A DNA stretch of 63,986 nucleotides, counting the filler, from an uncultured bacterium (GTDB lineage Bacteria > CAYJOG01): assembly GCA_964371695.1 (NCBI GenBank). It is 14 parts of 14 records of this genome, joined end to end, with 100 filler letters (N's around TTAATTAATTAA, not from the genome) between each part and the next. Parts side by side here need not be neighbours in the genome. Positions count along the whole stretch, not along the records: positions 14,174 to 18,765 come from CAYJOG010000278.1; 13 more parts are not named here. One strand, given 5' to 3'. Positions 1 through 63,986 of the stretch are shown here, piece by piece. The notes under the pieces were generated by a model. That model was not told the origin of the DNA, ran no database searches, and worked only from the letters and a program-made list of their open reading frames with translations. Within the stretch, counting starts at the first letter, position 1; each line of letters begins with the position of its first letter. A program made the translations under genes and the position numbers.

Positions 1-3000
1 CACGCGACCACTCACTTCCACACCGTCGCTCGCCACAATGCTGTTGTCCGCCGGGCTCTCGATCACCACCTCAGGGATTGTGGCGTCCAGAAAAGCGTTG
101 ACCTGATCTTCCCCCCATTTTGAAGATCTCCCAGGCTTTAAATAGGCACGCGCTCGAAAAACATGCTGCCCATCCACCAACCCTGTTGCATTCATTGGCA
201 GACTCACAGTTCCAGAAGTGGCGCCGAAAGCCCCTAAGTCAACGGTCGACAGCACCCGGCTGCTGTCGTCGGCAAAAAGGTCCACATAGCGCACATTGGT
301 TCCAAGACCAACGGGGACTTCAAAAAAGGTACGGAAAATGGTTGAGCTGGAAATCAAGCTATCTGGCCCAGGAGACTCGATACGCACATTCGGCCCAACA
401 TTATTCAAAATTGAGATGGAAACTGTTGCAATTGCCTGATTTCCTGATGTGTCAACCGCCTCAACAGAGAGGGGAACATCATCATTTCGGGAGGGGTCAG
501 CATCGGGCAAGTTTGTGACCACCGCATGTAAATTCAGCGAACATACTGTGCCCTGGGAATTGCACTGCTGGACATCGAACTTGTTTAACGTGGCAACAGG
601 CTGTCCTGCAAAGCGCACGATCAAAGTGGGAGAACCGATAAGCAGGGAACGATCATCACTTACCCGAATGGCGAATGATTGACTCACACCCCGCAGTACT
701 TCACCTGGACCAGGCGAGACAATCTCCACACCCGGTGGTGTGATATCGGGCCCTTGCTGCTGGCCTGGTTGGATTAAAAGTGCAACCGAGTCTTGGCCCA
801 TCCGGGCAGACCGCCCTGGTGTTTGATACGCCCTAACGGTAAACGTGTGGAGGCCATTACTAAACTGCGCAGTGTCCACCGTAAAGGCAGCGTTTCCAGA
901 CATTTGTGTAGGGGTCCACTCCACAGTGGCCGCAGGGGTGGTGGCCTCATCCACGAACAGGTCGATGTAACGCACTTTCCTTTGAACAGCCACTACTTTG
1001 GCCAAAAGGGTGAAGGGCCCTTCCACAACTCCCCCAAGCGGGAAAGAAGACAAAATGGTCACATCCGGCCCCACGTTGTTGCGCACGGCCACCAGCACCG
1101 AGGCGCTGGTGGTGTTGCCTGCCGCGTCTGTGGCGGTGGCGGACAGGAGCACGTTGTCATTCCGGGCGGGGTCGGCATCCGGCAGGTTTGTGATGACGGC
1201 ACGCACATACAGCACACAGACCGTGCCCTGGGCGTTGCAGTCCTGGGTGTTAAAGCTGTTCACCGTGGCCACCGTCTGGCCCGCGAAATCTACACTCAGC
1301 GCGGCGCTGCCACTCAGGAGCGAACGGTCATCGCTCACCCGCAGAGTAAAGGACTGGCTCACGCCCCGCAGGACATCATCAGGACCAGGGGACACGATCT
1401 CCACCCCCGGCGGCGTGTTGTCCGGTCCCTGGCCGGGGCCGTCCTGCACGCTCAGCGCCACTTCAGCCTCACCCACGCGGGTGGAGCGCCCAGGGGTGCG
1501 ATAGGCCTTCACGTTAAACACATGGGGACCAGGGCCAAGCAGCGCCGTATCCACGGTGAACGCCACGCTGCCGGACACCTGCGTGGGGGTCCATTCCACC
1601 GTGGCCGTGGGTGTGGCGGCCCCATCCACGAACAGGTCGATATAACGCACCTGTCCCTGTGGCGTGGCCACGTCCGCCAATAACGCGAAGGCTCCCTGCA
1701 CCGTGGCCCCTTCCTGGGGATAGGTGATGGTGACGATGGGCGCAACCGTGTTGCTCAGGCGCACCTGACTGGTTGCGCTGCCCTGGTTGCCCGCCGGATC
1801 ACTCACCCGCACCACCAGCGGCTGCGGCCCCATGGGCAGATTGGCGGTGTTCACGTCCACCGTCACGGTGCAGTCCTGGCCGCCGGGTTGACAATCCCCC
1901 GCGCTCAGCCCCAACCGCTGACCCACCACCTGACCTGCCACCAGCACTTCCATCACCGTGTTTTGGCCGGTGGGTGTGGCCAGCAGGGCGAAGTTGTCCG
2001 TCATGCGCACGTTCACGCTGTGCTCGGTGCCACCCCACTGAACGTTGAAGTTGGGGGCCAGGATGTTCACGCCCGGCACGGTGCGGTCCACGGTGAAGCG
2101 CAGGCTCCCGGCACCGCCATTGCCCGCGTTGTCGCTGGCACTGAGCGTAAGGGTGTAGACCCCTTCCGCCAGACCATTCAGTGTGGTGCTGAAAGAACCA
2201 TCTGTGGGGTTGTAACCAATGGCCCCGGCCCCCAGCGGGCCAATCACCACCGAGTCGCTTGCATCTGTCACCGCCAGTGCCAGCGAAGCCAGACTCACGC
2301 CGCTGCCGGGCAACGGATCATTCACGCTGCCCGTCGCCAGCACAGCACCGGCGCTCAGGTGTTCCCCGGCCAGGGGTATGCTCAGCGTAACCACCGGCGG
2401 CGCAGCATCACTCACGCCCTGAATATCCAACAGATTGGTCAAAACCAGTCCGCCTGACAGGTTGAAGAAATCGGCGAGGGGGTCACCAGCACCAACCACG
2501 GGTGGGTTGTAGACAAACGGCTCACCCGGAAGGGCGGGCGGGGTGAGCAGCCCCGGCATGGCGGCGTCCACGCTGGGCAAGCCCAGCAGCGCCACCAGCG
2601 CCGCCTCACTCAGTTGTGTGTAGACCGTAATGCGGAAACCCGGGTTAATCAGGAAACCGTTCACCGGCTGAGCGGGGTTAAACGTGGGTATGGTGCTGAG
2701 GTCCGCGTCCGACCCAGGGGGGATCAGGCTGAAGGCAAATCCCCCGTTGTCATAGACAAACGCCACCCCCTGCCCACCCCCAGGCGCCTGGTTGTAGACA
2801 TTCCCCGCCAGTTCATACCAGGCCCCGTTGAGCCGGTAACCGCCGCCCCCCTGGGGCTGGGCGATGCTGGGCACAGGAGATCCCGCTCCCAGAACCGGCG
2901 CGGACCCACCAGAAGGCGCGGGCGTCCCCACCGCTGCCTGCACCTGCGTGGCCGTGGCCCCGCCTTGGTCTTGTGCACTGACAAGCGGCGTGGACCCCGC

Positions 3001-3660
3001 ATATGTTCCGGGGGGGCCTTCCGTCAGACTCACCAAACTGCTCAGCGCACCATTCGTATTCGCCCCCGTGGCGGGGTTGAAGAGCGCGGCCTTCAGGTTG
3101 GCCTGACCGCTTGGTCCCTGGACATGCACTTCCAGCACGTCGCCCACCGCCACCACCGTGGCCTGGGGATCACCCTGCTTGCTCAAGATGACCTGGGGCG
3201 CGGCGGGCTGGATACCCAGTGTGTTGGTCTGCACCAAACCGGACTGCTGAAAAAATGCCTCGACGGGCGAGGGCCCCTGCTGGGGCGTGGGCTGCTGGAA
3301 CACAAAGGGATCCCCCGCCAGCCCGGGCGACAAAAACACACCGGTGAAGAAATAGTCCATCGTGAAGCCCGCCGCCGCGCCGCCCAAAAGCGTCATCAGC
3401 CCCCCAGAGGAAAGCTGTGTGTAGATGGTGAAATGCAGGGTCTGTGGCGTCCAGTTGGCGGTGACCAGCGCCAGATTCACCGGCTGGCCCGGGTCAAACC
3501 CAAGGCCCTCAATCACCACACCGGGGCTGCCCGCGATAAATTCAGCCCCCAGCGAGCCGTTGTTGTCATACATCCAGAAGGCGTGCTCGACGCTGCCCCC
3601 TGCGTTGTTGTAATAGGGGAGTCCGTTAAAGTCGAAGTAGGCCCCCGCCAGGGAGTCGGC
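1..3660 (-). CDS. Giant Ig-like repeat surface protein, distal part (runs off the window edge; absent from the ORF track)
   Basis: Manual translation of the minus frame from 3660 to 1 shows no stop (~1220 codons). Bacterial Ig-like motifs (YTLTLSASDNAGN, VDRTVPGV, NNVGPxVxI, VRYxDLFxD) recur with a 675-nt period (1755/1080/405). Confidence 0.85.
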
Positions 3661-4634
3661 GCACCACCGCCGCTGACCTGGGGCGTTGGCCCCACCGCCG
3701 CCTGCACCTGTGTGGCTGTGGCCCCACCAGCATCCTGAGCCGTGACCAAACCCATGGACCCCTGATAGGCGCCGGGTGGCCCTTCCGTCAGACTCACCAG
3801 ACCACTCAGCGCACCGCTTGTATTGGGGCCGGTGGCGGGGTTGAACAGCGCCGCAGACAGACTGCCCAAACCGCTTTGCCCCGTCAGGCTGACTTGCACG
3901 GTGTCACCCACTGCCACCACCGTGGCCTGAGGGTCGCCCTGCTTGCTCAGCGTGGCACTTGCGGACACCGGCCCACCGGAAATGATTTCCAACGCATTAG
4001 TCATTACAAGATCCAAGCCCTGGAAAAAAACCTCAATTTCGGACAATGGTGTCGAAGTCGGTTCTTGAAAAGTGAATGCTCCGCCTGAAGTGGCCGGAGG
4101 AAAAAACACTCCCGCAAAAAAGAAATCTGGGGCAATATTTCCCATGACTGAAGCAAGTGCACCTTCATCCAACTGGGTAAAAATGGTTACGGGTTTAGAT
4201 ATCCCATCTGGGATTGTAACCAATGCCAAGTTCACAGGAAGAGCCTGGTTCAAAAAGGCTTGCACGTCTCCGCCAGGTGCGCCTGTAAGAGAAACTAATT
4301 CACTAATTCCGCCTAGCCCGATAAACACTGCACCCGATCCACTTCCATCAGGCAAGCGATCATATGTTTTGTTTTGAAAATCAAAATAGCTTCCTGCGAG
4401 TAGATAGCGGCCAGTTTCTTCGGCTAATAGGGGTTGAGGGGATCCAGTGGACAAAACAGGATTCCCTTGCCCAGCCCCATTTTGGCTTTGTGCGAAGAGG
4501 TATGTATTCCAAGTAAAATTACTCGTCTGGCTAAGTGGAGGGAGAAAAACATTTTCCGCAAATCCATCCAAGACTACCGATTCAAAGCCCGGTGGAGGAT
4601 CAAGCCCAGCGACTAGGTTGGCTTGGTCTTTTTG
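3661..4634 (-). CDS. Giant repeat protein, proximal part (5' truncated; frameshifted relative to 1..3660)
   Basis: ORF 3513..4571 stays open up to the contig edge at 4634. It shares the repeat SKQGDPQATVVAVGD...AALFNPATG...TEGPPG...ATQVQAAVG with 2930-3185, which is read in another frame. Confidence 0.8.
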
Positions 4635-4733
4635 NNNNNNNNNNNNNNNNNNNNNNNNNNNNNNNNNNNNNNNNNNNNTTAATTAATTAANNNNNNNNNN
4701 NNNNNNNNNNNNNNNNNNNNNNNNNNNNNNNNN
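4635..4733. other. Artificial contig linker (N-TTAATTAATTAA-N). Same linker at ~9355, 14074, 18766, 23451, 28128, 32801, 37464, 42118, 46749, 51352, 55898, 60443
   Basis: Six-frame stop linker flanked by Ns; genes are truncated at these points. Confidence 0.99.
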
Positions 4734-4910
4734 NGCCCACAGCCCCACCACAATCAGCAGGGCCGACAAACCAAACTCAATCACACCCACCTGCTGAATC
4801 ACCCCCAAGGCCCCCACGGTGGTGCGGGGCGGCGGCGGCGCTGAAGAAGGGGCGAGCGCTTCGGGTTGTTCGGCGGGCGCGGACAAAGCGTCGTCCGTGG
4901 GCGTGGACAT
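4734..4910 (-). CDS. Hypothetical membrane protein, N-terminal fragment
   Basis: MSTPTDD...FGLSALLIVVGLW runs into the gap; TATCAT lies 6 nt before the ATG. Confidence 0.55.
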
Positions 4911-4980
4911 GGGCGCATGATACACCGGCGGCGCGGCTGGCTGGTTACCAAGGTTTGTCCGTGATGAATAAACTGCCCCC

Positions 4981-6132
4981 ATGCCGCAGGCCCTCATCGC
5001 CGCCATGCCCATGAAGGGCGCGCTTGGCGCAGCCCAGGCGGCGCGGGCCATGTCGTTGGGCCTGACGCAGGGCCTGGGCCCCGGCTGGCGGGTGCAGACC
5101 CTCGCCCTGGCCGATGGCGGCGAAGGCACGGTGGCGGCGTTTTTGTCTCAGCCGGGTTTTGTGGCGCGGCGCTTTACCGTCACCGGCCCCCTGGGCCAAC
5201 CGGTGCGGGCGGTGTGGGCGTGGTGCGAAAAACACCGCCTGGCCGTGATGGAAATGTCGAGTGCCGCAGGCATCTGGCGCTTGCAGGAACACGAAAAAAA
5301 TCCCCTTTGCACCACCACGTTTGGCGTGGGTGAACTGCTGCTCAAAATCAGGTCCGCCGGGGCAAAAGAGGTGGTGGTGGGCCTGGGGGGCAGCACCACG
5401 GTGGATGGCGGCCTGGGCATGGCGCAGGCGCTGGGTTTTGGCCTGACTGACACCCAGGGCAATCCCCTTTGCCGCAACAACCCCGCCACGGGCCAAACCC
5501 TGCTGTCACTCAAAACCATCGCCCCGCCCGCCGTGTTTCCGCTGCAGGGCCTGCGGGTGACGGCGCTCTGTGATGTCGCCAGCCCCCTCACTGGGCCAAA
5601 GGGCGCGGCGCGGATGTTTGGCCCACAAAAAGGCGCTTCGCCGGATACGGTCAAAGCGCTGGAAAAGGGCCTGAAAAATCTGGAAAAAATGGTGGCGCGT
5701 CAGTTTGGCGTGCCCGTGGGGCTGCCCGGCGGTGGCGCGGCGGGGGGCCTGGGCGCGGGGCTGGCGGCCTTTGCCGGGGCCAGCCTGAAAAGCGGCGCGG
5801 CAGAAATCGCCCGCCTGCTGCAACTGGAAAAAGCCGTGGCCAAAAGCCGCCTGGTGCTGGCCGCCGAAGGCGCGCTGGACGCCCAGACCGCCCAGGGCAA
5901 GGGCATTGGTGTGCTGACGGATTTGTGTCAGCGTCACCATGTGCCGCTGGTGGTGCTGGCGGGGCGTCTGGGTGAGGGACATGAAGACCTGTTCGCCCGT
6001 GGCCTGAGCGCAGCTTTTGCTGTTCAGGATGGTCCCCTTTCTGTGGCAGAATCCATGGCCCGGACGGCTGAGTTGCTGGAGCGCCGCGCTCTGCACGTCG
6101 GGCGGCTGGTCAAGGAAATGAACAAGCGATAA
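4981..6132 (+). CDS. glxK: Glycerate kinase
   Basis: Motifs LADGGEGT, TTFGVGELL, GLGGSTTVDGG, FGPQKGA, GAAGGLG, EGALDAQT..GK. Confidence 0.92.
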   Translation: MPQALIAAMPMKGALGAAQAARAMSLGLTQGLGPGWRVQTLALADGGEGTVAAFLSQPGFVARRFTVTGPLGQPVRAVWAWCEKHRLAVMEMSSAAGIWRLQEHEKNPLCTTTFGVGELLLKIRSAGAKEVVVGLGGSTTVDGGLGMAQALGFGLTDTQGNPLCRNNPATGQTLLSLKTIAPPAVFPLQGLRVTALCDVASPLTGPKGAARMFGPQKGASPDTVKALEKGLKNLEKMVARQFGVPVGLPGGGAAGGLGAGLAAFAGASLKSGAAEIARLLQLEKAVAKSRLVLAAEGALDAQTAQGKGIGVLTDLCQRHHVPLVVLAGRLGEGHEDLFARGLSAAFAVQDGPLSVAESMARTAELLERRALHVGRLVKEMNKR

Positions 6133-6145
6133 AAGGAGCACGGTC

Positions 6146-7843
6146 ATGCCAGAAGAAACCCGGTTGTTTATCCAGATGGACCCCGATGGCGAGGAGATCC
6201 CCCCCACCAGTCCTTTTGCAAAATATCAGGTGACGCCGCTCACGGGGGAACACCTTTCGCTGGATGAACTCACCAGCCTGCTGCCCAAGTTCCTTTATCT
6301 TTCCGACGGCCACCTCTATGAACTGAAGGGCCACATTGACCGCCACAAGGTGGTGCATGCCCGCCAGATGGCCGCGCCCGCAAGCGACATCGAATCTCTC
6401 ATTCAGCCCTCCCCCAAGGCGGCGACCTCACCCTCTCCCGCGCCCGCCCCCGATGTGAATCCCCCCAAACCTGCTCCGGCCGCCGCCGCAGCGGCTGAGC
6501 CGCCCAAAACAGTCGAAGCGGCAAAACCGGCTGCGGCCACTGCTGCGCCTGCGCCTGCCGCGCCCGCCGTGCCTGCCGCGCCCGCTGCCCCCAAAGTCAC
6601 CAGCAAAATCAACGTCCCCGGCGGTGGCGAAGGTCTCAAAAAAGTCGCCCAGCAACTGAGTCTGAAAAACGAAGACCCCTTCCTGAAACTGGTGCGCGCC
6701 AACCGCGAGAACCCGGAGGACTTCGGCATCCGCCAGAGCCTCATCAAGAACAGCGGCGATTTTTATATGAAGGCCGCCCTGGCCTTCAAGGAGAACCGCA
6801 CACCGGAACTCAGAGCGCTGTTGCGGTTCAGGGCGCTGCTGGACACGTGGTTTCTCACCGAAGAAGAAATCGCCGTCTATCACAAACTCATCGACCACAA
6901 GGAAAGCAGCGAGAACATTTTTTATGCCGATGAATGGCTGGAGATGCTGTATGCGGGCACGGTGGCCTATACCTTTGACGAAACCAAACGCACCGAGATT
7001 TACCGTCTCACCAAAAAACCGGTCAACACCCCCCAGCTTTACAACAAGGGCATGGCCGACCTGATGGGCAGCGAAGAAGCCGCCCTGAAATTTGAAATGG
7101 AGACGGTGTTTTTTCAGTGGCCGTTTTTGTGCATCGGCAGGCGCGGCAACCATTTCCCTTTTCTGGAAACGGGCATGGTCACCGGCAACCCCGCCGACAT
7201 GATGGCCAAAAAGCGGGAGGTCAACCGCCAGATGCAGGAAATGGAAAAGGTGGACAACAAACTGTTCATCCGCGAGGTGCTGGGCAAAACCGAATCGGGC
7301 CAGGAGGGATTCATAGAACTGCATCAGCAGCCCTATGTGATTCTCGCCTCGTGCGTGGCGCAAAACGCCATTTGCTGGGACGCCTGGCACCGCTGCGACA
7401 AACGGGCCAGCCGTGGACGCGTGTCTATTCCGGTGTTCCCCGAAAAGGGCCTGGACGAAGTGCTGGTGAAAGCCATGGGGGATTACCGCTGGACACTGGC
7501 CAAGGACAGCGCCATGGACTGGGTGGGCGAAGGCATCACGGGCAACTACTTCGCTTTTTACAGCGAGGAGAAAAAGAAACCCGCCGATGAATCGGCCATA
7601 GACAAGGCCCTGCCGCTGAAAGAAAACTTCATGCGCGAATATGCCACATGGCTGAAATGGGAGAGCAAGGGCATCCAGAAAATCAATAAGGATCTGCGGC
7701 CCATCTTCTGGCGTTATGTGCCCTTTGGCCCTGAACTGCGCGAGAAACTGAGCAAGGTGGCCCCCGTCTACGCCGACCTCGCGTCCAAATCCCCCATGTG
7801 GGAAAAACAGGACGCCAAAGCCAAAAAACAGAGCCGGGGGTGA
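6146..7843 (+). CDS. Hypothetical protein with Pro/Ala linker and conserved-looking C-terminal domain
   Basis: 565 aa, AGGAG RBS, host-like codon bias, Trp-rich C-terminus (CWDAW..RASRGRV.IP, GDYRW, ESKGIQK...IFWRYVPF). Confidence 0.85.
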   Translation: MPEETRLFIQMDPDGEEIPPTSPFAKYQVTPLTGEHLSLDELTSLLPKFLYLSDGHLYELKGHIDRHKVVHARQMAAPASDIESLIQPSPKAATSPSPAPAPDVNPPKPAPAAAAAAEPPKTVEAAKPAAATAAPAPAAPAVPAAPAAPKVTSKINVPGGGEGLKKVAQQLSLKNEDPFLKLVRANRENPEDFGIRQSLIKNSGDFYMKAALAFKENRTPELRALLRFRALLDTWFLTEEEIAVYHKLIDHKESSENIFYADEWLEMLYAGTVAYTFDETKRTEIYRLTKKPVNTPQLYNKGMADLMGSEEAALKFEMETVFFQWPFLCIGRRGNHFPFLETGMVTGNPADMMAKKREVNRQMQEMEKVDNKLFIREVLGKTESGQEGFIELHQQPYVILASCVAQNAICWDAWHRCDKRASRGRVSIPVFPEKGLDEVLVKAMGDYRWTLAKDSAMDWVGEGITGNYFAFYSEEKKKPADESAIDKALPLKENFMREYATWLKWESKGIQKINKDLRPIFWRYVPFGPELREKLSKVAPVYADLASKSPMWEKQDAKAKKQSRG

Positions 7844-7906
7844 AACCCAGCGGGGCCTTCCCGGCGTCCTGCAAATCCACGGATGGGGTTTTCCGCAACC
7901 TTTTGG

Positions 7907-7961
7907 CAGGATGTTGAGAAAATCCATCCATGGATTTTTCAGGGTGTCTATCAACACCCTG
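7907..7961 (-). mobile_element. MITE family A, internally deleted 55-nt copy
   Basis: Reverse complement matches both ends of 16554..16703 (CAGGGTGTTGA...TCAACA.CCTG). Confidence 0.75.
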
Positions 7962-8002
7962 CTAGGCTAGGGCACTGCGTTTTTCGCCTTCAAGGAGATT
8001 TC

Positions 8003-9354
8003 ATGACCCTACGCGCTTTTTTCCGGCCCCTGGCCTTTCTGCTTTTGCTGGCCCTCTGGCCCGCCGCCCACGCCGCCCAAACCGTGGTGGAAATCATCGA
8101 ATACAGCGATTTCCAGTGCCCCTATTGTCACCGCGCCCAGCCCACCGTTGATCAGGTAATGGCCAAATATGGCGCGCAGGTCAAGTGGGAATACCGTCAC
8201 TTTCCCCTGGATTTTCACGCCGCCGCCCTGCCCGCCGCCGCCATTTCGGAATGCGCCCGCGACCAGGGCAAGTTCGAAGACGTACACGACGCGTTTTTTT
8301 CCATGAACCCCCAGACCATGAGCGAGACCTCGGTGATGACCGCCGCCAAGGCCAAGGTGCCAGACCCCGACGCGCTTGAGGCCTGTTACAAATCCGGCAA
8401 AAAACAGGAACTGGTGCTGGCCCAGATGAAAGAGGGACAGGCCAGGGGTGTGTCTGGCACGCCGGGGTTTTTCATCAACGGCAAGATGCTCTCTGGCGCA
8501 CAGCCCTTTGAGGTGTTTGACCGCATGATTTCGGTGGCGCTGGACCCCAGCAAGGGTGTGCCCCTTTATGTCATCACCCCCCCCGGCTGCCCCACCTGCG
8601 TGCCCGAAGACATGCTGAACGAACTTACCGGTCAGGTGCTGCAAGGGGCCGTGCGACAGGACGTGCCTTTTGAATCCCCCAAGGGCCGGGCGCTGATGGG
8701 TCAGTCCCAGGCCAAGGCGCTGCCCGTGGTGCTGCTGGGCAAGGAACTGGAGCAGGAGCCGGGCTTTCGGCAGATTGCCCGGTACGTCTCGCGCAAGGGC
8801 GAGTTGTATATGCTCAGCCCCACGCTGGCCCCGCCCACGCTGTTTCTGGAACCACTGCCCGCCTATTCCTTTGACCTGTTCATCGGCCCCAAAGGCGCGC
8901 CGGTGACCATTGTGGAATACACCGATTTTGTCTCGGACAGGGCCTCGGCGGTGAGCCGGGCGGTGATTGAGGTGATTCAGAAATACCCCGGCAAAATCAG
9001 GCACATCGTGCGGCCCGCCGCTGCGGGGGCCCAGGCGCTGGATCAAAGCCGCCTCATGGGTCAGGCGGCGTTCTGCCTTTCGCAGCAGGGCAAGTTCTGG
9101 AAGGGTTATCCCCTGCTCAGCCTCGCGGGGCCAAAAGCCACCCCGGCGGACCTGGAACGTCTGGCGGCGGACACCGGTGCGAAGGCTCCCGTTTTTCGGG
9201 AGTGTCTCAAGCAGCGGGACATGTTCAGCAACCGGGTGAAGGCCTATGGCCAGGACATGAGCACGCTGACCCTGCAACCGGGTGTGAACCTGTTTGTGGG
9301 CCGCCAGCGCCTGATGAACCCCAGCCTGTTTGACCTGTACCGCACCGTGGAAGG
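8003..9354 (+). CDS. DsbA/thioredoxin-fold protein with multiple Trx domains (3' truncated)
   Basis: Signal peptide, EYSDFQCPYC, GVSGTPGFFING, second CPTC, third degenerate EYTDF domain; AAGGAG RBS. Confidence 0.88.
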
Positions 9355-9454
9355 NNNNNNNNNNNNNNNNNNNNNNNNNNNNNNNNNNNNNNNNNNNNTT
9401 AATTAATTAANNNNNNNNNNNNNNNNNNNNNNNNNNNNNNNNNNNNNNNNNNNN

Positions 9455-12400
9455 TATCCCCCGCAATCCTCCTGCATCACCACGTCTTCGTTTTCGTAAT
9501 GCCACAACGTGATGCGCGGCCCCAGCGGCCCGTCGCCGTCCGCGTCCACCGCTTTGGCCATCCGCCGCCCCAGCGGGTCATAGAAATACCGCGCCCGGCG
9601 CAGCAGCCCGCCCCCCTGCCACGCGGCGTAACCCATCAGCCGGTTTTCGCGGTCGTGGAAATATTCCTCCAGCACACCCGTCTGTTTGTGCATGCGCGTG
9701 CGCCGGTTGCCGTTTGCGTCGTATTCATATAAATATCCGTCATCCTCTGTCAGGCGATTGGCCGGGTTGTGGGCATGGGCCGCCGACAGATGACTGGCCG
9801 TGCGATTGCCCAGCGGGTCATAGGCGTATTGCTCTGGCGCGGCCACGCGGGCGGGCGCGCTCACGCTCAGGCCCTGCACGGCGGCGGCGGTGCGCAGGGC
9901 GCTGCTCAGGCGGTCCAGACTGTCATAACCATAGCGCGCGGCCACGCCGCGGCTGTCGGTGATGGCCAGAATGTTCCCCACGGCGTCGAGGTCATAGATC
10001 AGCCGCAGCGTGCGGGCGGCCTGCTCGGCCTGGGCGTCTGCCACGCGGGTGATGGTGGCCGTGGCGCTGCTGGTGTAACCCGACACGTCCTGCGCCTCCA
10101 CCGTGAGCTGGTTGGGGCCGGGCGCGAGCGGCAGCGCGGACTCAAACACCCCCTGGGCGCTGAGGCTGAGCGCCTCGCCGTTCACACGCGCACTCAGCAC
10201 GCCCACCGTGTCGCTCACCACGCCAGACGCACTCAGCGCGGCGCGCGTGGTGACAAACTGCCCCGGCACAAACGGGGCCTCGGTCAGCGACTCCTGCTGC
10301 GCGAATTCGTGCGCCAGCGCCACAAGCTCGCTGTTGGGGTTATAGGCATAACGCGTGTTCGTGCCGTCTGCCTTTTCAATCACCGTGCGCCGGTGCGCCG
10401 AGTCGTAGAAATAACGGAAAGACCACAAGGTGTTTTGCGCCCCCTCCAACTCTGCCAGCGTGGGCAGGCCGCTGTTGTTGAAACTGCGCCGCACCTCAAA
10501 AACAAAGTCATCTGCCCGCTCAAACGGATTGAGCCGCAGCGCGTTCATCAGCGGTTCTCCGGCCAGATTGCGGGTGAAGCGCTGGTCAAACACGCGAGAC
10601 AACGGCGTGCCCCAGAAAAGCTCCAGTCTGTCGGTGAGCAGGTTGTGCTGGTTGTCATAGGTGTAGTCAATTCGGGCCATTTCGTTTTCTACCCGCAGGG
10701 TCAGGTCCAGCGTGGTGTCATAGCTGTAGGTGACCACCTGATCAGCCTCTTTGCGCACCAAGCGATCCATGGCGTCATATTGATAACCGATGGTTTTGCC
10801 GTCGGGCAGTGTGACCAGCGTGAGGTTGTCTTCGGCGTCGTAGGCGTAGCGGGTAATTTCGCCCAGGGGGTTTTCTTTTTCAATCAGCCGGTTGCGGTTG
10901 TCGTAGCGCCACAAGGTGGACCGCCCCATGGCGTCTCGCAGCTCTGTCAGATTGCCGATGGCATCGTAAAAATAGCGGGTGACGTTGCCCTGGGGGTCTG
11001 TCGCCTCGGTCAGGCGGTTCATGGCGTCATAAGTGTAGAGCCGCTCCCGGCTGGCTGCGTCTTGCACACGGGTGACACGCCCGGCGGCGTCTCGCGTGAA
11101 CACCGTTTCGCGGCCCGATGGCTCCACCAGTCGGGACAGGTTGCCACGGGCGTCATAAAAGAACTGCGTCAGGTTGCCCACGGCATCGGTCATGGTGGCC
11201 ACCTGCCCATCAGGCGTGTAGGTGAAAGCGGACCTGCTGCCGCCGGGGTCTGTCTGGGCAATCAGGTTGCCGTGTTCGTCATATTCCATCGCCGTGGTGC
11301 GATGCCCGCCCGAGCCGTCGGTCTGCACCGAAATGGAAATGGGCAGGTGATAGGCGTTTTCATAGTCAATGAAGGTCTGCCGCTGGTTCACGCTGATCAA
11401 CGCCACGTCGCCACTCAGGTTGTACTCAAACTGCTCCACCTGCGTGCCCGTGGTGGATTGCACAATCTGGTTGTCGTTGTTACGCAGAATTTCCGTGCTG
11501 ACGCCGTCTTTGTTCACGTGCTTCACGGGTGAATTGAAAAAATCAGCCTGCGACGTGCGCACCCGGCCAAGGCGATCCGTGACCGAAGAAACAGCCTTGT
11601 AGGAAATCTCCTTGTCCATGGAAATGGGGTGCATGGGGTCTGAGGGCGGCGTCAGGGTGTCTTCCCGTCCCCCTGTCATCAAACTGCGGTTCCCGAACTG
11701 ATCCACAATGGCCGTGACCCGCCCCGTTTCGTTGTATTCATACCCCGTCACCACGCCACGGGGGTCGCGCTTGGTGAGCAGGCGGCCATACTGGTCATAG
11801 GTGAACTCCGTGCGCGCCCCGGATGGGTCCACAAAAGCCGTGAGGTCTCCCTGGATGTTGTGCTCAAACTGGCTGGCCCGTCCGGTTTGGTCTGCCACGG
11901 CCTGCAAATGGCCGCTGAGGTCGTAGGTGAGAAGGATAGCGCCGCCCTTGGGGTCTTCCACACGCACCAAGCGGCCTTCCGTGTCGTAAAAATACCGGGT
12001 GGCATTGCCGTTGCGATCCACCTCCCGCTGCAACAGGCCGGTCTGGGCGTCGTAAATGGTCGTCTCGCCCGATTTGGCCCGCAACACCACCTCCGGGTCG
12101 CCCTCTTCATAGGTGATGGTGCTAAAAACCCCCAGGGGCGGCTTCAGAACACCTTCCACCATCTGGTAATACTCATAACTGCCATCTGCTTGTGTGATGA
12201 ACCAGGAGCCATCAACACTTTGCCGGTGAGCATGGGAATGCCCGCCAAACCCCCAACCCCGGCCAATGGGACTGGTGCTGTGGTTCACGATAAACAGAAA
12301 GAGATTCCGGCTGGAAAAGAAAAGCTGTGAAGGGTAATTCGCCATGGAAATATCGGAATACCCCCTGAATGTGGCCTGATTCACCATGTATTGCCCAGAG

Positions 12401-13098
12401 GGCAGAATCTGGCCGTTTGACAGCGTGATGGGAATGCGCACCACAATGCGGTGGGTCTCGTCTTCGGGAACCAGAAAAACCGATTGCGAATGGCCATTCG
12501 CCCCCAGACTGAACTGGTGCACGAGCTGAGAAAGCGTGCCCGGGGCCTTCGAATCTTCTCCAAAAGCGGTCACAATTTTTTCCGGCATCACTGTTTCACC
12601 GCTGTAAAGCAACGAAACGCGGCTGGACAGCCCCAGCACTTCCACGCCGGGCAGCATGATGTCCGCATTCACCGTGCGGCCACAAACCCCCACGCTGCTG
12701 TTGCCCGGCTGCTGGTCCTGCCCCCGGCATTCATTCTGACTGGGCGGATTGCCGCACGTTTGGCACGGCGGAGGTGGTGCAGGAGGGTCTTTTTGGCATT
12801 GTTGAAACAGCCAGTAAGTACCATCAAACGAGTGAGTGTATACACACTCCCATCCACAAAAGCGAGAAACTCCATCTTGTAGGGACGGGCTGTAGCAGAT
12901 GAGGCCCAATCCTGCTGACGCATACCAAGTATTGCTGTAACGATCAAAAAACACATGGCCCATATTTGGTTCCGTGTGGCATAGTGTGTAGGGGCCACTG
13001 TCCACTTCTCCTTGACATGTTGATGCATCCGAGGGATCTGTCGCCAGAAGTGACGGAAGGATGACAAATAACATCAAGAGTCTGCGTAATATTCTCAT
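9455..13098 (-). CDS. RHS/YD-repeat protein with signal peptide (3' truncated)
   Basis: Many YD repeats (YDQYGRLL, YDARGNL, YDAMNRL, YDPLGNRT, YDPLGRR). ATG at 13098 overlaps the upstream TGA (ATGA). Confidence 0.93.
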
Positions 13099-14073
13099 GG
13101 TCCAAAACACCTCGGCGGACAAATGAAAGTAATGGCGGGGGGCGTGCGGTCCACATAAAGGGTGACCGGATCTGCCAGCAACACTGCGCCGGTCGGGGGA
13201 ATACTCAACGAAGCGCTCATGGAATAAATCGCCTCAGGCTGCGCCCCGGCGTTGAAGTCAAAGCTGTCCACCCCCGCCGCCGCAGGCTGGGTCAGAAAAT
13301 GCGTTTCCACTGGCTGCCCGTTGAGCGTCAATGTGATCAGCGCCAGAAGGGGCCGGGTGTCCAACCCCTGCCACTCCACCCTGACCGTGTGGTGCTGAGC
13401 GCCAAGGACGCTTCCTGACAACGGTTCCAGAACCCGCAGCACCGGGCGCACGACTGCCACGGAATCTTCACCGGCCCTGCCGGTGCGATCCAACCGGCGG
13501 AAAGCCCGGATGGTGAACTGGTGGGAACCGGGGGAAAGCGTCGTCGTGTCCACACTGAAACTCACCGTGCCCGTGGCGCTGCCAGGGGAAATGGCGCGGG
13601 TGGTCAGGGGCGTGGTGCTGTTGTCCAGGTAGAGATCCACTAGGCGCACCTTGTTGGGCGTGTCGTCAAAGGAGGCAGAGATGACTATGGAGCCGCTCAC
13701 GATGGCCCCGTCCGCTGGTGAATGAATGGTGACCGCCGGTCCCACGTTATTTTCGGTTGATACACTGATGGATGCCGCGCCGGTGTTGCCCGCCGGGTCG
13801 GTAAGCGACACCGAAAGGGAAAGACCATCATCCCGGTCCGGGTCACGGTCTGGAATGTTGGCGATGTTGACAGACACGCTCAGCGTGCAACTCACGCCAG
13901 ATGGGGAGCACTGTGCGGCAACAAGACCAAAAACCCTGTCCACCACCCGGCCTCCCAGGCTGATTTCCAGCACCGCGCCGGGGGCCGCCAGCAAGGATCT
14001 GTCATCCCCCACATGCAGGGTGATGACCTGATCGGTGCCACGCAGCACCGCGCCGGGGGAGGGAGAAAGAATG
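13095..14073 (-). CDS. Ig-like repeat protein, C-terminal part (5' truncated)
   Basis: Same repeat unit as 1..2100 (DDRSLL, C..G..C, N.PD.DP.R.D, NNVGP.V.I, VR.VDL). Confidence 0.85.
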
Positions 14074-14234
14074 NNNNNNNNNNNNNNNNNNNNNNNNNNN
14101 NNNNNNNNNNNNNNNNNTTAATTAATTAANNNNNNNNNNNNNNNNNNNNNNNNNNNNNNNNNNNNNNNNNNNNATCTGACGACGGGAGAGGGTAAAGAGC
14201 GGCGGCTTTTCTTTTACCCTCTCCCCGCTTGGCC

Positions 14235-14346
14235 GGTTTTCGCCCACCCAGAGGGGCTTTGCCCCGATAGGCGGGGCCTGAAAAAGTCCAGGACGGACTT
14301 ATTCAAGGCCAACGAATTAGCAGGACGTTTATCAACACCCTGCTAA
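14235..14346. repeat. Degenerate right half of a family-B-like repeat followed by a family A remnant (14321..14342)
   Basis: GGTTTTCGCC..GGGGCTTTGCCCC..AAAAGTCCAGGACGGACTT, then TTAG-CAGG...TCAACACCCTG-CTAA. Confidence 0.6.
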
Positions 14347-14358
14347 AATAACCTTCAG

Positions 14359-15108
14359 GTGGTGGACAGGCTGACGGGTATCGGGGGAAGCGGCGTCCTG
14401 AAACATGGGCGGGGCATGGGGTGGATGGCCTGGATGGTCTTGGCTTTTTTTCTGGCCCTGCGCATCGGCGCACCGGCTTTGGCCCACCCCGGCCACGCCC
14501 ATCCCCCCAAGGACTTCTACAAAAACTTTGTCCCCATGTCCAAACCCATGCCCGCCGGCGCCAGCGCCCGGCTGAGTCAGGTGCTCAAACACATCCAGAC
14601 CGCCGACGTGGCGGGCCTGATGGCCGATTATCACCCCACCAATCCCCACGAAAAGCTGGATCAGACGCGGCAAATCTTCAGTCACCCCCTCACCCGCGCC
14701 ATGTTCCAGTCCATGCGCTACACCCCCCTTGCCTGGGAGCCAGGCCAGAACAAGGTGCGCGTGCGGCTGAAGGTGACACACCCCCACTGGCCCTTTCTGC
14801 AAAAGCTTTTCAGGGCTTTTTCAAAAATGGAGCACAAAAACAGCCTGGAGGCGCTGGACAAAAAAGCGTTGGTCACCGCCCTGCAAAAGGGAGACTACCC
14901 CAAGGCCAGCTCTGAAACCCTGCTGACGCTGGTGAAAGTGGGGGACAAATGGTTTACAATCACCCTGCCCCTCCCGGACATGGAAAAAAACCCCGGCCAC
15001 ACCAGTGGTGGCGCGCCCGAAAAAATGAAATCCCCACGCACCAAAGGTTCACCATCTTCAAAACAATCCCTCCCCTCTCCCCCCAATACACCCTCCAAAT
15101 CACCTTGA
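14359..15108 (+). CDS. Hypothetical exported protein (start may be 14416)
   Basis: Signal-like segment ending ALA-HPGHAH; Pro/Ser-rich tail. Confidence 0.7.
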   Translation: MVDRLTGIGGSGVLKHGRGMGWMAWMVLAFFLALRIGAPALAHPGHAHPPKDFYKNFVPMSKPMPAGASARLSQVLKHIQTADVAGLMADYHPTNPHEKLDQTRQIFSHPLTRAMFQSMRYTPLAWEPGQNKVRVRLKVTHPHWPFLQKLFRAFSKMEHKNSLEALDKKALVTALQKGDYPKASSETLLTLVKVGDKWFTITLPLPDMEKNPGHTSGGAPEKMKSPRTKGSPSSKQSLPSPPNTPSKSP

Positions 15109-15142
15109 TAGCCCCCTATCCCCAGGTGCAAAGGAGCCTCTC

Positions 15143-16480
15143 ATGAAAAAAAGCCCCAAAACCCGCGTCGCCGGGCTGGTCTTTTATGCCGCCGCCCTGA
15201 GCCTGCTGTTTTATGGTGTGGCGGGCCAGTCGGCAGAGGGCGGAGGCGCCATCACACCCATGCCCACCGGGGCCTACACCCCCCCGGCCATGTCCGCCGA
15301 TGGCCGCGCTACACCCGGTCTGGCCGAAAAACCCCTCTGGCTGAAAATCCAGAAACCGGGTTACCAGATTCTCCAGCCTTCTCCCCTGCGCTACACCAAG
15401 GGCCTGAACATGGAGTTCCTACGCACGATTCTGGAGGGCTTCGGCGCAGAAACACCAGAGGCCGGGCCAACTTTTAACGCCACCAGTTGCATGGCCTGCC
15501 ACAACCAGCCCGCCCCCGGCGGTCGGGGCACACCCGAATTGAAAGTGCTGTTTTTCATGCCCAATGTCCAGCCCCGGCCCGTGGCCCCCACCGTGTTCCG
15601 CCGTTTGGCCCGCGAAGGCCACCCCAGAATGGCCCTGCCCCCCAATCTGCTGGCCAAAGGTGAGCGCATCGCCCCGCCCCTGTTCACGCTGGGGGCCATG
15701 CTGCGGGTGCCCGCAGCGGCCATGCAAAAAGAGGTCGCACGGCAAAAGGGCCGCCCCACTGCGGGCGCGCTCAACTGGCTGCCGCCCGCCGCAGCGGGCG
15801 GGCCAAAACGCCTGGGGCGTCTGGGGCAAAAGTCCACACAACCCGACCTGACCTCCTTCATCCACTCGGCTTTTCTCAACGAAATGAGCGTGACCACCGG
15901 CCCCTTGGCCCAGCTCAACAAACAACCCGACAAAGACGGCGACGGCCTGGGCGAACCCGAAGTGGCCGAGCGCTACGTCATCATCATGCATTATCTGATC
16001 CAGAGCTTCATCCCCCCCTGGCGCTGGCCTCCTCACCCCGCCTGGAAAACCGGCCAGAAGCTGTTTCAGCAAACGGGCTGCGCCGCCTGCCACACCCCCA
16101 CACAACCCAACGCCAAGGGCAAACCGGTGACGCTTTACAGCGATCTGCTGCTGCACGACATGGGGCCGGGACTCTCGGACCACATGCCCGCTTTTGGGGC
16201 CAGCGCCAGCCAGTGGCGCACCACACCCCTGCTGGGACTGATTGGCGGCGGCCCCTATCTGCACGACGGCCGGGCCGCCACACTGCGGGAAGCCATCCTG
16301 GCCCACGGCGGCCAGGCCAAAACCTCGCGGGACCGCTTCGCCCACCTGAATAAAACCCAGCAGGAGGCCCTGGAGGGTTTTCTGAACAGCATCGTGCCCT
16401 GGCAGGCGGCCCCCAGCCGCCCCGCGCCACCCCCACCCTGGCACAACATGCCGCCCCCCAAACTGCCCCGTTTCAGGTGA
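15143..16480 (+). CDS. Di-heme oxidoreductase (DHOR) family protein
   Basis: GPTFNATSCMACH, GCAACHTP, YSDLLLHDMG, WRTTPL.G, YLHDGRA; AAGGAG RBS. Confidence 0.9.
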   Translation: MKKSPKTRVAGLVFYAAALSLLFYGVAGQSAEGGGAITPMPTGAYTPPAMSADGRATPGLAEKPLWLKIQKPGYQILQPSPLRYTKGLNMEFLRTILEGFGAETPEAGPTFNATSCMACHNQPAPGGRGTPELKVLFFMPNVQPRPVAPTVFRRLAREGHPRMALPPNLLAKGERIAPPLFTLGAMLRVPAAAMQKEVARQKGRPTAGALNWLPPAAAGGPKRLGRLGQKSTQPDLTSFIHSAFLNEMSVTTGPLAQLNKQPDKDGDGLGEPEVAERYVIIMHYLIQSFIPPWRWPPHPAWKTGQKLFQQTGCAACHTPTQPNAKGKPVTLYSDLLLHDMGPGLSDHMPAFGASASQWRTTPLLGLIGGGPYLHDGRAATLREAILAHGGQAKTSRDRFAHLNKTQQEALEGFLNSIVPWQAAPSRPAPPPPWHNMPPPKLPRFR

Positions 16481-16553
16481 CGCAAAACAGGGGGTTGGAA
16501 GTTGGAAGCGGGCCATTCCAATTCTCAACCGAAATAGCATTAACTCGGCTTAG

Positions 16554-16703
16554 CAGGGTGTTGATAAACACCCTGAAAAATCCATGGATGGATTTTACCG
16601 CTTGCAGGGGTTCCAAAAACCCCTGCAAAAGCGCCATTTTGCGAGAGCCTTGCTTGAGCAAAATGGGTTGAGAAAGGCCAGGAGGGACTTTCTCAACAAC
16701 CTG
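16554..16703 (+). mobile_element. MITE family A, 150 nt, TTAG target duplication
   Basis: TIRs CAGGGTGTTGATAAA / TTTCTCAACAACCTG, TTAG on both flanks; near-identical to 41675..41824. Confidence 0.85.
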
Positions 16704-16762
16704 TTAGAGCACTTTCGGAATTGGTGAATCATGCATCGTCTGAAAGCCCCGCCCTGGCTGGC

Positions 16763-16865
16763 GTCATTCCCGCGAAAGCGGGAATCCAGTCAAAACATAA
16801 AAACAAAAGGTTTTTTGACCTTATTCCTTACAAAAACACTGGATTCCCGCTTTCGCGGGAATGAC
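16763..16865. repeat. Inverted pair of GTCATTCCCGCGAAAGCGGGAATCCAG hairpins (family C)
   Basis: Exact inverted copies separated by an AT-rich spacer; further copies at 30852, 39266/39463, 41960. Confidence 0.9.
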
Positions 16866-17013
16866 GGTGGAGAAAACGCGGAATGACGGTGGAGAACAAC
16901 GGAAGCTTTTTCTCCTACCAGCTTCCAGTCTCCAGTTCCTTCCCCGCCGTCACCCGCTCTGCCCGCCTGTGTTACAATCAAACGCTGGCTTTGGCCACAG
17001 AAGCGGGACACAG

Positions 17014-17721
17014 GTGAAAAAACTGGCCTCAACCAAAGGCTTTCTACTGGTGGGTATCCTGTTCACCACCATGGCGCTGCTGATCGGGGCCTACGCCAGT
17101 GTGTTGAGCATGCAGGTGTCGGGCCGGGCCATCCGCAACCGCATGTTGGTGTTGCACGCCCGCCTGGGGGCGGAAAGCGCCATCGAGGCCGCCATCCGCA
17201 AACTCAACGATAGCTCGGCTCTGGAGACCTATGGCACCGGCGGCACGCAGAACGACTGCGACGGCACCGCCGCCGCCGTGAACGACGCGCCGGTGCTCTC
17301 GGCCGGCACCTATCTGGTCGAGGCCATTTCTGATTCCAGCACCATCACGGATGTTTACAAGGTGAACTGGGGTGTGAACATGGACCTCAGCGCCTCGCTG
17401 CTGCTTTCGCAATCGCAGTGGGTGGCCGACGCCGCCAACCGCAGCAACGCCGGTTATCCCGATCACGGCGTGGGCAGCAATGTCTACAGCACCAGCGCCA
17501 ACGCCACGGGTTATATGGCCAAATGCCTCACCCGCACCAGCCAGCGGTTGTTGCGGGCCGAGGCCAACGTGGTGAAGGTGGGTTATGAAACCGCCCAGCC
17601 CGCCATCACGCGGCGGGTGGCCGCCATTGTGGTGATTGACCCGCTCTGCTCCGAGCCGGGCAGCGGCGTGCCGCCTTTTCCGGGTTGTCAAGTGGAGGTG
17701 GTGCATTGGTACGAGGAATGA
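17014..17721 (+). CDS. PilX/GspK-like minor pilin
   Basis: KKLASTKG|FLLVGILF leader without Glu5; ARLGAESAIEAAI; overlaps the next pilin (ATGA). Confidence 0.75.
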   Translation: MKKLASTKGFLLVGILFTTMALLIGAYASVLSMQVSGRAIRNRMLVLHARLGAESAIEAAIRKLNDSSALETYGTGGTQNDCDGTAAAVNDAPVLSAGTYLVEAISDSSTITDVYKVNWGVNMDLSASLLLSQSQWVADAANRSNAGYPDHGVGSNVYSTSANATGYMAKCLTRTSQRLLRAEANVVKVGYETAQPAITRRVAAIVVIDPLCSEPGSGVPPFPGCQVEVVHWYEE

Positions 17722-18605
17722 AAAAACTGTCGCGCCTGAGAGCCTGTTTTAAAATCAGGGCATGTGAAACATGGTCTGATTTTAAGCAGGCTCTCGCGGT
17801 CATGAGTTTGCGAGGAGTCTTTCCAGATGCCCATTGGGGCATCTGGCCGAGCAAAGGCGATAGCGACCGCATCCGAAAGCCGAAGCTTTGTAAAAGCGGA
17901 GGTTTTCGCCCCGCAAGGGGGCTTCGCCCCCGCCAGCGGGTGGTTTTAAAAGTCCAGGACGGACTTTTAAAACAAGCTCTGAGGGGCTTCACACTCATTG
18001 AGTTGGTCATCGTGATTGTCATCATGGTGGCGATCATTGCCATTGGTGCGGTGCGCTGGCAGTCGCCCGACACATTGCGCAGCGAGGCCCTGGCCCAGCA
18101 GCTCAAGGAATATCTGGTGCGCGGGCCTGACCGCAGCAAAGGTTCGCCCTTTGGCGTGGTGCTGGTCATCCGCAACCCCGCCAACCTGCCCGCGCCGCCC
18201 AATCATCAGATGCTCTCTTTTCAGGAATACGCCGACACCACCCGCACCACGCTTGACAGTCCCTTTCCCACCGAGGTGGTCTATAACTCCGAGAGCGACA
18301 TCGCCATCAGTTCTTCTTTCGCCACCATTCCCTCGGCCACCACCACCGTGGTGTTCCGCACCAACGGTTTGGTGGAAAGTCCCATGCAGACCACGGGCGG
18401 TGCCCCCACCGGCTCCTTTGACATCCTCGTGAACAGCGTGCGGCTGCACAAGGTGGTGTTCTCGCCCGCCAGCGGCAGCGCCGTGGTGCAGGTGTGCGCC
18501 GCCGTGGGCAGCGGCACCCCCGGCGCGCAAGAGGGTGGCTGTCCCAACAAGGCCAGCGGCTGGTGCGACTCCGACAACCCACAGGAGGATTGCCTGCTGC
18601 CATGA
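17718..18605 (+). CDS. Type IV prepilin (FimT/GspH-like) with an in-frame 81-aa MITE insertion in the leader
   Basis: MKKLSRL[81 aa]RG|FTLIELVIVIVI; C-terminal cysteines. Confidence 0.85.
   Translation: MKKLSRLRACFKIRACETWSDFKQALAVMSLRGVFPDAHWGIWPSKGDSDRIRKPKLCKSGGFRPARGLRPRQRVVLKVQDGLLKQALRGFTLIELVIVIVIMVAIIAIGAVRWQSPDTLRSEALAQQLKEYLVRGPDRSKGSPFGVVLVIRNPANLPAPPNHQMLSFQEYADTTRTTLDSPFPTEVVYNSESDIAISSSFATIPSATTTVVFRTNGLVESPMQTTGGAPTGSFDILVNSVRLHKVVFSPASGSAVVQVCAAVGSGTPGAQEGGCPNKASGWCDSDNPQEDCLLP
17740..17979 (+). mobile_element. MITE family B, 240 nt, TGA duplication, intragenic
   Basis: TIRs GAGCCTGTTTTAAAA / TTTTAAAACAAGCTC; TGA at 17737-17739 and 17980-17982. Confidence 0.9.
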
Positions 18606-18765
18606 AGCTGAAATCCACACACCGCCGCAGGGGTTTTACGCTCATCGAAATGGTGATCGCCATGATTCTCATTGGCATCGCCCTGTTGCCCCTGGCGAGC
18701 GTGGCCCCGCTGGCGGCCATGGAGCAGGTGCGTCACGACCGCCTTGAGCGGGCGCTGGTCACCGC
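18602..18765 (+). CDS. PilV-like prepilin (3' truncated)
   Basis: MKLKSTHRRRG|FTLIEMVIAMILIGIALL. Confidence 0.85.
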
Positions 18766-19043
18766 NNNNNNNNNNNNNNNNNNNNNNNNNNNNNNNNNNN
18801 NNNNNNNNNTTAATTAATTAANNNNNNNNNNNNNNNNNNNNNNNNNNNNNNNNNNNNNNNNNNNNCATGTGGCGGGCACCGTCCGCATCAAGCCTTTTTG
18901 GGGCGCTTTGCTGGCGTTGGACAGGGAAAAAAGAAGACGCCGGGTTTCCATGGCCTTGTATACACCAAAGCCCATGGCCTCTCAAGCGCCGAGGCTTTTT
19001 ATCCATGGCCTGGGGCATCCTCCGTGGGTTAAACTCTGCCTCC

Positions 19044-20468
19044 ATGTCTGCGCCCACCACGCCGCCTTCCCGCCTGAGAGACGTTGACGTGGTGGTGATT
19101 GGCAGCGGCCCGGCAGGCAAACACGGGGCCATTCAGGCCGCCAAGCTGGGCAAAAAAGTGGTGCTGGTGGAGCGCGAGCCCATGTTGGGCGGGGCCTGTG
19201 TGAACACCGGCACCCTGCCCAGCAAAACCCTGCGTGAAAGCGTGCTGGACCGCCACCGCGCCGAAACGTGGTCGGCCCTCAAGCGGGGGCTGCCCCACGT
19301 GGCCCGCAGCGCTTTTGAGGGACTGCTGCACCGCATGGACGACGTGATTGAAAGCGAGCGGGAGTTTCAGGAACGCCAACTGGGCAAAAACGGCATCGAG
19401 GTCATCACCGGCCACGCCCGGATGCGAGACGCCGACACCGTGCTGGTGGAAGGGGCCGAACACACGGTGATTCTGCGCACCGGGCTTACGCTCATCGCCA
19501 CCGGTAGCCGCCCTTATTGCCCCGGTGATATTCCTTTTGATCACGAGCGCATTCTGGACAGCGACAGTGTGCTGCGCCTGCGCGAAGCGCCCAAGAGCAT
19601 GGTGATTCTGGGCACCGGCGTTATCGCCTGTGAATACGCGGGCATTTTTGCCGCCATGGGGGTGGACATCAGCATGGTGGACGCCCGGCCGGATGTGTTG
19701 CCGTTTCTGGATAAAGAAATACTGGAGCGTTTCATGGCCAGCATGAAGGCGCGGGGAGTGAACTTTGTGCTGGGCACAGAGCCGCAGCACGTGGAACGCA
19801 GCAACGACGGTGTGCGGGTGGCGCTCTCCAATGGCCGGGTGCTGTGGAGCCGCACCCTGCTTTGTTGTCGGGGCCGCACCCCTAACACTGACCAGATGGG
19901 CCTGAAGGAACTGGGCGTGGCCCTGGACAAACGGGGGCATGTGGTGGTGGACGGCAATTTCGCCACCAGTGTGCCGGGCATTGTGGCGGCGGGAGACGTG
20001 ATCGGCGCGCCCTCGCTCGCGAGCGCCAGCATTGACCAGGGCCGCATCGCCGTGGCCACCGCCCTGGGGCTGCCGGTGCAGGGGTTCCCGGCCCTGTATC
20101 CCTATGGCATCTATTCCATTCCAGAGATTTCCGGCATTGGCCTGACCGAAGAAGAAGCCCGCCAGAACGGCCACACCGTGCAGGTGGGGCGGGCCTATTA
20201 CCACGAATGCGCACGGGGGTTCATCAACGGCGAAACCGACGGCCTGCTCAAACTGATTGCCGATGCGGACACGGCCAAACTGCTGGGTGTGCATTGCATC
20301 GGTTATCAGGCGGCGGAATTGGTACACATTGGCCAGGCGGTGCTGCAACTGGGGGGCACGCTGGAGTATTTCCTCCAGAACGTCTTCAACTACCCCACGC
20401 TGGCCGAAATGTACAAAATCGCCGCCATGAACTGCTGGAACAAGATCAAGCGCAAGACAGTGGGTTAA
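19044..20468 (+). CDS. sthA: Soluble pyridine nucleotide transhydrogenase
   Basis: GSGPAG, GGACVNTGTLPSK (single Cys), GIYSIPEIS, ELVHIGQ, VFNYPTLAEMYK.AA. Confidence 0.92.
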   Translation: MSAPTTPPSRLRDVDVVVIGSGPAGKHGAIQAAKLGKKVVLVEREPMLGGACVNTGTLPSKTLRESVLDRHRAETWSALKRGLPHVARSAFEGLLHRMDDVIESEREFQERQLGKNGIEVITGHARMRDADTVLVEGAEHTVILRTGLTLIATGSRPYCPGDIPFDHERILDSDSVLRLREAPKSMVILGTGVIACEYAGIFAAMGVDISMVDARPDVLPFLDKEILERFMASMKARGVNFVLGTEPQHVERSNDGVRVALSNGRVLWSRTLLCCRGRTPNTDQMGLKELGVALDKRGHVVVDGNFATSVPGIVAAGDVIGAPSLASASIDQGRIAVATALGLPVQGFPALYPYGIYSIPEISGIGLTEEEARQNGHTVQVGRAYYHECARGFINGETDGLLKLIADADTAKLLGVHCIGYQAAELVHIGQAVLQLGGTLEYFLQNVFNYPTLAEMYKIAAMNCWNKIKRKTVG

Positions 20469-20528
20469 GAATCCCTTCATTTCACATCCGCTGAACGTCT
20501 GGCGGGATTCGGTTAGCATGAGTGCTTC

Positions 20529-23357
20529 ATGGCCGTGATCATTGCCGATGCCTCTGAGGCGGTGAACGCCCAGGAGCGCAAAAAGCTGCAACTTGCCCTG
20601 GGCAGGCTGGACTTTTTTTTGGCGGACGCCCGTGAGTCAGTGCTGGTGGAGCCCCACGACCGAGCGCTGGAAAAAATCAACGGCCTGTTGAGGCTGGCGG
20701 CGCTGCTGGTAGATAAAATGCCCCCCGCCCAAACGGCCAAGGCCCTGGCGGCACGGGATGAAGCGGTGATGCTGCTGGGGCAGTCCCACTTGCAGAACGG
20801 CACCCTGAACGAGGCCATAGACGCCTATGGCGACGCTTTCTCGGCTCTGCTGGACCGAGGCGCCAGCGCCGAACAACTGTCTGGGGCGTTGGTGGGATTG
20901 ATTCGGGCCAACCTGCAAAAAGGGGATTTTCTCAAGGCCCGTCAGGCCCTCAAGCAGATTCAGGGTTTGTCCGAAAAAGACGAGGCCCCGATTCTCGCCA
21001 GCCTGAAAAAACTGTGGGAGGGCGAAATCCTGCTGAAGGAAGGCAAAGCCAAAGAGGCCCACCCTTGCCTGGAGGAAGCCCTCACCCACATGCAAAAGGT
21101 GCCTCTTTCTCTTGTGAGTGGCCTCACGCAACTGGGGCTGTTCAGCGCACTCACGCGCATCAGCCGGGGTTTGGCAGACCCTGTGCGCGCGCGCCGCTGG
21201 CTGGCCCATGCCTTTACCTGGCTGGAGAAAATCTCCACCAGCAAACAGTTTGTGCAGCCGTCTAACCGGCTGGTTTTGTGGCACTTTGCCAAGGAACTGG
21301 TGGAACTGCTGGAGGGCAAGGAAAAGGAACTGCGCCGTCGCGAGGTGGCCCTGGCCATGGCCGAGGTGCTTTTTTTGAAAGGCCGCTGGGCGGCGTCGCT
21401 GGAATACGTCAAAACCGCTGAAGACGGCCTGGCTTTTGACCACGCCCACGCCCGCGCCATGCTCACCAAGGCCCGTTCGCTGGGGGCATTGCGGAAATAT
21501 GGCGAGGCCGTGAAATGTGTGGACGAAGCCCTGGACTGGGGGGGCAAACAGCGGGCCAGTTCATTGTGCGCCAAAGGCTGGCTGGAGAAAGGCGTGCTGT
21601 TGTTGCGCCAGGGCAGCGACAACGAGGGCCTGAAATGTTTGGTGCAGGCCAGGTCCGAGGCGGGCCAACTGGACCGTTTTCACAGCCTCACCATCACCGC
21701 CCGCACCCGGCAGCAAGAGGCTTTTCTCGAAATCAAGCGCAATTCACCCAAAAAAGCGCTTGAGGTGCTGGACTCCTGCAAGGAAATGCTCGAAGGCCAG
21801 CCCGTGTCTCAGGCCAAGGGTGAAATGCTGCGCCTGATTGGCCAGTGCCACACCGAACTCCGGGATTTCGCCAAGGCCGAGCGTTTTCTGCTGGAGAGCC
21901 TCTCGGTGTTTCAGGAACTGGAAATGGTCAACGAAGTGGCCCAGGCCTATCGCCAGCTTGGCCTGAACGCCACGCAAAAAGCAGCGCTGGAGGAAGCCAA
22001 TTTTTATCTGGATGAGGCCATTGAGATATTGCAGCGCCTGGACATGGTGAGCGAGATTCCCCTGCTGTATACGCAAAAAGGCAAGCTGGCCATGCTGCAG
22101 GAGGACTACAAGGAAGCCGAGCGTATTTTTCGTGAAGAAATGGCTGCCAGCCGCCGGGCGGCCAACCCCCACATGCTGGCTTTTGCCCACTATCACCTGG
22201 GACAACTGTTCCGCATGCAGAAGCGGGTGATTCTGGCCGAGAAACTGTTGGGTGATGCGGCCAATCTTTTTTTGGGGGAGAGCAACCGGCGTTATCAGGG
22301 CTTGGCGCACATGGAACTGGCCATGTTGTTCACCGACGAGAAAAAACCCATGCGCGCCCTGGAGTATCTCGCCAAGGCCGAGCCTCTGCTCAAGGAGCAG
22401 CACAACCCCTTCATCCTGGCGAAGTTTTATATGGTCAAGGGCCACGTGCTGGCCGAGGTAAAGGGCAAGGGGGCCGAGGCCCGGCACTGGTACAAAATGG
22501 CCCTTGAAATCTACGAAAAACAACCCCAGTCCTCTCTGGAACTGGCCGAGGCCTATCACGAAATGGCGGACCTCATGCGCCAGCGCAACGACATGGGCCA
22601 GTGCATCACTTTTTATCGCAAGGCCATCCACACCGCCGAACTATTGGGCTTCAGCATGAAAACCACCCGCTGGCTCGAGGAACTGGAAAAAATCAGCCCC
22701 GAAGATGCCCGCAAAATCAAGATGCAGTCCCTGGCCGGCGAGCAGGTGGTGGAGCGCATGGAAAAGGCCGGCAGCAGCGGCATGATGAGCGTGAGTCGCC
22801 AGGAACTCAGCATCTACTTTGTGGACATCCGGGGTTTCACCTCCACCACTGAGCGGCTGTCGTTGCAGGAAATGACCAGTTTTCTCAATGACTTTTACCT
22901 GAACATGAGCGCTGTGGTGATGCGCAACCGGGGCATGATCAACAAGTTCATCGGCGACAACATCATGGCGCTCTACAACGTCTCCAACGAACTGCCCGAT
23001 CATCCCCTGTGGGCGGTGCGCACCGGCATGGAAATGCAGGCCGAAATCAACAAAATCAACACCCGGCGAGAAAAACGGGGCGAGGTGCCCATCAACCTGG
23101 GGGTGGGCGTGAACACCGGAGAAGTATTGCTGGGCAGCTTTGGTTCGGTGTTGCGTCAGGACTTCACCGCCATCGGCGACGCGGTGAACACGGCGGCGCG
23201 GTTGCAGTCCCAGGCCAAGGCAGGCGAGGTCATCATTTCCGACGCCACCTATCAGCGCATCAAAGACAGGTTCCAGTGTGTGAGCCTGGGAGAGGTGCAA
23301 GTGAAGGGCAAGGCCCACGCCGTGCGTATGTGGCGGGTAGAGAAAGAGCTGGATTGA
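20529..23357 (+). CDS. TPR-repeat class III adenylate cyclase
   Basis: TPR-like helices, then FVDIRGFT, KFIGDNIMA, DFTAIGDAVNTAARLQS, VKGK. Confidence 0.92.
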   Translation: MAVIIADASEAVNAQERKKLQLALGRLDFFLADARESVLVEPHDRALEKINGLLRLAALLVDKMPPAQTAKALAARDEAVMLLGQSHLQNGTLNEAIDAYGDAFSALLDRGASAEQLSGALVGLIRANLQKGDFLKARQALKQIQGLSEKDEAPILASLKKLWEGEILLKEGKAKEAHPCLEEALTHMQKVPLSLVSGLTQLGLFSALTRISRGLADPVRARRWLAHAFTWLEKISTSKQFVQPSNRLVLWHFAKELVELLEGKEKELRRREVALAMAEVLFLKGRWAASLEYVKTAEDGLAFDHAHARAMLTKARSLGALRKYGEAVKCVDEALDWGGKQRASSLCAKGWLEKGVLLLRQGSDNEGLKCLVQARSEAGQLDRFHSLTITARTRQQEAFLEIKRNSPKKALEVLDSCKEMLEGQPVSQAKGEMLRLIGQCHTELRDFAKAERFLLESLSVFQELEMVNEVAQAYRQLGLNATQKAALEEANFYLDEAIEILQRLDMVSEIPLLYTQKGKLAMLQEDYKEAERIFREEMAASRRAANPHMLAFAHYHLGQLFRMQKRVILAEKLLGDAANLFLGESNRRYQGLAHMELAMLFTDEKKPMRALEYLAKAEPLLKEQHNPFILAKFYMVKGHVLAEVKGKGAEARHWYKMALEIYEKQPQSSLELAEAYHEMADLMRQRNDMGQCITFYRKAIHTAELLGFSMKTTRWLEELEKISPEDARKIKMQSLAGEQVVERMEKAGSSGMMSVSRQELSIYFVDIRGFTSTTERLSLQEMTSFLNDFYLNMSAVVMRNRGMINKFIGDNIMALYNVSNELPDHPLWAVRTGMEMQAEINKINTRREKRGEVPINLGVGVNTGEVLLGSFGSVLRQDFTAIGDAVNTAARLQSQAKAGEVIISDATYQRIKDRFQCVSLGEVQVKGKAHAVRMWRVEKELD

Positions 23358-23394
23358 ATGACCGAATGAGACTACGGGTTCATTCGACTCAAAA

Positions 23395-23423
23395 GGAGTA
23401 GCAGCGATGTCCCCATCGCTGCT
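23395..23423 (+). repeat. GTAG-type REP-like hairpin (GGAGTAGCAGCGATGTCCCCATCGCTGC)
   Basis: GTAG followed by a palindrome; related to 51258..51342. Confidence 0.65.
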
Positions 23424-23550
23424 GTATTGGTGCGGTGGGGACACCGCACCNNNNNNNNNNNNNNNNNNNNNNNNNNNNNNNNNNNNNNNNNNNNTTAATT
23501 AATTAANNNNNNNNNNNNNNNNNNNNNNNNNNNNNNNNNNNNNNNNNNNN

Positions 23551-23600
23551 GGCCACGGCGGTCGAATAAATCCACGGAGGGATTTATGAGATGAGTTCTA
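23551..23600. mobile_element. MITE family F end (truncated at contig start)
   Basis: Nearly identical to 51550..51599 (...GATTTATGAGATRAGTTCTA). Confidence 0.7.
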
Positions 23601-23633
23601 GACATCCCACTTGCCCCGGCTAAAATCCGGCCC

Positions 23634-23999
23634 ATGCACAACAAACCCCGGCGTCTGCCCCAGATGGGCTTTACTTTGGGCTACCGGCTCATGCACCTGC
23701 CCCCCTCTCAGTGGGTGGAGGTTTACGACGAAGATGGCCGCGAGGTGGGCATTCACCGCGACGTGGAAGGTCTGGTGAAAAACGCCCTGGTTCAGGCGCG
23801 GGACATGCAGTTGCAGGTGGTGGGGACTTCTGAAACCGAAACCGCATGGATTCAGGAACAATCCCGCGAGTTCCGCGAACTGGCCCACAAACTGGCCCAG
23901 CATCAGGAACAGTTCGCCAAGTCCAAAAAGCTGACCCCCGCCAGCCTGCGTTATCAATGGGCCGAGAAAAATGGCCGCCTGCGCCTGTCGCTTTCTTGA
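23634..23999 (+). CDS. Hypothetical protein
   Basis: 121 aa, coding bias, TAAAAT 7 nt upstream. Confidence 0.7.
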   Translation: MHNKPRRLPQMGFTLGYRLMHLPPSQWVEVYDEDGREVGIHRDVEGLVKNALVQARDMQLQVVGTSETETAWIQEQSREFRELAHKLAQHQEQFAKSKKLTPASLRYQWAEKNGRLRLSLS

Positions 24000-24111
24000 G
24001 AATCTGTGCACTCTGCCATCGTTCCCTCTCCCTCAAGGGGAGAGGGGGTCGAGGGCGCTCTATTGTTTGGTTAACGGGTACGACAAGGCGGAAAACAGTG
24101 CATAAACCTCA
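23997..24111. repeat. Imperfect inverted-repeat element starting at the TGA stop and containing a CCCTCTCCC..GGGAGAGGG hairpin
   Basis: TGAGAATCTGTGCACT ... AGTGCATAAACCTCA. Confidence 0.45.
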
Positions 24112-24174
24112 GAAAAAGGAACTGGCGCGCATTTTTGAAGTTCGCCCACTTGGCCGCCCACTTGGGGGCACACC

Positions 24175-25172
24175 ATGATTGAAGCCTTTGGCCTGTGCAA
24201 AAACTATGGCCAGCGCGTGGCGGCCCAGGACGTGCGCTTCACCGTGGGCGAAGGCGAGACCGTGGCCCTGCTGGGCAAAAACGGCGCGGGCAAAACCACC
24301 GTCATGCGCATGCTCACCTGCTTCATGGCGGGGGGNNNNNNNNNNGCTTCATGCCCCCCAGCGCGGGCACCGCCACGGTGGCCGGGTTTGACCTGCACCG
24401 CCAGACGCAGTCGGTGCGCCGCAGCATCGGTTATCTGCCCGAAGCCCCCCCGGTTTATCCTGGCCTGCCGGTGCGCGAATACCTGGGTTTTGCCGCCCGC
24501 CTCAAACGTGTGCCCCGCGCCGAGGTGGCCGGGCGCGTGGCCTGGGCCATGGAAAAAACCGCCATCACGCCAGTGGCGGACAGGCTCATTGGCCACCTCA
24601 GCAAGGGTTACCGCCAGCGCGTGGGTCTGGCCCAGGCCTTGGTGAACCGCCCCAAGGTGCTGATTCTGGATGAACCCACCGTGGGCATGGACCCCACGCA
24701 GATCATCGAAATCCGCGAACTCATCAAAGCGCTGAAGGGCGAGAGCACCATCATGCTCTCCACCCACATCCTCGAAGAAGCCAGCGCCGTGTGCGACCGC
24801 ATCGTCATCATTCACGAAGGCCGCGTGGCCGCCCAGGGCACCTTTGAGGAACTGCGCAAACAGGCGGTGAAAGACCGGCGCATCCATCTGCTGGTCAAAG
24901 ACGACACCCAGACCCTCACCGCCGCGCTCAAGGCCACCCAGGGTGTGGTGTCGGTGGATGAAAACCCCGAGCACCAGGAGGCTGGCGTCAAACGCCTCAC
25001 CGTACACACGTCCTCGGAAAACGACCTGCGCGAAGCGCTGTTTCTGGTGGCGGCCAAGTCGGGCGCACGGGTGCTGGGCTTTTTGCCAGAGAAAGCCTCG
25101 CTGGAGGACATCTTTTTGAACATCACCCAGGCCCAGGATGAAAAATCCGCCGCCGCCCAGGAGGCCCCATGA
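24175..25172 (+). CDS. ABC transporter ATP-binding protein (GldA-like), interrupted by a 10-N assembly gap
   Basis: GKNGAGKTT, LSKGYRQRVG, LILDEPT; GCTTCATG is duplicated on both sides of the gap. Confidence 0.9.
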
Positions 25173-25900
25173 ACATCGGCCCCATTCTCTCAAAAGAGCT
25201 GAGCCTGCTGGGCCGCGCACCGGGCACCTGGGTGGTGGGGGCAGTGCATCTTTTTGTGCAGGGGCTGATTTTCGCCCTCTTGGTCATCACCATGATTCAG
25301 CAGACGGGCCGCCTGCACCCGCAGATGGTGCTGCCCACCTTTGTGTGGCTGCCGCTTTTTTTCGTCATCCCCGCTTATTGCATGAGGCTCTTCACCGACG
25401 AAGCCCGTTATCACACCGATGAACTGCTGTTCACCAGCCCGGTGAGCAGCATGGGCGTGGTGCTGGGCAAGTGGCTCGCCGCCAGCGCCGTGGCCCTGCT
25501 GCCCCTGTTGGTGGGCGGGGCGTTTTATGCCTATGTCATGAGTGTGTGGGCCAAGGTGGCCGTGGCCCCGGTGCTGCTCTCGTTTGGCGCGCTCATGCTG
25601 GTGACGCTGCTGTTCACCGCCGTGGGGGCGCTCACCGCCGTGATGAGCCTGAACAGCATGGTGTGCCTGTTTCTGCACTTTGGCACGCTGCTGTTGCTGC
25701 TGTTGCTGGACAGCCTGGGCAACATGCCCCTGGGCGGCGGCGGACTGGCCGACACACTGGCCCAGTTCAGCCTGTTCACCCACCTGGAAAGTTTCGCCGA
25801 GGGAGCCATTGAACTGGTGGACGTGGCCTATTTCGTGCTGGCCATCGCCGGTCTGCTTTTTGTCACCGCACGGGTGATAGACCAGAGGCGGTGCGTATGA
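25169..25900 (+). CDS. ABC-2 type permease (GldF-like)
   Basis: MRLFTDE...ELLFTSP...VLGKW; multiple TM segments. Confidence 0.88.
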   Translation: MNIGPILSKELSLLGRAPGTWVVGAVHLFVQGLIFALLVITMIQQTGRLHPQMVLPTFVWLPLFFVIPAYCMRLFTDEARYHTDELLFTSPVSSMGVVLGKWLAASAVALLPLLVGGAFYAYVMSVWAKVAVAPVLLSFGALMLVTLLFTAVGALTAVMSLNSMVCLFLHFGTLLLLLLLDSLGNMPLGGGGLADTLAQFSLFTHLESFAEGAIELVDVAYFVLAIAGLLFVTARVIDQRRCV

Positions 25901-27507
25901 CCCCCCAACCCCAGGACTGGAAACGCGATCTGCCGGGTTATCTGGGCTTGGGTCTGTTGCTGGGTGCCCTGGGCGCGCGCCTGGGGGGACAACTCATGGG
26001 TTTCAACCCCCACCCGGTGGTGCTGGGCCTGCTCTTGGGCGTCTCGGCGCTGCTGCTGGTGATTCACCTTTATCTCAACCTCAGCCGCAGCGCCTTTTTG
26101 GGCGGCGCGCAGAACATCATGCTCTCGGTCATGTTCCTGGCGGTGCTGGTGGTGCTGTTCCTCTTTGCCCAGCGCAACCCCAAACGGTGGGACTTTCTGT
26201 ACGCCTATTACACCCTCAGCCAGCAAAGCAAAGCTGTGGCTCGGTCCCTGAAAGACGGCGGCCAACTGGTGGTGCTCTACCCCCCCGGCTCACAGCGAAA
26301 CATGGTGCTCAAGCTGGCCCGCCAATACGCCGCCGAAAACCCCAAGCTCAGGGTTCTGGCCGTGGACATCAACGACCCGGCGGTGAAGTCGGCCTACAAA
26401 ATCGACTCGCCCGACGCGAACGGCCAGATGCTGGTGCGCCTCGGCTCCAAAACCAAGTCCATCTTCAGCCACGAACTGTATGAGATGGGCCAGGAGCCCA
26501 TGGGCCAGCCGGGCAAAGAGACCTTTCGGGGCGAAGAGGCCATCACCAAGGCGCTGCTCTCACTCAAGCAACAACGCGGCACCCACGTGTGTTTCCTCTC
26601 CGGCCACGGCCAATACCCCATGGAAGGGGCCAAAACGCCCCTGCGCACCGCCCAGGAACTGATGCACAACGACCTGTACGAAATCAGGGCCGTCAACCTG
26701 GTGCGCGAAGGCCGCGTGCCCGGCGACTGCAACGTGCTGGCCGACGTGGGCAGCCAGACCGACCTGAGCAGCACCGAAAAAGACCTGTTGCTGGCCTTTT
26801 TTGCCCAGGGGGGCCGCCTGATGGTGAGTCTGGCCAAAAACCCGGCGGAACTGCCCAACTGGCGCTTGCTGCTGAATGACCTTGGCATGGAAACCGTGCC
26901 GGGACTGCTGATTGACCCCTATGTGCGAGACATCAGGACCAACGAAGCGGCCCCCATCACCTTTGCCCTGCCCCTGGAACACCCGGTGAGCGAAGCGGTG
27001 AAGGAGTCCTCCCAGCTTGTCCAACTCATGCGGGCCCACGGCCTGCGCATCAAGGGCGAAAGCCCCGGTGGCCTGAGCGCCGTGGCCGTGCTGCAAAGCA
27101 CACCCTCCACCTATGCCGACAAAGCGGCAGAAGCGGAACACCCGCTCTTCACTGCGGGCGACGACAAACGGGGCCCCTTTGACGTGGCCGTGGCCGTGGC
27201 CCGGCCTTCGGCGTTGGAAAACCGCCTGACCAAAGAAGGCCGCCTGCTGGTGGTGGGCGGACCAATCTGGCTGGTGGACAGCGAACTCAGCGTGTGGCAC
27301 CCCAATCAGCAACTCTTCCTCTCGGCGCTGGGCTGGCTCAGCGGCAGCGAGGTGCGGGTGAAGGCCCGCCCCAAACCCCTGGGCGCACAGGCCAGCAATC
27401 TTTCCCCCAACCAGACCATCCTCGCGTGGCTTGTCTCCCTGCTGCTGCTGCCCCTGGCCTTCCTGGCCATCGCGGGCTTTGCCTGGAGCCGCGCACGGGG
27501 GCGGTAA
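25897..27507 (+). CDS. GldG-like ABC auxiliary component
   Basis: RWDF...YTLSQQS, FLSGHG, GGRL, N.QLF, C-terminal TM. Confidence 0.85.
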
Positions 27508-27577
27508 AACACCCCCTTGGCCTTTGTGCTTGCAAGCCTGCCGGGGTGGGTATAATCGCCCGTCTTTGGAGGCTGCT

Positions 27578-28127
27578 GTGGACCCTGAGAGCAAGACCCA
27601 ACAATTCCTGAAACTTCGCCAAGAGACCCTTCAGGGCGACTCTCTCGCCAATGAAAAACAGCACGAGCGCGGCAAATTCACCGCCCGTGAGCGAGTGGAC
27701 ATGCTGCTGGACAAAGGCACGTTCAGCGAAACCGACATGCTGGTGGAGCACAACTGCACCGACTTTGGCCTGAGCGACAAAAAAACGCCGGGCGACGGCG
27801 TGGTGACGGGTTATGGCACGGTGGATGGCCGCCCGGTGTGCGTGTTCAGCCAGGATTTCACCATTTTCGGCGGCTCTCTGGGCGAGCGGTTCGCCACCAA
27901 GGTGTGCAAGGTCATGGACACCGCGCTCAAGGCGGGTCACCCGGTGATCGGCCTGAACGACAGCGGCGGCGCGCGGATCCAGGAGGGCGTGGCCAGCCTG
28001 GGGGGTTACGGCGAAATCTTTTACCGCAATGTCACCGCCAGCGGCGTGGTGCCGCAGATCAGCGTCATCATGGGCCCCTGCGCGGGCGGCGCGGTCTATT
28101 CCCCCGCCATGACCGACTTCGTGTTCA
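27578..28127 (+). CDS. pccB: Acyl-CoA carboxylase carboxyltransferase beta subunit (3' truncated)
   Basis: [59 protein letters not shown] and upstream TATAAT. Confidence 0.9.
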
Positions 28128-28227
28128 NNNNNNNNNNNNNNNNNNNNNNNNNNNNNNNNNNNNNNNNNNNNTTAATTAATTAANNNNNNNNNNNNNNNNN
28201 NNNNNNNNNNNNNNNNNNNNNNNNNNN

Positions 28228-28876
28228 CCCCCGGCGCCCCCCCCCCGGCGGCGGCCGCCGCCCCGGGCGGGGGCGGCGGGGGGGACATGTCCGCCATGGG
28301 GTCTTCAAACATGCCTGCCATGGGGTCGTTAAAACCTCCGCCCGAAAAAGCCTGGGCGGGGGCCTCGCTGGGCATGGTCGCCATGGGGTCTTCAAAAAAA
28401 CCGCCGGATTCCGGCGCAGGCGGGGGTGGTTCATCCATTGGCATGGCGAAGCCGTCATCGGGCGGGGATTCGGCCTGGGGCGGGGCGGTGGGCTGGGCGG
28501 TGTTCGCCATCAGGTCATCCACCGACATGGGCTGCGCACGCGCCGCCGCATTTTTTTCTTCTTCCGATTCGGTGGTGCCGTGTTTGAACTCATACACCGC
28601 CCGGCCAAAAGTGCCCTCCAGCAGCATGTCCACACCCATGTCTATCTGTTCCTGGGCAATGGCGGGGCGCAGGCGGATGGCTTCGCGGTACATGCTCAGG
28701 GCCTGCACGTCGTCTCCCGCGCGCTCCAGGGCCTCGGCGTAGTGAAAAAACGCAAAGGCATGGCTGGGGTCGGCGACCACGGCCTTGGCGAAAATGCCCA
28801 GGGCCTTTTTGCTGTCGCCCTTGGCCAGCAGCGCCTGGCCCTGCGAAAGCAGCAACGTGGCCTTGTCACTGGACAC
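28228..28876 (-). CDS. TPR protein with Met/Pro-rich low-complexity region (3' truncated)
   Basis: Two TPR motifs, then repeated F(E/N)DPMA and poly-Pro. Confidence 0.75.
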
Positions 28877-28993
28877 GGCACACCCCCGCAGCCGCAACAC
28901 AGGCGCGGCTTTTCAAGCCCTTTGAATGGGTGGAATACCCCACACTATTAGTATAGAACGTGACAGCGGGTTTCAGCGCGTGCCCCGTGTCGG

Positions 28994-29533
28994 TTATTCC
29001 AGAAACCCCTTCAGCTTCTCTGTCACCTGAGCCACGGCTTTTTCGGTGGCCGCGCCCGAAAGCACCAGCCGCAGCACGCCGTCCCTGTCCAGCACCAGCA
29101 CCTGGGCCACGCCGGGTTTGAACACCGTCTGGGCGGCGGCGCTGCCCTCCCAGTCCAGGGCCACGGGAGGCTTGGCGGGCTGGTCGGCGGCGGCCAGGAA
29201 AAACCCCTTCACCATGCCCCGCATCATGGCGGGCACGCCCTTGAGGTGCGCCACAGCGATGATTTTGAGCGTGGGGGGATCTTCTTTCAGTTCCTGGGCA
29301 AAGGCCTTGGCCAGAGCCGCGCCCCAGGCCTCGGACTGCGCCGCCCCCTCTTTGTCGCTGAGCACCACCACGGCGGGTGTGTCTTCGGGGGGGACTTCCA
29401 CGGCCTGGCCATATTGGTCGGTCAGGGTCAGGGCAAAACCCTTCTGGCCCTCTTTGATGACCGCCGCCTGCGCCACACCGGCCCAAATCGTGGCGACCAT
29501 CACAAAAGTTACTAAACCCTGCCAGCCTTTCAT
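28994..29533 (-). CDS. Exported thioredoxin-like (YtfJ-like) protein
   Basis: Signal AQA, FALTLTDQYG, VALDWEG, VLDRDG. Confidence 0.7.
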   Translation of the reverse strand: MKGWQGLVTFVMVATIWAGVAQAAVIKEGQKGFALTLTDQYGQAVEVPPEDTPAVVVLSDKEGAAQSEAWGAALAKAFAQELKEDPPTLKIIAVAHLKGVPAMMRGMVKGFFLAAADQPAKPPVALDWEGSAAAQTVFKPGVAQVLVLDRDGVLRLVLSGAATEKAVAQVTEKLKGFLE

Positions 29534-29573
29534 CGTCTTAAGTATAGGAACTCTGGCAGGAGGAACACTGACT

Positions 29574-30719
29574 ATGATGATTGTCTCCATGAACAGGAAA
29601 CGTTGGGTGTTGGCCATGGTGCTGGTCTTGTCCACCTTTGGAGGCTTGGCCGTGGCGGGCGAAACACCGACCGGCCCTGATGAAGCCCTTGTGGACACCC
29701 CCCAGGAATCGGCTGCGCCGGACTCTGGCTGGCTGGCCATGGGGCCGGGCGGCGGGGGCGGGGGCGGCTGGCGCAAGCAGGGGATGGGCCAGCAGGGCGG
29801 CCCCGGCGGCGGCCTGATGAAGCTGTTGCAGGAGCTGAACCTCACCCCCCAGCAGCGGCAAAAGATGCGCCCCATCCTGCAAAAGTTCCGCCAGACCATG
29901 CAGGGGCTGAAACAGGGGGGCAAACCCGGCGCGCCGGGCGAGGGCCGCGAAAAAATGCAGCAGGCCCTGGCGCAACTGAAAAAAGACCTGGACCCCATTC
30001 TCACCCCCAGCCAGAAAAAAATTCTCCAGCAACATTTTCAGCAGGCCATGCAGCAGCGCATGGGCCAGAGCGGCGGCGCGGGCGGCCCCATGGACATGAT
30101 GGGTCAACTGGGACTGAGCGAACAACAGCGCCAGAAACTCAAGCCCATCCTTCAGCAGCATCTGGAAAAAATGAAAACCCTGCGTCAGGGCAAAAAAACA
30201 GGGGATTTTGAAAAACCAGCCTTCCGCGAAGAAATGCGCCAAAACATGGAAGCCCTGCGCCAGAAGATAGAACCCATCCTCACGCCCGAACAGAAACAGA
30301 AGCTGCACGACCTGCTGATGCAGCGCATGCAGGGGGGCGGCAAAGGCCCGGCCCAGGTGATGCAGCAGGCGTTCTCCAAGCTGGGGTTAAGCGCCGCGCA
30401 AAAAGAAAAATTGCAGGGGCTGGCCAAAAAACATCACGAAAAAATGAAAGCCCTGCGCCAGGAACTGGAGGCGCTGCCGCCCCCGGAAAAACACCAAAAG
30501 ATGCGCCAGACCATGGCCGCCTTTGAAAAGGAACTCTCGGCCATTCTCACGGCCAAACAACTGGAACAGTTCAAGCAACTCATGCAACAGGGCATGCGGC
30601 GGCTTGGCCCGCCGGGCGGCCCTCCCGGTGGCCCCGGGGGCGGCCCCGGCGGGTTTGGTGGTCCACCGCCCGGTGGCCCCGGCGGATTCGGCGGCCCGCC
30701 GCCTCCGGGTGGGTTTTAG
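29574..30719 (+). CDS. Spy/CpxP-family LTxxQ-repeat periplasmic protein
   Basis: Signal peptide, six LTxxQ-like motifs, Gly/Pro tail; AGGAGG RBS. Confidence 0.82.
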   Translation: MMIVSMNRKRWVLAMVLVLSTFGGLAVAGETPTGPDEALVDTPQESAAPDSGWLAMGPGGGGGGGWRKQGMGQQGGPGGGLMKLLQELNLTPQQRQKMRPILQKFRQTMQGLKQGGKPGAPGEGREKMQQALAQLKKDLDPILTPSQKKILQQHFQQAMQQRMGQSGGAGGPMDMMGQLGLSEQQRQKLKPILQQHLEKMKTLRQGKKTGDFEKPAFREEMRQNMEALRQKIEPILTPEQKQKLHDLLMQRMQGGGKGPAQVMQQAFSKLGLSAAQKEKLQGLAKKHHEKMKALRQELEALPPPEKHQKMRQTMAAFEKELSAILTAKQLEQFKQLMQQGMRRLGPPGGPPGGPGGGPGGFGGPPPGGPGGFGGPPPPGGF

Positions 30720-30798
30720 CGCATTTTCAGAATAGATGTGGACGCACTAAGAGCTTTTTTTCTTGCCCTCTGTCTACGTCAAACATGAATTTGCTCTA
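30717..30798. mobile_element. MITE family G (TA-flanked), short copy
   Basis: TAGCGCATTTTC...GAATTTGCTCTA; both ends match 44547..45006 in reverse orientation. Confidence 0.75.
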
Positions 30799-30851
30799 AA
30801 AGGCGGGCGAGGCCGCCCACCCCACTATCAAAATTTTCTGCCGGCGCCGGA

Positions 30852-30878
30852 CTGGATTCCCGCTTTCGCGGGAATGAC
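30852..30878 (-). repeat. Family C hairpin
   Basis: CTGGATTCCCGCTTTCGCGGGAATGAC. Confidence 0.85.
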
Positions 30879-30982
30879 GGGAAGGGAAGCGAACCGATTC
30901 TTTTTCCAGCCTCCAACCACCAACTTCTCGCTTCAAACCTTCCCCCTTTCCATCCCTTCGGGGGATCACCCTTGTCCCTGTT

Positions 30983-30998
30983 AGTGAAATTTTACACT
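30983..30998. promoter_or_regulatory. Palindromic putative operator upstream of the substrate-binding protein gene
   Basis: AGTGAAATTTTACACT in an AT-rich intergenic region. Confidence 0.3.
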
Positions 30999-31074
30999 TA
31001 TTTTTAAAAACTATCTAAAACAGTGTATAAAGGTGTCCGAAATTAATTTGTGAGTTGAATTTAAGGAGAAAATT

Positions 31075-32052
31075 ATGATTAAGAAGCTGTGTGTTTTTGT
31101 TCTGTTGTTGACACTCGTGTCCGGGTTTTTTAGCCCTGCGGACGCAGCGACCTACAAGCTGGGCAACCAGTACTGGCCCGCCTGGATTCCACTTTCGGTG
31201 GCCACCCAAAAGGGTTACTACAAAAAATATGGCGCAACGATAGAGGAAGTGGCCATTCCTGATTACGACGACATGATGAAATCCATCGCCTCTGGCAAAA
31301 CCCAGTTTGGCGTGGGCATGTTGGGAGACTATGTGCGGCTGGTGGCCAAGGGTGCGCCGGTGACGGTGGTGGCCGAAATCGACTGGAGCCACGGCGGCGA
31401 CAAAATCCTCATCAGCAAAAAACTGGGTAGTCTCAAAGACCTCAAGGGCAAAAAAGTGGGGGTGGACAAAGGCACGGTGAGCCACTTCTTTCTCATCAAG
31501 GCGCTGCAAAAGGTGGGCCTGACCGAAAAGGACGTGATTCAGGTGCAGGCCACCGCCGAAGAATCCGCCGTCATGGCCGCCGCAGGCAAGCTGGACGCCT
31601 CGGTAACCTGGGAGCCGGACGCCAGCATGGCGGTGAAAAAAGGCACGGTGAAGGTGGCCATCACCAGCAAGCAGATTCCCGGCGTGATGCCCGAAGTGCT
31701 GGCGGTACACAACAGCGTGCTCAAGAGCGATCCCAAGGCCGTCGTCGCCGTGCTCAAGGGCTGGATGGAGGGCGTGGTTTATGTGCAGAAAAAACCCGCC
31801 GACCTGCGGGCCATCGCCAACAAAGGCGGCTACCGGGGAGAAAACAACCTGAAGAGCGACGCCGAAATGTATGGCGGCTTGGCCCAGATGGCGCTGCACA
31901 GCCCCAAGGTGATGGCGGCGCGTTTGAACGGTCCGGTGCAGAATTACATCAAGGAGTTTGGCCAATATCTGCTGGCCCAGAAACTCATCACCAAGGTTCC
32001 CCCCGCCAGCGCGGTGGTAAACGCCAGCTTTTTGCAGCAGGCGCTGAAGTGA
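31075..32052 (+). CDS. ABC substrate-binding protein, SsuA/NMT1-like
   Basis: Signal peptide, WPAWIP, DWSHGGD, DLKGKKVG, TWEP; AAGGAG RBS. Confidence 0.88.
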   Translation: MIKKLCVFVLLLTLVSGFFSPADAATYKLGNQYWPAWIPLSVATQKGYYKKYGATIEEVAIPDYDDMMKSIASGKTQFGVGMLGDYVRLVAKGAPVTVVAEIDWSHGGDKILISKKLGSLKDLKGKKVGVDKGTVSHFFLIKALQKVGLTEKDVIQVQATAEESAVMAAAGKLDASVTWEPDASMAVKKGTVKVAITSKQIPGVMPEVLAVHNSVLKSDPKAVVAVLKGWMEGVVYVQKKPADLRAIANKGGYRGENNLKSDAEMYGGLAQMALHSPKVMAARLNGPVQNYIKEFGQYLLAQKLITKVPPASAVVNASFLQQALK

Positions 32053-32118
32053 GCAGGCGCGATGCCTCCTGCTGTCAGATTTGTGAAAAAAATTGAGGAA
32101 TTACAGGGATTTTTTAAC

Positions 32119-32257
32119 GTAGCCCCGGCGTCTCGCCGGGAGTATCAACCGCGCCAAAGGCGCGCACCTTGTTCTCTCCCCTCTTTTTTGCCGGAAAAAT
32201 ATCTGTTTTGTGCCGCCTGCGGCGGGCTTTTTTCTCCCGGCGAGACGCCGGGGCTAC
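32119..32257. repeat. Inverted pair of GTAG-REP hairpins (REPIN-like)
   Basis: GTAGCCCCGGCGTCTCGCCGGGA ... TCCCGGCGAGACGCCGGGGCTAC. Confidence 0.8.
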
Positions 32258-32346
32258 CAGTAACCTGACAGCGTTCGACGCGAAGAAAACGCGCCGCTAC
32301 TCCAAAATCAATAAACTTGTGGGCGCAGACCCAACCCAGACACACC

Positions 32347-32800
32347 GTGAAAAAACGCGTCATCCTGAACATGCTGCTCTCGGCCCTGATGCCCATGGCG
32401 GTGCTGTTTTGCGGCTCGCTGTGGCTGGAGCTGAGCCACGGCGTGCGGGAATCGGCCCAGACCATGGCGTCTTCCATAGACCAGCATCTGGCGAGTGAAC
32501 TGGAGTTTTTTCACCTCGTGGCCAGTAACGAGGCGTTGGCCGACAGCATTGAACTGGCATTTTATGAAGACGCCGACAAAGCTTTCCGCACGGCCCTGAA
32601 AGTCAACGAACACCTTGTCGGGTTAATGCTGCTGGACAAAACCGGCACCGTGCTGCACAGTTCGCAGGGCGAGGGCGGCCCGGTCAACCTGCGGATGGAG
32701 ACCGCCGCCCGCCAAGCGCTTTTGGGCAAAGGCAAACAACACACCTGGGTGGGACGTTTCGACTCCAAAAACGGCTGGGTGCCGTTTTTTGCGCCGGTGC
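32347..32800 (+). CDS. Membrane sensor with Cache-like extracytoplasmic domain (3' truncated)
   Basis: N-terminal TM, LMLLDKTGTVL, FFAPV. Confidence 0.6.
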
Positions 32801-32900
32801 NNNNNNNNNNNNNNNNNNNNNNNNNNNNNNNNNNNNNNNNNNNNTTAATTAATTAANNNNNNNNNNNNNNNNNNNNNNNNNNNNNNNNNNNNNNNNNNNN

Positions 32901-33056
32901 GTCATAGTGCGAGCAGGCGGTGTACATGAACTCCATCCCGCAGCACGCCCTGACGAAGGGCTGCGAGAAAAAGCTGAATTTCCGGCCCCAGTTCAGCACG
33001 TCGTCCAGCTTGCTGGTGAGCCACTCACCGCCAAAGGGAGAACGGTTCATTTCCAT
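32901..33056 (-). CDS. nuoB: NADH-quinone oxidoreductase subunit B (fragment)
   Basis: LNWGRKFS...ACCGMEFM...YD. Confidence 0.88.
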
Positions 33057-33427
33057 TCCAGGCCTCCTTTTTTGAGGATGTACAGGAACCCCACCACCAG
33101 GGTGACGGAGAACATCAGCATTGCAATGAGCGGCAGCCAGGTGCCCAGCCGCACAAACTGCGGCACCAGCAGCGCCATGAAAATGGTCTCCATGTCAAAA
33201 ATCAGGAACAGGATGCCGACAACGTAGAACTTCACGCTGAAGTTGATGCGGGCGTCTTCATCCACAATGTTGCCGCAGTCAAAAGACTCGAACTTCAGCG
33301 GGCTGACGGGGGTTTTGGGCCCCAGCAGGCCGTTGGGCCCCAGCAGGCTGTTGACGGAAATGAACACGCCGCCCAGTGTGGCCGCAGCGCCCATGAGCAG
33401 GAGAAATCCGATGATGTTGGCTTCCAT
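33047..33427 (-). CDS. nuoA: NADH-quinone oxidoreductase subunit A
   Basis: FDCG, FSVKFY..ILFLIFDME, KKGGLEW. Confidence 0.93.
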   Translation of the reverse strand: MEANIIGFLLLMGAAATLGGVFISVNSLLGPNGLLGPKTPVSPLKFESFDCGNIVDEDARINFSVKFYVVGILFLIFDMETIFMALLVPQFVRLGTWLPLIAMLMFSVTLVVGFLYILKKGGLEWK

Positions 33428-33646
33428 TCTGGTTGGGTTTCCTTGGTGGGGTTTGGGGTTTGGGGTGGTCTTGTGAAAGTTTGAACGCCCTTGGGCGGCA
33501 CCCTAACACAGGCCGCGCGTATTATTGAAGGAAACGCGGGTCTTAATCAAATGGTGGAGTGGGGGTTCTGGGATGGCTGCGGCACGCCGTGATTTTTTGT
33601 CACAGTTGCTTGCCCGGCGCAGGGTGCATCCCTAGACTGACCGGGC

Positions 33647-35014
33647 ATGAAGCAGATGCCGCGACCCACCCTGCTGGTTGTGGACGATGAGGAAAATATC
33701 GTCCGCAGTCTGCTGAACAGCTTTACCCGCGAGGGATATCGGGTGGTGGGGGCTGGCCTGGGAGCCGAGGCGCTGAAGCTGGCCACCGATCCCCAGGTGG
33801 GACTGGTGTTGCTGGACGTGTGGCTGCCCGGCATGGATGGTCTGGAGGTGCTGCGCCTGCTCAAAGAGGCTCGCCCCGGCCTGCCGGTCATCATCATGAC
33901 GGGCCACGGCACCATTGAGATGGCCGTGAAGGCCACCAAGCTGGGGGCCTTTGATTTTGTGGAAAAACCGCTCTCGCTGGACAAGCTGATTCTGCTGGTG
34001 GAACGGGCGCTGAAGGTGTTGTCTCTGGAAGACGAAAACCAGGCCCTCAAGCGCCGGGCGATGAAAGAAGAGGACCTGCTGGGCCACGGCGAGACCACCG
34101 AAGACCTGCGGCAGAAAATCGCCCTGGTGGCCCCCAGTGTGGGGCGGGTGTTGATTCAGGGCGAAATCGGCGCGGGCAAGGAACTGGTGGCGCGGCTGAT
34201 TCATCGCCAAAGCCAGCGGTCCCAGGGACCGTTTGTAGGTGTGAACTGCGCCAATGTGCCGCCGGAGCGGTTTGAAAAAGAACTTTTTGGCCTGGAGGGC
34301 CATGGCGAGGCCGGGGGGGCGGCCTTTCAGCGGGGGCTGTTTGAGCAGGCCCACGGGGGCACGCTGTTTCTGGATAACGTGGCGGACATGTCCCTGGCGG
34401 CCCAGGCCCGGCTGCTCAAAGTGTTGCAGGAGGGGGCCTATCAGCGGGTGGGCGGCAGCGACACCATCGAGGCCGACGTGCGGGTGCTGAGCGCCACGCA
34501 CCGCGACCTGGAAGCCCTCATCCGTGCCGGGGGGTTCCGCGAAGACCTTTATTTCCGTCTGAACGTGTTGCCCGTGATGGTGCCGCCCCTGCGGGAACGC
34601 AAAGAGGATATCCCCGAACTGGCCCGGTATTTTCTCGACAAAATCTGCCGCGAAAACGGCAAGCTGCCCCGAGTGCTCAGCGACGAAGCCCTGCGGGTGC
34701 TGAACGCCTATCGCTGGCCCGGCAATGTGCGGGAACTGCGTAACATCCTGGAGCGGCTGGCGATTCTCAGCCCCAACCCCGACGTGGGCGCACAAGAGGT
34801 GCTGGAGGCCATCGGCGAACAGGCCGAGCCGCTGGGCGAAGCCGCCCCGCCCGGCAGTTTCAAAGAGGCCCTGCGGGACTTTGAACACAAGTTCCTGGCC
34901 GACGCACTGGCCCGCCACAACAGCAACATCACCCACGCCGCCCAGATGCTGCACATGGAGCGCGCCCAGCTCTCACGCAAGCTCAAGGCCCTGGGTTTGT
35001 CGCCGGGTGAGTGA
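33647..35014 (+). CDS. ntrX: NtrC-family response regulator, NtrX-like
   Basis: REC domain (VVDDE, LDVWLPG, KP), AAA+ domain (GEIGAGKE, FREDLYFRL, WPGNVREL), Fis-type HTH. Confidence 0.8.
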   Translation: MKQMPRPTLLVVDDEENIVRSLLNSFTREGYRVVGAGLGAEALKLATDPQVGLVLLDVWLPGMDGLEVLRLLKEARPGLPVIIMTGHGTIEMAVKATKLGAFDFVEKPLSLDKLILLVERALKVLSLEDENQALKRRAMKEEDLLGHGETTEDLRQKIALVAPSVGRVLIQGEIGAGKELVARLIHRQSQRSQGPFVGVNCANVPPERFEKELFGLEGHGEAGGAAFQRGLFEQAHGGTLFLDNVADMSLAAQARLLKVLQEGAYQRVGGSDTIEADVRVLSATHRDLEALIRAGGFREDLYFRLNVLPVMVPPLRERKEDIPELARYFLDKICRENGKLPRVLSDEALRVLNAYRWPGNVRELRNILERLAILSPNPDVGAQEVLEAIGEQAEPLGEAAPPGSFKEALRDFEHKFLADALARHNSNITHAAQMLHMERAQLSRKLKALGLSPGE

Positions 35015-35060
35015 GGCGATTTCTTGCCGCAATGCGCTGCCGCAGATACACTGAATCATT

Positions 35061-35417
35061 ATGGACAGAGCCAAAGCAGCTTTGCAGGAGGCTACGCTCC
35101 CGCGTCACCTGTTCAACGATTCGGTAGATGTTCTGGTGAAGGGTCACCGGAAAGCAGACCGGCATGTGCAAAAAATCCTGCTTTCACCCGATGAGAACGA
35201 GATTCGGCTGGTGGAAGTGACCCCGAAAGTCGGTTATACCGGAGCCGCAACCGCTTTCGGATTTTCTGCGAAGCCGGACGTTGGGGTTTTTTTTCCATCG
35301 AACATCATGTTGCTGAATCCCCAGGAGTGGGCGGAGTTTCTTGAGGGGAAATTGTCTTTTCCGCCGGGTTGGGCAAAATCCCCCCGCGAATTAAAAGAAC
35401 TCTATTCTTCCGGCTGA
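35061..35417 (+). CDS. Hypothetical protein, possible antitoxin partner
   Basis: 118 aa, lower GC, TGATG-coupled to the next gene. Confidence 0.7.
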   Translation: MDRAKAALQEATLPRHLFNDSVDVLVKGHRKADRHVQKILLSPDENEIRLVEVTPKVGYTGAATAFGFSAKPDVGVFFPSNIMLLNPQEWAEFLEGKLSFPPGWAKSPRELKELYSSG

Positions 35418-35920
35418 TGTCGTCTCCCTCTTCTGCGAAATGGGGCCAGGCTTTTTTGCGACAGGCGGAAGCAGATTTGCGGGCTGCCGAAGCACTGGTG
35501 AAGGACGGATCTGCGGCATCCACCGCCTGCATGGTTATTCAAATGGTTTTTGAAAAATTGGCCAAGGCATATCGTTTGAAAAATGGTGAAAGTTATTCAA
35601 GTGTTCGTCAGGGCAGCCACCGGACCATGGAAAAACTTATCCAGACCCTCCAGCGGCAAAGAGAGATTTTTCGCAATGACTTGGGTGGTCCCACGGACCA
35701 GCGCTGGAAGCAGTTACTGGGAATGCTCAAGGCTCTTGAGGATGCCCAGCCGTCAATCGCCCAGGATGCCCGGCCCCAGTTGGAATACCCATGGTCTCAG
35801 GGTGGGCAGGTGCGTTGGCCTGAAGATCACCTGGCTCTTGGGAAAAAACTGATGGATCCAAGAAACAGGCTGGCGGCGGATTTGCTTCGCCTTGGCCACA
35901 CGCTTGTCAGGAATTACTGA
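35417..35920 (+). CDS. HEPN-like domain protein
   Basis: FLRQAEADLRAA...ACMVIQMVFEKLAKAY...H...EYP resembles the HEPN helix pattern. Confidence 0.6.
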   Translation: MSSPSSAKWGQAFLRQAEADLRAAEALVKDGSAASTACMVIQMVFEKLAKAYRLKNGESYSSVRQGSHRTMEKLIQTLQRQREIFRNDLGGPTDQRWKQLLGMLKALEDAQPSIAQDARPQLEYPWSQGGQVRWPEDHLALGKKLMDPRNRLAADLLRLGHTLVRNY

Positions 35921-35972
35921 TGTTGTCCGAACGTCATAAGCAAGGAGGATCGGAACTTCAGGTTCTGGAACA

Positions 35973-36854
35973 TTAATCGTCAGAGGGTCTTTCCTCCGCC
36001 GGGGCAGGGGAGGGGGATTTTTCTCGGAGTATCTCCCCTTTTTTCTGAGGCTCGCCGGTGAGCAGCGGGGCCACCTGACGCACAAAGGGAATAAAACATT
36101 TCACCCAGCCATAAGAGGCCATGAGGCCGTGAATTCTGAGTCTGCCGGTGATGAGAAACAGCACCAGCTTCAGGGGGTGATCCAGGGCCAGTTTCAGGTC
36201 CAGTGTCTGGCGGAACACCCAGGCCGCGCCCTGGCGTGAGGGCAGCACGCCCTCTTGCGTGAGCGCCAGGGGGCCGGCATCGCCGGGGGTGAGGCTCACG
36301 GTGCGGTTTTCGCCCGAAAACGCCAGTTGCCACGGCACCGGCGGGTGGGGCAGGCCCATGAGGCCGATGTATTTGCCGAACACCTGAAACAGCGCCGAGA
36401 ACATGGCCAGGGCCGCGAGGCGTTGTTCGTCTTCTTCGCCCTCGCGCACCGGCTCACGCAAAAGCCGCAGCACATTGCCCACCGATGAAAGCGTGCGGGC
36501 AAACTGATAAGCCAGGCCCAGGGGGCCTTCCACACGAATGGACCCCAGCAGAATGGCCCGGATGGGGCTGGTGGTTTCTTCCACCACTTTCACAAAAAGG
36601 CGGAATGATTCAAAGGTGAGGGTGAGATGCACCGGCTCGTCCATGGCCAGGGGTGAAACGCCCTCTGCGCCAAAGGTCCAGGCCCGGCTGGTTTCGCGGT
36701 GGCGCACCACCAGCCGCACGCGGCAATTCAGCGCCGCCGCCTGACGGGCAAAGCCTGGTTGAATGCCGGGCAGTTCCACCACCGCCTGATGAATCAGGGC
36801 CAAATAAAAAATCGCTTTCAGCTCCCATTTTTCGGGGGGTTCCAGTTTTCGCAC
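35973..36854 (-). CDS. Hypothetical protein with two SCP2-like domains
   Basis: PIRAILLGSIRVEG and PLKLVLFLITGRLRIHG motifs. Confidence 0.55.
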   Translation of the reverse strand: MRKLEPPEKWELKAIFYLALIHQAVVELPGIQPGFARQAAALNCRVRLVVRHRETSRAWTFGAEGVSPLAMDEPVHLTLTFESFRLFVKVVEETTSPIRAILLGSIRVEGPLGLAYQFARTLSSVGNVLRLLREPVREGEEDEQRLAALAMFSALFQVFGKYIGLMGLPHPPVPWQLAFSGENRTVSLTPGDAGPLALTQEGVLPSRQGAAWVFRQTLDLKLALDHPLKLVLFLITGRLRIHGLMASYGWVKCFIPFVRQVAPLLTGEPQKKGEILREKSPSPAPAEERPSDD

Positions 36855-36904
36855 CGTCGCATTGTAAAAACCCTGTCCGCCGAGTTTGAAAATATACTCG
36901 CCCC

Positions 36905-37463
36905 GTGTCTGCACGCATGGTCGGGGCGCTTCACCGCTGGTATCACCAGCACGCCCGCCCACTGCCCTGGCGCGAGACAAACGACCCCTACGCCCTGTGG
37001 CTGAGTGAAATCATGCTGCAGCAGACCCAGGTGGGCACGGTGATTGCTTATTACGAACGGTTTCTCATGCGCTTTCCGGCGGTGCAGGCGCTGGCAGATG
37101 CGCCGCTGGAAGACGTGCTGAACAGCTGGGAGGGCCTGGGTTATTACAGCCGCGCCCGCAACCTGCACGCCGCCGCCGGTTTGATGGCCCAGGGGGGATT
37201 CCCCAAAACGGCGGAGGCCTGGGCAGCGTTGCCGGGTGTGGGCAGGAGCACCGCAGGCGCCCTGGCCAGTTTCACGGTGGGTGAGGCCGCGCCGGTGCTG
37301 GATGGCAACGTGCAGCGGGTGTTGTGTCGGCTGTTTTCGCTGGATATTCCGCTGCCTGCCAGCGGCAGGGAATTGAAGGAACTCTGGTCACTGGCGGGGG
37401 AACTCATCCGGCACGGTGACCCGGCCACACACAATCAGGCCATGATGGAGCTGGGGGCCACGG
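36905..37463 (+). CDS. mutY: A/G-specific adenine glycosylase (3' truncated)
   Basis: LPWR, SEIMLQQTQV, WEGLGYYSRARNL, LPGVG, DGNV, NQAMMELGAT. Confidence 0.95.
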
Positions 37464-37738
37464 NNNNNNNNNNNNNNNNNNNNNNNNNNNNNNNNNNNNN
37501 NNNNNNNTTAATTAATTAANNNNNNNNNNNNNNNNNNNNNNNNNNNNNNNNNNNNNNNNNNNNGGGCTCCCCCCACCTCCAAAAAAAAATTAAAAATTTC
37601 GGGTTTTTTTTTTTTTGGGGGGCGGGGGGCCCCGCCGCTACTCCGGTAAGAGATTGTTGGCGAACGAATCGTCATTCATTTATAAACATTCTCTGAGTTG
37701 GCGCAGGGACGTGTGGCGGGAAAGTTTATAAAAAAGAC

Positions 37739-37776
37739 TTGACAGTCTTGAAAAATTAATGAGAATCAATATCATT
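37739..37776 (+). promoter_or_regulatory. Sigma70 -35 (TTGACA) with a Fur box covering the -10 region
   Basis: ATTAATGAGAATCAATATC (37755-37773) matches 15/19 of GATAATGATAATCATTATC; lies upstream of the FTR1 operon. Confidence 0.75.
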
Positions 37777-37831
37777 AAGTTGGGCCGGGCGTCAGATTTC
37801 TTCCGCCCAACGGCAGAAAAAGGAGAAACAC

Positions 37832-38236
37832 ATGAAAAAAAGCATCCTCAAAACAGTTGGCGGATTGGCCCTGACAGCGGCTCTGGCCTTGGGTCTGGGT
37901 CTGGCGGGCTGCGCCAAAAAAGGCGGCGGCGAGGCGGGCGGCCTCATCAACATCAACACCGCGCCCTATGAAGAACTGGAAAAACTGGAACTCCCCGGCA
38001 CCAAACCGGGTCTGGACCATCGCATTGAAGAGCACCGCCCCTATAAAACCACCGAGGAACTGGTGAGCAAGGGGGCCGCCAGCCAGGAAGAATTTGACCT
38101 GATCAAGGACCTCATCACGGCAGGCGACGGCAAAACATACGTGCCTGTCGAGAAAAAAGAAGGTGAATCAGAAGAGGAAGAAGCCGAAGAAGAACAGGAA
38201 AACAGCGGCGCGGAAGAAGGAAAGGACGGGAATTGA
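37832..38236 (+). CDS. Lipoprotein with helix-hairpin-helix (ComEA/PsbU-like) domain and acidic tail
   Basis: LAGC lipobox, ININTA..EL, RPYKT.EELV; AGGAG RBS. Confidence 0.85.
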   Translation: MKKSILKTVGGLALTAALALGLGLAGCAKKGGGEAGGLININTAPYEELEKLELPGTKPGLDHRIEEHRPYKTTEELVSKGAASQEEFDLIKDLITAGDGKTYVPVEKKEGESEEEEAEEEQENSGAEEGKDGN

Positions 38237-38237
38237 C

Positions 38238-39218
38238 ATGAACCTGGGTCTGGCGGCGGCGCCGTTTTTCATCACCCTGCGCGAGGCGCTGGAGGCGAGT
38301 CTGGTGGTGGGCATTGTGCTGGCCACGCTGCGTCAGGCGGGGCAGGGGCAACTCAGCCGATGGGTGTGGCTGGGGGTGGCTTTTGGCGTGGGTGTGAGTG
38401 TGTTGATGGGCGTGGTGAGTCAGGCGCTTTTGGGGGGCTTCACCGGCAAGGTTTATCATTTTTCCAAGGGCCTGTTTTCGGTGGTGGCCGTGGTGATGCT
38501 CACCTGGATGCTGGTGTGGATGACCCAGCAGGCCCGTTTCATTGGCCAGCGTGTGCGTGAGAGCGTGGCCCAGGCCACACAAAAAGGCCACACGGGCCTT
38601 GCGGTGGGCACACTGGTGAGCGTGGCCATTTTGCGCGAAGGGGCCGAGATTGTGCTGTTTCTGGCGGGGGCGCTGAACCCCGCCGGGGCCGAGGGCTTTG
38701 CCCGCTGGTTGCCCTTTTTGGGTTGTGTGGGGGGCACGGCGCTGGCGGTGCTGATTGGTGTGGGCCTGTTCGCTTTTGGTGTGAAGATGAACTTGCAGGT
38801 GTTTTTCAAGGTGCTGGGGGTGATGTTGCTGCTCATCATCGCGGGCCTGCTGGTGAACGCCCTCTCGGCGTTTGACACCGCCAACGTCACCTCGCTGGTG
38901 CTGGACCCGGCCACCGGGCGCTACAAAATGCTCAACCCGCCCATCAGGGCCGTGCCATGGTTTGGCCTGGGGCCGCTGTGGTTTGACCTCAGCCCCTGGT
39001 TGCCCGCGAATGCTTTTCCGGGCAACGTGCTGAACGTGCTGTTTGGCTACACCGACCGCTGGCACGCGGTGCAGGCGGTGGTGTGGTCGGCCTTTTTGCT
39101 GGTGGCGGGTGGTTTTTACTGGCGGTCGCTGGCCAAAGCCAGCCATCCGGCCAAAAAACCGGCAGAAGAAAAATCAGTGCCCCCGCAGGCCGTTCAGGCC
39201 CAGGTGGCGGGGAATTAG
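38238..39218 (+). CDS. FTR1/EfeU iron permease
   Basis: Two RExxE motifs (REALE, REGAE), multiple TM segments. Confidence 0.92.
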   Translation: MNLGLAAAPFFITLREALEASLVVGIVLATLRQAGQGQLSRWVWLGVAFGVGVSVLMGVVSQALLGGFTGKVYHFSKGLFSVVAVVMLTWMLVWMTQQARFIGQRVRESVAQATQKGHTGLAVGTLVSVAILREGAEIVLFLAGALNPAGAEGFARWLPFLGCVGGTALAVLIGVGLFAFGVKMNLQVFFKVLGVMLLLIIAGLLVNALSAFDTANVTSLVLDPATGRYKMLNPPIRAVPWFGLGPLWFDLSPWLPANAFPGNVLNVLFGYTDRWHAVQAVVWSAFLLVAGGFYWRSLAKASHPAKKPAEEKSVPPQAVQAQVAGN

Positions 39219-39265
39219 TTCCAAGTCATGCTTCCCTGAAGTCTTGTTTTTACCCATAAGTTGGC

Positions 39266-39489
39266 GTCATTCCCGCGCAAGCGGGAATCCAGATGAAACA
39301 AAAACAGAACACCTTTTTCTGTTTCTTTTTCTGTTTTCTTTCAGTGGGGCGGGCGTCCTCGCCCGCCATTTAAAGAAAAGAGATTTTTGTCCTTCTTTGT
39401 TCAGGCGGGCGGGGACGCCCGCCCCACTGATAAGGAAGAAGGTTTTTTGCTTTTTGTCCTGACTGGATTCCCGCTTGCGCGGGAATGAC
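39266..39489. repeat. Family C inverted pair enclosing an inverted GTGG-REP pair
   Basis: Outer GTCATTCCCGCGCAAGCGGGAATCCAG pair; inner GTGGGGCGGGCGTCC.CGCCCGCC pair. Confidence 0.85.
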
Positions 39490-39534
39490 GCCAACTGGTG
39501 GGTCATGAGAATCCCCTTTTATGGAGAGGGGGTC

Positions 39535-41634
39535 TTATCTCTTCGTGTTGCTGCGGCGCTGACCTTTTTCAAAATCCAGCGTCAGGTGGTGTTGGTCTTT
39601 TTTGAGTTTGAACACCAGCGTGTCGCGGGGTGCGGTGATGAACGGATTTTCGAAGTGGGGATAACCCTCCAGCGGAATGCTCTGGCCGTTGACACAAAAA
39701 GGGTCGTCCCAGCCAAAGGCGATTTCGCCCACGCCCGGCGCGTCGTAAACCACCCGGTTGTGGTCTTTCTCGATGCGCACTGGCGTGTGGGCAATGCGCT
39801 GGCAGAAGTTTTCAAAAGCCCCGTCCTCGGCCTGCCGGCCCAGGTGGCACAGCCACACCACGCGGTCTCCCTGCGCCACCAGTTCCCGGTCCTGGTCGCG
39901 CCCCGTGGTGGTCCAGGTGGTGGGGCGGCTGGCGTAAAGCGCCAGATAACCCTTGCCCTTGCGCGCAAAAGTCCAATTGCCCTCAGTGAACACTTCGTCA
40001 AAGGCCGCTTTGGGGAAATAGGCGTGGGTGAAACGGAACACCGCCCGTTCGCCCGCCATTTTCACCGGGTTGATGCGGTAAACACTCGCCAGCACATTGC
40101 GCCACTGGGCCACGCGGGGCAGGCGGTTGTCGTTGCCGAAATAGGCCGGGCAGCGTTCGTCGTCGCTGAGTGCGCCGGGGTTGTTGACATGCACAATGGC
40201 GTCGGGGGCCAGGCTGGCCATCCAGATCATCTGCTGGTTGGCGGCTTGGCCTTTGTGATAATCCTGCGCGCTACAGAGCATGTAGTCGGGCGTTTTGTAG
40301 GACAGCTTGTTGGCCACGCCCATGTAGGTGCGGTGCAGTTCCAGCGGCACGCGGCGTGAGATTTCCGCAAGCGGCAAAAACTTCGCCACGGGGCGCAGGG
40401 GTTTGGCCTCTACCACAAAATCGATTTCCCACAGGCCGTGGCGCTCAATGGCGGCCAGCACGTGGTCAATCACCTCTGGCTCACCATAGGCCCCGATGGC
40501 CATGAGCCGCATGAGGTCGTCGGTGTCGGCGGGGTTCCAGCCCAGGGTGTTCATGGCGAAATCCAGGGTGATGCCCGTCTGCTCGCGGTGTTCGTAGGTG
40601 AGCGACATGTCCATGCCCAGCGCCTCAATGGCCGGGGGCGGCGCGTGGTCTCCGGTCACGAGCAGCACGGCGGCGAAACTGGTGGGGTCGGTGAAACGGC
40701 CATAACCCCACAGCACCTTGAACACGTTCGCCAGCGGATGCCGCCACGCCCATTTGTTCCATTCCACATAAGTGCGGCCCTTGCTGGCGGGGAACATGCC
40801 ATAAAAGTGGTCAAACGCCATGTCCATGGTCATCAGGTCCACCGCCATGGCGGCCTGTGTGTGCAGGGCCTTGTCCTCGGCGAAATCCGCCAGATTCAAA
40901 AGCGGGGTGAGGTCTTCCTCGAAATACACGTTGCTGTCCCACTCGCTGAAACCGAACCGCGCCCGCTTGTTGATCCAGTCCAGAATCAGCGGTCTTGCGT
41001 GGGCCATGCGCCAGCGGCCTGTCTGGTGATTGTTGGTGAAGGTTGCGGTAGGGAAATACTGCCCCGCCAGATATTCCAGACTGTGAAACAGCAGCATGTG
41101 GTTTTCGGTCCAGGAAATCATCTTGTTGTGCCCCGGCTCGTCCACCCAATATTTGAAATCCAGCACGGCTTTTTCCACCTGGGCCAGTTGACCCGGCGAG
41201 AAAAGCGCCCCCTTGTGCAGTCGGTTGAGATACAACGCCCGCATGAGGCGGGTGAGTTCAAAATCGGCGCAGTCCTCGCGGCTGTTCACAAAATCCACGC
41301 GGCGTTGCAGGTCGGCGCCGTCCAGAGCGGGTTTCTGACCCAGCACCAGACGGCACATGGCGCTCATCAGGTTTCCATCGCCGCTGGCGGCAAACTTCAG
41401 ATAAGCCAACTTGCGCTCGGCAAAGGTTTTTTTGAAGGGGTGCGTGGCGGTGGTGTCGTGACCCCAGGGCGCGGGTTCTTTTTCTGGCGGCCCCGGTTGG
41501 GGACCGGGGTAATCAAACACGTCCGGCCCCGGCAGGCCCAGCGCCGCCAGCAGCGCGTCTCTCAGCGCGCCCCTCACCGTCAGTTGGCGCTTTTGATAAT
41601 TGGTGGCCAGTGAGAACTTCTGCTGTTTGTTCAT
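39535..41634 (-). CDS. Large hypothetical protein, possibly heparinase II/III-like fold
   Basis: 699 aa; WTENH, GFSEWDS.VY, KGRTY; beta-rich C-terminus. Confidence 0.8.
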   Translation of the reverse strand: MNKQQKFSLATNYQKRQLTVRGALRDALLAALGLPGPDVFDYPGPQPGPPEKEPAPWGHDTTATHPFKKTFAERKLAYLKFAASGDGNLMSAMCRLVLGQKPALDGADLQRRVDFVNSREDCADFELTRLMRALYLNRLHKGALFSPGQLAQVEKAVLDFKYWVDEPGHNKMISWTENHMLLFHSLEYLAGQYFPTATFTNNHQTGRWRMAHARPLILDWINKRARFGFSEWDSNVYFEEDLTPLLNLADFAEDKALHTQAAMAVDLMTMDMAFDHFYGMFPASKGRTYVEWNKWAWRHPLANVFKVLWGYGRFTDPTSFAAVLLVTGDHAPPPAIEALGMDMSLTYEHREQTGITLDFAMNTLGWNPADTDDLMRLMAIGAYGEPEVIDHVLAAIERHGLWEIDFVVEAKPLRPVAKFLPLAEISRRVPLELHRTYMGVANKLSYKTPDYMLCSAQDYHKGQAANQQMIWMASLAPDAIVHVNNPGALSDDERCPAYFGNDNRLPRVAQWRNVLASVYRINPVKMAGERAVFRFTHAYFPKAAFDEVFTEGNWTFARKGKGYLALYASRPTTWTTTGRDQDRELVAQGDRVVWLCHLGRQAEDGAFENFCQRIAHTPVRIEKDHNRVVYDAPGVGEIAFGWDDPFCVNGQSIPLEGYPHFENPFITAPRDTLVFKLKKDQHHLTLDFEKGQRRSNTKR

Positions 41635-41674
41635 GGGGACATTTTAGACACACGGCGATTAAGCCGGTTTTTAG

Positions 41675-41824
41675 CAGGGTGTTGATAAACACCCTGAAAA
41701 ATCCATGGATGGATTTTCCGCTTGCTGGGGGTTGAAAAACCCCCAGCAAAAGCGCCATTTTGCGAGAGCTTTGCTTGAGCGAAATGGGTTGAGAAAGGCC
41801 AGGAGGGACTTTCTCAACACCCTG
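41675..41824 (+). mobile_element. MITE family A, 150 nt
   Basis: Same length as and near-identical to 16554..16703; TTAG on the left flank. Confidence 0.85.
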
Positions 41825-41959
41825 TAATGTTAGCTCATTTTTTATTTGGGGGGCGTTGCCCCCCAAACCCCCCACTGGGAGGCCGGCGGGCCTCCCAGAC
41901 CCACCGAATATGGCGCTGCGCGCAAAAGAACAACCCAAGAAAGAAAACCATCTCCCGCC

Positions 41960-42047
41960 GTCATTCCCGCGAAAGCGGGAATCCAGTGAAAACAAAAAGG
42001 TATTTTGACCTTTGTTTTTATGCCACAGGCGGGACGCCCGTGGCTAC
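41960..42047. repeat. Family C hairpin plus reverse GTAG-REP
   Basis: GTCATTCCCGCGAAAGCGGGAATCCAG; CCACAGGCGGGACGCCCGTGGCTAC. Confidence 0.75.
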
Positions 42048-42217
42048 TACGGAAATCTCCGGTTGGCTTTCAGCCCTGCGGTTTCCACAGGTTGGGCCAC
42101 CACGCGGGCTTTGCCCGNNNNNNNNNNNNNNNNNNNNNNNNNNNNNNNNNNNNNNNNNNNNTTAATTAATTAANNNNNNNNNNNNNNNNNNNNNNNNNNN
42201 NNNNNNNNNNNNNNNNN

Positions 42218-42607
42218 ATACACCCCCACGCGGCCCAGAGGCAGGGTGCGCAGCGACAAATCCATCTCTGGCGTGGCAGCCTGGCGAGGCCCGGCCCAGC
42301 CTCCGGCGGGGGCCAGCGCGGCGTAGTATTGCCGCAGGCGTTTCACGCCCAGGGTGATGGCCTCTTTCAGGTCGGGGTCCATGGCGGCGGCGGCGTCTGC
42401 CAGCGCCTGTTCGGGCACGGCCAGGTCTCCCTCCAGCGCCACGCTGTCAAACTGCTGGCTGAAGCGCCTGAGCGCGGTGTCTTTTTCCACCGCCACGGCC
42501 TTGAGGATGTCCTTGACCGCACCCTCGATGTCCGCGAAACGATCCAGCGCCGTAGACCACAACGGGGCCATTTCAGCTTCATCCTGTGGATATTTCCAGC
42601 GCGGCAT
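42218..42607 (-). CDS. hisD: Histidinol dehydrogenase, N-terminal fragment
   Basis: V.DIL.AV....D.AL..FS..FD and PLGRVGVY. Confidence 0.85.
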
Positions 42608-42768
42608 GGTGGTTTGAACCAAAGGCGATTTTAACAGGTTTTGGCGCTCCTTTTGGTTTGGCCCCGGTTTTGCTGGCAGTGTGCTTGACAAGTGACGCGG
42701 CGAAGCGCAGAAACCATTTCCTGATATCGGTTGTCCCGCCCCCTGCGGGTTGTTATCCTCCGCACGCC

Positions 42769-43608
42769 ATGGCCACCGAGGTTACGTCCGCTCCGGACAT
42801 CGACACACTGAAATCCGTCGCCGCCACACTGCGGCGGCACGTCATCCGGCAGATTCACGCCGCCCAGAGCGGCCACCCCGGTGGCAGCCTTTCAGCGGTG
42901 GAAATCCTGACCGCCCTGATGTGGGGCGGTTATGTGAAACGCGACCCCGCCCACCCCATGGACAAAAACCGCGACCGCCTGATTCTGAGCAAGGGCCACG
43001 GCTGCCCGGCGCTTTATGCCGCCCTGGTGGAGCGGGGATTTTTGCCCGAAGAATAACTGGACACCTTCCGCCGGCTGAACAGCCCGCTGCAGTGCCACCC
43101 GGACTATCGCCTGTGGAACGTGATGGAGGCCAGCACCGGCAGCCTGGGCCAGGGCCTGAGCATTGGCATCGGCATGGCGCTGGCGGCCCGGCTGGACCAG
43201 AAGGATTTTCACACCTACGTCATCCTCGGCGACGGCGAATGCAACGAAGGCCAGATTTGGGAAGCCGCCATGTTCGCCAGCCATTTCAAGGTGGACAACC
43301 TCACCTGCATTGTGGATTACAACAAGATTCAACTGGATGGCCGGGTGGAGGAGATCATGGCGCTGGAGCCTTTCGCCGCCAAGTGGGAAGCCTTTGGCTG
43401 GGAAGTGCGCGAGGTGGACGGCCACGATTTTGAGGAGCTTTTCACCGCGCTCGACGAACGGGGCGGTTACCCCGAAAAACCGTTCGTCCTCATCGCCCAC
43501 ACCGTGAAGGGCAAGGGCGTGTCGTTTATGGAAAACGAAGTGGGCTGGCACGGGATTCCCCCCAACGACGCGCAAAAAGACGCCGCCCTGAAGGAGCTGA
43601 CGCCATGA
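42769..43608 (+). pseudogene. Transketolase N-terminal subunit with an in-frame TAA at 43054-43056
   Basis: SGHPGGSLS, SKGH, LPEE*LDTFR, STGSLGQG, GDGE..EGQ.WEA, all in one frame. Confidence 0.85.
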
Positions 43609-44549
43609 GCCGCCCCATGGGAAAAGCCACCCGCGAAGCCTTTGGCGCCGCCCTGCTGGAACTTGGCGGGACCGACCCCAACGTGGTGTCTCTGGACGCC
43701 GACCTGAGCAAAAGCACCCAGAGCTACAAGTTCGGCGAAAAATATCCTGAGCGGTTTTTTAACGTGGGCATTGCCGAGGCGAATCTGGTGAGCATTGCCG
43801 TGGGCCTGGCGGCGGCGGGCAAGGTGCCCTTTGCCAGCAGTTTCTCCAGCTTTTTGCTGAACAAGGGATTTGAGCAGATCCGCGTGGGCTGCGCCTATAA
43901 CCAGCGGGCTGTGAAACTGGTGGGCAGCCACGGGGGCATCAGCCTGGGCGAAGACGGCCCCAGCCAGATGGCCACCGAAGACATCGCACTGATGCTCACG
44001 CTGCCCGGTTTTTGTGTGCTGGTGCCCAGCGACGAACACGCGGGCCACGCGCTCACACACGAACTTTACAAATGGAACGGCCCCGGTTATCTGCGGGTGG
44101 GCCGCCCCAAGGCGGCGGTGATTTACAGCCAGGGCGAGGCTTTTCCGGTGGGGGGTTTTAAAGTTCTGCAAAAAGGCGCGGACGTGCTGATGGCCGCCTG
44201 CGGCCTGATGGTGGACATCACGCTCACCGCCGCCGAAGAACTGAAGGAAAAACACGGCGTGAGCGCCACGGTGGTGGACACCTACAGCCTGAAACCCTTT
44301 CCCGAAAAAGCCTTTGCCGAACTGGCCGCCCCGCACCAACTGGTGCTCACCGCCGAAGAACACGGTTTTTATGGCGGCCTGAACAGCGTGGTGTGTCAGG
44401 CCCTGGCCCAGCACGGCCCCAAGCCCGTGACGCGGGTGGCCGTGAACGACACCTATGCCCAGAGCGGCAAACAGAACGAGTTGTTCGAGACCTATGGCCT
44501 GTCGGCCAGTCACGTGGTGAAAGCAGCGCTGGCGGGGCTGGAGAAATAG
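43605..44549 (+). CDS. Transketolase C-terminal subunit
   Basis: DADLSKST, GIAEAN, GEDGPSQ, YLRVGR, AEEH. Confidence 0.93.
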   Translation: MSRPMGKATREAFGAALLELGGTDPNVVSLDADLSKSTQSYKFGEKYPERFFNVGIAEANLVSIAVGLAAAGKVPFASSFSSFLLNKGFEQIRVGCAYNQRAVKLVGSHGGISLGEDGPSQMATEDIALMLTLPGFCVLVPSDEHAGHALTHELYKWNGPGYLRVGRPKAAVIYSQGEAFPVGGFKVLQKGADVLMAACGLMVDITLTAAEELKEKHGVSATVVDTYSLKPFPEKAFAELAAPHQLVLTAEEHGFYGGLNSVVCQALAQHGPKPVTRVAVNDTYAQSGKQNELFETYGLSASHVVKAALAGLEK

Positions 44550-45006
44550 AGCAAATTCATGTTTGACGTAGACAGAGGGCGGGGCCAGTTCTTGCCCTCT
44601 CCCTGAGAGCCTGTTTCTAAATTGCGCCATGTGAAACATGGTGTAATCGAAACAGGCTCTTGCGGGACATGGATGTCCCGCCTCAAAAGCCGAAGTGTTG
44701 AAAATACTGGGGTTTTTGCCCGCCAAGGAGGCTTTGCCTCCGCTGGCGGTAAGTTTATAAAGTCCAGGACGGACTTTATAAACAGGCGCTGAGGGAGAGG
44801 GCAGACCGTGACCGAACAGATGTGAGGTCACGGGCGGGTGAGGGGGAACAGGCTGGGAGAAAGAATCAGACTTTTTTCAAAAGTTCTCTTTCCCCCTCAC
44901 CCGCCTCAGATTTCGCTTCGCTCAACCTTCGGCTGCCCTCTCCCTCAGGGAGAGGGCAAGAAAAAAAGCTCTTATTACGTCCACGTCTACTCCGAAAATG
45001 CGCCAG
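44547..45006. mobile_element. Composite nested repeat: family G shell > family D hairpin pair (44593..44958) > family B
   Basis: Ends match 30717..30798; internal CCCTCTCCC..GGGAGAGGG hairpins. Confidence 0.75.
44607..44789 (+). mobile_element. MITE family B, 183 nt, TGA duplication, intergenic
   Basis: GAGCCTGTTTCTAAA...TTTATAAACAGGCGC flanked by TGA, inside the loop of TGCCCTCTCCC-TGA-GGGAGAGGGCA. Confidence 0.88.
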
Positions 45007-45025
45007 CCCTTCCCGCTTGCGGGGG

Positions 45026-45724
45026 TCACACCCGCTCCATGTCAAACAGCAGAAAGTGAGCATCCTGAACAGCCTGGAGGGGCCAGTCGGCCTCGCAGGA
45101 AATAGCCGCGCCGTCTCCGGGTTTCATCGTGACGCCACCCAGCGCGAGTTCACCCGAAATCAGTTGCAGCCAGCCCAGTTTTTCTTTGCCGCCGCCGTGC
45201 GCCAGCTTTTGCCCCGCGCCAAGCCGCCCGGCATAAAGCGTGACCGGGCTGTGGATAGGCAACGCGCCCTCTATCCCCAGGCCGCTGGCCAAAAGCCGCA
45301 GGCTGTTTTGGGGCGGCTCAAAGGCCATCTGTTCATAACCGGGTTTCAGGCCAGTGGTGCTGGGCAAAAGCCATATCTGCAACAGATGCACCGCCTCGGA
45401 ATCGGACGGGTTGACTTCGCTGTGGCGGATGCCCGTGCCCGCCCGCATGTATTGCACCTCGCCGGGGCGGATCACCGAGCCGTGGCCCAGGCTGTCCTTG
45501 TGCTCCAGCGCACCGCTCAGCACATAGGTGACAATTTCCATGTCGCTGTGGCCGTGGGTAGCGAAACCCATGCCGGGGGACACGATGTCTTCGTTGATCA
45601 CCCGCAGGGGGCCAAAACCCATGTGGGCTTCATCCTGATAACCTGCAAACGAAAAACTGTGCCAGGTCTTGAGCCAGCCGTGATCAAAATGGCCGCGTGC
45701 GGCGGCGGGGCGCAGGGTGAACAT
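45026..45724 (-). CDS. Pirin family protein (YhhW-like)
   Basis: HSFSF, LRVINED, H.H.DMEI.TYV, MRAGTGIRHSE, LQIW. Confidence 0.93.
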   Translation of the reverse strand: MFTLRPAAARGHFDHGWLKTWHSFSFAGYQDEAHMGFGPLRVINEDIVSPGMGFATHGHSDMEIVTYVLSGALEHKDSLGHGSVIRPGEVQYMRAGTGIRHSEVNPSDSEAVHLLQIWLLPSTTGLKPGYEQMAFEPPQNSLRLLASGLGIEGALPIHSPVTLYAGRLGAGQKLAHGGGKEKLGWLQLISGELALGGVTMKPGDGAAISCEADWPLQAVQDAHFLLFDMERV

Positions 45725-45742
45725 GGGCCTATTTTCCCGCAT

Positions 45743-46633
45743 TCACCGCACTTCCGACAAAAACAAACCCACACCCCCCGCCATGAGCAGCGCCGTGACC
45801 ATCAGCGCCGTGCCGGGGGTCTCACCCAGCCACGCCACCGCCAGCATCGCGCTCACAAACGGGGCGGTGCCAAAACAGGCCGCTGTGCGGGCCGCGCCGA
45901 TGTGCCGGAGCGCCATCACAAACAACAACAGACTGCCGCCAATGCCCACCAGACCCCCCAATGCCAGGCGGGCCGTGACCGGGGCGGCGGGCAGGTGATG
46001 CCCCAGGCTCAGGCCAATCGCCAGATTCACCACGCCCGACACGCCGTTTTTGATGAGCACCAGCACCACCGGGTCCGCCCCTGAAATCACGCGGGTGAAG
46101 TTGTTGTCCACGCCCCAGCACAGGGCCGCCAGCCCCACCAGCACCGCACCCCCCAGGGCCCCGGCGGCGAGTTTTTGAGACACCGCCAACACCACGCCGC
46201 CCGCCACAATCAGCAGCAGGCCCAACACGCTGCGGGCCGAGACGCGCTCACGGAACACCAGCCACGCCAGGGCCGCCGTGAACACGCCCTCCAGGTTCAG
46301 CAGCAACGACGCAGTGGAGGCGGTGGTGAGCGACAGCCCCCACCAGTAACACAGGGGGGCCAGGCCACCGCCAAACACCGTGGCCCCCAGCAGCCAGGGC
46401 CACTGGCCGGATTTCATCATGGCCGGGGCGTGGCGGCCCCCCGCCCAATACCGCACCGCCAGCAGCGTGCTCAACCCCACCGCCGAGCCAACCCCCATGC
46501 AGCCCGTGATGACAAAGGGATGCACCCTGGGCGCAATGAGTTTGACGATGGGCGTGAGCAGGCCAAACAACAGCGCCGAGCCCAGGGCCAGCAAAAGGCC
46601 CTGCAGGGCGGGGGAGGCGTGGTTTTTATTCAT
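45743..46633 (-). CDS. EamA/DMT family transporter
   Basis: ASLLLNLEGVFT, WGVDNNFTR, ALRHIGAART; about 10 TM segments. Confidence 0.9.
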   Translation of the reverse strand: MNKNHASPALQGLLLALGSALLFGLLTPIVKLIAPRVHPFVITGCMGVGSAVGLSTLLAVRYWAGGRHAPAMMKSGQWPWLLGATVFGGGLAPLCYWWGLSLTTASTASLLLNLEGVFTAALAWLVFRERVSARSVLGLLLIVAGGVVLAVSQKLAAGALGGAVLVGLAALCWGVDNNFTRVISGADPVVLVLIKNGVSGVVNLAIGLSLGHHLPAAPVTARLALGGLVGIGGSLLLFVMALRHIGAARTAACFGTAPFVSAMLAVAWLGETPGTALMVTALLMAGGVGLFLSEVR

Positions 46634-46656
46634 GGGCCGATGTTTGCGGGTGGCTC

Positions 46657-46704
46657 TTGACAAAAGGGGCTTCATAAATTAAATTAGCGATGTTTGTACG
46701 TACA
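46657..46704 (+). promoter_or_regulatory. Sigma70 promoter with downstream palindrome
   Basis: TTGACA-17 nt-TAAATT; TGTACGTACA at 46695-46704. Confidence 0.55.
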
Positions 46705-46848
46705 TCTAAAATGAGAAAGAATGTCATACACAAATCCAAAATAGGTTTNNNNNNNNNNNNNNNNNNNNNNNNNNNNNNNNNNNNNNNNNNNNTTAATTAA
46801 TTAANNNNNNNNNNNNNNNNNNNNNNNNNNNNNNNNNNNNNNNNNNNN

Positions 46849-46947
46849 GGTATAGGGCGCGCTCAGCAGTCCGCAGGCCTCGTGGGGATAACCGGCCTCG
46901 GTGTGGCGCAGGATGGCGTTGTAAGTGTCGCGGTGAATGAAAAACAT
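46849..46947 (-). CDS. JAB/Mec (M67) metallopeptidase, N-terminal fragment
   Basis: H.EAGYPHEACGLL, directly downstream of the cysteine synthase. Confidence 0.75.
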
Positions 46948-46975
46948 CGTCTGACTGCTTTTTACCGCAGGGCGC

Positions 46976-47968
46976 TCAGGCCCCGCCGCCTTCCATTTTT
47001 TCCCAGTAAGGCTCCGAGAGGTATTTGTCGCCGCCATCGGGAAACATGGTGACGATGCACCCCTCGCCGGTGATCCTCTCGGCGATTTTCAGACACGCCA
47101 CCAGGGCTGCGCCGCTGGAAATGCCCACGAGATAACCCTCGCGCCGGGCCAGGGCCAGGGTGGTTTTCTGGGCTTCTTCGGTGCAGACGCCCATGTTTTC
47201 GTCGGCCAGGGATTGGTCATAGATGCCGGGCACAATGGCGGTGGCCATGTGCTTGAGGCCCTCCAGGCCGTGAAAGGGCACGTCCGGCTCAAAACTCACA
47301 CACTGAATGGCCGGGTTGAGTTCCTTGAGCCGTTTGGTGACGCCGCAGAACGTGCCGCTGGTACCCAGGCCCGCCACAAAGTGGGTCACGGCCCCGCCCG
47401 TCTGTTTCCAGATTTCTTCGGCGGTGGTGTGGTAGTGCGCCTGCCAGTTGCCGGGGTTGCTGTATTGATCGGGGTAAAAATAAAGGTCGGGGTTTTCTGC
47501 CGCCAGTTGGCGCGCCAGACGAATGGCCCCGTCGCTGCCTTCTTCTGGCGGCGTCAGCGCCAGTTCCACACCATAGGCCCGCAAAATGCGCTTGCGCTCC
47601 GGGCTGGCGCTTTTGGGCAGGCACAGCTTTACCTTGAACCCCAGGGCCGCGCCCAGCATGGCATAGGCAATGCCGGTGTTGCCGCTGGTGGCGTCCAGCA
47701 AAATTTTTTCGGGCGAAAAGGAGCCGGAAAGAAAACCGTTTTTCACCATGTTCCAGGCGGCGCGGTCCTTCACCGATCCGCCGGGGTTGAACCACTCGGC
47801 CTTGGCGAAAATCTTGACCCTGGGGTGAAGAGGATTGTTGCGCAGAATTGGCAACAGGGGCGTGTTGCCGATGAGGTCCACCAGGGGACTGGTGGGCAGG
47901 GTGGTTTCCTCGCGCTCCTTGAGGCTGGCGGTGGAACCCCCCCAGGGTGGGATGGGTGAGTGGTCCAT
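46976..47968 (-). CDS. cysM: PLP-dependent cysteine synthase (CysM-type)
   Basis: IGNTPL, NPGGSVKDR, TSGNTG, QYSNP, GLGTSGT, PDGGDKYLS. Confidence 0.88.
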   Translation of the reverse strand: MDHSPIPPWGGSTASLKEREETTLPTSPLVDLIGNTPLLPILRNNPLHPRVKIFAKAEWFNPGGSVKDRAAWNMVKNGFLSGSFSPEKILLDATSGNTGIAYAMLGAALGFKVKLCLPKSASPERKRILRAYGVELALTPPEEGSDGAIRLARQLAAENPDLYFYPDQYSNPGNWQAHYHTTAEEIWKQTGGAVTHFVAGLGTSGTFCGVTKRLKELNPAIQCVSFEPDVPFHGLEGLKHMATAIVPGIYDQSLADENMGVCTEEAQKTTLALARREGYLVGISSGAALVACLKIAERITGEGCIVTMFPDGGDKYLSEPYWEKMEGGGA

Positions 47969-48102
47969 TGTCCTTGACCCTATGGTAGTGGCAGGTGCAA
48001 AAAGCCACAAACAAACGATTCGTTGGCAAAAAAACCTCGCGCCACCAGACCTGCACCAGCTGCCCAGGATGTTAACCAGCACCCTGCTACCATGGCCCGC
48101 TT

Positions 48103-49473
48103 ATGGAAACCCCACCCAACCGCAACGTCAGGGGCGTGACCATCGTTATTCACACCCTGCGTTTCGCCCTGGCGGTGGCGGGTGTGGGGGGCGGCGCGCT
48201 TTTGCCGGTGATGTCGGCGGACCTCAAATTTCACCCCTCGGCCTGGGGCGGCATGGTGCTGGTGTTTGGCGCGGCCTTCATGTTGGGCCTGGTGTGGGTG
48301 CGGCGGCTGGCGGGGCGGCTGAGCCACCTCACCCTGCTGCTGATTGCCTCGGCGGGGTTTGGTGTGTCCATGGCCCTGTGGGGTCTGGCCTCCAGCCTGC
48401 TGTGGATTGGCGCGGGCATGGCGCTGTTTGGCCTTTTGGCGGCCTATCACGAAATTGGGGCCAATGCCCTGCTGATGCGCATGAATCCGGGGCGGATCAC
48501 CTCGGCCATGTCCCTGCTGAACGCCACCTATTGCATGGGGGCGCTGCTCACCCCCATGGCGGCGGGCTGGTGGCTGGCCCGTGGAGGCAGTTGGCGGCTG
48601 TTCCCCCTGGGCATCGCCATCACTTTTTTGTTCTGCACCGTGGCGTTGTGGATTTTCAACCGTTCGGCGAAAACCGTCGCACCCGCGCCTGAGACAGCGC
48701 CACCGGTAGGCCCCACTCTTAGAACCTGTTTTAAAAGTCCGTCGTGGACTTTTAAAACCCAACGCCAGCGGGGGCAAAGCCCCCTCGGCGTGGCGAAAAC
48801 CTCAACTTTTTCAAAGTTTCGATCTTCGGATGCGGCCATCCATGACCGCAAGAGCCTGTTCAAATCGCACCCTGTTTCACATGGCGCAATTTCAGAACAG
48901 GCTCTAAGAGGCGGACCCAAACCACCTTTGTTGTTGTGGCTGGGGGTGGTGTTTGTGTTGTATCTGGCCACGGAACAGACGCTGAACAACTGGGCCACCG
49001 TGGTGCTCAAACACAAGTTCACGATGTCCCCCGCCGACGCGGCCCGGCTGCTGTCGGGTTTTTGGGGCCTGATGTGGCTGGGTCGCCTGAGCACCGGCCC
49101 CCTGGCCAAACGTTTTGGCGAGGGCAAGGTGCTGGCCATGGCCGCCGGGGGCAGCATGGCGGCCCAGGTGGTGCTGAGCACCGCGCCCACGCCGCTGCTG
49201 GCGGTGGGGGCGCTGGCGGTGACGGGATTCTTCATGGGGCCGGTGGTGCCGCTGGCTCTGGGTCTGGGGGCAAAAATGGACCCCGAACGGATGGATGAAA
49301 CCAATGGGTTTCTTTTTTTCTGCGGGGCGGTGGGTCTGTTGATTGGTCCACCGGGGGTGGGTCAGGCCACGCGGCTTTTGGGTTTTCCCTCAGCCCTGTA
49401 CATCAGTCTTGGCATCAACCTGCTGCTGCTGGTGGCGGCCCTGGGCGTCAAACGGCAGTTTGAGAAAAAATAA
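48103..49473 (+). CDS. MFS transporter with an in-frame 62-aa MITE insertion in the central loop
   Basis: Two TM bundles; the peptide RTCFK...SEQAL lies between them. Confidence 0.88.
   Translation: METPPNRNVRGVTIVIHTLRFALAVAGVGGGALLPVMSADLKFHPSAWGGMVLVFGAAFMLGLVWVRRLAGRLSHLTLLLIASAGFGVSMALWGLASSLLWIGAGMALFGLLAAYHEIGANALLMRMNPGRITSAMSLLNATYCMGALLTPMAAGWWLARGGSWRLFPLGIAITFLFCTVALWIFNRSAKTVAPAPETAPPVGPTLRTCFKSPSWTFKTQRQRGQSPLGVAKTSTFSKFRSSDAAIHDRKSLFKSHPVSHGAISEQALRGGPKPPLLLWLGVVFVLYLATEQTLNNWATVVLKHKFTMSPADAARLLSGFWGLMWLGRLSTGPLAKRFGEGKVLAMAAGGSMAAQVVLSTAPTPLLAVGALAVTGFFMGPVVPLALGLGAKMDPERMDETNGFLFFCGAVGLLIGPPGVGQATRLLGFPSALYISLGINLLLLVAALGVKRQFEKK
48722..48904 (-). mobile_element. MITE family B, 183 nt, intragenic, reverse orientation
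   Basis: GAACCTGTTTTAAAA...TTCAGAACAGGCTC flanked by TTA/TAA; reverse complement aligns with the 17740 and 44607 copies. Confidence 0.9.
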
Positions 49474-49481
49474 CCGAACCC

Positions 49482-50687
49482 TCACGCACTCTTCGGTTTT
49501 GGTTTGCGTGTTTTTTCGCGGGCCTCGAGCGCCCCCATCACGGTCTGCATGTCCTTGTCGCCCCGGCCGCTCAGGCTCACCAGCACCAGCGCATCTTTTG
49601 AGAACTTGCCCTTCTGCTTCAGCACCCAGGCCAGGGCGTGGCTGCTTTCCAGCGCCGGAATGATGCCCTCCAGCAGGGTGAGCGACTCAAACGCCGAGAG
49701 GGCTTCGTCGTCGGTCACCGCCACATATTTCACACGGCCCGTCTCTTTGAAATACGCGTGCTCTGGCCCCACACCGGGATAATCCAGCCCCGCGCTGATG
49801 GAGTGGGCCTCCTGCACCTGACCGTCTTCGTCTTGCAGCACATAACTCACCGAGCCGTGCAATATGCCCACGCTGCCTTTGGAAAGCGGCGCGGCGTGGC
49901 GTTTGTTCAGGCCCTCTCCGGCGGCCTCCACGCCCACCAGCGCCACGGGTTTGTCTTTGACGAACGCGTGAAAAATGCCCATGGCGTTGCTGCCACCCCC
50001 CACACAAGCCACCACGCTGTGGGGCAGCGCGCCAAACTGCTGTTTCATCTGGCGGCGCGCCTCGTGGCCGATCACCGACTGAAAATCCCGCACCATGCGG
50101 GGGAAGGGGTCTGGCCCCACCACGCTGCCGATGACGTAGTGGGTGTGGTCCACCGTGCTCACCCAGTTGCGCAGGGCCTCGTTGCAGGCGTCCTTGAGCG
50201 TGCGGCTGCCGCTGGTGACACACACCACCTCGGCCCCCAGCAGTTTCATGCGCTCCACGTTGGGGGCTTGGCGGCGGATGTCCTCCTCCCCCATGAACAC
50301 TGCGCAGGGCAGGTCCAAAAGCGCGCAGGCGGTGGCGGTGGCCACGCCGTGCTGGCCCGCGCCGGTTTCGGCGATGATGCGTTTTTTGCCCATGCGTTTG
50401 GCCAGCAGGCACTGGCCGATGGCGTTGTTGATTTTGTGCGCGCCGGTGTGGTTGAGGTCCTCGTCTTTGAGAATCACCCGGCAACCGGCCCTGGCCGAAA
50501 AACGACGGGTTTCATAAAGCGGCGTGGGGCGGCCTACGTAGTGTTTGAGCAGGTCTTCAAACTCGGCCCAGAAGGTTTTGTCTTTCTGGGCCTGCTTCAG
50601 GGCCAGGCGCAGTTCCGCCAGGGCCGGCGAGAGGGTTTCGGGCACAAAAGCGCCGCCGAAGCGGCCAAACGTCAGGTGATCTTCCAT
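49482..50687 (-). CDS. trpB: Tryptophan synthase beta chain
   Basis: [44 protein letters not shown]. Confidence 0.97.
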
Positions 50688-50853
50688 GGCCGAAGTTTAG
50701 CAGCGGGTTTTTGTGCGGCGTAGCGGGGGATGGCCAACGACTTTTTCAGAAAAATGGCACATCGCTCCCTCTCCCCTTTTATGGGGGGAGGGAACAATCG
50801 GGCTGTTTGGATTCCAAGTCAGCAGGGAGGGGCGTAGCGCCTCGCCCGTTTGT

Positions 50854-51114
50854 TCACGCGCCAAAATTTTCAAACTGGAAATCAAAGGGTTCATCCGGCG
50901 CATGCCCCAGCGTGGCAGCGGCCAGGCGGGTGAGTTCATCGCAGGCTTTGGAAAAACTGTTGCCGTGGGCAGTGAGTTCCAGATGGGGGCACCAGGCCAC
51001 ATATTCTCCGGTGTCGCGGCTGCGGTGCACCAGCACCAGCAGGCCGGTTTCGGTGTGGGTGGGGCGCTCAAAGGTGCTCAGTTTGTGGCGGGGTGAAATG
51101 CGCTGTGTGGTCAT
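50854..51114 (-). CDS. HicB-like small protein
   Basis: GEYVAWCPHLELTAHGNSF..A.DEL pattern; GGGAG RBS. Confidence 0.55.
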   Translation of the reverse strand: MTTQRISPRHKLSTFERPTHTETGLLVLVHRSRDTGEYVAWCPHLELTAHGNSFSKACDELTRLAAATLGHAPDEPFDFQFENFGA

Positions 51115-51191
51115 GAAAAAGCTCCCTGAAAAGAATTGGCAACCACAGTTAAGCGGCCGTGGGGTGGATTTTCAACACCGGCCTCCGAAAT

Positions 51192-51219
51192 AAAAAACCC
51201 GCCCCAAACGGGGCGGGTT
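51192..51219 (-). terminator. Intrinsic terminator
   Basis: AACCCGCCCC-GTTT-GGGGCGGGTT followed by a U-tract on the minus strand. Confidence 0.7.
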
Positions 51220-51257
51220 GCCGAATGCTCTGTGCCGATAATATCCGTTTGTATCCT

Positions 51258-51342
51258 GGAGTAGCGGCGATGTCGCTATCGCCTTTGCTCGGCCAAATGC
51301 CCCAATGGGCATCTGGAAAGACTCCTCGCAAACTATCGCCGT
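51258..51342 (+). repeat. GTAG-REP hairpin carrying the 60-nt cassette (51275..51334)
   Basis: The cassette is the reverse complement of 17805..17864 with one mismatch. Confidence 0.85.
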
Positions 51343-51451
51343 CTTGTGCTCNNNNNNNNNNNNNNNNNNNNNNNNNNNNNNNNNNNNNNNNNNNNTTAAT
51401 TAATTAANNNNNNNNNNNNNNNNNNNNNNNNNNNNNNNNNNNNNNNNNNNN

Positions 51452-51599
51452 TCAAAGAGATGGCTTCTGGCAGGCCTGGATGGCCTGCCCCGAAAACCGG
51501 AGGGTTGAAAATCCGCAGGTTTTCGCGCTCGTGGCTGGAATTTACTTCCGGCCACGGCGGTCGAATAAATCCATGGAGGGATTTATGAGATAAGTTCTA
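51452..51599. mobile_element. MITE family F (truncated at contig start)
   Basis: 3' 50 nt match 23551..23600; CCAKGGANGG hairpins. Confidence 0.7.
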
Positions 51600-51636
51600 A
51601 ACTAAAGGGGTGAAACCTTCTTTCGGCGGCCCGTTC

Positions 51637-52044
51637 ATGGATCTGAAAATCATTGCCGTGGGCATGGCCACGCAGCCGCCCATTCTGTTTCTCATCACCC
51701 GTCTGGTGCACTTCAAGGCCCCCGGCGCGCTGGACGCCATGATTGGTCAGGTGTTGCTGGCGGTGGGTCTGGCGGCGGCGGCGGGGGGTTATTTTCTGCT
51801 GGAGAAAGGTCTGGCCAGGGTGCAGGCCGAATCGGAAACCATCGACACCACCGCCCCGCCCGCCACGGGGCGGCAGCAGCCCCGCACACTGGTCATCGTG
51901 GCGCTGGCCCTGCTGGAGAACCCCGCTGTGTTGGGGCTGGGCATGGCCCTGATGGGGGGCGAGAGCGTTCCCGTGCTGGCGCTTTTTGGCGCGGGGGGCC
52001 TGGGCACACTTTGGGCCGTGATGAGGGTGCTGGCGCTGAAATAG
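51637..52044 (+). CDS. Hypothetical membrane protein
   Basis: Four hydrophobic segments. Confidence 0.65.
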   Translation: MDLKIIAVGMATQPPILFLITRLVHFKAPGALDAMIGQVLLAVGLAAAAGGYFLLEKGLARVQAESETIDTTAPPATGRQQPRTLVIVALALLENPAVLGLGMALMGGESVPVLALFGAGGLGTLWAVMRVLALK

Positions 52045-52071
52045 GCCGCCAGAGGCTTGCGGGGCTTTCCT

Positions 52072-52099
52072 TTGACAGACCCCCCGGCGCTCCTACACT
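52072..52099 (+). promoter_or_regulatory. Sigma70 promoter of topA (leaderless)
   Basis: TTGACA-16 nt-TACACT, 8 nt before the ATG, no SD. Confidence 0.65.
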
Positions 52100-52107
52100 A
52101 CGCGCCT

Positions 52108-54630
52108 ATGGCTTCAAAACTGGTGGTGGTCGAAAGCCCGGCCAAATCCCGCACGCTCAAAAAGTATCTGGGGAGCGGCTTCAAGGTGGTCTCCAGCGTG
52201 GGGCACATCATCGATCTGCCCGCCAAGGACTTTGGTGTGGAGCTGAGTGGTGACTTCAACCTGAGCTTTGAACCCATCAAGGGCAAAGAGAAGGTCATTG
52301 CCGAACTGAAGCGCGAAATGAAGGCCGCCGATGAAATCTATCTGGCCAGCGACCCCGACCGCGAAGGCGAAGCCATCAGTTATCACCTCGCCAGTCTGGC
52401 CCCACGGGGCAAAACCGTGCACCGGGTGTTGTTCAACGCCATCACCAAAGAAGTGGTGCAGCAGGCGGTGCAAAACCCCACCCGCATCGATCAGGACAAA
52501 GTAGAGAGTCAGTTTGCCCGCCGCAGTCTGGACCGCATCATTGGTTACAAAATCAGCCCGCTGCTGAACCGCGCCTTATATAAAGGACTCAGCGCCGGGC
52601 GGGTGCAGAGCGCCGCGCTGCGCATGGTGGTGGACCGCGAAGAGATCATCCGCGCTTTTGTGCCGCAGGAATACTGGAAGCTGCTGGGGCGTTTTCTCAC
52701 CCCCCGTGGCGACACGCTGGAGGCCGAACTGTCTCAGGTGGGGGGCCGCCGGGTAGAGGCCGATAAAGACCCCCTGCGCAGCCAGCAGGAGATGGACAAC
52801 CTGCTGGGGGCCATCACCGGCAAACCGGCCACCGTGGCCCAGGTAGAAAAAACTACCAAAAAACGCCTGCCGCCCAAACCTTTCATCACCAGCACCTTGC
52901 AACAGGCCGCCAGCTCGGAGCTGGGCCTCAGCCCCAAGCGCACCATGGGCCTGGCCCAGGCGCTTTATGAAAACGGCCACATTACTTATATGCGCACCGA
53001 CAGCATTCGCATTGACCCCGCCGCCGCCGCGTCGGCCCAGGGTTATGTGCGCGCCGCCTATGGGGCGGATTATGTCGGCCCCGGTGTGTTCGCCGCCAAA
53101 ACCGGCGGCGCCAAGGCCCAGGACGCCCACGAAGCGGTGCGCCCCACCGACGTGAACACCCGGCCCGGCAGCCTGGGCGACGTGGACGCCGCCGCAGCGA
53201 AACTCTATGACCTCATCTGGCGGCGGTTTGTGGCCAGCCACATGGCCCCCGCCCGCCTGGACCACACCGGCGTGGACATCGCCGTGGGCGAAGCCACCTT
53301 TCGGGCCACCGGCTCGGTGGTGGTTTTCGACGGCTGGTATCGGGTGGAAAAGCCGGACAAGGAAGACAAGCTCCTGCCCGTGGTGAACCAGGGTGAATCC
53401 ATGGACGTGCAGGGCCTTTCTCCCAGCCAGCATTTCACCGAGCCGCCGGGGCGCTACACCGAGGCGGGCCTCATCAAGGCGCTGGAAAAAGAAGGCATTG
53501 GCCGCCCCAGCACCTACGCCAGCATTCTCTCGGTGCTCACCGACCGGGGTTATGTAGAAAAACTGAAAAACGTGCTGGTGCCCACGCAGATTGGCGAAGA
53601 CCTGAACGGCGCCATGAAAACCCATTTTCCACAGGTGGTGGATTTGGGTTTTACGGCGGACATGGAAAAAAAGCTGGACGGCGTGGAAGAAGGCCAGGTG
53701 CGCCGCCCCGAACTGCTGCGGGATTTTTACGCCGATTTTGAAACCACGCTTGTCCGCGCCCAGGCGGGGCTGAAAGACCACAAAAAAGCGCAGGAAGTGG
53801 TGACCGATGTGCCGTGCCCCAAATGCGGCTCGCCGCTGCTGGTGCGGGCCAGCCGGTTTGGCCGGTTTTTGGGATGCAGCAACTGGGCCCCCAAAAGCAA
53901 ACGGGTAGAGGGCAAAAGCTGCGACTTCACCCAACCCCTGCCCAACACCGTGGGGGCCGAAAATCTGGATGAAAACCAGCTCAAGGCCCTGATGGAAAAG
54001 AGCGCCGAAACAGAAACCCTGCTGGGCAATCACCCCGAAACCAGCGAAGAAATCGTGACCAAAGACGGCCCCTATGGCCCCTACGTGCAACTGGGCCAGG
54101 GGGGCGGAAAATACAAACCAAAACGGGTGTCGCTGCCGCCGGGCATGAACCGCATGGACGTGAATTATGACCTGGCCCTGGGCCTGCTGAGCCTGCCCCG
54201 CACACTGGGCCAGGATCCGGCCACGGGCAAGGACATCAAGGCCAACATCGGGCGCTTTGGTCCCTATGTGCAACTGGACAAAACCTTTGCCTCGCTCAAG
54301 GCCGAAGACGATGTGCTGCAAGTTTCGCTGGAACGCGCCCTGACGCTTTTGGGTGACAAAAACAAAAAGGCCACGCCCATCCGCGAGTTGGGGCCGCACC
54401 CCGAAACCGGTGAGCCGGTGGCGGTGTTCGAGGGCCGGTTCGGCCCCTATGTGAAACACCAGTCGCTCAACGCCAGTCTGGTCAAGGGCGCAGACCCCAT
54501 GACCATTTCGATGGAAGAAGCGGTTTCGCTGCTTCAGGTGAAGGCGGCTTCGGGGGGCACGGCGCGCAAGGGCCGCACCGGTCGCGCACCGGCCAAAACC
54601 ACAGGCCGCAAAAAAGCGGCGGCGAAATAA
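52108..54630 (+). CDS. topA: DNA topoisomerase I
   Basis: VVESPAK, DPDREGEAI, SAGRVQS, ITYMRTD, QDAHEA, GIGRPSTY. Confidence 0.97.
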   Translation: MASKLVVVESPAKSRTLKKYLGSGFKVVSSVGHIIDLPAKDFGVELSGDFNLSFEPIKGKEKVIAELKREMKAADEIYLASDPDREGEAISYHLASLAPRGKTVHRVLFNAITKEVVQQAVQNPTRIDQDKVESQFARRSLDRIIGYKISPLLNRALYKGLSAGRVQSAALRMVVDREEIIRAFVPQEYWKLLGRFLTPRGDTLEAELSQVGGRRVEADKDPLRSQQEMDNLLGAITGKPATVAQVEKTTKKRLPPKPFITSTLQQAASSELGLSPKRTMGLAQALYENGHITYMRTDSIRIDPAAAASAQGYVRAAYGADYVGPGVFAAKTGGAKAQDAHEAVRPTDVNTRPGSLGDVDAAAAKLYDLIWRRFVASHMAPARLDHTGVDIAVGEATFRATGSVVVFDGWYRVEKPDKEDKLLPVVNQGESMDVQGLSPSQHFTEPPGRYTEAGLIKALEKEGIGRPSTYASILSVLTDRGYVEKLKNVLVPTQIGEDLNGAMKTHFPQVVDLGFTADMEKKLDGVEEGQVRRPELLRDFYADFETTLVRAQAGLKDHKKAQEVVTDVPCPKCGSPLLVRASRFGRFLGCSNWAPKSKRVEGKSCDFTQPLPNTVGAENLDENQLKALMEKSAETETLLGNHPETSEEIVTKDGPYGPYVQLGQGGGKYKPKRVSLPPGMNRMDVNYDLALGLLSLPRTLGQDPATGKDIKANIGRFGPYVQLDKTFASLKAEDDVLQVSLERALTLLGDKNKKATPIRELGPHPETGEPVAVFEGRFGPYVKHQSLNASLVKGADPMTISMEEAVSLLQVKAASGGTARKGRTGRAPAKTTGRKKAAAK

Positions 54631-54656
54631 CCAGCCGGGTAAGCGGCATGGCTAAT

Positions 54657-54808
54657 TAATCCAATGAACATTCCTGCTACTGGTTCATTTGACTAAAAAT
54701 CGGTGGCGCAGGCATCCTGCCTGCGTTCATGTCAAAGGCAGGCGGGATGCCTGCCCCACCATCTTTCTTATGGCAAATGGACCACTACTCTGAATGTTCA
54801 TTGGTATA
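54657..54808. repeat. Three-layer nested inverted repeat
   Basis: CCAATGAACATTC/GAATGTTCATTGG > TACTGGTTCATTTG/CAAATGGACCACTA > GTGG-REP pair. Confidence 0.75.
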
Positions 54809-54837
54809 AGCAGCGTGGTTTATAATGGCCACCGTTC

Positions 54838-54908
54838 GGCGGCATGGCCAAGTGGTAAGGCAAGGGTCTGCAAAATCCTCATCCCCGGTTCGAATCCGGG
54901 TGCCGCCT
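54838..54908 (+). tRNA. tRNA-Cys(GCA)
   Basis: Acceptor stem GGCGGCA/TGCCGCC, anticodon loop CT-GCA-AA, GGTTCGAATCC, U73; upstream TATAAT. Confidence 0.96.
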
Positions 54909-54936
54909 CCCGAACCCACCGCACTACAATAGGCAC

Positions 54937-55830
54937 ATGTCCATTCAACGCCTTCTGTTGGCCGCAACCCTGGTACTGTTGTCCGGGGCCGCCGCCCACG
55001 GGGCGTTCCTCAGCATCTTCAACGAAGAGCAGCGGGCCGTGAGCCACCTCACACCCCCGCCGGTGCTGGGTGAGGTGGCCGCCACCGGCTTTGGCGACAA
55101 AAAATCACCCGTCACCCTGCGGGTGAACCTGTCCCCCGCCAAGGGGGCGCGACGCGGTGACGTGGCGCGGGTTTTCTGGCAGGTGAACGCGCAGGAGCCC
55201 CTGTTGCTCGAAGAAGGCCGGGGGCTGATGTTTGAGGCCCCCGCGCCGGGCCTGCGCCTGCCGCTGCGGGGGTTTGTGGCCGCCGACACGGTGGACAACA
55301 CCCGCACCGTGCGGCCCCTGTGCTGGCTCAAAGAATCGTACCTGTCCACGAAAACACCAGAGGGCGACTGCTGGGCGGCTCTGGCCAGCGCGCCGGAACT
55401 GGCGGAAAACCTGGGGCTGAACGAACGGGTGCTGAGCCTGCCCAAGGGGGGTTTTGCCAAGGGGGTGGTGCTGGTGGCGCTGTCGTTCAACCGCGCACCG
55501 GAGACCCTGAGCCTGTTCGCCGGTGACCCCACCCGCGACGGGGCCGATTTCACCACCTGGGCCAGCGTGCATTTCACACCCGCCACCGGGGCCTGCGCCG
55601 TGGCCCCGGCCAAGGCGGCGAATCTGGCCAAATCCCTGACCGAAGACACACTGCGCGCCCGTTGCCGACAAGAGAAAAACACCGTCACCTTTCGCCTGAG
55701 TCACCGCCTGTGGGACGGCCACCCCCCCAGCGCCCTGACGGTGGTGGCCCTGGCCCACGAAGGCGGTTTCACCGAAGACACCCAAGTGCTGGACCTGCTG
55801 CCCCCCACGCGCCTGGAAGCGCCGAGGTAA
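54937..55830 (+). CDS. Hypothetical exported protein
   Basis: Signal peptide ending AHG-A; TACAAT 6 nt upstream. Confidence 0.75.
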   Translation: MSIQRLLLAATLVLLSGAAAHGAFLSIFNEEQRAVSHLTPPPVLGEVAATGFGDKKSPVTLRVNLSPAKGARRGDVARVFWQVNAQEPLLLEEGRGLMFEAPAPGLRLPLRGFVAADTVDNTRTVRPLCWLKESYLSTKTPEGDCWAALASAPELAENLGLNERVLSLPKGGFAKGVVLVALSFNRAPETLSLFAGDPTRDGADFTTWASVHFTPATGACAVAPAKAANLAKSLTEDTLRARCRQEKNTVTFRLSHRLWDGHPPSALTVVALAHEGGFTEDTQVLDLLPPTRLEAPR

Positions 55831-55997
55831 GGAAAGTTTGGAGGGTGGAGGCCGGAAGTTGGAGGTGGGAAGGTGGAAAAAGAGGAAAGCTTTGTGCNNN
55901 NNNNNNNNNNNNNNNNNNNNNNNNNNNNNNNNNNNNNNNNNTTAATTAATTAANNNNNNNNNNNNNNNNNNNNNNNNNNNNNNNNNNNNNNNNNNNN

Positions 55998-56051
55998 GAG
56001 CCTGCTTAAAATTAGACCATGTTTCACATGCCCCAATTTTAAAACAGGCTC
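55998..56051 (-). mobile_element. MITE family B terminal hairpin (truncated at contig start)
   Basis: Reverse complement matches 17740..17793; followed by TGA. Confidence 0.8.
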
Positions 56052-56083
56052 TGACAGAAACGGACACCGCGCCTGCTCCACCT

Positions 56084-56887
56084 TTACGAAGAGCTTCTGG
56101 AAGCCACGCCCGGATAAATAATCCGGTTACGGCCGTCGCGTTTGCCCTGCAACAGACGGCTGTCGGCCAGCTCCACCAGGGCCAGGGCGTTGCCCTCCAC
56201 CAGTTCGCTGCTGTGCGCCACCCCCATGGTGATGGTGATGGAAAAACTCTGACCCTTGTGGTGGGTCACGCCAAAACGGTGCTGGCGAATACGCGTCATC
56301 AGGCGGTCCAGCACCACCTTGGCCCCTTTCTGGTCGGTCTGTGTGAGCACCATCAGAAACTCCTCGCCGCCATAACGGCCCACAAAGTCGCTGTCGCGTG
56401 TGCCTTCAATCAGCGCCTGCGACAACCACCCCAACACTTCGTCTCCCACCAGATGCCCCTGGGTGTCGTTGACCTCCTTGAAAAAATCGATGTCCGCCAT
56501 CACCACACAAAAGGGGCGGCTGGTTTCGCGGGGGTCGTGGGCCAGTTCGGTGAGTTTTTGAAGGATATTGCGGTGATTCAGCAAACCCGTGAGGCTGTCG
56601 CGGTTCGCGGTGTCTTCAAACACATCCCGCTGTTTCTCTGTTTTTTTCAGCATCCGCCCGATGAAAAACCCCGCGAGAGAAAGCACCAAGCAGCCGGTGA
56701 AACTTTCGGCGATGAACACCTGCGGATGATTGGCCAGCGCCAGACGCAACCCCGCCCGAAACCCCTCGTTGTGAAACACCGACAGAAAAAACAGCGTCCC
56801 CAGGGGATTCCCCAAACCCAGAAAAAACCCCACCACTGCAAAAATCAGAGGTTGCCGGGGCATATTGCGCAGGAAAGCAGGTTTCAT
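56084..56887 (-). CDS. Membrane-anchored diguanylate cyclase
   Basis: Two TM segments, DSLTGLLN, DIDFFK.VND..GH, RDSD I-site, GRYGGEEF. Confidence 0.92.
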   Translation of the reverse strand: MKPAFLRNMPRQPLIFAVVGFFLGLGNPLGTLFFLSVFHNEGFRAGLRLALANHPQVFIAESFTGCLVLSLAGFFIGRMLKKTEKQRDVFEDTANRDSLTGLLNHRNILQKLTELAHDPRETSRPFCVVMADIDFFKEVNDTQGHLVGDEVLGWLSQALIEGTRDSDFVGRYGGEEFLMVLTQTDQKGAKVVLDRLMTRIRQHRFGVTHHKGQSFSITITMGVAHSSELVEGNALALVELADSRLLQGKRDGRNRIIYPGVASRSSS

Positions 56888-57840
56888 GTCAGTTGTTTCA
56901 GGAAAAAGTCCAGCCCCTGCACCCACCGCTGGGCGATTTCCTCAAGGGGGTCATAGTTGTCTGGCAACTGGGGCATCAGCGTCACCAGATGCCCACCCAG
57001 CTCCATGAAATCCTTGAGCGGCTCGCCGTGCTGGCCATGCACCAAGCCAGCGGTGCTCACGCCCAGGTGCCAGCGGCAGCGCCCCAGCGCCACTGCACCC
57101 ACCGAAACATCCAGCCGGTCACTCAGCACCAGAGAGGCCCGCTCCACTTCCTCCAGCAGGCTTTTGAGCGACGGCCCGCCAGACACCTGCACCTCTTTGG
57201 GCAGGTTCGCCATCAGGGCGTTGTTGCCGGGGGCGAACACCGTCACGGCCCGGCCTGCCTCCAGCAGGTGTTTCACCAGATGGCTGAACTCTTCTTCGTG
57301 CAGCCGCCACAAAGGGTCGTCGGTCAGCGCGATGAAGACCGACCCGTCCTGCGGCGGATTGATGTTTTCGGGCATCAGGCTGCGGGCGGCGGCGCGCCAG
57401 GGCTTGGGCGTCTGTGTGGCCGTGCCCTCCATCAGGCCGGTGAGCGCCTGCAAAATGGACCGCTGCGGGTGAGGTTGATCCTGCCCTTCATCCCACCACA
57501 CCAGCGGCTCGTTTTTGCACCGGGCCACCAGGGCGGCGGCGGTGGCCTCTGGCCCCACGCCCAGCAGCAGCCATCCGGTGGTTTCTTCGGCCAGGGGGTG
57601 CATTTCCATCAGGGCCTGCACCAGCCCCCGCACGCGATTTTCGCCCACCGGCACACCCAGATAATGATCTGGCCGGGCAAAGGGCGTCTCCTGAAAATAA
57701 GGCGCGGCCAGATTGATGGCATGGGTGCCCCCGGCGTAAATCACCGCTGCTTCGGCGTGTTCACCCAGCGCCCGGCGCAACGCCTTGGCGGCGATGAGCT
57801 GGCACCGATGCCCCACAACAATATTGATACGGCCTGCCAT
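56884..57840 (-). CDS. Degenerate UDP-GlcNAc 2-epimerase-like (GT-B fold) protein
   Basis: INIVVG.R, PDHYLGV, ASLVLSD...A..LG; canonical catalytic motifs not seen. Confidence 0.55.
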   Translation of the reverse strand: MAGRINIVVGHRCQLIAAKALRRALGEHAEAAVIYAGGTHAINLAAPYFQETPFARPDHYLGVPVGENRVRGLVQALMEMHPLAEETTGWLLLGVGPEATAAALVARCKNEPLVWWDEGQDQPHPQRSILQALTGLMEGTATQTPKPWRAAARSLMPENINPPQDGSVFIALTDDPLWRLHEEEFSHLVKHLLEAGRAVTVFAPGNNALMANLPKEVQVSGGPSLKSLLEEVERASLVLSDRLDVSVGAVALGRCRWHLGVSTAGLVHGQHGEPLKDFMELGGHLVTLMPQLPDNYDPLEEIAQRWVQGLDFFLKQLT

Positions 57841-57855
57841 GGGCTGAAGCCGTCA

Positions 57856-58545
57856 TTATGACGGGGATTTCGGAACTTCTTTAACAACCGGGCAAACCAT
57901 ATGCACCTTGCCCTCGGTGTGATCCCGTATCGCCGGGGGCAGCACCGGAAACCGCCGCTGGTCTTCGGCGTAGCCATGGCGGCCATAGAGCGCCATGGCC
58001 CGGTGGTTGTCGCCCCACACGTGCAGGCTCAGGCTGTCTGTCCCCCGGCGATGAGCCTCTTCTCTGGCCCATTGCAGCAGCGCTGCGCCAATGCCCCGGC
58101 CCTGCCAGCGCTCGTCCACCCCCAGGCAGTTGACATACAGACTGCCCGGCAGGTGATCGTGGTGCATTTCGCTGAACAGCCGCCCCTTCACCCGCAGTCC
58201 CAGCAAGTCGCCCAGTTGGTATGACCGCCACACAAACCGCCCCATGGCCACCGGCCCAAGGGCCAGCATTCTGCCCAGGGGAATGTCCTTGAGCAGGGCG
58301 GATTCTTCATGGGTGTACACGTTCATCACCCCCACCACTTCGCCCGCCACCTCGGCCACCCGCCAGCGGGGATAACCAAAAGCCGAGCCTTCCATCGCCA
58401 GTTGATGCTGAAAAATCTCCTCGCCAGCCACACCCTTTTTCAGACCGCCAAAGTAATAGGGCAAAATGCCCCGCGAACTGATGAACCACAACCGGGCCAG
58501 GGCCAGGGCGTCGTCTTTTCGGGCAGCGCGATAAACAAAACTCAT
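57856..58545 (-). CDS. GNAT acetyltransferase
   Basis: LGVDERWQGRGIGAALL, N.RAMALY.RHGY. Confidence 0.88.
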   Translation of the reverse strand: MSFVYRAARKDDALALARLWFISSRGILPYYFGGLKKGVAGEEIFQHQLAMEGSAFGYPRWRVAEVAGEVVGVMNVYTHEESALLKDIPLGRMLALGPVAMGRFVWRSYQLGDLLGLRVKGRLFSEMHHDHLPGSLYVNCLGVDERWQGRGIGAALLQWAREEAHRRGTDSLSLHVWGDNHRAMALYGRHGYAEDQRRFPVLPPAIRDHTEGKVHMVCPVVKEVPKSPS

Positions 58546-58558
58546 TGCACCACCTCGT

Positions 58559-59776
58559 TCATTGCAACACCACGCCGCACACCGACACCACCGAGGTCAC
58601 GGCCTCGTCGGCGGGGCACTGGGCATAACCGGCGGATGCGCCGCTGGTTTTTTCCAGAGCCTTGAGCGTGAGGTAAATCGGCGAAAAACCACACACGTTG
58701 TTTTCATCCCGCACGGCGCTGATGCGATTGAAAAACCCCTGGGCGTCGCCCTGGCACATGGTGGTGATGAGGGCTTCATCAGCCTGTTGCAGACTGGTTT
58801 TGGCGGCGTCATCCATGGGGCTGGTGCTGAAGGCGGGGCCAAGGTGCGCCAGGTCGCCCGCCGCCACCAGCAGGGTGTCTTTTTCGGACAGGATGTTGCG
58901 CAGCCCCCCCAGAAACGCCCCCACCTGGGGGGCCGCCGAAGGGTCCCCCCCCGGCCCCATAAAGCGCGCAAAGGAACCGGTGAGCACCGGCACCGTGGCC
59001 ACCGGCTCACCGCCCCGCAGGTGGTGCAACCACACGCTGGCCAGTTCCACCGAGTGCTCCTGCGTGTGGCGCAGTTCACCGGCAAAAGCGCTGTCTCCCA
59101 CCGCCTGGGCCAGGGCGGTGACGGCCTCCTGAAGAGTGGGCAGCACACCATAGGGCGTGGCGTAATTCTGGCGCGTGAGGGTGAACAGATCCTGGCCGCC
59201 GCCGAAATGATCGGTGCCCAGAATCACCACCAGTTTCGCCCGGCGCACGGCCTGGGCGGCCTGGGCCCACACCTGGGCATACACCGCGCCACCACGGGCA
59301 TAATCGATGTGCGGACTCACCAGTCCACGGCTGCGGCTGGCCACCGGCCCTTGCTCAGCGCCACCCGCCGACAGATACCCCTCCATCTGTTTTTTCAGTT
59401 CCTGGGGCTGATGGGCATAGGCTGCGCCCGCCGAGGCGGGCGGGCGAAAAGGGGCCTTCTGATAGTTTTCCAGCGCCTTGGCCTGGGCGACACGGGAGCG
59501 TTCATTCTGAAGCAGAAAAGCGCCGTCCAGCGCCTGAAGCATCTGGTCTATCACCGGCTGGGCCACCGACACGCCATATCGGCGCTGGGCCTCGGCGGCC
59601 AGTTCCGCCGCCGGGGTTTTGCCGTCCAGCAACATCAGCAGCGGCCCAAAAGCCTGGGGGGCCATGAGCACCTGGTCCGAAAGCTCCAGGGGGTCGCGCA
59701 AGAGAAAAAACGCCTCGCCCTCCCGCTCCATGGGGCGCACGTCCAGCGGCCGCAGCAGGGGAAAAGCGTCGGGCAT
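58559..59776 (-). CDS. amrB: AmmeMemoRadiSam system protein B (MEMO1 family)
   Basis: RPPASAG.AY, SPHIDY..GG, GTDH, EHSVE, DLAH.G, NVCG. Confidence 0.88.
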   Translation of the reverse strand: MPDAFPLLRPLDVRPMEREGEAFFLLRDPLELSDQVLMAPQAFGPLLMLLDGKTPAAELAAEAQRRYGVSVAQPVIDQMLQALDGAFLLQNERSRVAQAKALENYQKAPFRPPASAGAAYAHQPQELKKQMEGYLSAGGAEQGPVASRSRGLVSPHIDYARGGAVYAQVWAQAAQAVRRAKLVVILGTDHFGGGQDLFTLTRQNYATPYGVLPTLQEAVTALAQAVGDSAFAGELRHTQEHSVELASVWLHHLRGGEPVATVPVLTGSFARFMGPGGDPSAAPQVGAFLGGLRNILSEKDTLLVAAGDLAHLGPAFSTSPMDDAAKTSLQQADEALITTMCQGDAQGFFNRISAVRDENNVCGFSPIYLTLKALEKTSGASAGYAQCPADEAVTSVVSVCGVVLQ

Positions 59777-59832
59777 GTTCAAAGTGTAGTGCCACAGAAC
59801 CGCGTTTCTTATGAAAAAAATGACACATCGTT

Positions 59833-59963
59833 CCCTCTCCCCTTTACGGGGAGAGGGTGGCGCGGAGCGCCGGGTGAGGGGTTAGATGCAGGCAAAAAAC
59901 AATGGTTTTTTTTCTTTTGATTTAACCCCTCACCCCAACCCTCTCCCCGATGGGGGAGAGGGG
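59833..59963. repeat. Family D paired CCCTCTCCCC..GGGGAGAGGG hairpins
   Basis: Inverted pair; related copies at 24025, 44593 and 50765. Confidence 0.75.
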
Positions 59964-59971
59964 GAAATGCC

Positions 59972-60442
59972 CTATTTCTGATGCTGGTGCAGACCACATT
60001 CTTTGGTGTCGGGGTTTTCCCACCACCAGCGGCCAGCCCGGTGGTCTTCACCCGGCGCGACGGCCCGTGTGCAGGGCGAGCAGCCGATGCTGGGGAAATT
60101 GCGATCGTAGAGTTTGTTGTAGGGCAGGTGGTTGGCCCGGATGTATTCCCAGGTCTGATCAAAGGTCCAGTCCAGAATGGGGCTGACCTTGATCATGCCG
60201 CCGTTGCCGTGGTCAATCTCCACGATGTCCATGTCCGCGCGGGTCACGGCCTGATCCCGCCGCAGGCCCACAATCCACGCCTTTTTGCCCGCCAGCGCCC
60301 GGCGCAGGGGCTCCACCTTGCGAATGCCGCAGCATTCCTTACGGTTCTCCACCGATTCGCGGAAGGAATACAACCCTTTTTTGCGTTCCAGTTCCTGCAC
60401 CGCCTGGGTGTCTGGATACATGAACTCAATGGGGTGCGGGAT
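59972..60442 (-). CDS. cysH: APS/PAPS reductase, Fe-S type (5' truncated)
   Basis: CCGIRKVEPL, SIGCSPCT, RAGRWWWE, ECGLH. Confidence 0.92.
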   Translation of the reverse strand: MPHPIEFMYPDTQAVQELERKKGLYSFRESVENRKECCGIRKVEPLRRALAGKKAWIVGLRRDQAVTRADMDIVEIDHGNGGMIKVSPILDWTFDQTWEYIRANHLPYNKLYDRNFPSIGCSPCTRAVAPGEDHRAGRWWWENPDTKECGLHQHQK

Positions 60443-60568
60443 NNNNNNNNNNNNNNNNNNNNNNNNNNNNNNNNNNNNNNNNNNNNTTAATTAATTAANN
60501 NNNNNNNNNNNNNNNNNNNNNNNNNNNNNNNNNNNNNNNNNNCACTGAGGGAGAGAGATGTTTTTTTA

Positions 60569-60592
60569 GTGGGGCGGGCGTCCCCGCCCGCC
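60569..60592 (+). repeat. GTGG-REP hairpin
   Basis: GTGGGGCGGGCGTCCCCGCCCGCC, same as the copies at 39343/39405. Confidence 0.75.
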
Positions 60593-60634
60593 GTTGCCAG
60601 GGGCCGATCATTTTTGTGAGCCTATAATGGCGCG

Positions 60635-61720
60635 GTGACTGGTGCGATTTCAGTGGGTGTGGTGGGGCTGGGGGCGGTGGCCCAGCGGGGCATTTTGCCG
60701 CTTCTGGTGCGTTCGCCCCACTTCGAACTGAAGGCCATTTGCAGCCCCAGCCAGCATCAGCTGGACCGCCTGGGAAAACTCTATGGCGTGGAGCACACCT
60801 TCACGATGTGGGAAGACCTTTTGGCGGTGGGGGGCATTCAGGCCCTGGTGGTGCTGGACGTTTACCGTCAGGACATCATCATGACCGCGCTTGAGCAGGG
60901 GCTGCATGTGCTCACTGCTGCGCCCCTGGCTTATAACAGCGACGAGGCTCGCGCCATCCGAGACCTGGCCGATGAAAAGGAAACCGTGGTGATGGTGGCC
61001 CACCTACGCCGTTATGACCGCAGTTTTGAACGGGCCGAGCGGCTGGTGCAGGAGATACTCAATCAGGACGACGCCCGCCTGCTCTCGCTCACCGACATCC
61101 GCACCTCTGCCGAAGCCGACAGGGCGGATCTGGTGCCCATGACGGACCTGGCCCCCGGCGTGCAGGAGGGCCGCATGGCCCTGGCGGAGCTGTCCATGGA
61201 AAACGCCATGGGCGAAGGCGAAACCAGCATGGCCATGCGCATCGCCTGCCGCACACTGCTGGACGCCTCTGATCAGGTGAGCATCCTGCGGGGTCTGGCG
61301 GGGCGTCCCAAACAGCTTTTGCACGCCCAGATGACGCCCATGGGTAACTTTATTCTGGTGACGCTGGGTTATCCCGGCGAACTGCTGGCCCAGATGACCA
61401 TTGGCCGCACCCACCGTTTCAGGCCCGAAGAACGCCTGGAGGTGCATGGGGTGTTGTCCAGCCTTGTGTTTTCGCCGCCCGACGTGCTGCATGATCTGGA
61501 AGACGGCCTGATCACCCGTGTGAGCCACGACACGGGCGAGGAACAGCGGCGGTCTTATCGCGTGGGGCCGGCCCGCGCAGTGGAAAACACATTGGAAAAA
61601 TTCGCCGAGTGTATTCGTGAGCTGTGTGCTTCTCCCACGGGCACGCATCCGGGTGTAGAAGAAGTGGAGCTGCTGGAGGCAATTCTGGGGCTGCTAAAAA
61701 AAAGTTCGTCGGGAGTCTGA
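60635..61720 (+). CDS. Gfo/Idh/MocA oxidoreductase-like protein
   Basis: VGVVGLGAVA, GLHVLTAAP (EKP degenerate), RRYD. Confidence 0.8.
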   Translation: MTGAISVGVVGLGAVAQRGILPLLVRSPHFELKAICSPSQHQLDRLGKLYGVEHTFTMWEDLLAVGGIQALVVLDVYRQDIIMTALEQGLHVLTAAPLAYNSDEARAIRDLADEKETVVMVAHLRRYDRSFERAERLVQEILNQDDARLLSLTDIRTSAEADRADLVPMTDLAPGVQEGRMALAELSMENAMGEGETSMAMRIACRTLLDASDQVSILRGLAGRPKQLLHAQMTPMGNFILVTLGYPGELLAQMTIGRTHRFRPEERLEVHGVLSSLVFSPPDVLHDLEDGLITRVSHDTGEEQRRSYRVGPARAVENTLEKFAECIRELCASPTGTHPGVEEVELLEAILGLLKKSSSGV

Positions 61721-61723
61721 ATC

Positions 61724-62458
61724 ATGCGTGTTCTGTTGAGCAGTCGTTCGTTTGGGGCACTGATCCGCCAAGGGGGGCTGGAGGCGTTTATAGAGGTTGC
61801 CGGTGGTTTGCAGGGTGTCTGTGGCGTGGAAATACGGGCGCGGGATTTGCCCGGCGTGAGCGAAGACCTGGCCTGGGCGCTGCGCCAGATGTGCGCACGG
61901 GCCGGACTGTGTGTGCCCCTGTTTTCCATCGAGGCGGATTTTGGCCACCACGACAGATCGGAACGGGAAAAGGAAATGGAATCCATTAGCAACTGGGCAG
62001 CCCTGGGGGCCAAGATGGGGGCGCAGGCCCTGTGCCTCACCAGCGGCTCGCTGCATGGCCGCGAGCGGGATTTTGTGGAACTGGTGCGCTGCCTGACGGT
62101 GTCGTCGTTATTGACCGAGGGCGAGGGGCTTTTGATGGTGGTGGAAAACGACCGGTCGGAAGACGGCCTGATCCGCTCTCTGCCGGAACTGGAAAACCTC
62201 ATCGACAGCATCGAGACCCCCAACGCCGCCCTGGCGGTGGACGTGGCGGCACTCAGGGACAAACCCTCTGCCCAACAGGCTCAGCGTCTGAGTCAGGGGT
62301 CGCTGTTCTGGCGGCTGTGGGCCGAAGACGAAGCGGCGCTGGCCCGCTGGCCCAAGGAAGCCGCCGCCAGCGGTTTCACCGGCTGGCTGGTGCTCGACGC
62401 CCACGAGGCCCAAACGGAAAAAGAGTGGCGGCGAGTGGTGGAGAAGCTGGGGGGGTAG
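61724..62458 (+). CDS. Sugar-phosphate isomerase/epimerase-like TIM-barrel protein
   Basis: GVEI, A..GA, VVEND, AVDV, GFTGWLVL. Confidence 0.65.
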   Translation: MRVLLSSRSFGALIRQGGLEAFIEVAGGLQGVCGVEIRARDLPGVSEDLAWALRQMCARAGLCVPLFSIEADFGHHDRSEREKEMESISNWAALGAKMGAQALCLTSGSLHGRERDFVELVRCLTVSSLLTEGEGLLMVVENDRSEDGLIRSLPELENLIDSIETPNAALAVDVAALRDKPSAQQAQRLSQGSLFWRLWAEDEAALARWPKEAAASGFTGWLVLDAHEAQTEKEWRRVVEKLGG

Positions 62459-62791
62459 GGCGGTGGTGGAAATGCCGGGGTAAGAAGCGGGGAGGTTTTT
62501 CACCTCTCCCCTTGAGGGCTTGTCATTACCCACAAATATCGCAAGGGCTGTCGTGAATAACCCGCAACCCGGCTAACAGTGTTATTTAAAATAATAAAGA
62601 AAAAAACATAGGTTTTTGTATTTTACAGGNNNNNNNNNNNNNNNNNNNNNNNNNNNNNNNNNNNNNNNNNNNNNNNNNNNNNNNNNNNNNNNNNNNNNNN
62701 NNNCCCGATTGGGGGGCAACCACGCCGGGTAATTGGCAGAACACTTGGCTTCCGTTGCCATTTGTCGGGTGGGGTCCAAAGAGGCAGGCCC

Positions 62792-63607
62792 TTACCCCTT
62801 CATCGCCCCCATCACCATGCCCTGGTGCAAACGGTGGCGGAAAATCAGGAACAGCACCACCAGCGGCACGGTGGCGATGAAGCACCCGGCGAAAAGGTGT
62901 TGCCAGTCCAGGCTGTTGGGCCCAAGCGCCGTCATCATCAGCCCCACGGGCAGGGTGTAGAGGTCGGGGTTGCTGATGAGTACCAGCGGGAAAAGGATGC
63001 TGTTCCAGTTCACGATCATGGTGTTGAGCGCGCAGAACACCAGCGTGGGCCCCAGCAGGGGCCACACGATGCGCCGGAACACCATCCATTCCCCCGCGCC
63101 GTCCAGCCGGGCGGCGTCTTCGAGTGTTTCGGGTTGCTGGCTCAGGGCCTGACGGATGAGAAACACGTTAAACGCGTCGGCCCAGAAGGGCAGGATGAGC
63201 GCGGCGTAGGTGTCGCGGATGTGCAGGCGGCTGCACAACAGATAAAGGGGAATCATGAGCAGTTGTTTGGGCACCATCAGCGACGCCAGCACCAGCGAAA
63301 ACAGCAGTTTGTCGGCGGTGAACCGTTTGCGGGCAAACACGTATCCCGCGCAGGCGCTGAGCATGAGGTTGCCCGCCACCACACCCGCCGCCACCACCAC
63401 CGAGTTGACCAGAAACCGTCCGAACCGGCCCCCTTGCCACAGGTCCGCCACGTGGGCCAGCGTGAGGCCGGGGGGCAGCAGGCGCAGCTCGCCCTGGTGC
63501 ATGAGCGGTTCGGTGCTGAGCGCCCCCGCCAGCAGAAAATAAAACGGAAACACCAGCAGCAGCGCCACGCCCAGCAACACCACAAAAGCCAGTGTGCGGC
63601 GGCTCAT
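62792..63607 (-). CDS. Carbohydrate ABC transporter permease
   Basis: LEDAARLDGA, NWNS..FPLV, TLPVGL, G..KG terminus. Confidence 0.92.
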   Translation of the reverse strand: MSRRTLAFVVLLGVALLLVFPFYFLLAGALSTEPLMHQGELRLLPPGLTLAHVADLWQGGRFGRFLVNSVVVAAGVVAGNLMLSACAGYVFARKRFTADKLLFSLVLASLMVPKQLLMIPLYLLCSRLHIRDTYAALILPFWADAFNVFLIRQALSQQPETLEDAARLDGAGEWMVFRRIVWPLLGPTLVFCALNTMIVNWNSILFPLVLISNPDLYTLPVGLMMTALGPNSLDWQHLFAGCFIATVPLVVLFLIFRHRLHQGMVMGAMKG

Positions 63608-63986
63608 GGCGCGCCGCCCTTTTGCCGCAACAAGGCCCATTGCAGGGCGCTGAACACGCCCGACAGCGCCACCAGGGCAAAAGCCTGGGCGGCGGCATAA
63701 CCCATGTCCATGTGGCGAAAGCCGGTTTTGTACATCAACAGCACGAGGCTGAGGGTGGCGTTTTGGGGGCCGCCGTCGGTCATGGTGAGCACCTCGGTGA
63801 ACAGTTGCAGCGAGCGGATGCCGTTGATCACCACCACGAACAGCAGAATGGGTTTCAGGGCGGGCAGGGTGATGGTGCGCATCACCAGCCAGGGCCCCGC
63901 GCCGTCCAGCCGGGCGCTTTCAAAAAGGGAAGGTGAAATCTGGCGCAGCGCCGTGAGAAAAATCAGGGCGTAATAACCCATGGCGG
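63604..63986 (-). CDS. Carbohydrate ABC transporter permease (5' end outside the window)
   Basis: LFESARLDGA, ITLP.LKP, MTDGGP, MGYAAA. Confidence 0.92.
   Translation of the reverse strand, partial: AMGYYALIFLTALRQISPSLFESARLDGAGPWLVMRTITLPALKPILLFVVVINGIRSLQLFTEVLTMTDGGPQNATLSLVLLMYKTGFRHMDMGYAAAQAFALVALSGVFSALQWALLRQKGGAP

Follow-up and report, generated by a model that had tools for sequence, protein, structure and literature searches.

A MITE lying in frame in the leader of a prepilin-type gene, and its relatives in other leader regions

The leader of a minor pilin gene has received an IS5-type MITE at a TGA shared by codons 7 and 8, and the TGA has been duplicated. With one TGA included, the 240-nt element amounts to 243 nt, i.e., 81 codons, and it lies in frame between MKKLSRL and RG/FTLIE (the slash marks the cleavage site), just as a sequence-only reading of this DNA had described. 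The in-frame MITE is real, and its family has a recurrent preference for leader regions. The explanation that we consider probable is that ribosomes beginning at the native start would read through the element, that the long leader would be cut off and the mature pilin left unchanged, and that the same logic would hold for the other leader copies. It seems that selfish DNA can be tolerated in leaders that are removed.

'The window' is here the whole stretch of DNA that was analysed, 63,986 nucleotides in which contigs of one MAG (3.43 Mb in 672 contigs, 83% complete) are chained via N runs; the locus is on contig C278, which corresponds to positions 14174-18765 of the window (Table 1).

The gene, the insertion and its empty sites

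Is the host really a pilin gene? Its product matches PF07963 N_methyl (21.8 bits, cut-off 21.2) and, at residues 89-110, TIGR02532 (21.7, cut-off 16.3); the G/F-x-x-x-E with hydrophobic helix of type IV prepilins is present, and the cleavage site agrees at every motif position with the pattern given in an excerpt of PMC8578077. Prepilin leaders are called short in that excerpt, and no precedent for one of 88-90 residues was found in the literature; the short basic leader is what the present allele lacks. The ORF upstream, PilX-like by position only, matched no Pfam or NCBIfam family. The ATG of the pilin gene (17718-17720) lies on its TGA (17719-17721), as had been claimed, and four codons 5' of this ATG is an in-frame TTG to which the spacing from GGAGG is 7 nt. 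Overlap of this kind also joins the next pilin gene, whose ATG (18602) overlaps the stop of the insertion-bearing gene.

Table 1. Features of the locus (positions in the window)
Feature	Position	Strand	Basis or remark
Upstream ORF, 'PilX-like' by position only	16861..17721	+	stop TGA 17719-17721 overlaps pilin ATG
Native translation start region	17694..17720	+	GGAGG 17694-17698, in-frame TTG 17706-17708, ATG 17718-17720
Prepilin-type gene with insertion (minor pilin or pseudopilin-like)	17718..18605	+	R-G/F-T-L-I-E from 17982
Left TGA, 3-bp target duplication	17737..17739		sequence; 3-letter ambiguity at empty-site joint agrees
Composite insertion: five-hairpin MITE with nested 60-nt module	17740..17979	+	repeat search, alignment, folding
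Hairpin 1: left terminal inverted repeat paired with its own internal copy	17740..17793	+	repeats, alignment, fold
Hairpin 2 of MITE	17796..17870	+	stem arms 17796-17801 / 17865-17870; loop houses nested module
Nested 60-nt module 'B'	17805..17864	+	separate repeat, also in GC-rich hairpin loops elsewhere in genome
Hairpins 3, 4 and 5 of MITE	17874..17974	+	alignment, fold
Right TGA, 3-bp target duplication	17980..17982		sequence; empty-site joint
Next prepilin-type gene, 11-aa leader	18602..18765	+	PF07963 37.6 bits; cut by contig end

The element had been taken for a single 240-nt unit, and that view has to be given up, as it is a composite of a MITE of the 183-nt type and a 60-nt module, here called module B. 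Inverted ends are present as proposed, though over the 15 bp claimed they agree at 14 positions (read by eye), and a repeat search with the flanks included gave 23-nt arms that are 87% complementary. The RNA fold of the 240 nt reaches -129.1 kcal/mol (z -10.2) and the DNA fold -76 kcal/mol (z -11.3); the array of hairpins starts about 20 nt past the ATG and could impede initiation or terminate. An open-frame check agreed that both strands are stop-free in the phase of the gene, and a hand count of residues in the insert peptide gave about 18 Lys+Arg and 6 Asp+Glu. There is an in-frame ATG at 17802, within hairpin 2, and an in-frame GTG at 17940, within hairpin 4, with no start codon between the element and the Gly/Phe site. 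An Rfam search of the window returned nothing for element or module at E <=10, its only yield being tRNA elsewhere in the window.

Since a genome search gave no relative closer than the same domain, orthologs were taken from a protein collection and from sequencing runs. The ortholog P0002 begins MKKLSRLRGFTLIE, i.e., it has the leader without the insert, and after the leader it is identical to the pilin at 185 of 209 positions (88-89%). An equally long leader in orthologs, which had been named as something that would count against an insertion, was not what was encountered, for 88-93 residues precede the Gly-Phe in the present allele and 9 in P0002, the ancestral state. At the nucleotide level, a 2217-nt contig from run X5 joins 17735 to 17979 and so skips exactly 243 nt, with 3 ambiguous letters, while in a 1439-nt contig from run X6 the stretch 17726-17980 is absent with 10 other letters in its place. 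That removal of the element restores the leader is borne out both by P0002 and by the X5 contig. Target duplication is thus accompanied by empty sites in relatives, namely the 243-nt skip and two orthologs without inserts, P0002 and, for another host gene considered below, P0008.

The family and its copies in genes

BLASTN of the element against the genome gave 204 places, and nhmmer 239 hits, which merge to 171 loci, far more than chance would produce. The modal length is 183 nt, or 240 nt with the nested module, and no long ORF is contained in it. The ends begin with GAG, the inverted ends are conserved across 33 aligned copies, complete copies are bounded by 3-bp TNA duplications, and among aligned copies the five hairpins covary between subfamilies. 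Small transposase-free size, terminal inverted repeats and many dispersed copies are what characterise a bacterial MITE, and TNA duplication with GAG-starting ends is characteristic of the IS5 family (IS427/IS1031 group), so that the original proposal of a MITE with these features is borne out. IS copies are often missing from MAGs, and in this 83%-complete one there were 0 matches to each of PF01609, PF13359, PF13586 and PF13340, with which IS5-type transposase was sought. The suggested likeness to IS1031 and IS427 stands for the GAG start of the ends and for the duplication, which fit the relevant part of PMC2516522, and finds no counterpart in a transposase in the MAG. An exact 27-mer from the commonest right-hand MITE hairpin had 0 matches in metagenome contigs.

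Is the family then a coding-compatible one, as had also been proposed? Weakly so. It is mostly intergenic and not generally ORF-like. In-frame copies in real genes, judged by family hits or long coding flanks, are found at 9 of 120 evaluable loci, and of the frames in 53 full copies 28% are open, versus 19% in a Markov simulation, with at most 20 of the 53 open in any one phase and 13 in that of the pilin gene. Neither a large in-ORF share nor an open frame conserved family-wide, both of which mark RPE-like repeats, is seen.

The distribution of the nine is another matter. Six are at N-terminal leaders, between start codon and hydrophobic core, and their hosts are this pilin, an SLH protein (C66), a phosphonate-binding-like protein (C248), a FadL-like protein (C377), a Porin_5 protein (C617) and a gene on C64. 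The other three are in cytoplasmic or membrane proteins: GlnE, the central loop of an MFS protein and a PD-(D/E)XK nuclease. Signal peptides were called by eye and protein family, and the screen for leader insertions sees open frames only, being blind to those that destroyed genes; among the family loci screened no out-of-frame mid-gene insertion was detected. For the C66 gene, whose insert amounts to 62 residues, the ortholog P0008, 87% identical, has a normal 25-aa signal peptide and no insert, and a slightly different version of the insert allele in the protein collection, P0007, is still open. For C248 the closest insert-free relatives are 51-53% identical. The notion of the leader as a 'safe harbour' gains support from these five further in-frame leader copies, one of them with its empty-site ortholog.

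Proposed start, read-through and cleavage

Where would translation of the enlarged gene begin? The native start would stay upstream, at either TTG 17706 with its GGAGG or ATG 17718 overlapping the upstream stop, and ribosomes initiating there would read across the hairpin array. The product would be a prepilin with an Arg/Lys-rich leader of about 90 residues, which under the positive-inside rule would be kept cytoplasmic, and prepilin peptidase would cut at the unaltered R-G/F-T-L-I-E site. Cleavage at an unchanged site would yield a mature pilin no different from that made before the MITE arrived, and the insertion would thus be nearly neutral. For the five further copies the same logic would apply, placed as they are between the start and the hydrophobic core of Sec-type exported-protein leaders. 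Native start is favoured because the Shine-Dalgarno at the TTG and the ATGA overlap have nothing comparable at ATG 17802 or GTG 17940.

The alternative that survives best, though we think it unlikely, is that the element itself donates the start codon and translation begins inside it, at ATG 17802 (leader of about 62 aa) or at GTG 17940 (16 aa, which falls within the known prepilin range); element-encoded residues would even so be in the removed leader. Both codons are in frame, and the gene caller did pick ATG 17802 (P0001), with an equivalent choice in C248 (P0003), but at neither candidate does the Shine-Dalgarno exceed a 3-mer, and both are in stems of strong hairpins. In the C66, C377, C617 and C248 genes a start codon precedes the element by 6-8 codons and has AGGAG or GGAGG 6-8 nt to its 5' side. 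In the first three, where the copies are in minus orientation, the internal in-frame starts are GTGs only, and these are without Shine-Dalgarno, whereas good Shine-Dalgarno-start pairs are found just 5' of the element. With internal starts the part 5' of them need not be open, yet it is open in six of six, a weak argument given that the screen required openness.

Might the insertion instead have silenced or killed the gene, either through hairpins that block translation or terminate transcription, or through a leader too long to be inserted into the membrane or cleaved? The open frame would then only attest that the event was recent and the minor pilin dispensable. We think this unlikely as well, slightly more so than internal initiation. 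With a perfect duplication, and ends that disagree at one position in 15, the event may be young, but the 206-aa mature part is intact, 89% identical to that of P0002 with 94% positives and mostly conservative changes. About one phase in three is open by chance, and this phase is open in the 13 of 53 full copies mentioned; however, the in-frame arrangement recurs in five exported-protein genes as well as in GlnE, the MFS loop and the PD-(D/E)XK nuclease, and the lack of any out-of-frame intragenic copy is the pattern expected if frame-breakers were purged and these were tolerated. Prepilin peptidase (Peptidase_A24, PF01478) had 0 matches in the 83%-complete MAG, which has eight N_methyl genes, and this tells against the proposed cleavage and for a dead pilin. 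The downstream pilin gene is coupled by start/stop overlap and so a block would be polar.

That a repeat-induced mis-join in assembly put a MITE between two gene halves is very improbable, for although many of the 672 contigs end in MITE repeats (51 of the 171 loci are at contig edges) and the whole element is in none of the Logan contigs listed, the ortholog's contig has the two flanks directly adjoining, a mis-join would demand a MITE end at the exact site on both sides, and, among independent 100%-identical contigs from runs X1 and X2 (17509-17830, 17855-17927, 17930-18051 and 17930-18500), those covering 17509-17830 and 17930-18500 carry copy-specific MITE sequence across the two junctions, which answers the earlier concern that these might not be spanned.

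The nested module

Module B gave 75 nhmmer hits in the genome, of which 58 are close to full length; flanks were available for 54. In four composite copies it is identical at 60 of 60 positions, while identity of their MITE parts is 74-88% and 79-82%. It takes the place of 3 loop bases of MITE hairpin 2; a MITE without the module has there a 3-base loop core, as seen where a contig joins 17804 to 17865 with 3 letters between. Its hosts are the loops of REP-like hairpins as well as the second hairpin of the MITE. There are no inverted ends and no target duplication, the module always points the same way with respect to the REP head, and it folds into two stems of its own, in which changes between two subfamilies are paired. 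It could have been gained either before or after the MITE landed in the pilin gene.

Exact scans with a 42-mer against metagenome contigs and a 35-mer against viral contigs gave 0 matches each. A degenerate 19-mer with three ambiguous letters matched at least 76 loci in unrelated taxa among genome contigs, and these were put down to chance: the match to the module profile was limited to the pattern itself and none had a match to the MITE. A longer parent element was considered and rejected, as no pair of the 17 partial hits flanks one on a single contig; 15 of them are no more than about 40 nt away from the end of a contig and the others are at C162:4370-4406 and C64:153-184. No description of a comparable 60-nt loop module was found in a non-exhaustive literature search. 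The genome encodes RAYT-like Y1 transposases.

A broader proposal, which we put forward tentatively and hold less firmly than read-through at the pilin gene, is that leaders are the MITE's preferred intragenic niche, with ribosomes reading through and the extensions discarded, and that module B is an undescribed mobile unit, perhaps RAYT-driven. Prepilin leaders would belong to this niche, and so would the positively charged stretch with which Sec signal peptides begin, with basic extensions of 60-90 residues, made through an array of -129 kcal/mol, that may go with the leader. Module B may enter or replace the loops of REP and MITE hairpins, always in one orientation and with neither inverted ends nor target duplication, and an enzyme specific for ssDNA hairpins, e.g., the RAYT-like Y1 transposases of this genome, might drive it.

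Implications

In-frame MITEs were already known, and N-terminal cases have usually been put down to wrong start calls. Here two empty-site orthologs show that insertions truly separate the start codon from the functional part of a leader, and there are six occurrences of the pattern in one genome. This makes testable the idea that selfish DNA within genes comes at the lowest price in those protein segments that are later removed. If the broader proposal above is right, selfish DNA can persist almost free of cost in essential genes for exported proteins. There is a practical side, as gene callers choose false internal starts (P0001 and P0003) and predictors of signal peptides and pilins will miss such genes. 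The 60-nt loop-seeking module, and the layering of repeat on repeat, hint at possible mechanisms of mobility at DNA hairpins.

Comparison with known systems

Literature on a MITE in a prepilin leader peptide was not found, and for in-frame bacterial MITEs in signal peptides none of the papers listed was on topic by title or abstract. What comes nearest? Rickettsia palindromic elements (RPE) are said, in summaries given by later papers, to have been reported by Ogata et al. in 2000. They are in frame in functional genes according to portions of PMC10969869 and PMC3733652, and in the latter portion RPE-1 N-terminal decorations are reportedly expressed. Like them, as they appear in those portions, the present family consists of small palindromic repeats that are in frame and add tens of residues. 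However, about half of the copies in some RPE families are there described as within ORFs and as encoding a conserved peptide, in contrast to 9 of 120 and 28% open frames here, and the present family has classic inverted ends with TNA duplication and in-gene copies that cluster in cleavable leaders.

As to origin, the portion of PMC2516522 that deals with IS1237 gives it GAG-starting ends and TTA/TAA duplication, and describes an insertion site of three nucleotides as a trait common to the IS1031 group. IS5-derived MITEs, as exemplified there by IS1237, share with this family the GAG start, the 3-bp TNA duplication, small size, non-coding nature and multiple copies, but the ends are alike in the first bases only and the body here is a five-hairpin array.

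REP/ERIC/BOX-type repeats are often at the 5' ends of ORFs, with in-frame fusions described, in portions of PMC3733652 and PMC10969869, and the same portions warn that most N-terminal repeat cases may be mis-annotated starts. The difference is that two empty-site orthologs, together with the upstream Shine-Dalgarno-start pairs, place the insertion inside a coding leader here.

For module B the parallels are elements that go to hairpins. IS elements insert into REPs, and REPs occur within small palindromes, as recounted in part of PMC3733652, while the 'small mobile repeats' of Haloquadratum, in the corresponding part of PMC3119063, attack elements that carry palindromes and have no target duplications. 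On those accounts module B resembles hairpin-targeting elements in being seated in hairpin loops without target duplication; it differs in being just 60 nt, in having no inverted ends, in replacing about 3 loop bases and in having a two-stem fold of its own.

An in-frame insertion in a prepilin leader

The window of 63,986 bases strings together contigs of a single MAG, with stretches of N between them. The MAG totals 3.43 Mb over 672 contigs (61% G+C, 83% complete), and the pilin locus is on its contig C278 (window 14174-18765). That a MITE sits there in frame between MKKLSRL and RG|FTLIE, as a sequence-only reading had it, is borne out by a target duplication, by inverted-repeat ends agreeing at 14 of 15 positions and by an empty site, and the insertion is real and well documented. 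With one TGA the 240-nt element amounts to 243 nt, and the phase of the pilin gene through it is stop-free on both strands. Transposition into the leader duplicated the TGA, kept the frame and left the native start region and cleavage motif intact, the insertion point being two codons ahead of the cleavage site. The prepilin N-methylation motif of the gene scores above curated cut-offs in a profile search, the cleavage site matches a motif quoted in a passage of PMC8578077, and the downstream neighbour is another prepilin-type gene, its ATG overlapping the stop of the MITE-bearing one. Further 5′, before the PilX-like ORF, short overlapping ORFs on both strands of window 16731-17032 encode mirror-like peptides, which suggests another palindromic repeat.

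What is the gene like without its insertion? With the mature part of the pilin as query, two proteins were matched in a collection of 5.8 billion: P0001, which is the gene call of the MITE-bearing gene itself with its start at ATG 17802, and P0002, of 215 aa, which begins MKKLSRLRGFTLIE, so restoring the leader, and is then identical to the window pilin at 185 of 209 positions. Contigs from public sequencing runs were also aligned to the locus; among the runs found to contain it there was no RNA run. One of 2217 nt from X5, a groundwater run of another study, is ~90% identical, joins 17735 to 17979 and omits exactly 243 nt, the 3-letter ambiguity at the joint corresponding to the TGA duplication; a 1439-nt contig from run X6 omits 17726-17980 and shows 10 other letters in their place. 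Sediment runs X1 and X2 yielded contigs 100% identical to the locus over the left junction (17509-17830) and over the right one (17930-18051 and 17930-18500), and none with the empty site. Each junction is thereby spanned, though the interior is backed piecewise, including by 17855-17927, and none among the listed contigs covers the whole element.

Features of the pilin locus (window coordinates), transposase genes and in-gene MITE insertions (contigs, C, of the source MAG, G000)
Feature	Location	Remark
Pilin ATG	17718-17720	Overlaps stop of upstream ORF at 17719-17721
Leader start MKKLSRL	Seven codons from ATG 17718	Before left TGA
Target duplication TGA	Left 17737-17739, right 17980-17982	Flanks element
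Element, 240 nt	17740-17979	Between two TGA copies
R-G-F-T-L-I-E	Directly after element and right TGA	Cleavage region of pilin
RAYT-like Y1 transposase genes	G000 C29:3350-3580, C53:1660-1863, C11:6361-6576
Leader insertion	C278	Prepilin-type gene
Leader insertion	C66	SLH-domain protein
Leader insertion	C248	Phosphonate-binding-like periplasmic protein
Leader insertion	C377	FadL/TodX-like, weak match
Leader insertion	C617	Porin_5
Leader insertion	C64	No family matched
Internal insertion	C285	Central loop of MFS transporter
Internal insertion	C38	GlnE
Internal insertion	C18	PD-(D/E)XK nuclease

The family and its nested module

BLASTN with the element found 204 places in the source genome, and a profile from 33 copies gave 239 hits, which fall into 171 loci, including 54 at full length. 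When copies are aligned, five hairpins follow one another, and paired changes at many places separate the subfamilies; 183 nt is the commonest length, found in 27 among 53 full copies, and the triplets flanking complete copies are TGA, TAA, TCA or TTA. Folded as RNA, the copy in the pilin gene is predicted to reach -129 kcal/mol (z -10); the value for DNA is -76 kcal/mol (z -11). Three copies (C253:~143, C71:~6431, C284:~2387) occupy the middle three bases (TGA or TCA) of a perfect palindrome of 23 nt, itself a repeat with 148 matches over both strands, or ~74 sites; here mobile DNA is lodged within the loop of another repeat. A second pilin gene cluster, at C46:7596-8764, has three N_methyl genes and three intergenic MITE copies or fragments, one of which (8583-8764), beginning directly after a pilin stop, lacks the 60-nt module and at 92-96% identity is the closest relative of the window MITE.

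The 240 nt had been taken as a single element; it is instead a composite of the MITE and a separate 60-nt module at 17805-17864. Profile matches to the module number 75 in the genome, 58 being near full length, and in the 54 that could be printed with flanks (C8:5294, C85:5463 and C53:2155 among them) short GC-rich inverted-repeat arms enclose it. It is carried by several REP-like families whose head is of the GTAG type, by the second hairpin of the MITE, and by others. Alignment of MITE copies lacking it gives three bases at its position, and a contig joint from 17804 to 17865 has 3 letters between. It replaces ~3 loop bases, has neither inverted ends nor target duplication, and points one way only with respect to the REP head. 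There are two internal stems, and paired changes in the main one set two subfamilies apart. Nothing resembling it was found in Rfam. In the four composite copies the modules are identical at 60/60, but identity between their MITE parts is no more than 74-88% and 79-82%; the module therefore entered diverged copies separately and recently, or spread by conversion. Its depth in X5 is ~900 times that of the flanks. One of three RAYT-like Y1 transposase genes has a module-bearing REP ~300 nt away. This loop-seeking module is a point of further interest.

Several GTAG-headed REP families are abundant, with motif counts over both strands of 28 to 148, and just 3′ of the RAYT-like gene on C53 stand an empty and a module-filled REP. 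At C381:258-385 and C271:3696-3875 are chimeric repeats, the module flanked by MITE on one side and REP on the other, as if module copies recombine with each other. At C566:1049-1287 a composite MITE that is open in the murA frame directly precedes the start codon of murA and is probably part of the 5′ UTR.

Leaders as recurrent sites, and their proposed readout

Sixteen flagged loci and one more were compared with Pfam. Among these 17 are the nine in-gene insertions: three lie within the protein body, and six, by a screen that counts open insertions and is blind to leader insertions with a closed frame, lie in an N-terminal leader, after the start codon and ahead of the hydrophobic core. Four of the eight other loci have their own start downstream, which makes them 5′ UTR insertions, and the other four are ambiguous. 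The six share one phase, in either orientation, and by hand count the leader-phase peptides are strongly basic (~+12 for the pilin, ~+11 for C66); the GlnE insertion is in another phase and its peptide is acidic (~-4). The C66 ortholog P0008, 87% identical, lacks the insert and its signal peptide is normal, and relatives of the C248 protein, only 51-53% identical, have ordinary short signal peptides. Such recurrent use of cleavable leaders is of further interest.

How might the pilin gene be read? Ribosomes would begin at the native start and read across the hairpins, the basic leader of ~90 residues would stay on the cytoplasmic side, and prepilin peptidase would cut it off, leaving the mature pilin unchanged. 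Against this read-through and removal counts the search for a Peptidase_A24 gene, none being found in the 83%-complete MAG. One main rival is loss of pilin-gene function. The other main rival is initiation inside the element: gene callers placed the starts of P0001 and P0003 at an ATG in the second MITE hairpin, 17802 in the pilin gene. In-element starts, that one included, nevertheless lack comparable Shine-Dalgarno sites, and the native sites are upstream of the element: AGGAG or GGAGG stands 6-8 nt before the start codon, 6-8 codons ahead of the MITE, at C66, C377, C617 and C248, and in the pilin gene GGAGG is followed at 7 nt by an in-frame TTG, which precedes the ATG by four codons. The automatic calls would then hide the native start and give false N-termini; P0007, the C66 call, does read from the upstream ATG across the MITE. 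The notion of the leader as a safe harbour gains from six in-frame leader insertions, two with insert-free orthologs, though removal of the leader is a step that we infer.

Coding compatibility of the family

With a codon-usage model trained on long ORFs of the same genome, 120 of the 171 loci were evaluable, 51 at contig ends being excluded. At 104 of the 120 no frame continues through the element to reach coding sequence, at 15 one runs open into the gene downstream, and one locus is a clear mid-gene read-through; the screen detected no out-of-frame mid-gene insertion in the source genome. Open frames make up 28% of six frames over 53 full copies versus 19% in Markov simulation, and the family, taken from sequence to be coding-compatible, is only weakly so. 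Five of 13 genes running into a MITE end exactly at its edge, the target TNA having been their stop codon. Genome-wide, TAA and TGA stops serve as TNA targets.

Relation to known elements

The proposed likeness to the IS427/IS1031 group of the IS5 family holds, as GAG-starting ends and a 3-bp TNA-type duplication are what PMC2516522, in Table 1 and the text, gives for IS1237 of that group. An IS5-type transposase was sought in the 83%-complete MAG with PF01609, PF13359, PF13586 and PF13340, and all four returned 0 matches, which is not decisive for an incomplete MAG. In the literature search no paper connected MITEs with prepilin leaders and, among the few matches examined, none connected them with signal peptides. 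REPs at ORF N-termini are noted in PMC3733652, which cautions that many such cases are mistakes of annotation. That MITEs and RPEs occur in frame within genes is established (PMC10969869), and the pilin MITE resembles them in being an in-frame insertion in a gene.

Follow-up and report, generated by a model that had tools for sequence, protein, structure and literature searches.

In-frame fusion of a MITE with the gene in which it resides is, in the account supplied by the 2024 review PMC10969869, not unusual, with BOX, ERIC, QMITE1, and Anabaena MITEs serving there as examples. The extreme case in that account is found with the RPEs of Rickettsia, nearly half of whose copies are located in ORFs, as based on its summary of the work of Ogata et al. 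(2000, 2002). The locus considered here, i.e., an element residing within an MFS transporter gene of a free-living bacterium of sediment and groundwater, is similar to RPEs as they are there summarised. That is, a short, hairpin-forming mobile repeat is present in frame in unrelated housekeeping genes, to which it contributes a stretch of peptide, at a site compatible with the protein fold, and with hosts remaining intact. The likeness is one of description, however. The element described here possesses clear terminal inverted repeats as well as a 3-bp TNA duplication, is read in several of its frames rather than as one conserved peptide, occupies genes at only 6-10 of 164 evaluable loci, and is carried by a free-living organism, whereas Rickettsia is obligately intracellular.

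Likeness extends as well to ERIC, pneumococcal BOX, Coxiella QMITE1, and Anabaena MITEb and MITEe, which, as they are treated in PMC10969869 (see also PMC5896051), are small, non-autonomous, multi-copy, and mostly intergenic, with occasional ORF read-through. The family at issue here is a different one, and for it there exist both a natural empty site and a structural model of a host protein.

Within the bacterial IS5 family there are groups whose target duplications are 3 bp long and of the form TNA. A TNA or C/TNA/G target is described, in what PMC4482050 says of targets, for the eukaryotic NuwaII, a DDE transposon and member of the PIF/Harbinger-IS5 (PHIS) superfamily. The duplications of the present family are similarly 3 bp in length and mostly TNA, tending toward a preceding C and, less often, a following G (counts are given below). 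Contrasting with that likeness, domains PF01609, PF13359, PF13586, and PF13340 yield zero matches in this 83%-complete assembly, i.e., no such transposase is seen there. Derivation of the element from an IS5/PHIS-type insertion sequence, as might be argued by analogy, is only a lead.

The element family and its copy in the transporter gene

By ‘window’ is meant the whole stretch of DNA that was analysed, which is 63,986 nt long and consists of 14 contigs of about 4.5 kb each (C274-C288 along with C379) with N spacers between. These spacers themselves are what constitute the window's largest repeat families (D1, I1-I25). The contigs are from assembly GCA_964371695.1, which consists of 672 contigs and 3.43 Mb, at 61% G+C and with an N50 of 6.7 kb, and is rated 83% complete. 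One of them, C285 (window 46849-51351), carries the element-containing MFS gene. As the 14 contigs are unrelated, 64 kb is not a physical distance, and the original prediction, in positing two in-frame insertions within 64 kb, was mistaken on this point, the other copies in the window being extragenic. No copy other than that of the MFS gene lies within bona fide coding sequence in the window, and even the one copy having an open frame and located ahead of a pilin-like gene (Table 1) probably is 5' of that gene's true start, the N_methyl motif being found at residues 115-135 of the stop-to-stop frame.

Table 1. Positions, along the window, of the element copies and of associated features
Feature	Position	Strand	Basis or remark
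Host gene, 456-aa MFS transporter, insert included, ORF intact	48103-49473	+	ORF, PF07690, coding score, model
Element-encoded loop segment, residues 206-268 (LRTCFKSPSW...ISEQAL)	48718-48906	+	translation
Left target-site duplication, TTA	48719-48721	+	read C/TT A/GA, i.e., Leu-Arg
MITE core, 183 nt	48722-48904	+	nhmmer match 48718-48907, E 2.5e-57; delimited by end motifs
Left terminal inverted repeat, GAACCTGTTT	48722-48731	+	core start
Right terminal inverted repeat, GAACAGGCTC	48895-48904	+	core end
Right target-site duplication, TAA	48905-48907	+	read C/TA A/GA, i.e., Leu-Arg
Antisense ORF, 258 aa, open across element (RACSEI...LLKQVL)	48528-49304	-	shadow ORF, not gene
Family copy, full length, intergenic	44604-44793	-	55 nt after stop of complete transketolase C-terminal subunit gene 43605-44549
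Family copy, about 60 nt extra inside, open frame	17737-17983	-	upstream of N-terminal methylation motif of pilin-like gene

A BLAST search of the genome using 48700-48925 returned at least 45 matches, with the closest other copy 90% identical among the 40 of 196 candidates that were scored. Three rounds of nhmmer supplied 132, 208, and then 238 matches. Of these, 237 do not overlap one another, among them 61 of nearly full length and 38 that reach the end of a contig, and they make up 225 loci on many contigs. For analysis of ends, 53 full-length copies that are away from contig ends were used. Their ends are conserved, and with as many as 3 mismatches tolerated, GAGCCTGTTT and AAACAGGCTC served as motifs for delimiting 49 of them. 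The resulting terminal inverted repeats of the family have the form GARCCTGTTT...AAACAGGCTC.

Triplets flanking the delimited copies are identical to each other in 31/49 and are one base off in a further 13/49, versus 0/49 in a control using triplets shifted outward. TNA is present on both flanks of 29/49, the base 5' of the left triplet is C in 40/49, and the base 3' of the right triplet is G in 23/49, so that the target resembles C-TNA-G. A 5-bp duplication is indistinguishable here from one of 3 bp, with the net added length identical either way. Core sizes fall into classes of 181-184 and 171-174 nt, with 183 nt the length of 26 of the 49, and core plus 3 is a multiple of three in 33/49. 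The family, that is, is a MITE: short, present in multiple copies, possessing inverted ends, associated with a 3-bp target duplication, and having an empty site in a relative.

As to an autonomous partner, none was found: nowhere in the assembly, which is 83% complete and in which repeats are poorly assembled, is a transposase enclosed by a widely spaced pair of the element's ends. Beyond the assembly, a 27-nt terminal pattern has zero exact matches among GTDB species-representative genomes and JGI metagenome contigs. The family is seen, however, in Logan contigs of runs X1-X3 and X5 and, as peptide, at residues 221-284 of an ENA-sourced protein of 572 aa (P0155). In the collections searched the family appears, going by sequence matches, to be confined to this lineage. 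It is new to those collections, while in-frame MITE insertion as a phenomenon is already known.

The copy in the MFS gene is exactly what had been predicted of it, namely 183 nt plus 3 nt, or 62 codons, in frame (183 + 3 = 186 nt as the net gain). Its TTA and TAA duplicates differ by one base, and that difference is synonymous in the host's frame. The host ORF crosses the element as ...PPVGPTLRTCFKSPSWTFKTQRQRGQ...HGAISEQALRGGPKPP..., with the resulting peptide, LRTCFKSPSW...ISEQAL, hydrophilic (mean Kyte-Doolittle of -0.65), of net charge +8, and approximately 70-80% identical to translations of intergenic copies. The phase used by the host gene is free of stops in 14 of the 26 copies of 183 nt, and thus no later repair need be assumed. 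Instead the gene was kept open as core and duplication together are 186 nt in length and the sub-family is stop-free in the phase employed. As RNA the element folds into local hairpins arranged one after another (-76.8 kcal/mol, z of -7.32). No Rfam family matches the element; a sub-threshold Prion_pknot match found in its flank was taken to be due to chance.

The transporter gene with and without the insert

The protein matches PF07690 (MFS_1) at 95.2 bits (E of 5e-27), versus a curated cut-off of 33.4. The gene's neighbours, both of them on the opposite strand, are ordinary PLP-enzyme genes. Coding potential was scored using a 3-periodic, order-4 Markov model, which for held-out windows of 150 nt was right about the frame 98.8% of the time, an accuracy that is self-consistent rather than independent as the held-out ORFs are from the same model-selected gene set. 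A plain codon-usage model, right for no more than 77% of held-out windows, had been tried and was replaced. In the host's frame the N half has Markov log-odds of +47.1 and the C half of +48.7, and the insert scores negative, at -17.0. The per-codon score of the N half (0.229) is found inside the normal range of the gene set.

As had been claimed, both the sense ORF and the antisense phase are open across the insert. Outside of the insert, along the MFS gene, no antisense frame scores as high as the sense frame, and it is for this reason that the antisense ORF is taken to be a shadow ORF.

The original prediction had called for comparison with MFS relatives, and these relatives do lack the insert. 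A paralogue located on C473 (L061, 35% identical) along with homologues P0003 and P0004 align on both sides without the roughly 60 residues. A deep search of 1.84 billion representatives resulted in 730 matches at E <= 0.001, typically of 385-405 aa and aligning in two stretches, one before approximately residue 200 and the other after approximately 275. In an alignment of 51 sequences, i.e., the host protein plus 50 homologues, query positions 186-283 consist of 98 residues in the host protein versus a median of 32.5 (range 29-77) in the homologues, meaning that in these 50 distant relatives the central loop is about 65 residues shorter. No closer MFS orthologue was found among 40 other genomes (all ‘same domain’ kin), JGI metagenome contigs, or GTDB representatives.

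A much closer relative was found instead in run X5, which is from groundwater and from a different study than sediment runs X1-X3. There, record 25 (1230 nt) shows 41 differences versus 48300-48651 and 47 differences plus 4 gaps versus 48916-49300, making this orthologue about 88% identical over the matched stretches. Where the window possesses 264 nt, the orthologue possesses 72 nt, a replacement that is known by its length. The difference, 264 - 72 = 192 nt, is that of the 186-nt insertion plus 6 nt, i.e., plus two codons of loop difference. Run X5 contains the element family as well, with high summed depth over the element, and thus a relative that possesses the family has an empty site here. 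This empty site, going by comparison of the two sequences, is the decisive evidence that what is seen is an insertion rather than a natively long loop.

The two junctions of the insert are found as well in contigs from sediment runs, ones differing at 0 positions from the window. Contigs of X1 and X3 cross the left junction (48366-48745 and 48332-48747) and contigs of X1, X2, and X3 cross the right junction (48792-49179, 48848-49300, and 48842-49050), though runs X1-X4 are from one study that may be the assembly's own source and as such are not independent with regard to the junctions. No single Logan contig covers the whole of the element.

The gene and its X5 orthologue show 88 differences, of which 35 were listed. 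Of the listed ones, the third codon position accounts for 18 (binomial p of 0.02), and of the 30 codons changed by these same 35, 16 are changed synonymously while 14 display mostly conservative replacements. This test spans both lineages since their split and not just the time since the insertion. In the protein collection, the same 456-aa protein is present on 8 contigs, the longest 57,971 nt, while a variant with 2 substitutions, both of them in the C-terminal half and neither in the insert, is found on one further contig. The host gene is intact and under constraint; decay of this gene, which could have undone the original prediction, is contradicted by the normal coding potential on both sides of the insert along with the third-position bias seen among the listed differences.

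Placement of the insert between the two transmembrane bundles, also predicted from the sequence, is borne out by an AlphaFold2 model based on the 51-sequence alignment (mean pLDDT of 85.9, pTM of 0.83). This model consists of 12 long helices in two six-helix bundles, 7-191 and 275-455, with the insert between helices 166-191 and 275-306. Residues 205-242, 244-250, 252-256, and 259-262 are without secondary structure and have pLDDT values of less than 50. As modelled, that is, the insert is an unstructured loop on a confidently predicted 12-helix MFS fold. As is established for the MFS, the loop joining helix 6 to helix 7 lies on the cytoplasmic side.

Copies of the family in other genes

To what extent copies are found within genes was judged using the same Markov model rather than curated gene calls, and 61 of the 225 loci are too near to a contig end to be judged. 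This leaves 164 evaluable loci, for which the adjacent 150-nt windows were scored. Neither flank is coding at 73 of these and just one flank is coding at 63, while convergent genes are found at 5, divergent genes at 5, flanks on the same strand and in different frames at 9, flanks in the same frame with stops between at 2, and flanks in the same frame that is open throughout at 7. This flank test missed the MFS copy, the loop codons beside the element scoring weakly, and a through-ORF test was added. By its strict version the frame must be open through the element, with at least 40 codons per side, and the flanks must score at least 8 and be top of six frames.

Six of the 225 loci pass the strict test. 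They are found in the MFS gene on C285, a GlnE gene on C38, a 1211-codon frame with a PD-(D/E)XK nuclease domain on C18, a 725-codon frame on C201, a methyltransferase gene on C369, and, as two tandem partial copies, a frame on C431. The hosts, that is, are unrelated and intact, with those of C201 and C431 not assigned to a family, and that of C201 having no homologues beyond its own cluster. For the GlnE gene, the alignment with homologues from 13 other genomes is limited to the part located downstream of the element, and location of that copy inside of coding sequence rests on coding potential, not homology. Passing only a lenient test are copies on C377, C393, and C115 along with a second copy in the C18 frame, with that of C393 doubtful because a stop sits just upstream. 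Taken together, host frames make use of the element in no fewer than four distinct phases and orientations. The antisense frame of the element as found in the shadow ORF of the MFS locus is the one which the host ORFs on C201 and C18 read. Separately, gene call P0002 begins inside of an element copy, and the stop-to-stop frame of a paralogous MFS gene runs through one.

The expectation of many more in-frame copies genome-wide thus is only partly realised. There are others, 5 strict and 4 lenient, but these are a small minority of copies, the in-gene share being 6-10 of the 164 evaluable loci.

Eleven loci with same-strand coding flanks were considered as possible split genes and rejected as such. 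At these at least one neighbour is complete on its element-facing side, and where Pfam domains are found on both sides these are of different families or represent two full copies. A gene disrupted by a copy, that is, was seen at 0 of 11 candidate loci.

For the 183-nt copies, of which there are 26, stops are absent from 44 of the 156 pairings of frame with copy, or about 28% (8, 8, 14, 5, 0, and 9 of 26 over the six frames). As compared with this expectation, intragenic copies are open more often than chance, contrary to the outcome named as refuting the original prediction, with 6 of 6 strict cases open and none of the 11 candidates a disruption. Six open and none broken is unlikely under neutrality, 0.28^6 being about 5e-4, a figure that is rough, other size classes being present among the six. 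The census is accounted for, with no special mechanism required, by purifying selection against insertions that are disruptive. Stop-free frames are also in surplus within the copies themselves, at 1.29 per copy. Dinucleotide shuffling leaves 0.77 +/- 0.10, and 0 of 200 shuffles attain the value observed, though this test overstates the surplus as the copies are partly palindromic and, while related by descent, are treated as independent.

Interpretation and significance

The reading that we prefer, at a probability of roughly 0.88, is of a tolerated insertion into a length-variable inter-domain loop, one that is a survivor of selection against insertions which are disruptive. By this reading a non-autonomous transposon (MITE), mobilised in trans by a putative transposase, would have inserted at a C-TNA-G-like target, at Leu-Arg codons, in the loop that joins the two six-helix halves of the MFS protein. 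With 186 nt added and no stop in the phase that was hit, the gene would have remained open while gaining 62 residues. The resulting segment, basic, hydrophilic, and predicted to be disordered, is found in the only region of an MFS protein whose length varies freely. Folding and function most likely have been retained, and the allele persisted. What is observed is the insertion itself and its limits on either side, a relative's empty site, and a host gene that is both intact and constrained. That the insert is translated, that it is neutral or nearly so, and that in-frame copies are survivors of selection are instead what we infer. The suggestion that such copies are a source of new peptide segments consequently stands in its literal sense, as the segments are encoded, while translation or usefulness of these segments would be a further claim.

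A broader and unlikely possibility is that the family has been shaped for survival within genes, acting as a recurrent donor of disordered, basic loops, and as such would be an independent, RPE-like instance of coding selfish DNA. Its basis is that core plus 3 is so often a multiple of three (33/49) and that stop-free frames are about 1.7 times what composition predicts. If true, then an RPE-like system would exist outside of obligate intracellular bacteria, and with a datable pair of filled and empty MFS alleles.

Exaptation, by which the 62 residues would have been recruited for a function, serving for instance in regulation or interaction as part of the cytoplasmic loop, and then kept by selection, is quite improbable. 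A net charge of +8 would fit the cytoplasmic side, the filled allele is known as two variants with neither of the 2 residues that distinguish them located in the insert, and there is the surplus of stop-free frames. Lack of change over 62 residues between two variants carries almost no statistical weight, however, and the surplus is from a test that counts related copies as independent. In addition, the insert's coding score is negative, it is predicted to be disordered, its sequence is explained by element descent given the similarity of its peptide to translations of intergenic copies, hosts make use of at least 4 element frames, and neither the X5 orthologue nor the paralogue nor any of the 50 homologues, to judge from their sequences, would need it.

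It is very improbable, too, that the transporter has been inactivated without its frame having been broken, i.e., that the gene is a young and still-open pseudogene, dispensable through its paralogues, rather than the tolerant host that we prefer. The genome does possess at least two MFS paralogues (C473 and C235), and the constraint signal may largely predate the insertion. Yet the insertion is not brand new, being at most 90% identical to the other copies scored (40 of 196 candidates) and with target duplicates that have diverged; all 456 codons nevertheless are still open, with normal coding potential on both sides. The point of insertion also is an inter-domain loop that in homologues ranges from 29 to 77 residues, and the intact allele is seen on 9 contigs as two sequence variants. 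Finally, misplacement of a repeat copy between the two halves of a gene during assembly has a negligible chance of being correct since, despite the fragmentation of this assembly, the matches touching contig ends (38/237), and the lack of a Logan contig spanning the whole element, both junctions are crossed without difference in three runs, the flanks are the two halves of a single gene, with these halves directly joined in the X5 orthologue, a proper TNA duplication is present at junctions at which frame is exactly kept, and 8 other contigs, the longest of 58 kb, carry the same 456-aa product.

In-frame MITE insertion is a documented but rarely well-resolved route to new protein loop segments. 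The MFS case is unusually clean, with exact boundaries, an empty site in a relative that is about 12% diverged, an intact as well as constrained host, and a segment that is placed by a model in the tolerant loop between the domains. It serves also as a warning for the annotation of metagenome-assembled genomes, as copies which are open in several frames lengthen gene calls and create shadow ORFs. The family, in addition, could serve as a lineage marker as well as provide material on the tolerance of new disordered segments by membrane proteins.

Stop codons as possible favoured insertion targets

Among the 49 full-length MITE copies, genome-wide, for which both ends could be placed by terminal motifs, 4 have as their flanking TNA triplet the stop codon of the incoming coding frame. 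That stop lies instead one base further inward in 4 more, with each of the 14 other offsets tested accounting for 0–2 copies. As many intergenic copies are located exactly at gene ends, stop codons are thus suggested to be favoured TNA targets for this element within a 61% G+C genome.

Multiple copies and mixed ends

Two frames each hold two copies (see table), the tandem partial ones of contig C431 giving rise to a duplicated 43-residue peptide. There exists as well a related element family, D11, similar in architecture but possessing a different end. One copy (contig C527, 1201-1380) has the D11-type end on one side and the usual end of the MITE family on the other, and matches to the nhmmer profile of the MITE often are limited to model positions 1-120/150. 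These many partial matches suggest modular, chimeric sub-families.

Features of the window and of assembly GCA_964371695.1 (C, contig)
Feature	Location	Strand	Remarks
Spacers	window 4635-4734, 9355-9454, then every ~4.6 kb		contig joins
Example MITE copies, genome-wide stop-codon check	C56:6119-6301; C326:1752-1934; C380:2215-2395; C117:1255-1435		
1211-codon frame, PD-(D/E)XK nuclease domain	C18:6089-9721	-	two separate in-frame MITE copies, 6929-7077 and 9420-9549
Frame with two tandem partial MITE copies	C431:403-2445	+	
D11	window 23551-23603, 51550-51602		end ...AAATCCNNGGAGGGATTTATGAGATNAGTTC; both at contig starts
D7, second small repeat family	window 16759-16815, 39262-39318, 41956-42012		palindrome ATTCCCGCG-AAA-GCGGGAAT
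D4	window 16550-16704, 41671-41825		
Direct repeats D2, D3, D10	C274; window 797-975 / 1472-1650, 2926-3118 / 3690-3882		
Paralogous MFS frame	L061:913-2331	-	

Other repeats and lineage representation

The top repeat families of the window (D1, I1-I25) were rejected as biology, these being the spacers, i.e., 44 N, 12 bases and 44 N, which join its 14 contigs. The palindromic D7 repeat resembles the dRS3-type repeats of Neisseria, and two of its copies are adjoined by D4, a 155-nt repeat of 90% identity. The direct repeats of contig C274 (179-193 nt, 74-76% identity, spaced 675-764 nt) look like domains repeated within one large gene.

All 40 genomes retrieved as relatives of this assembly are only ‘same domain’ kin, and neither the MFS gene nor the MITE was found in the GTDB representative genomes searched. 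The lineage seems to be thinly covered by, or unplaced in, the reference set.

Upstream copies and gene calls

MITE copies found upstream of true starts come to be included both in gene calls and in stop-to-stop frames. With the SLH-domain protein P0002, for example, the called N terminus is MPKQNLRTCFKSPSW..., and a signal-peptide-like start follows only after the MITE copy. The upstream, N-terminal part of the paralogous MFS frame similarly includes ...VYKVRPGLYKPTADGGKAPLA... Read-through of upstream MITE copies, that is, represents an annotation hazard for this genome.
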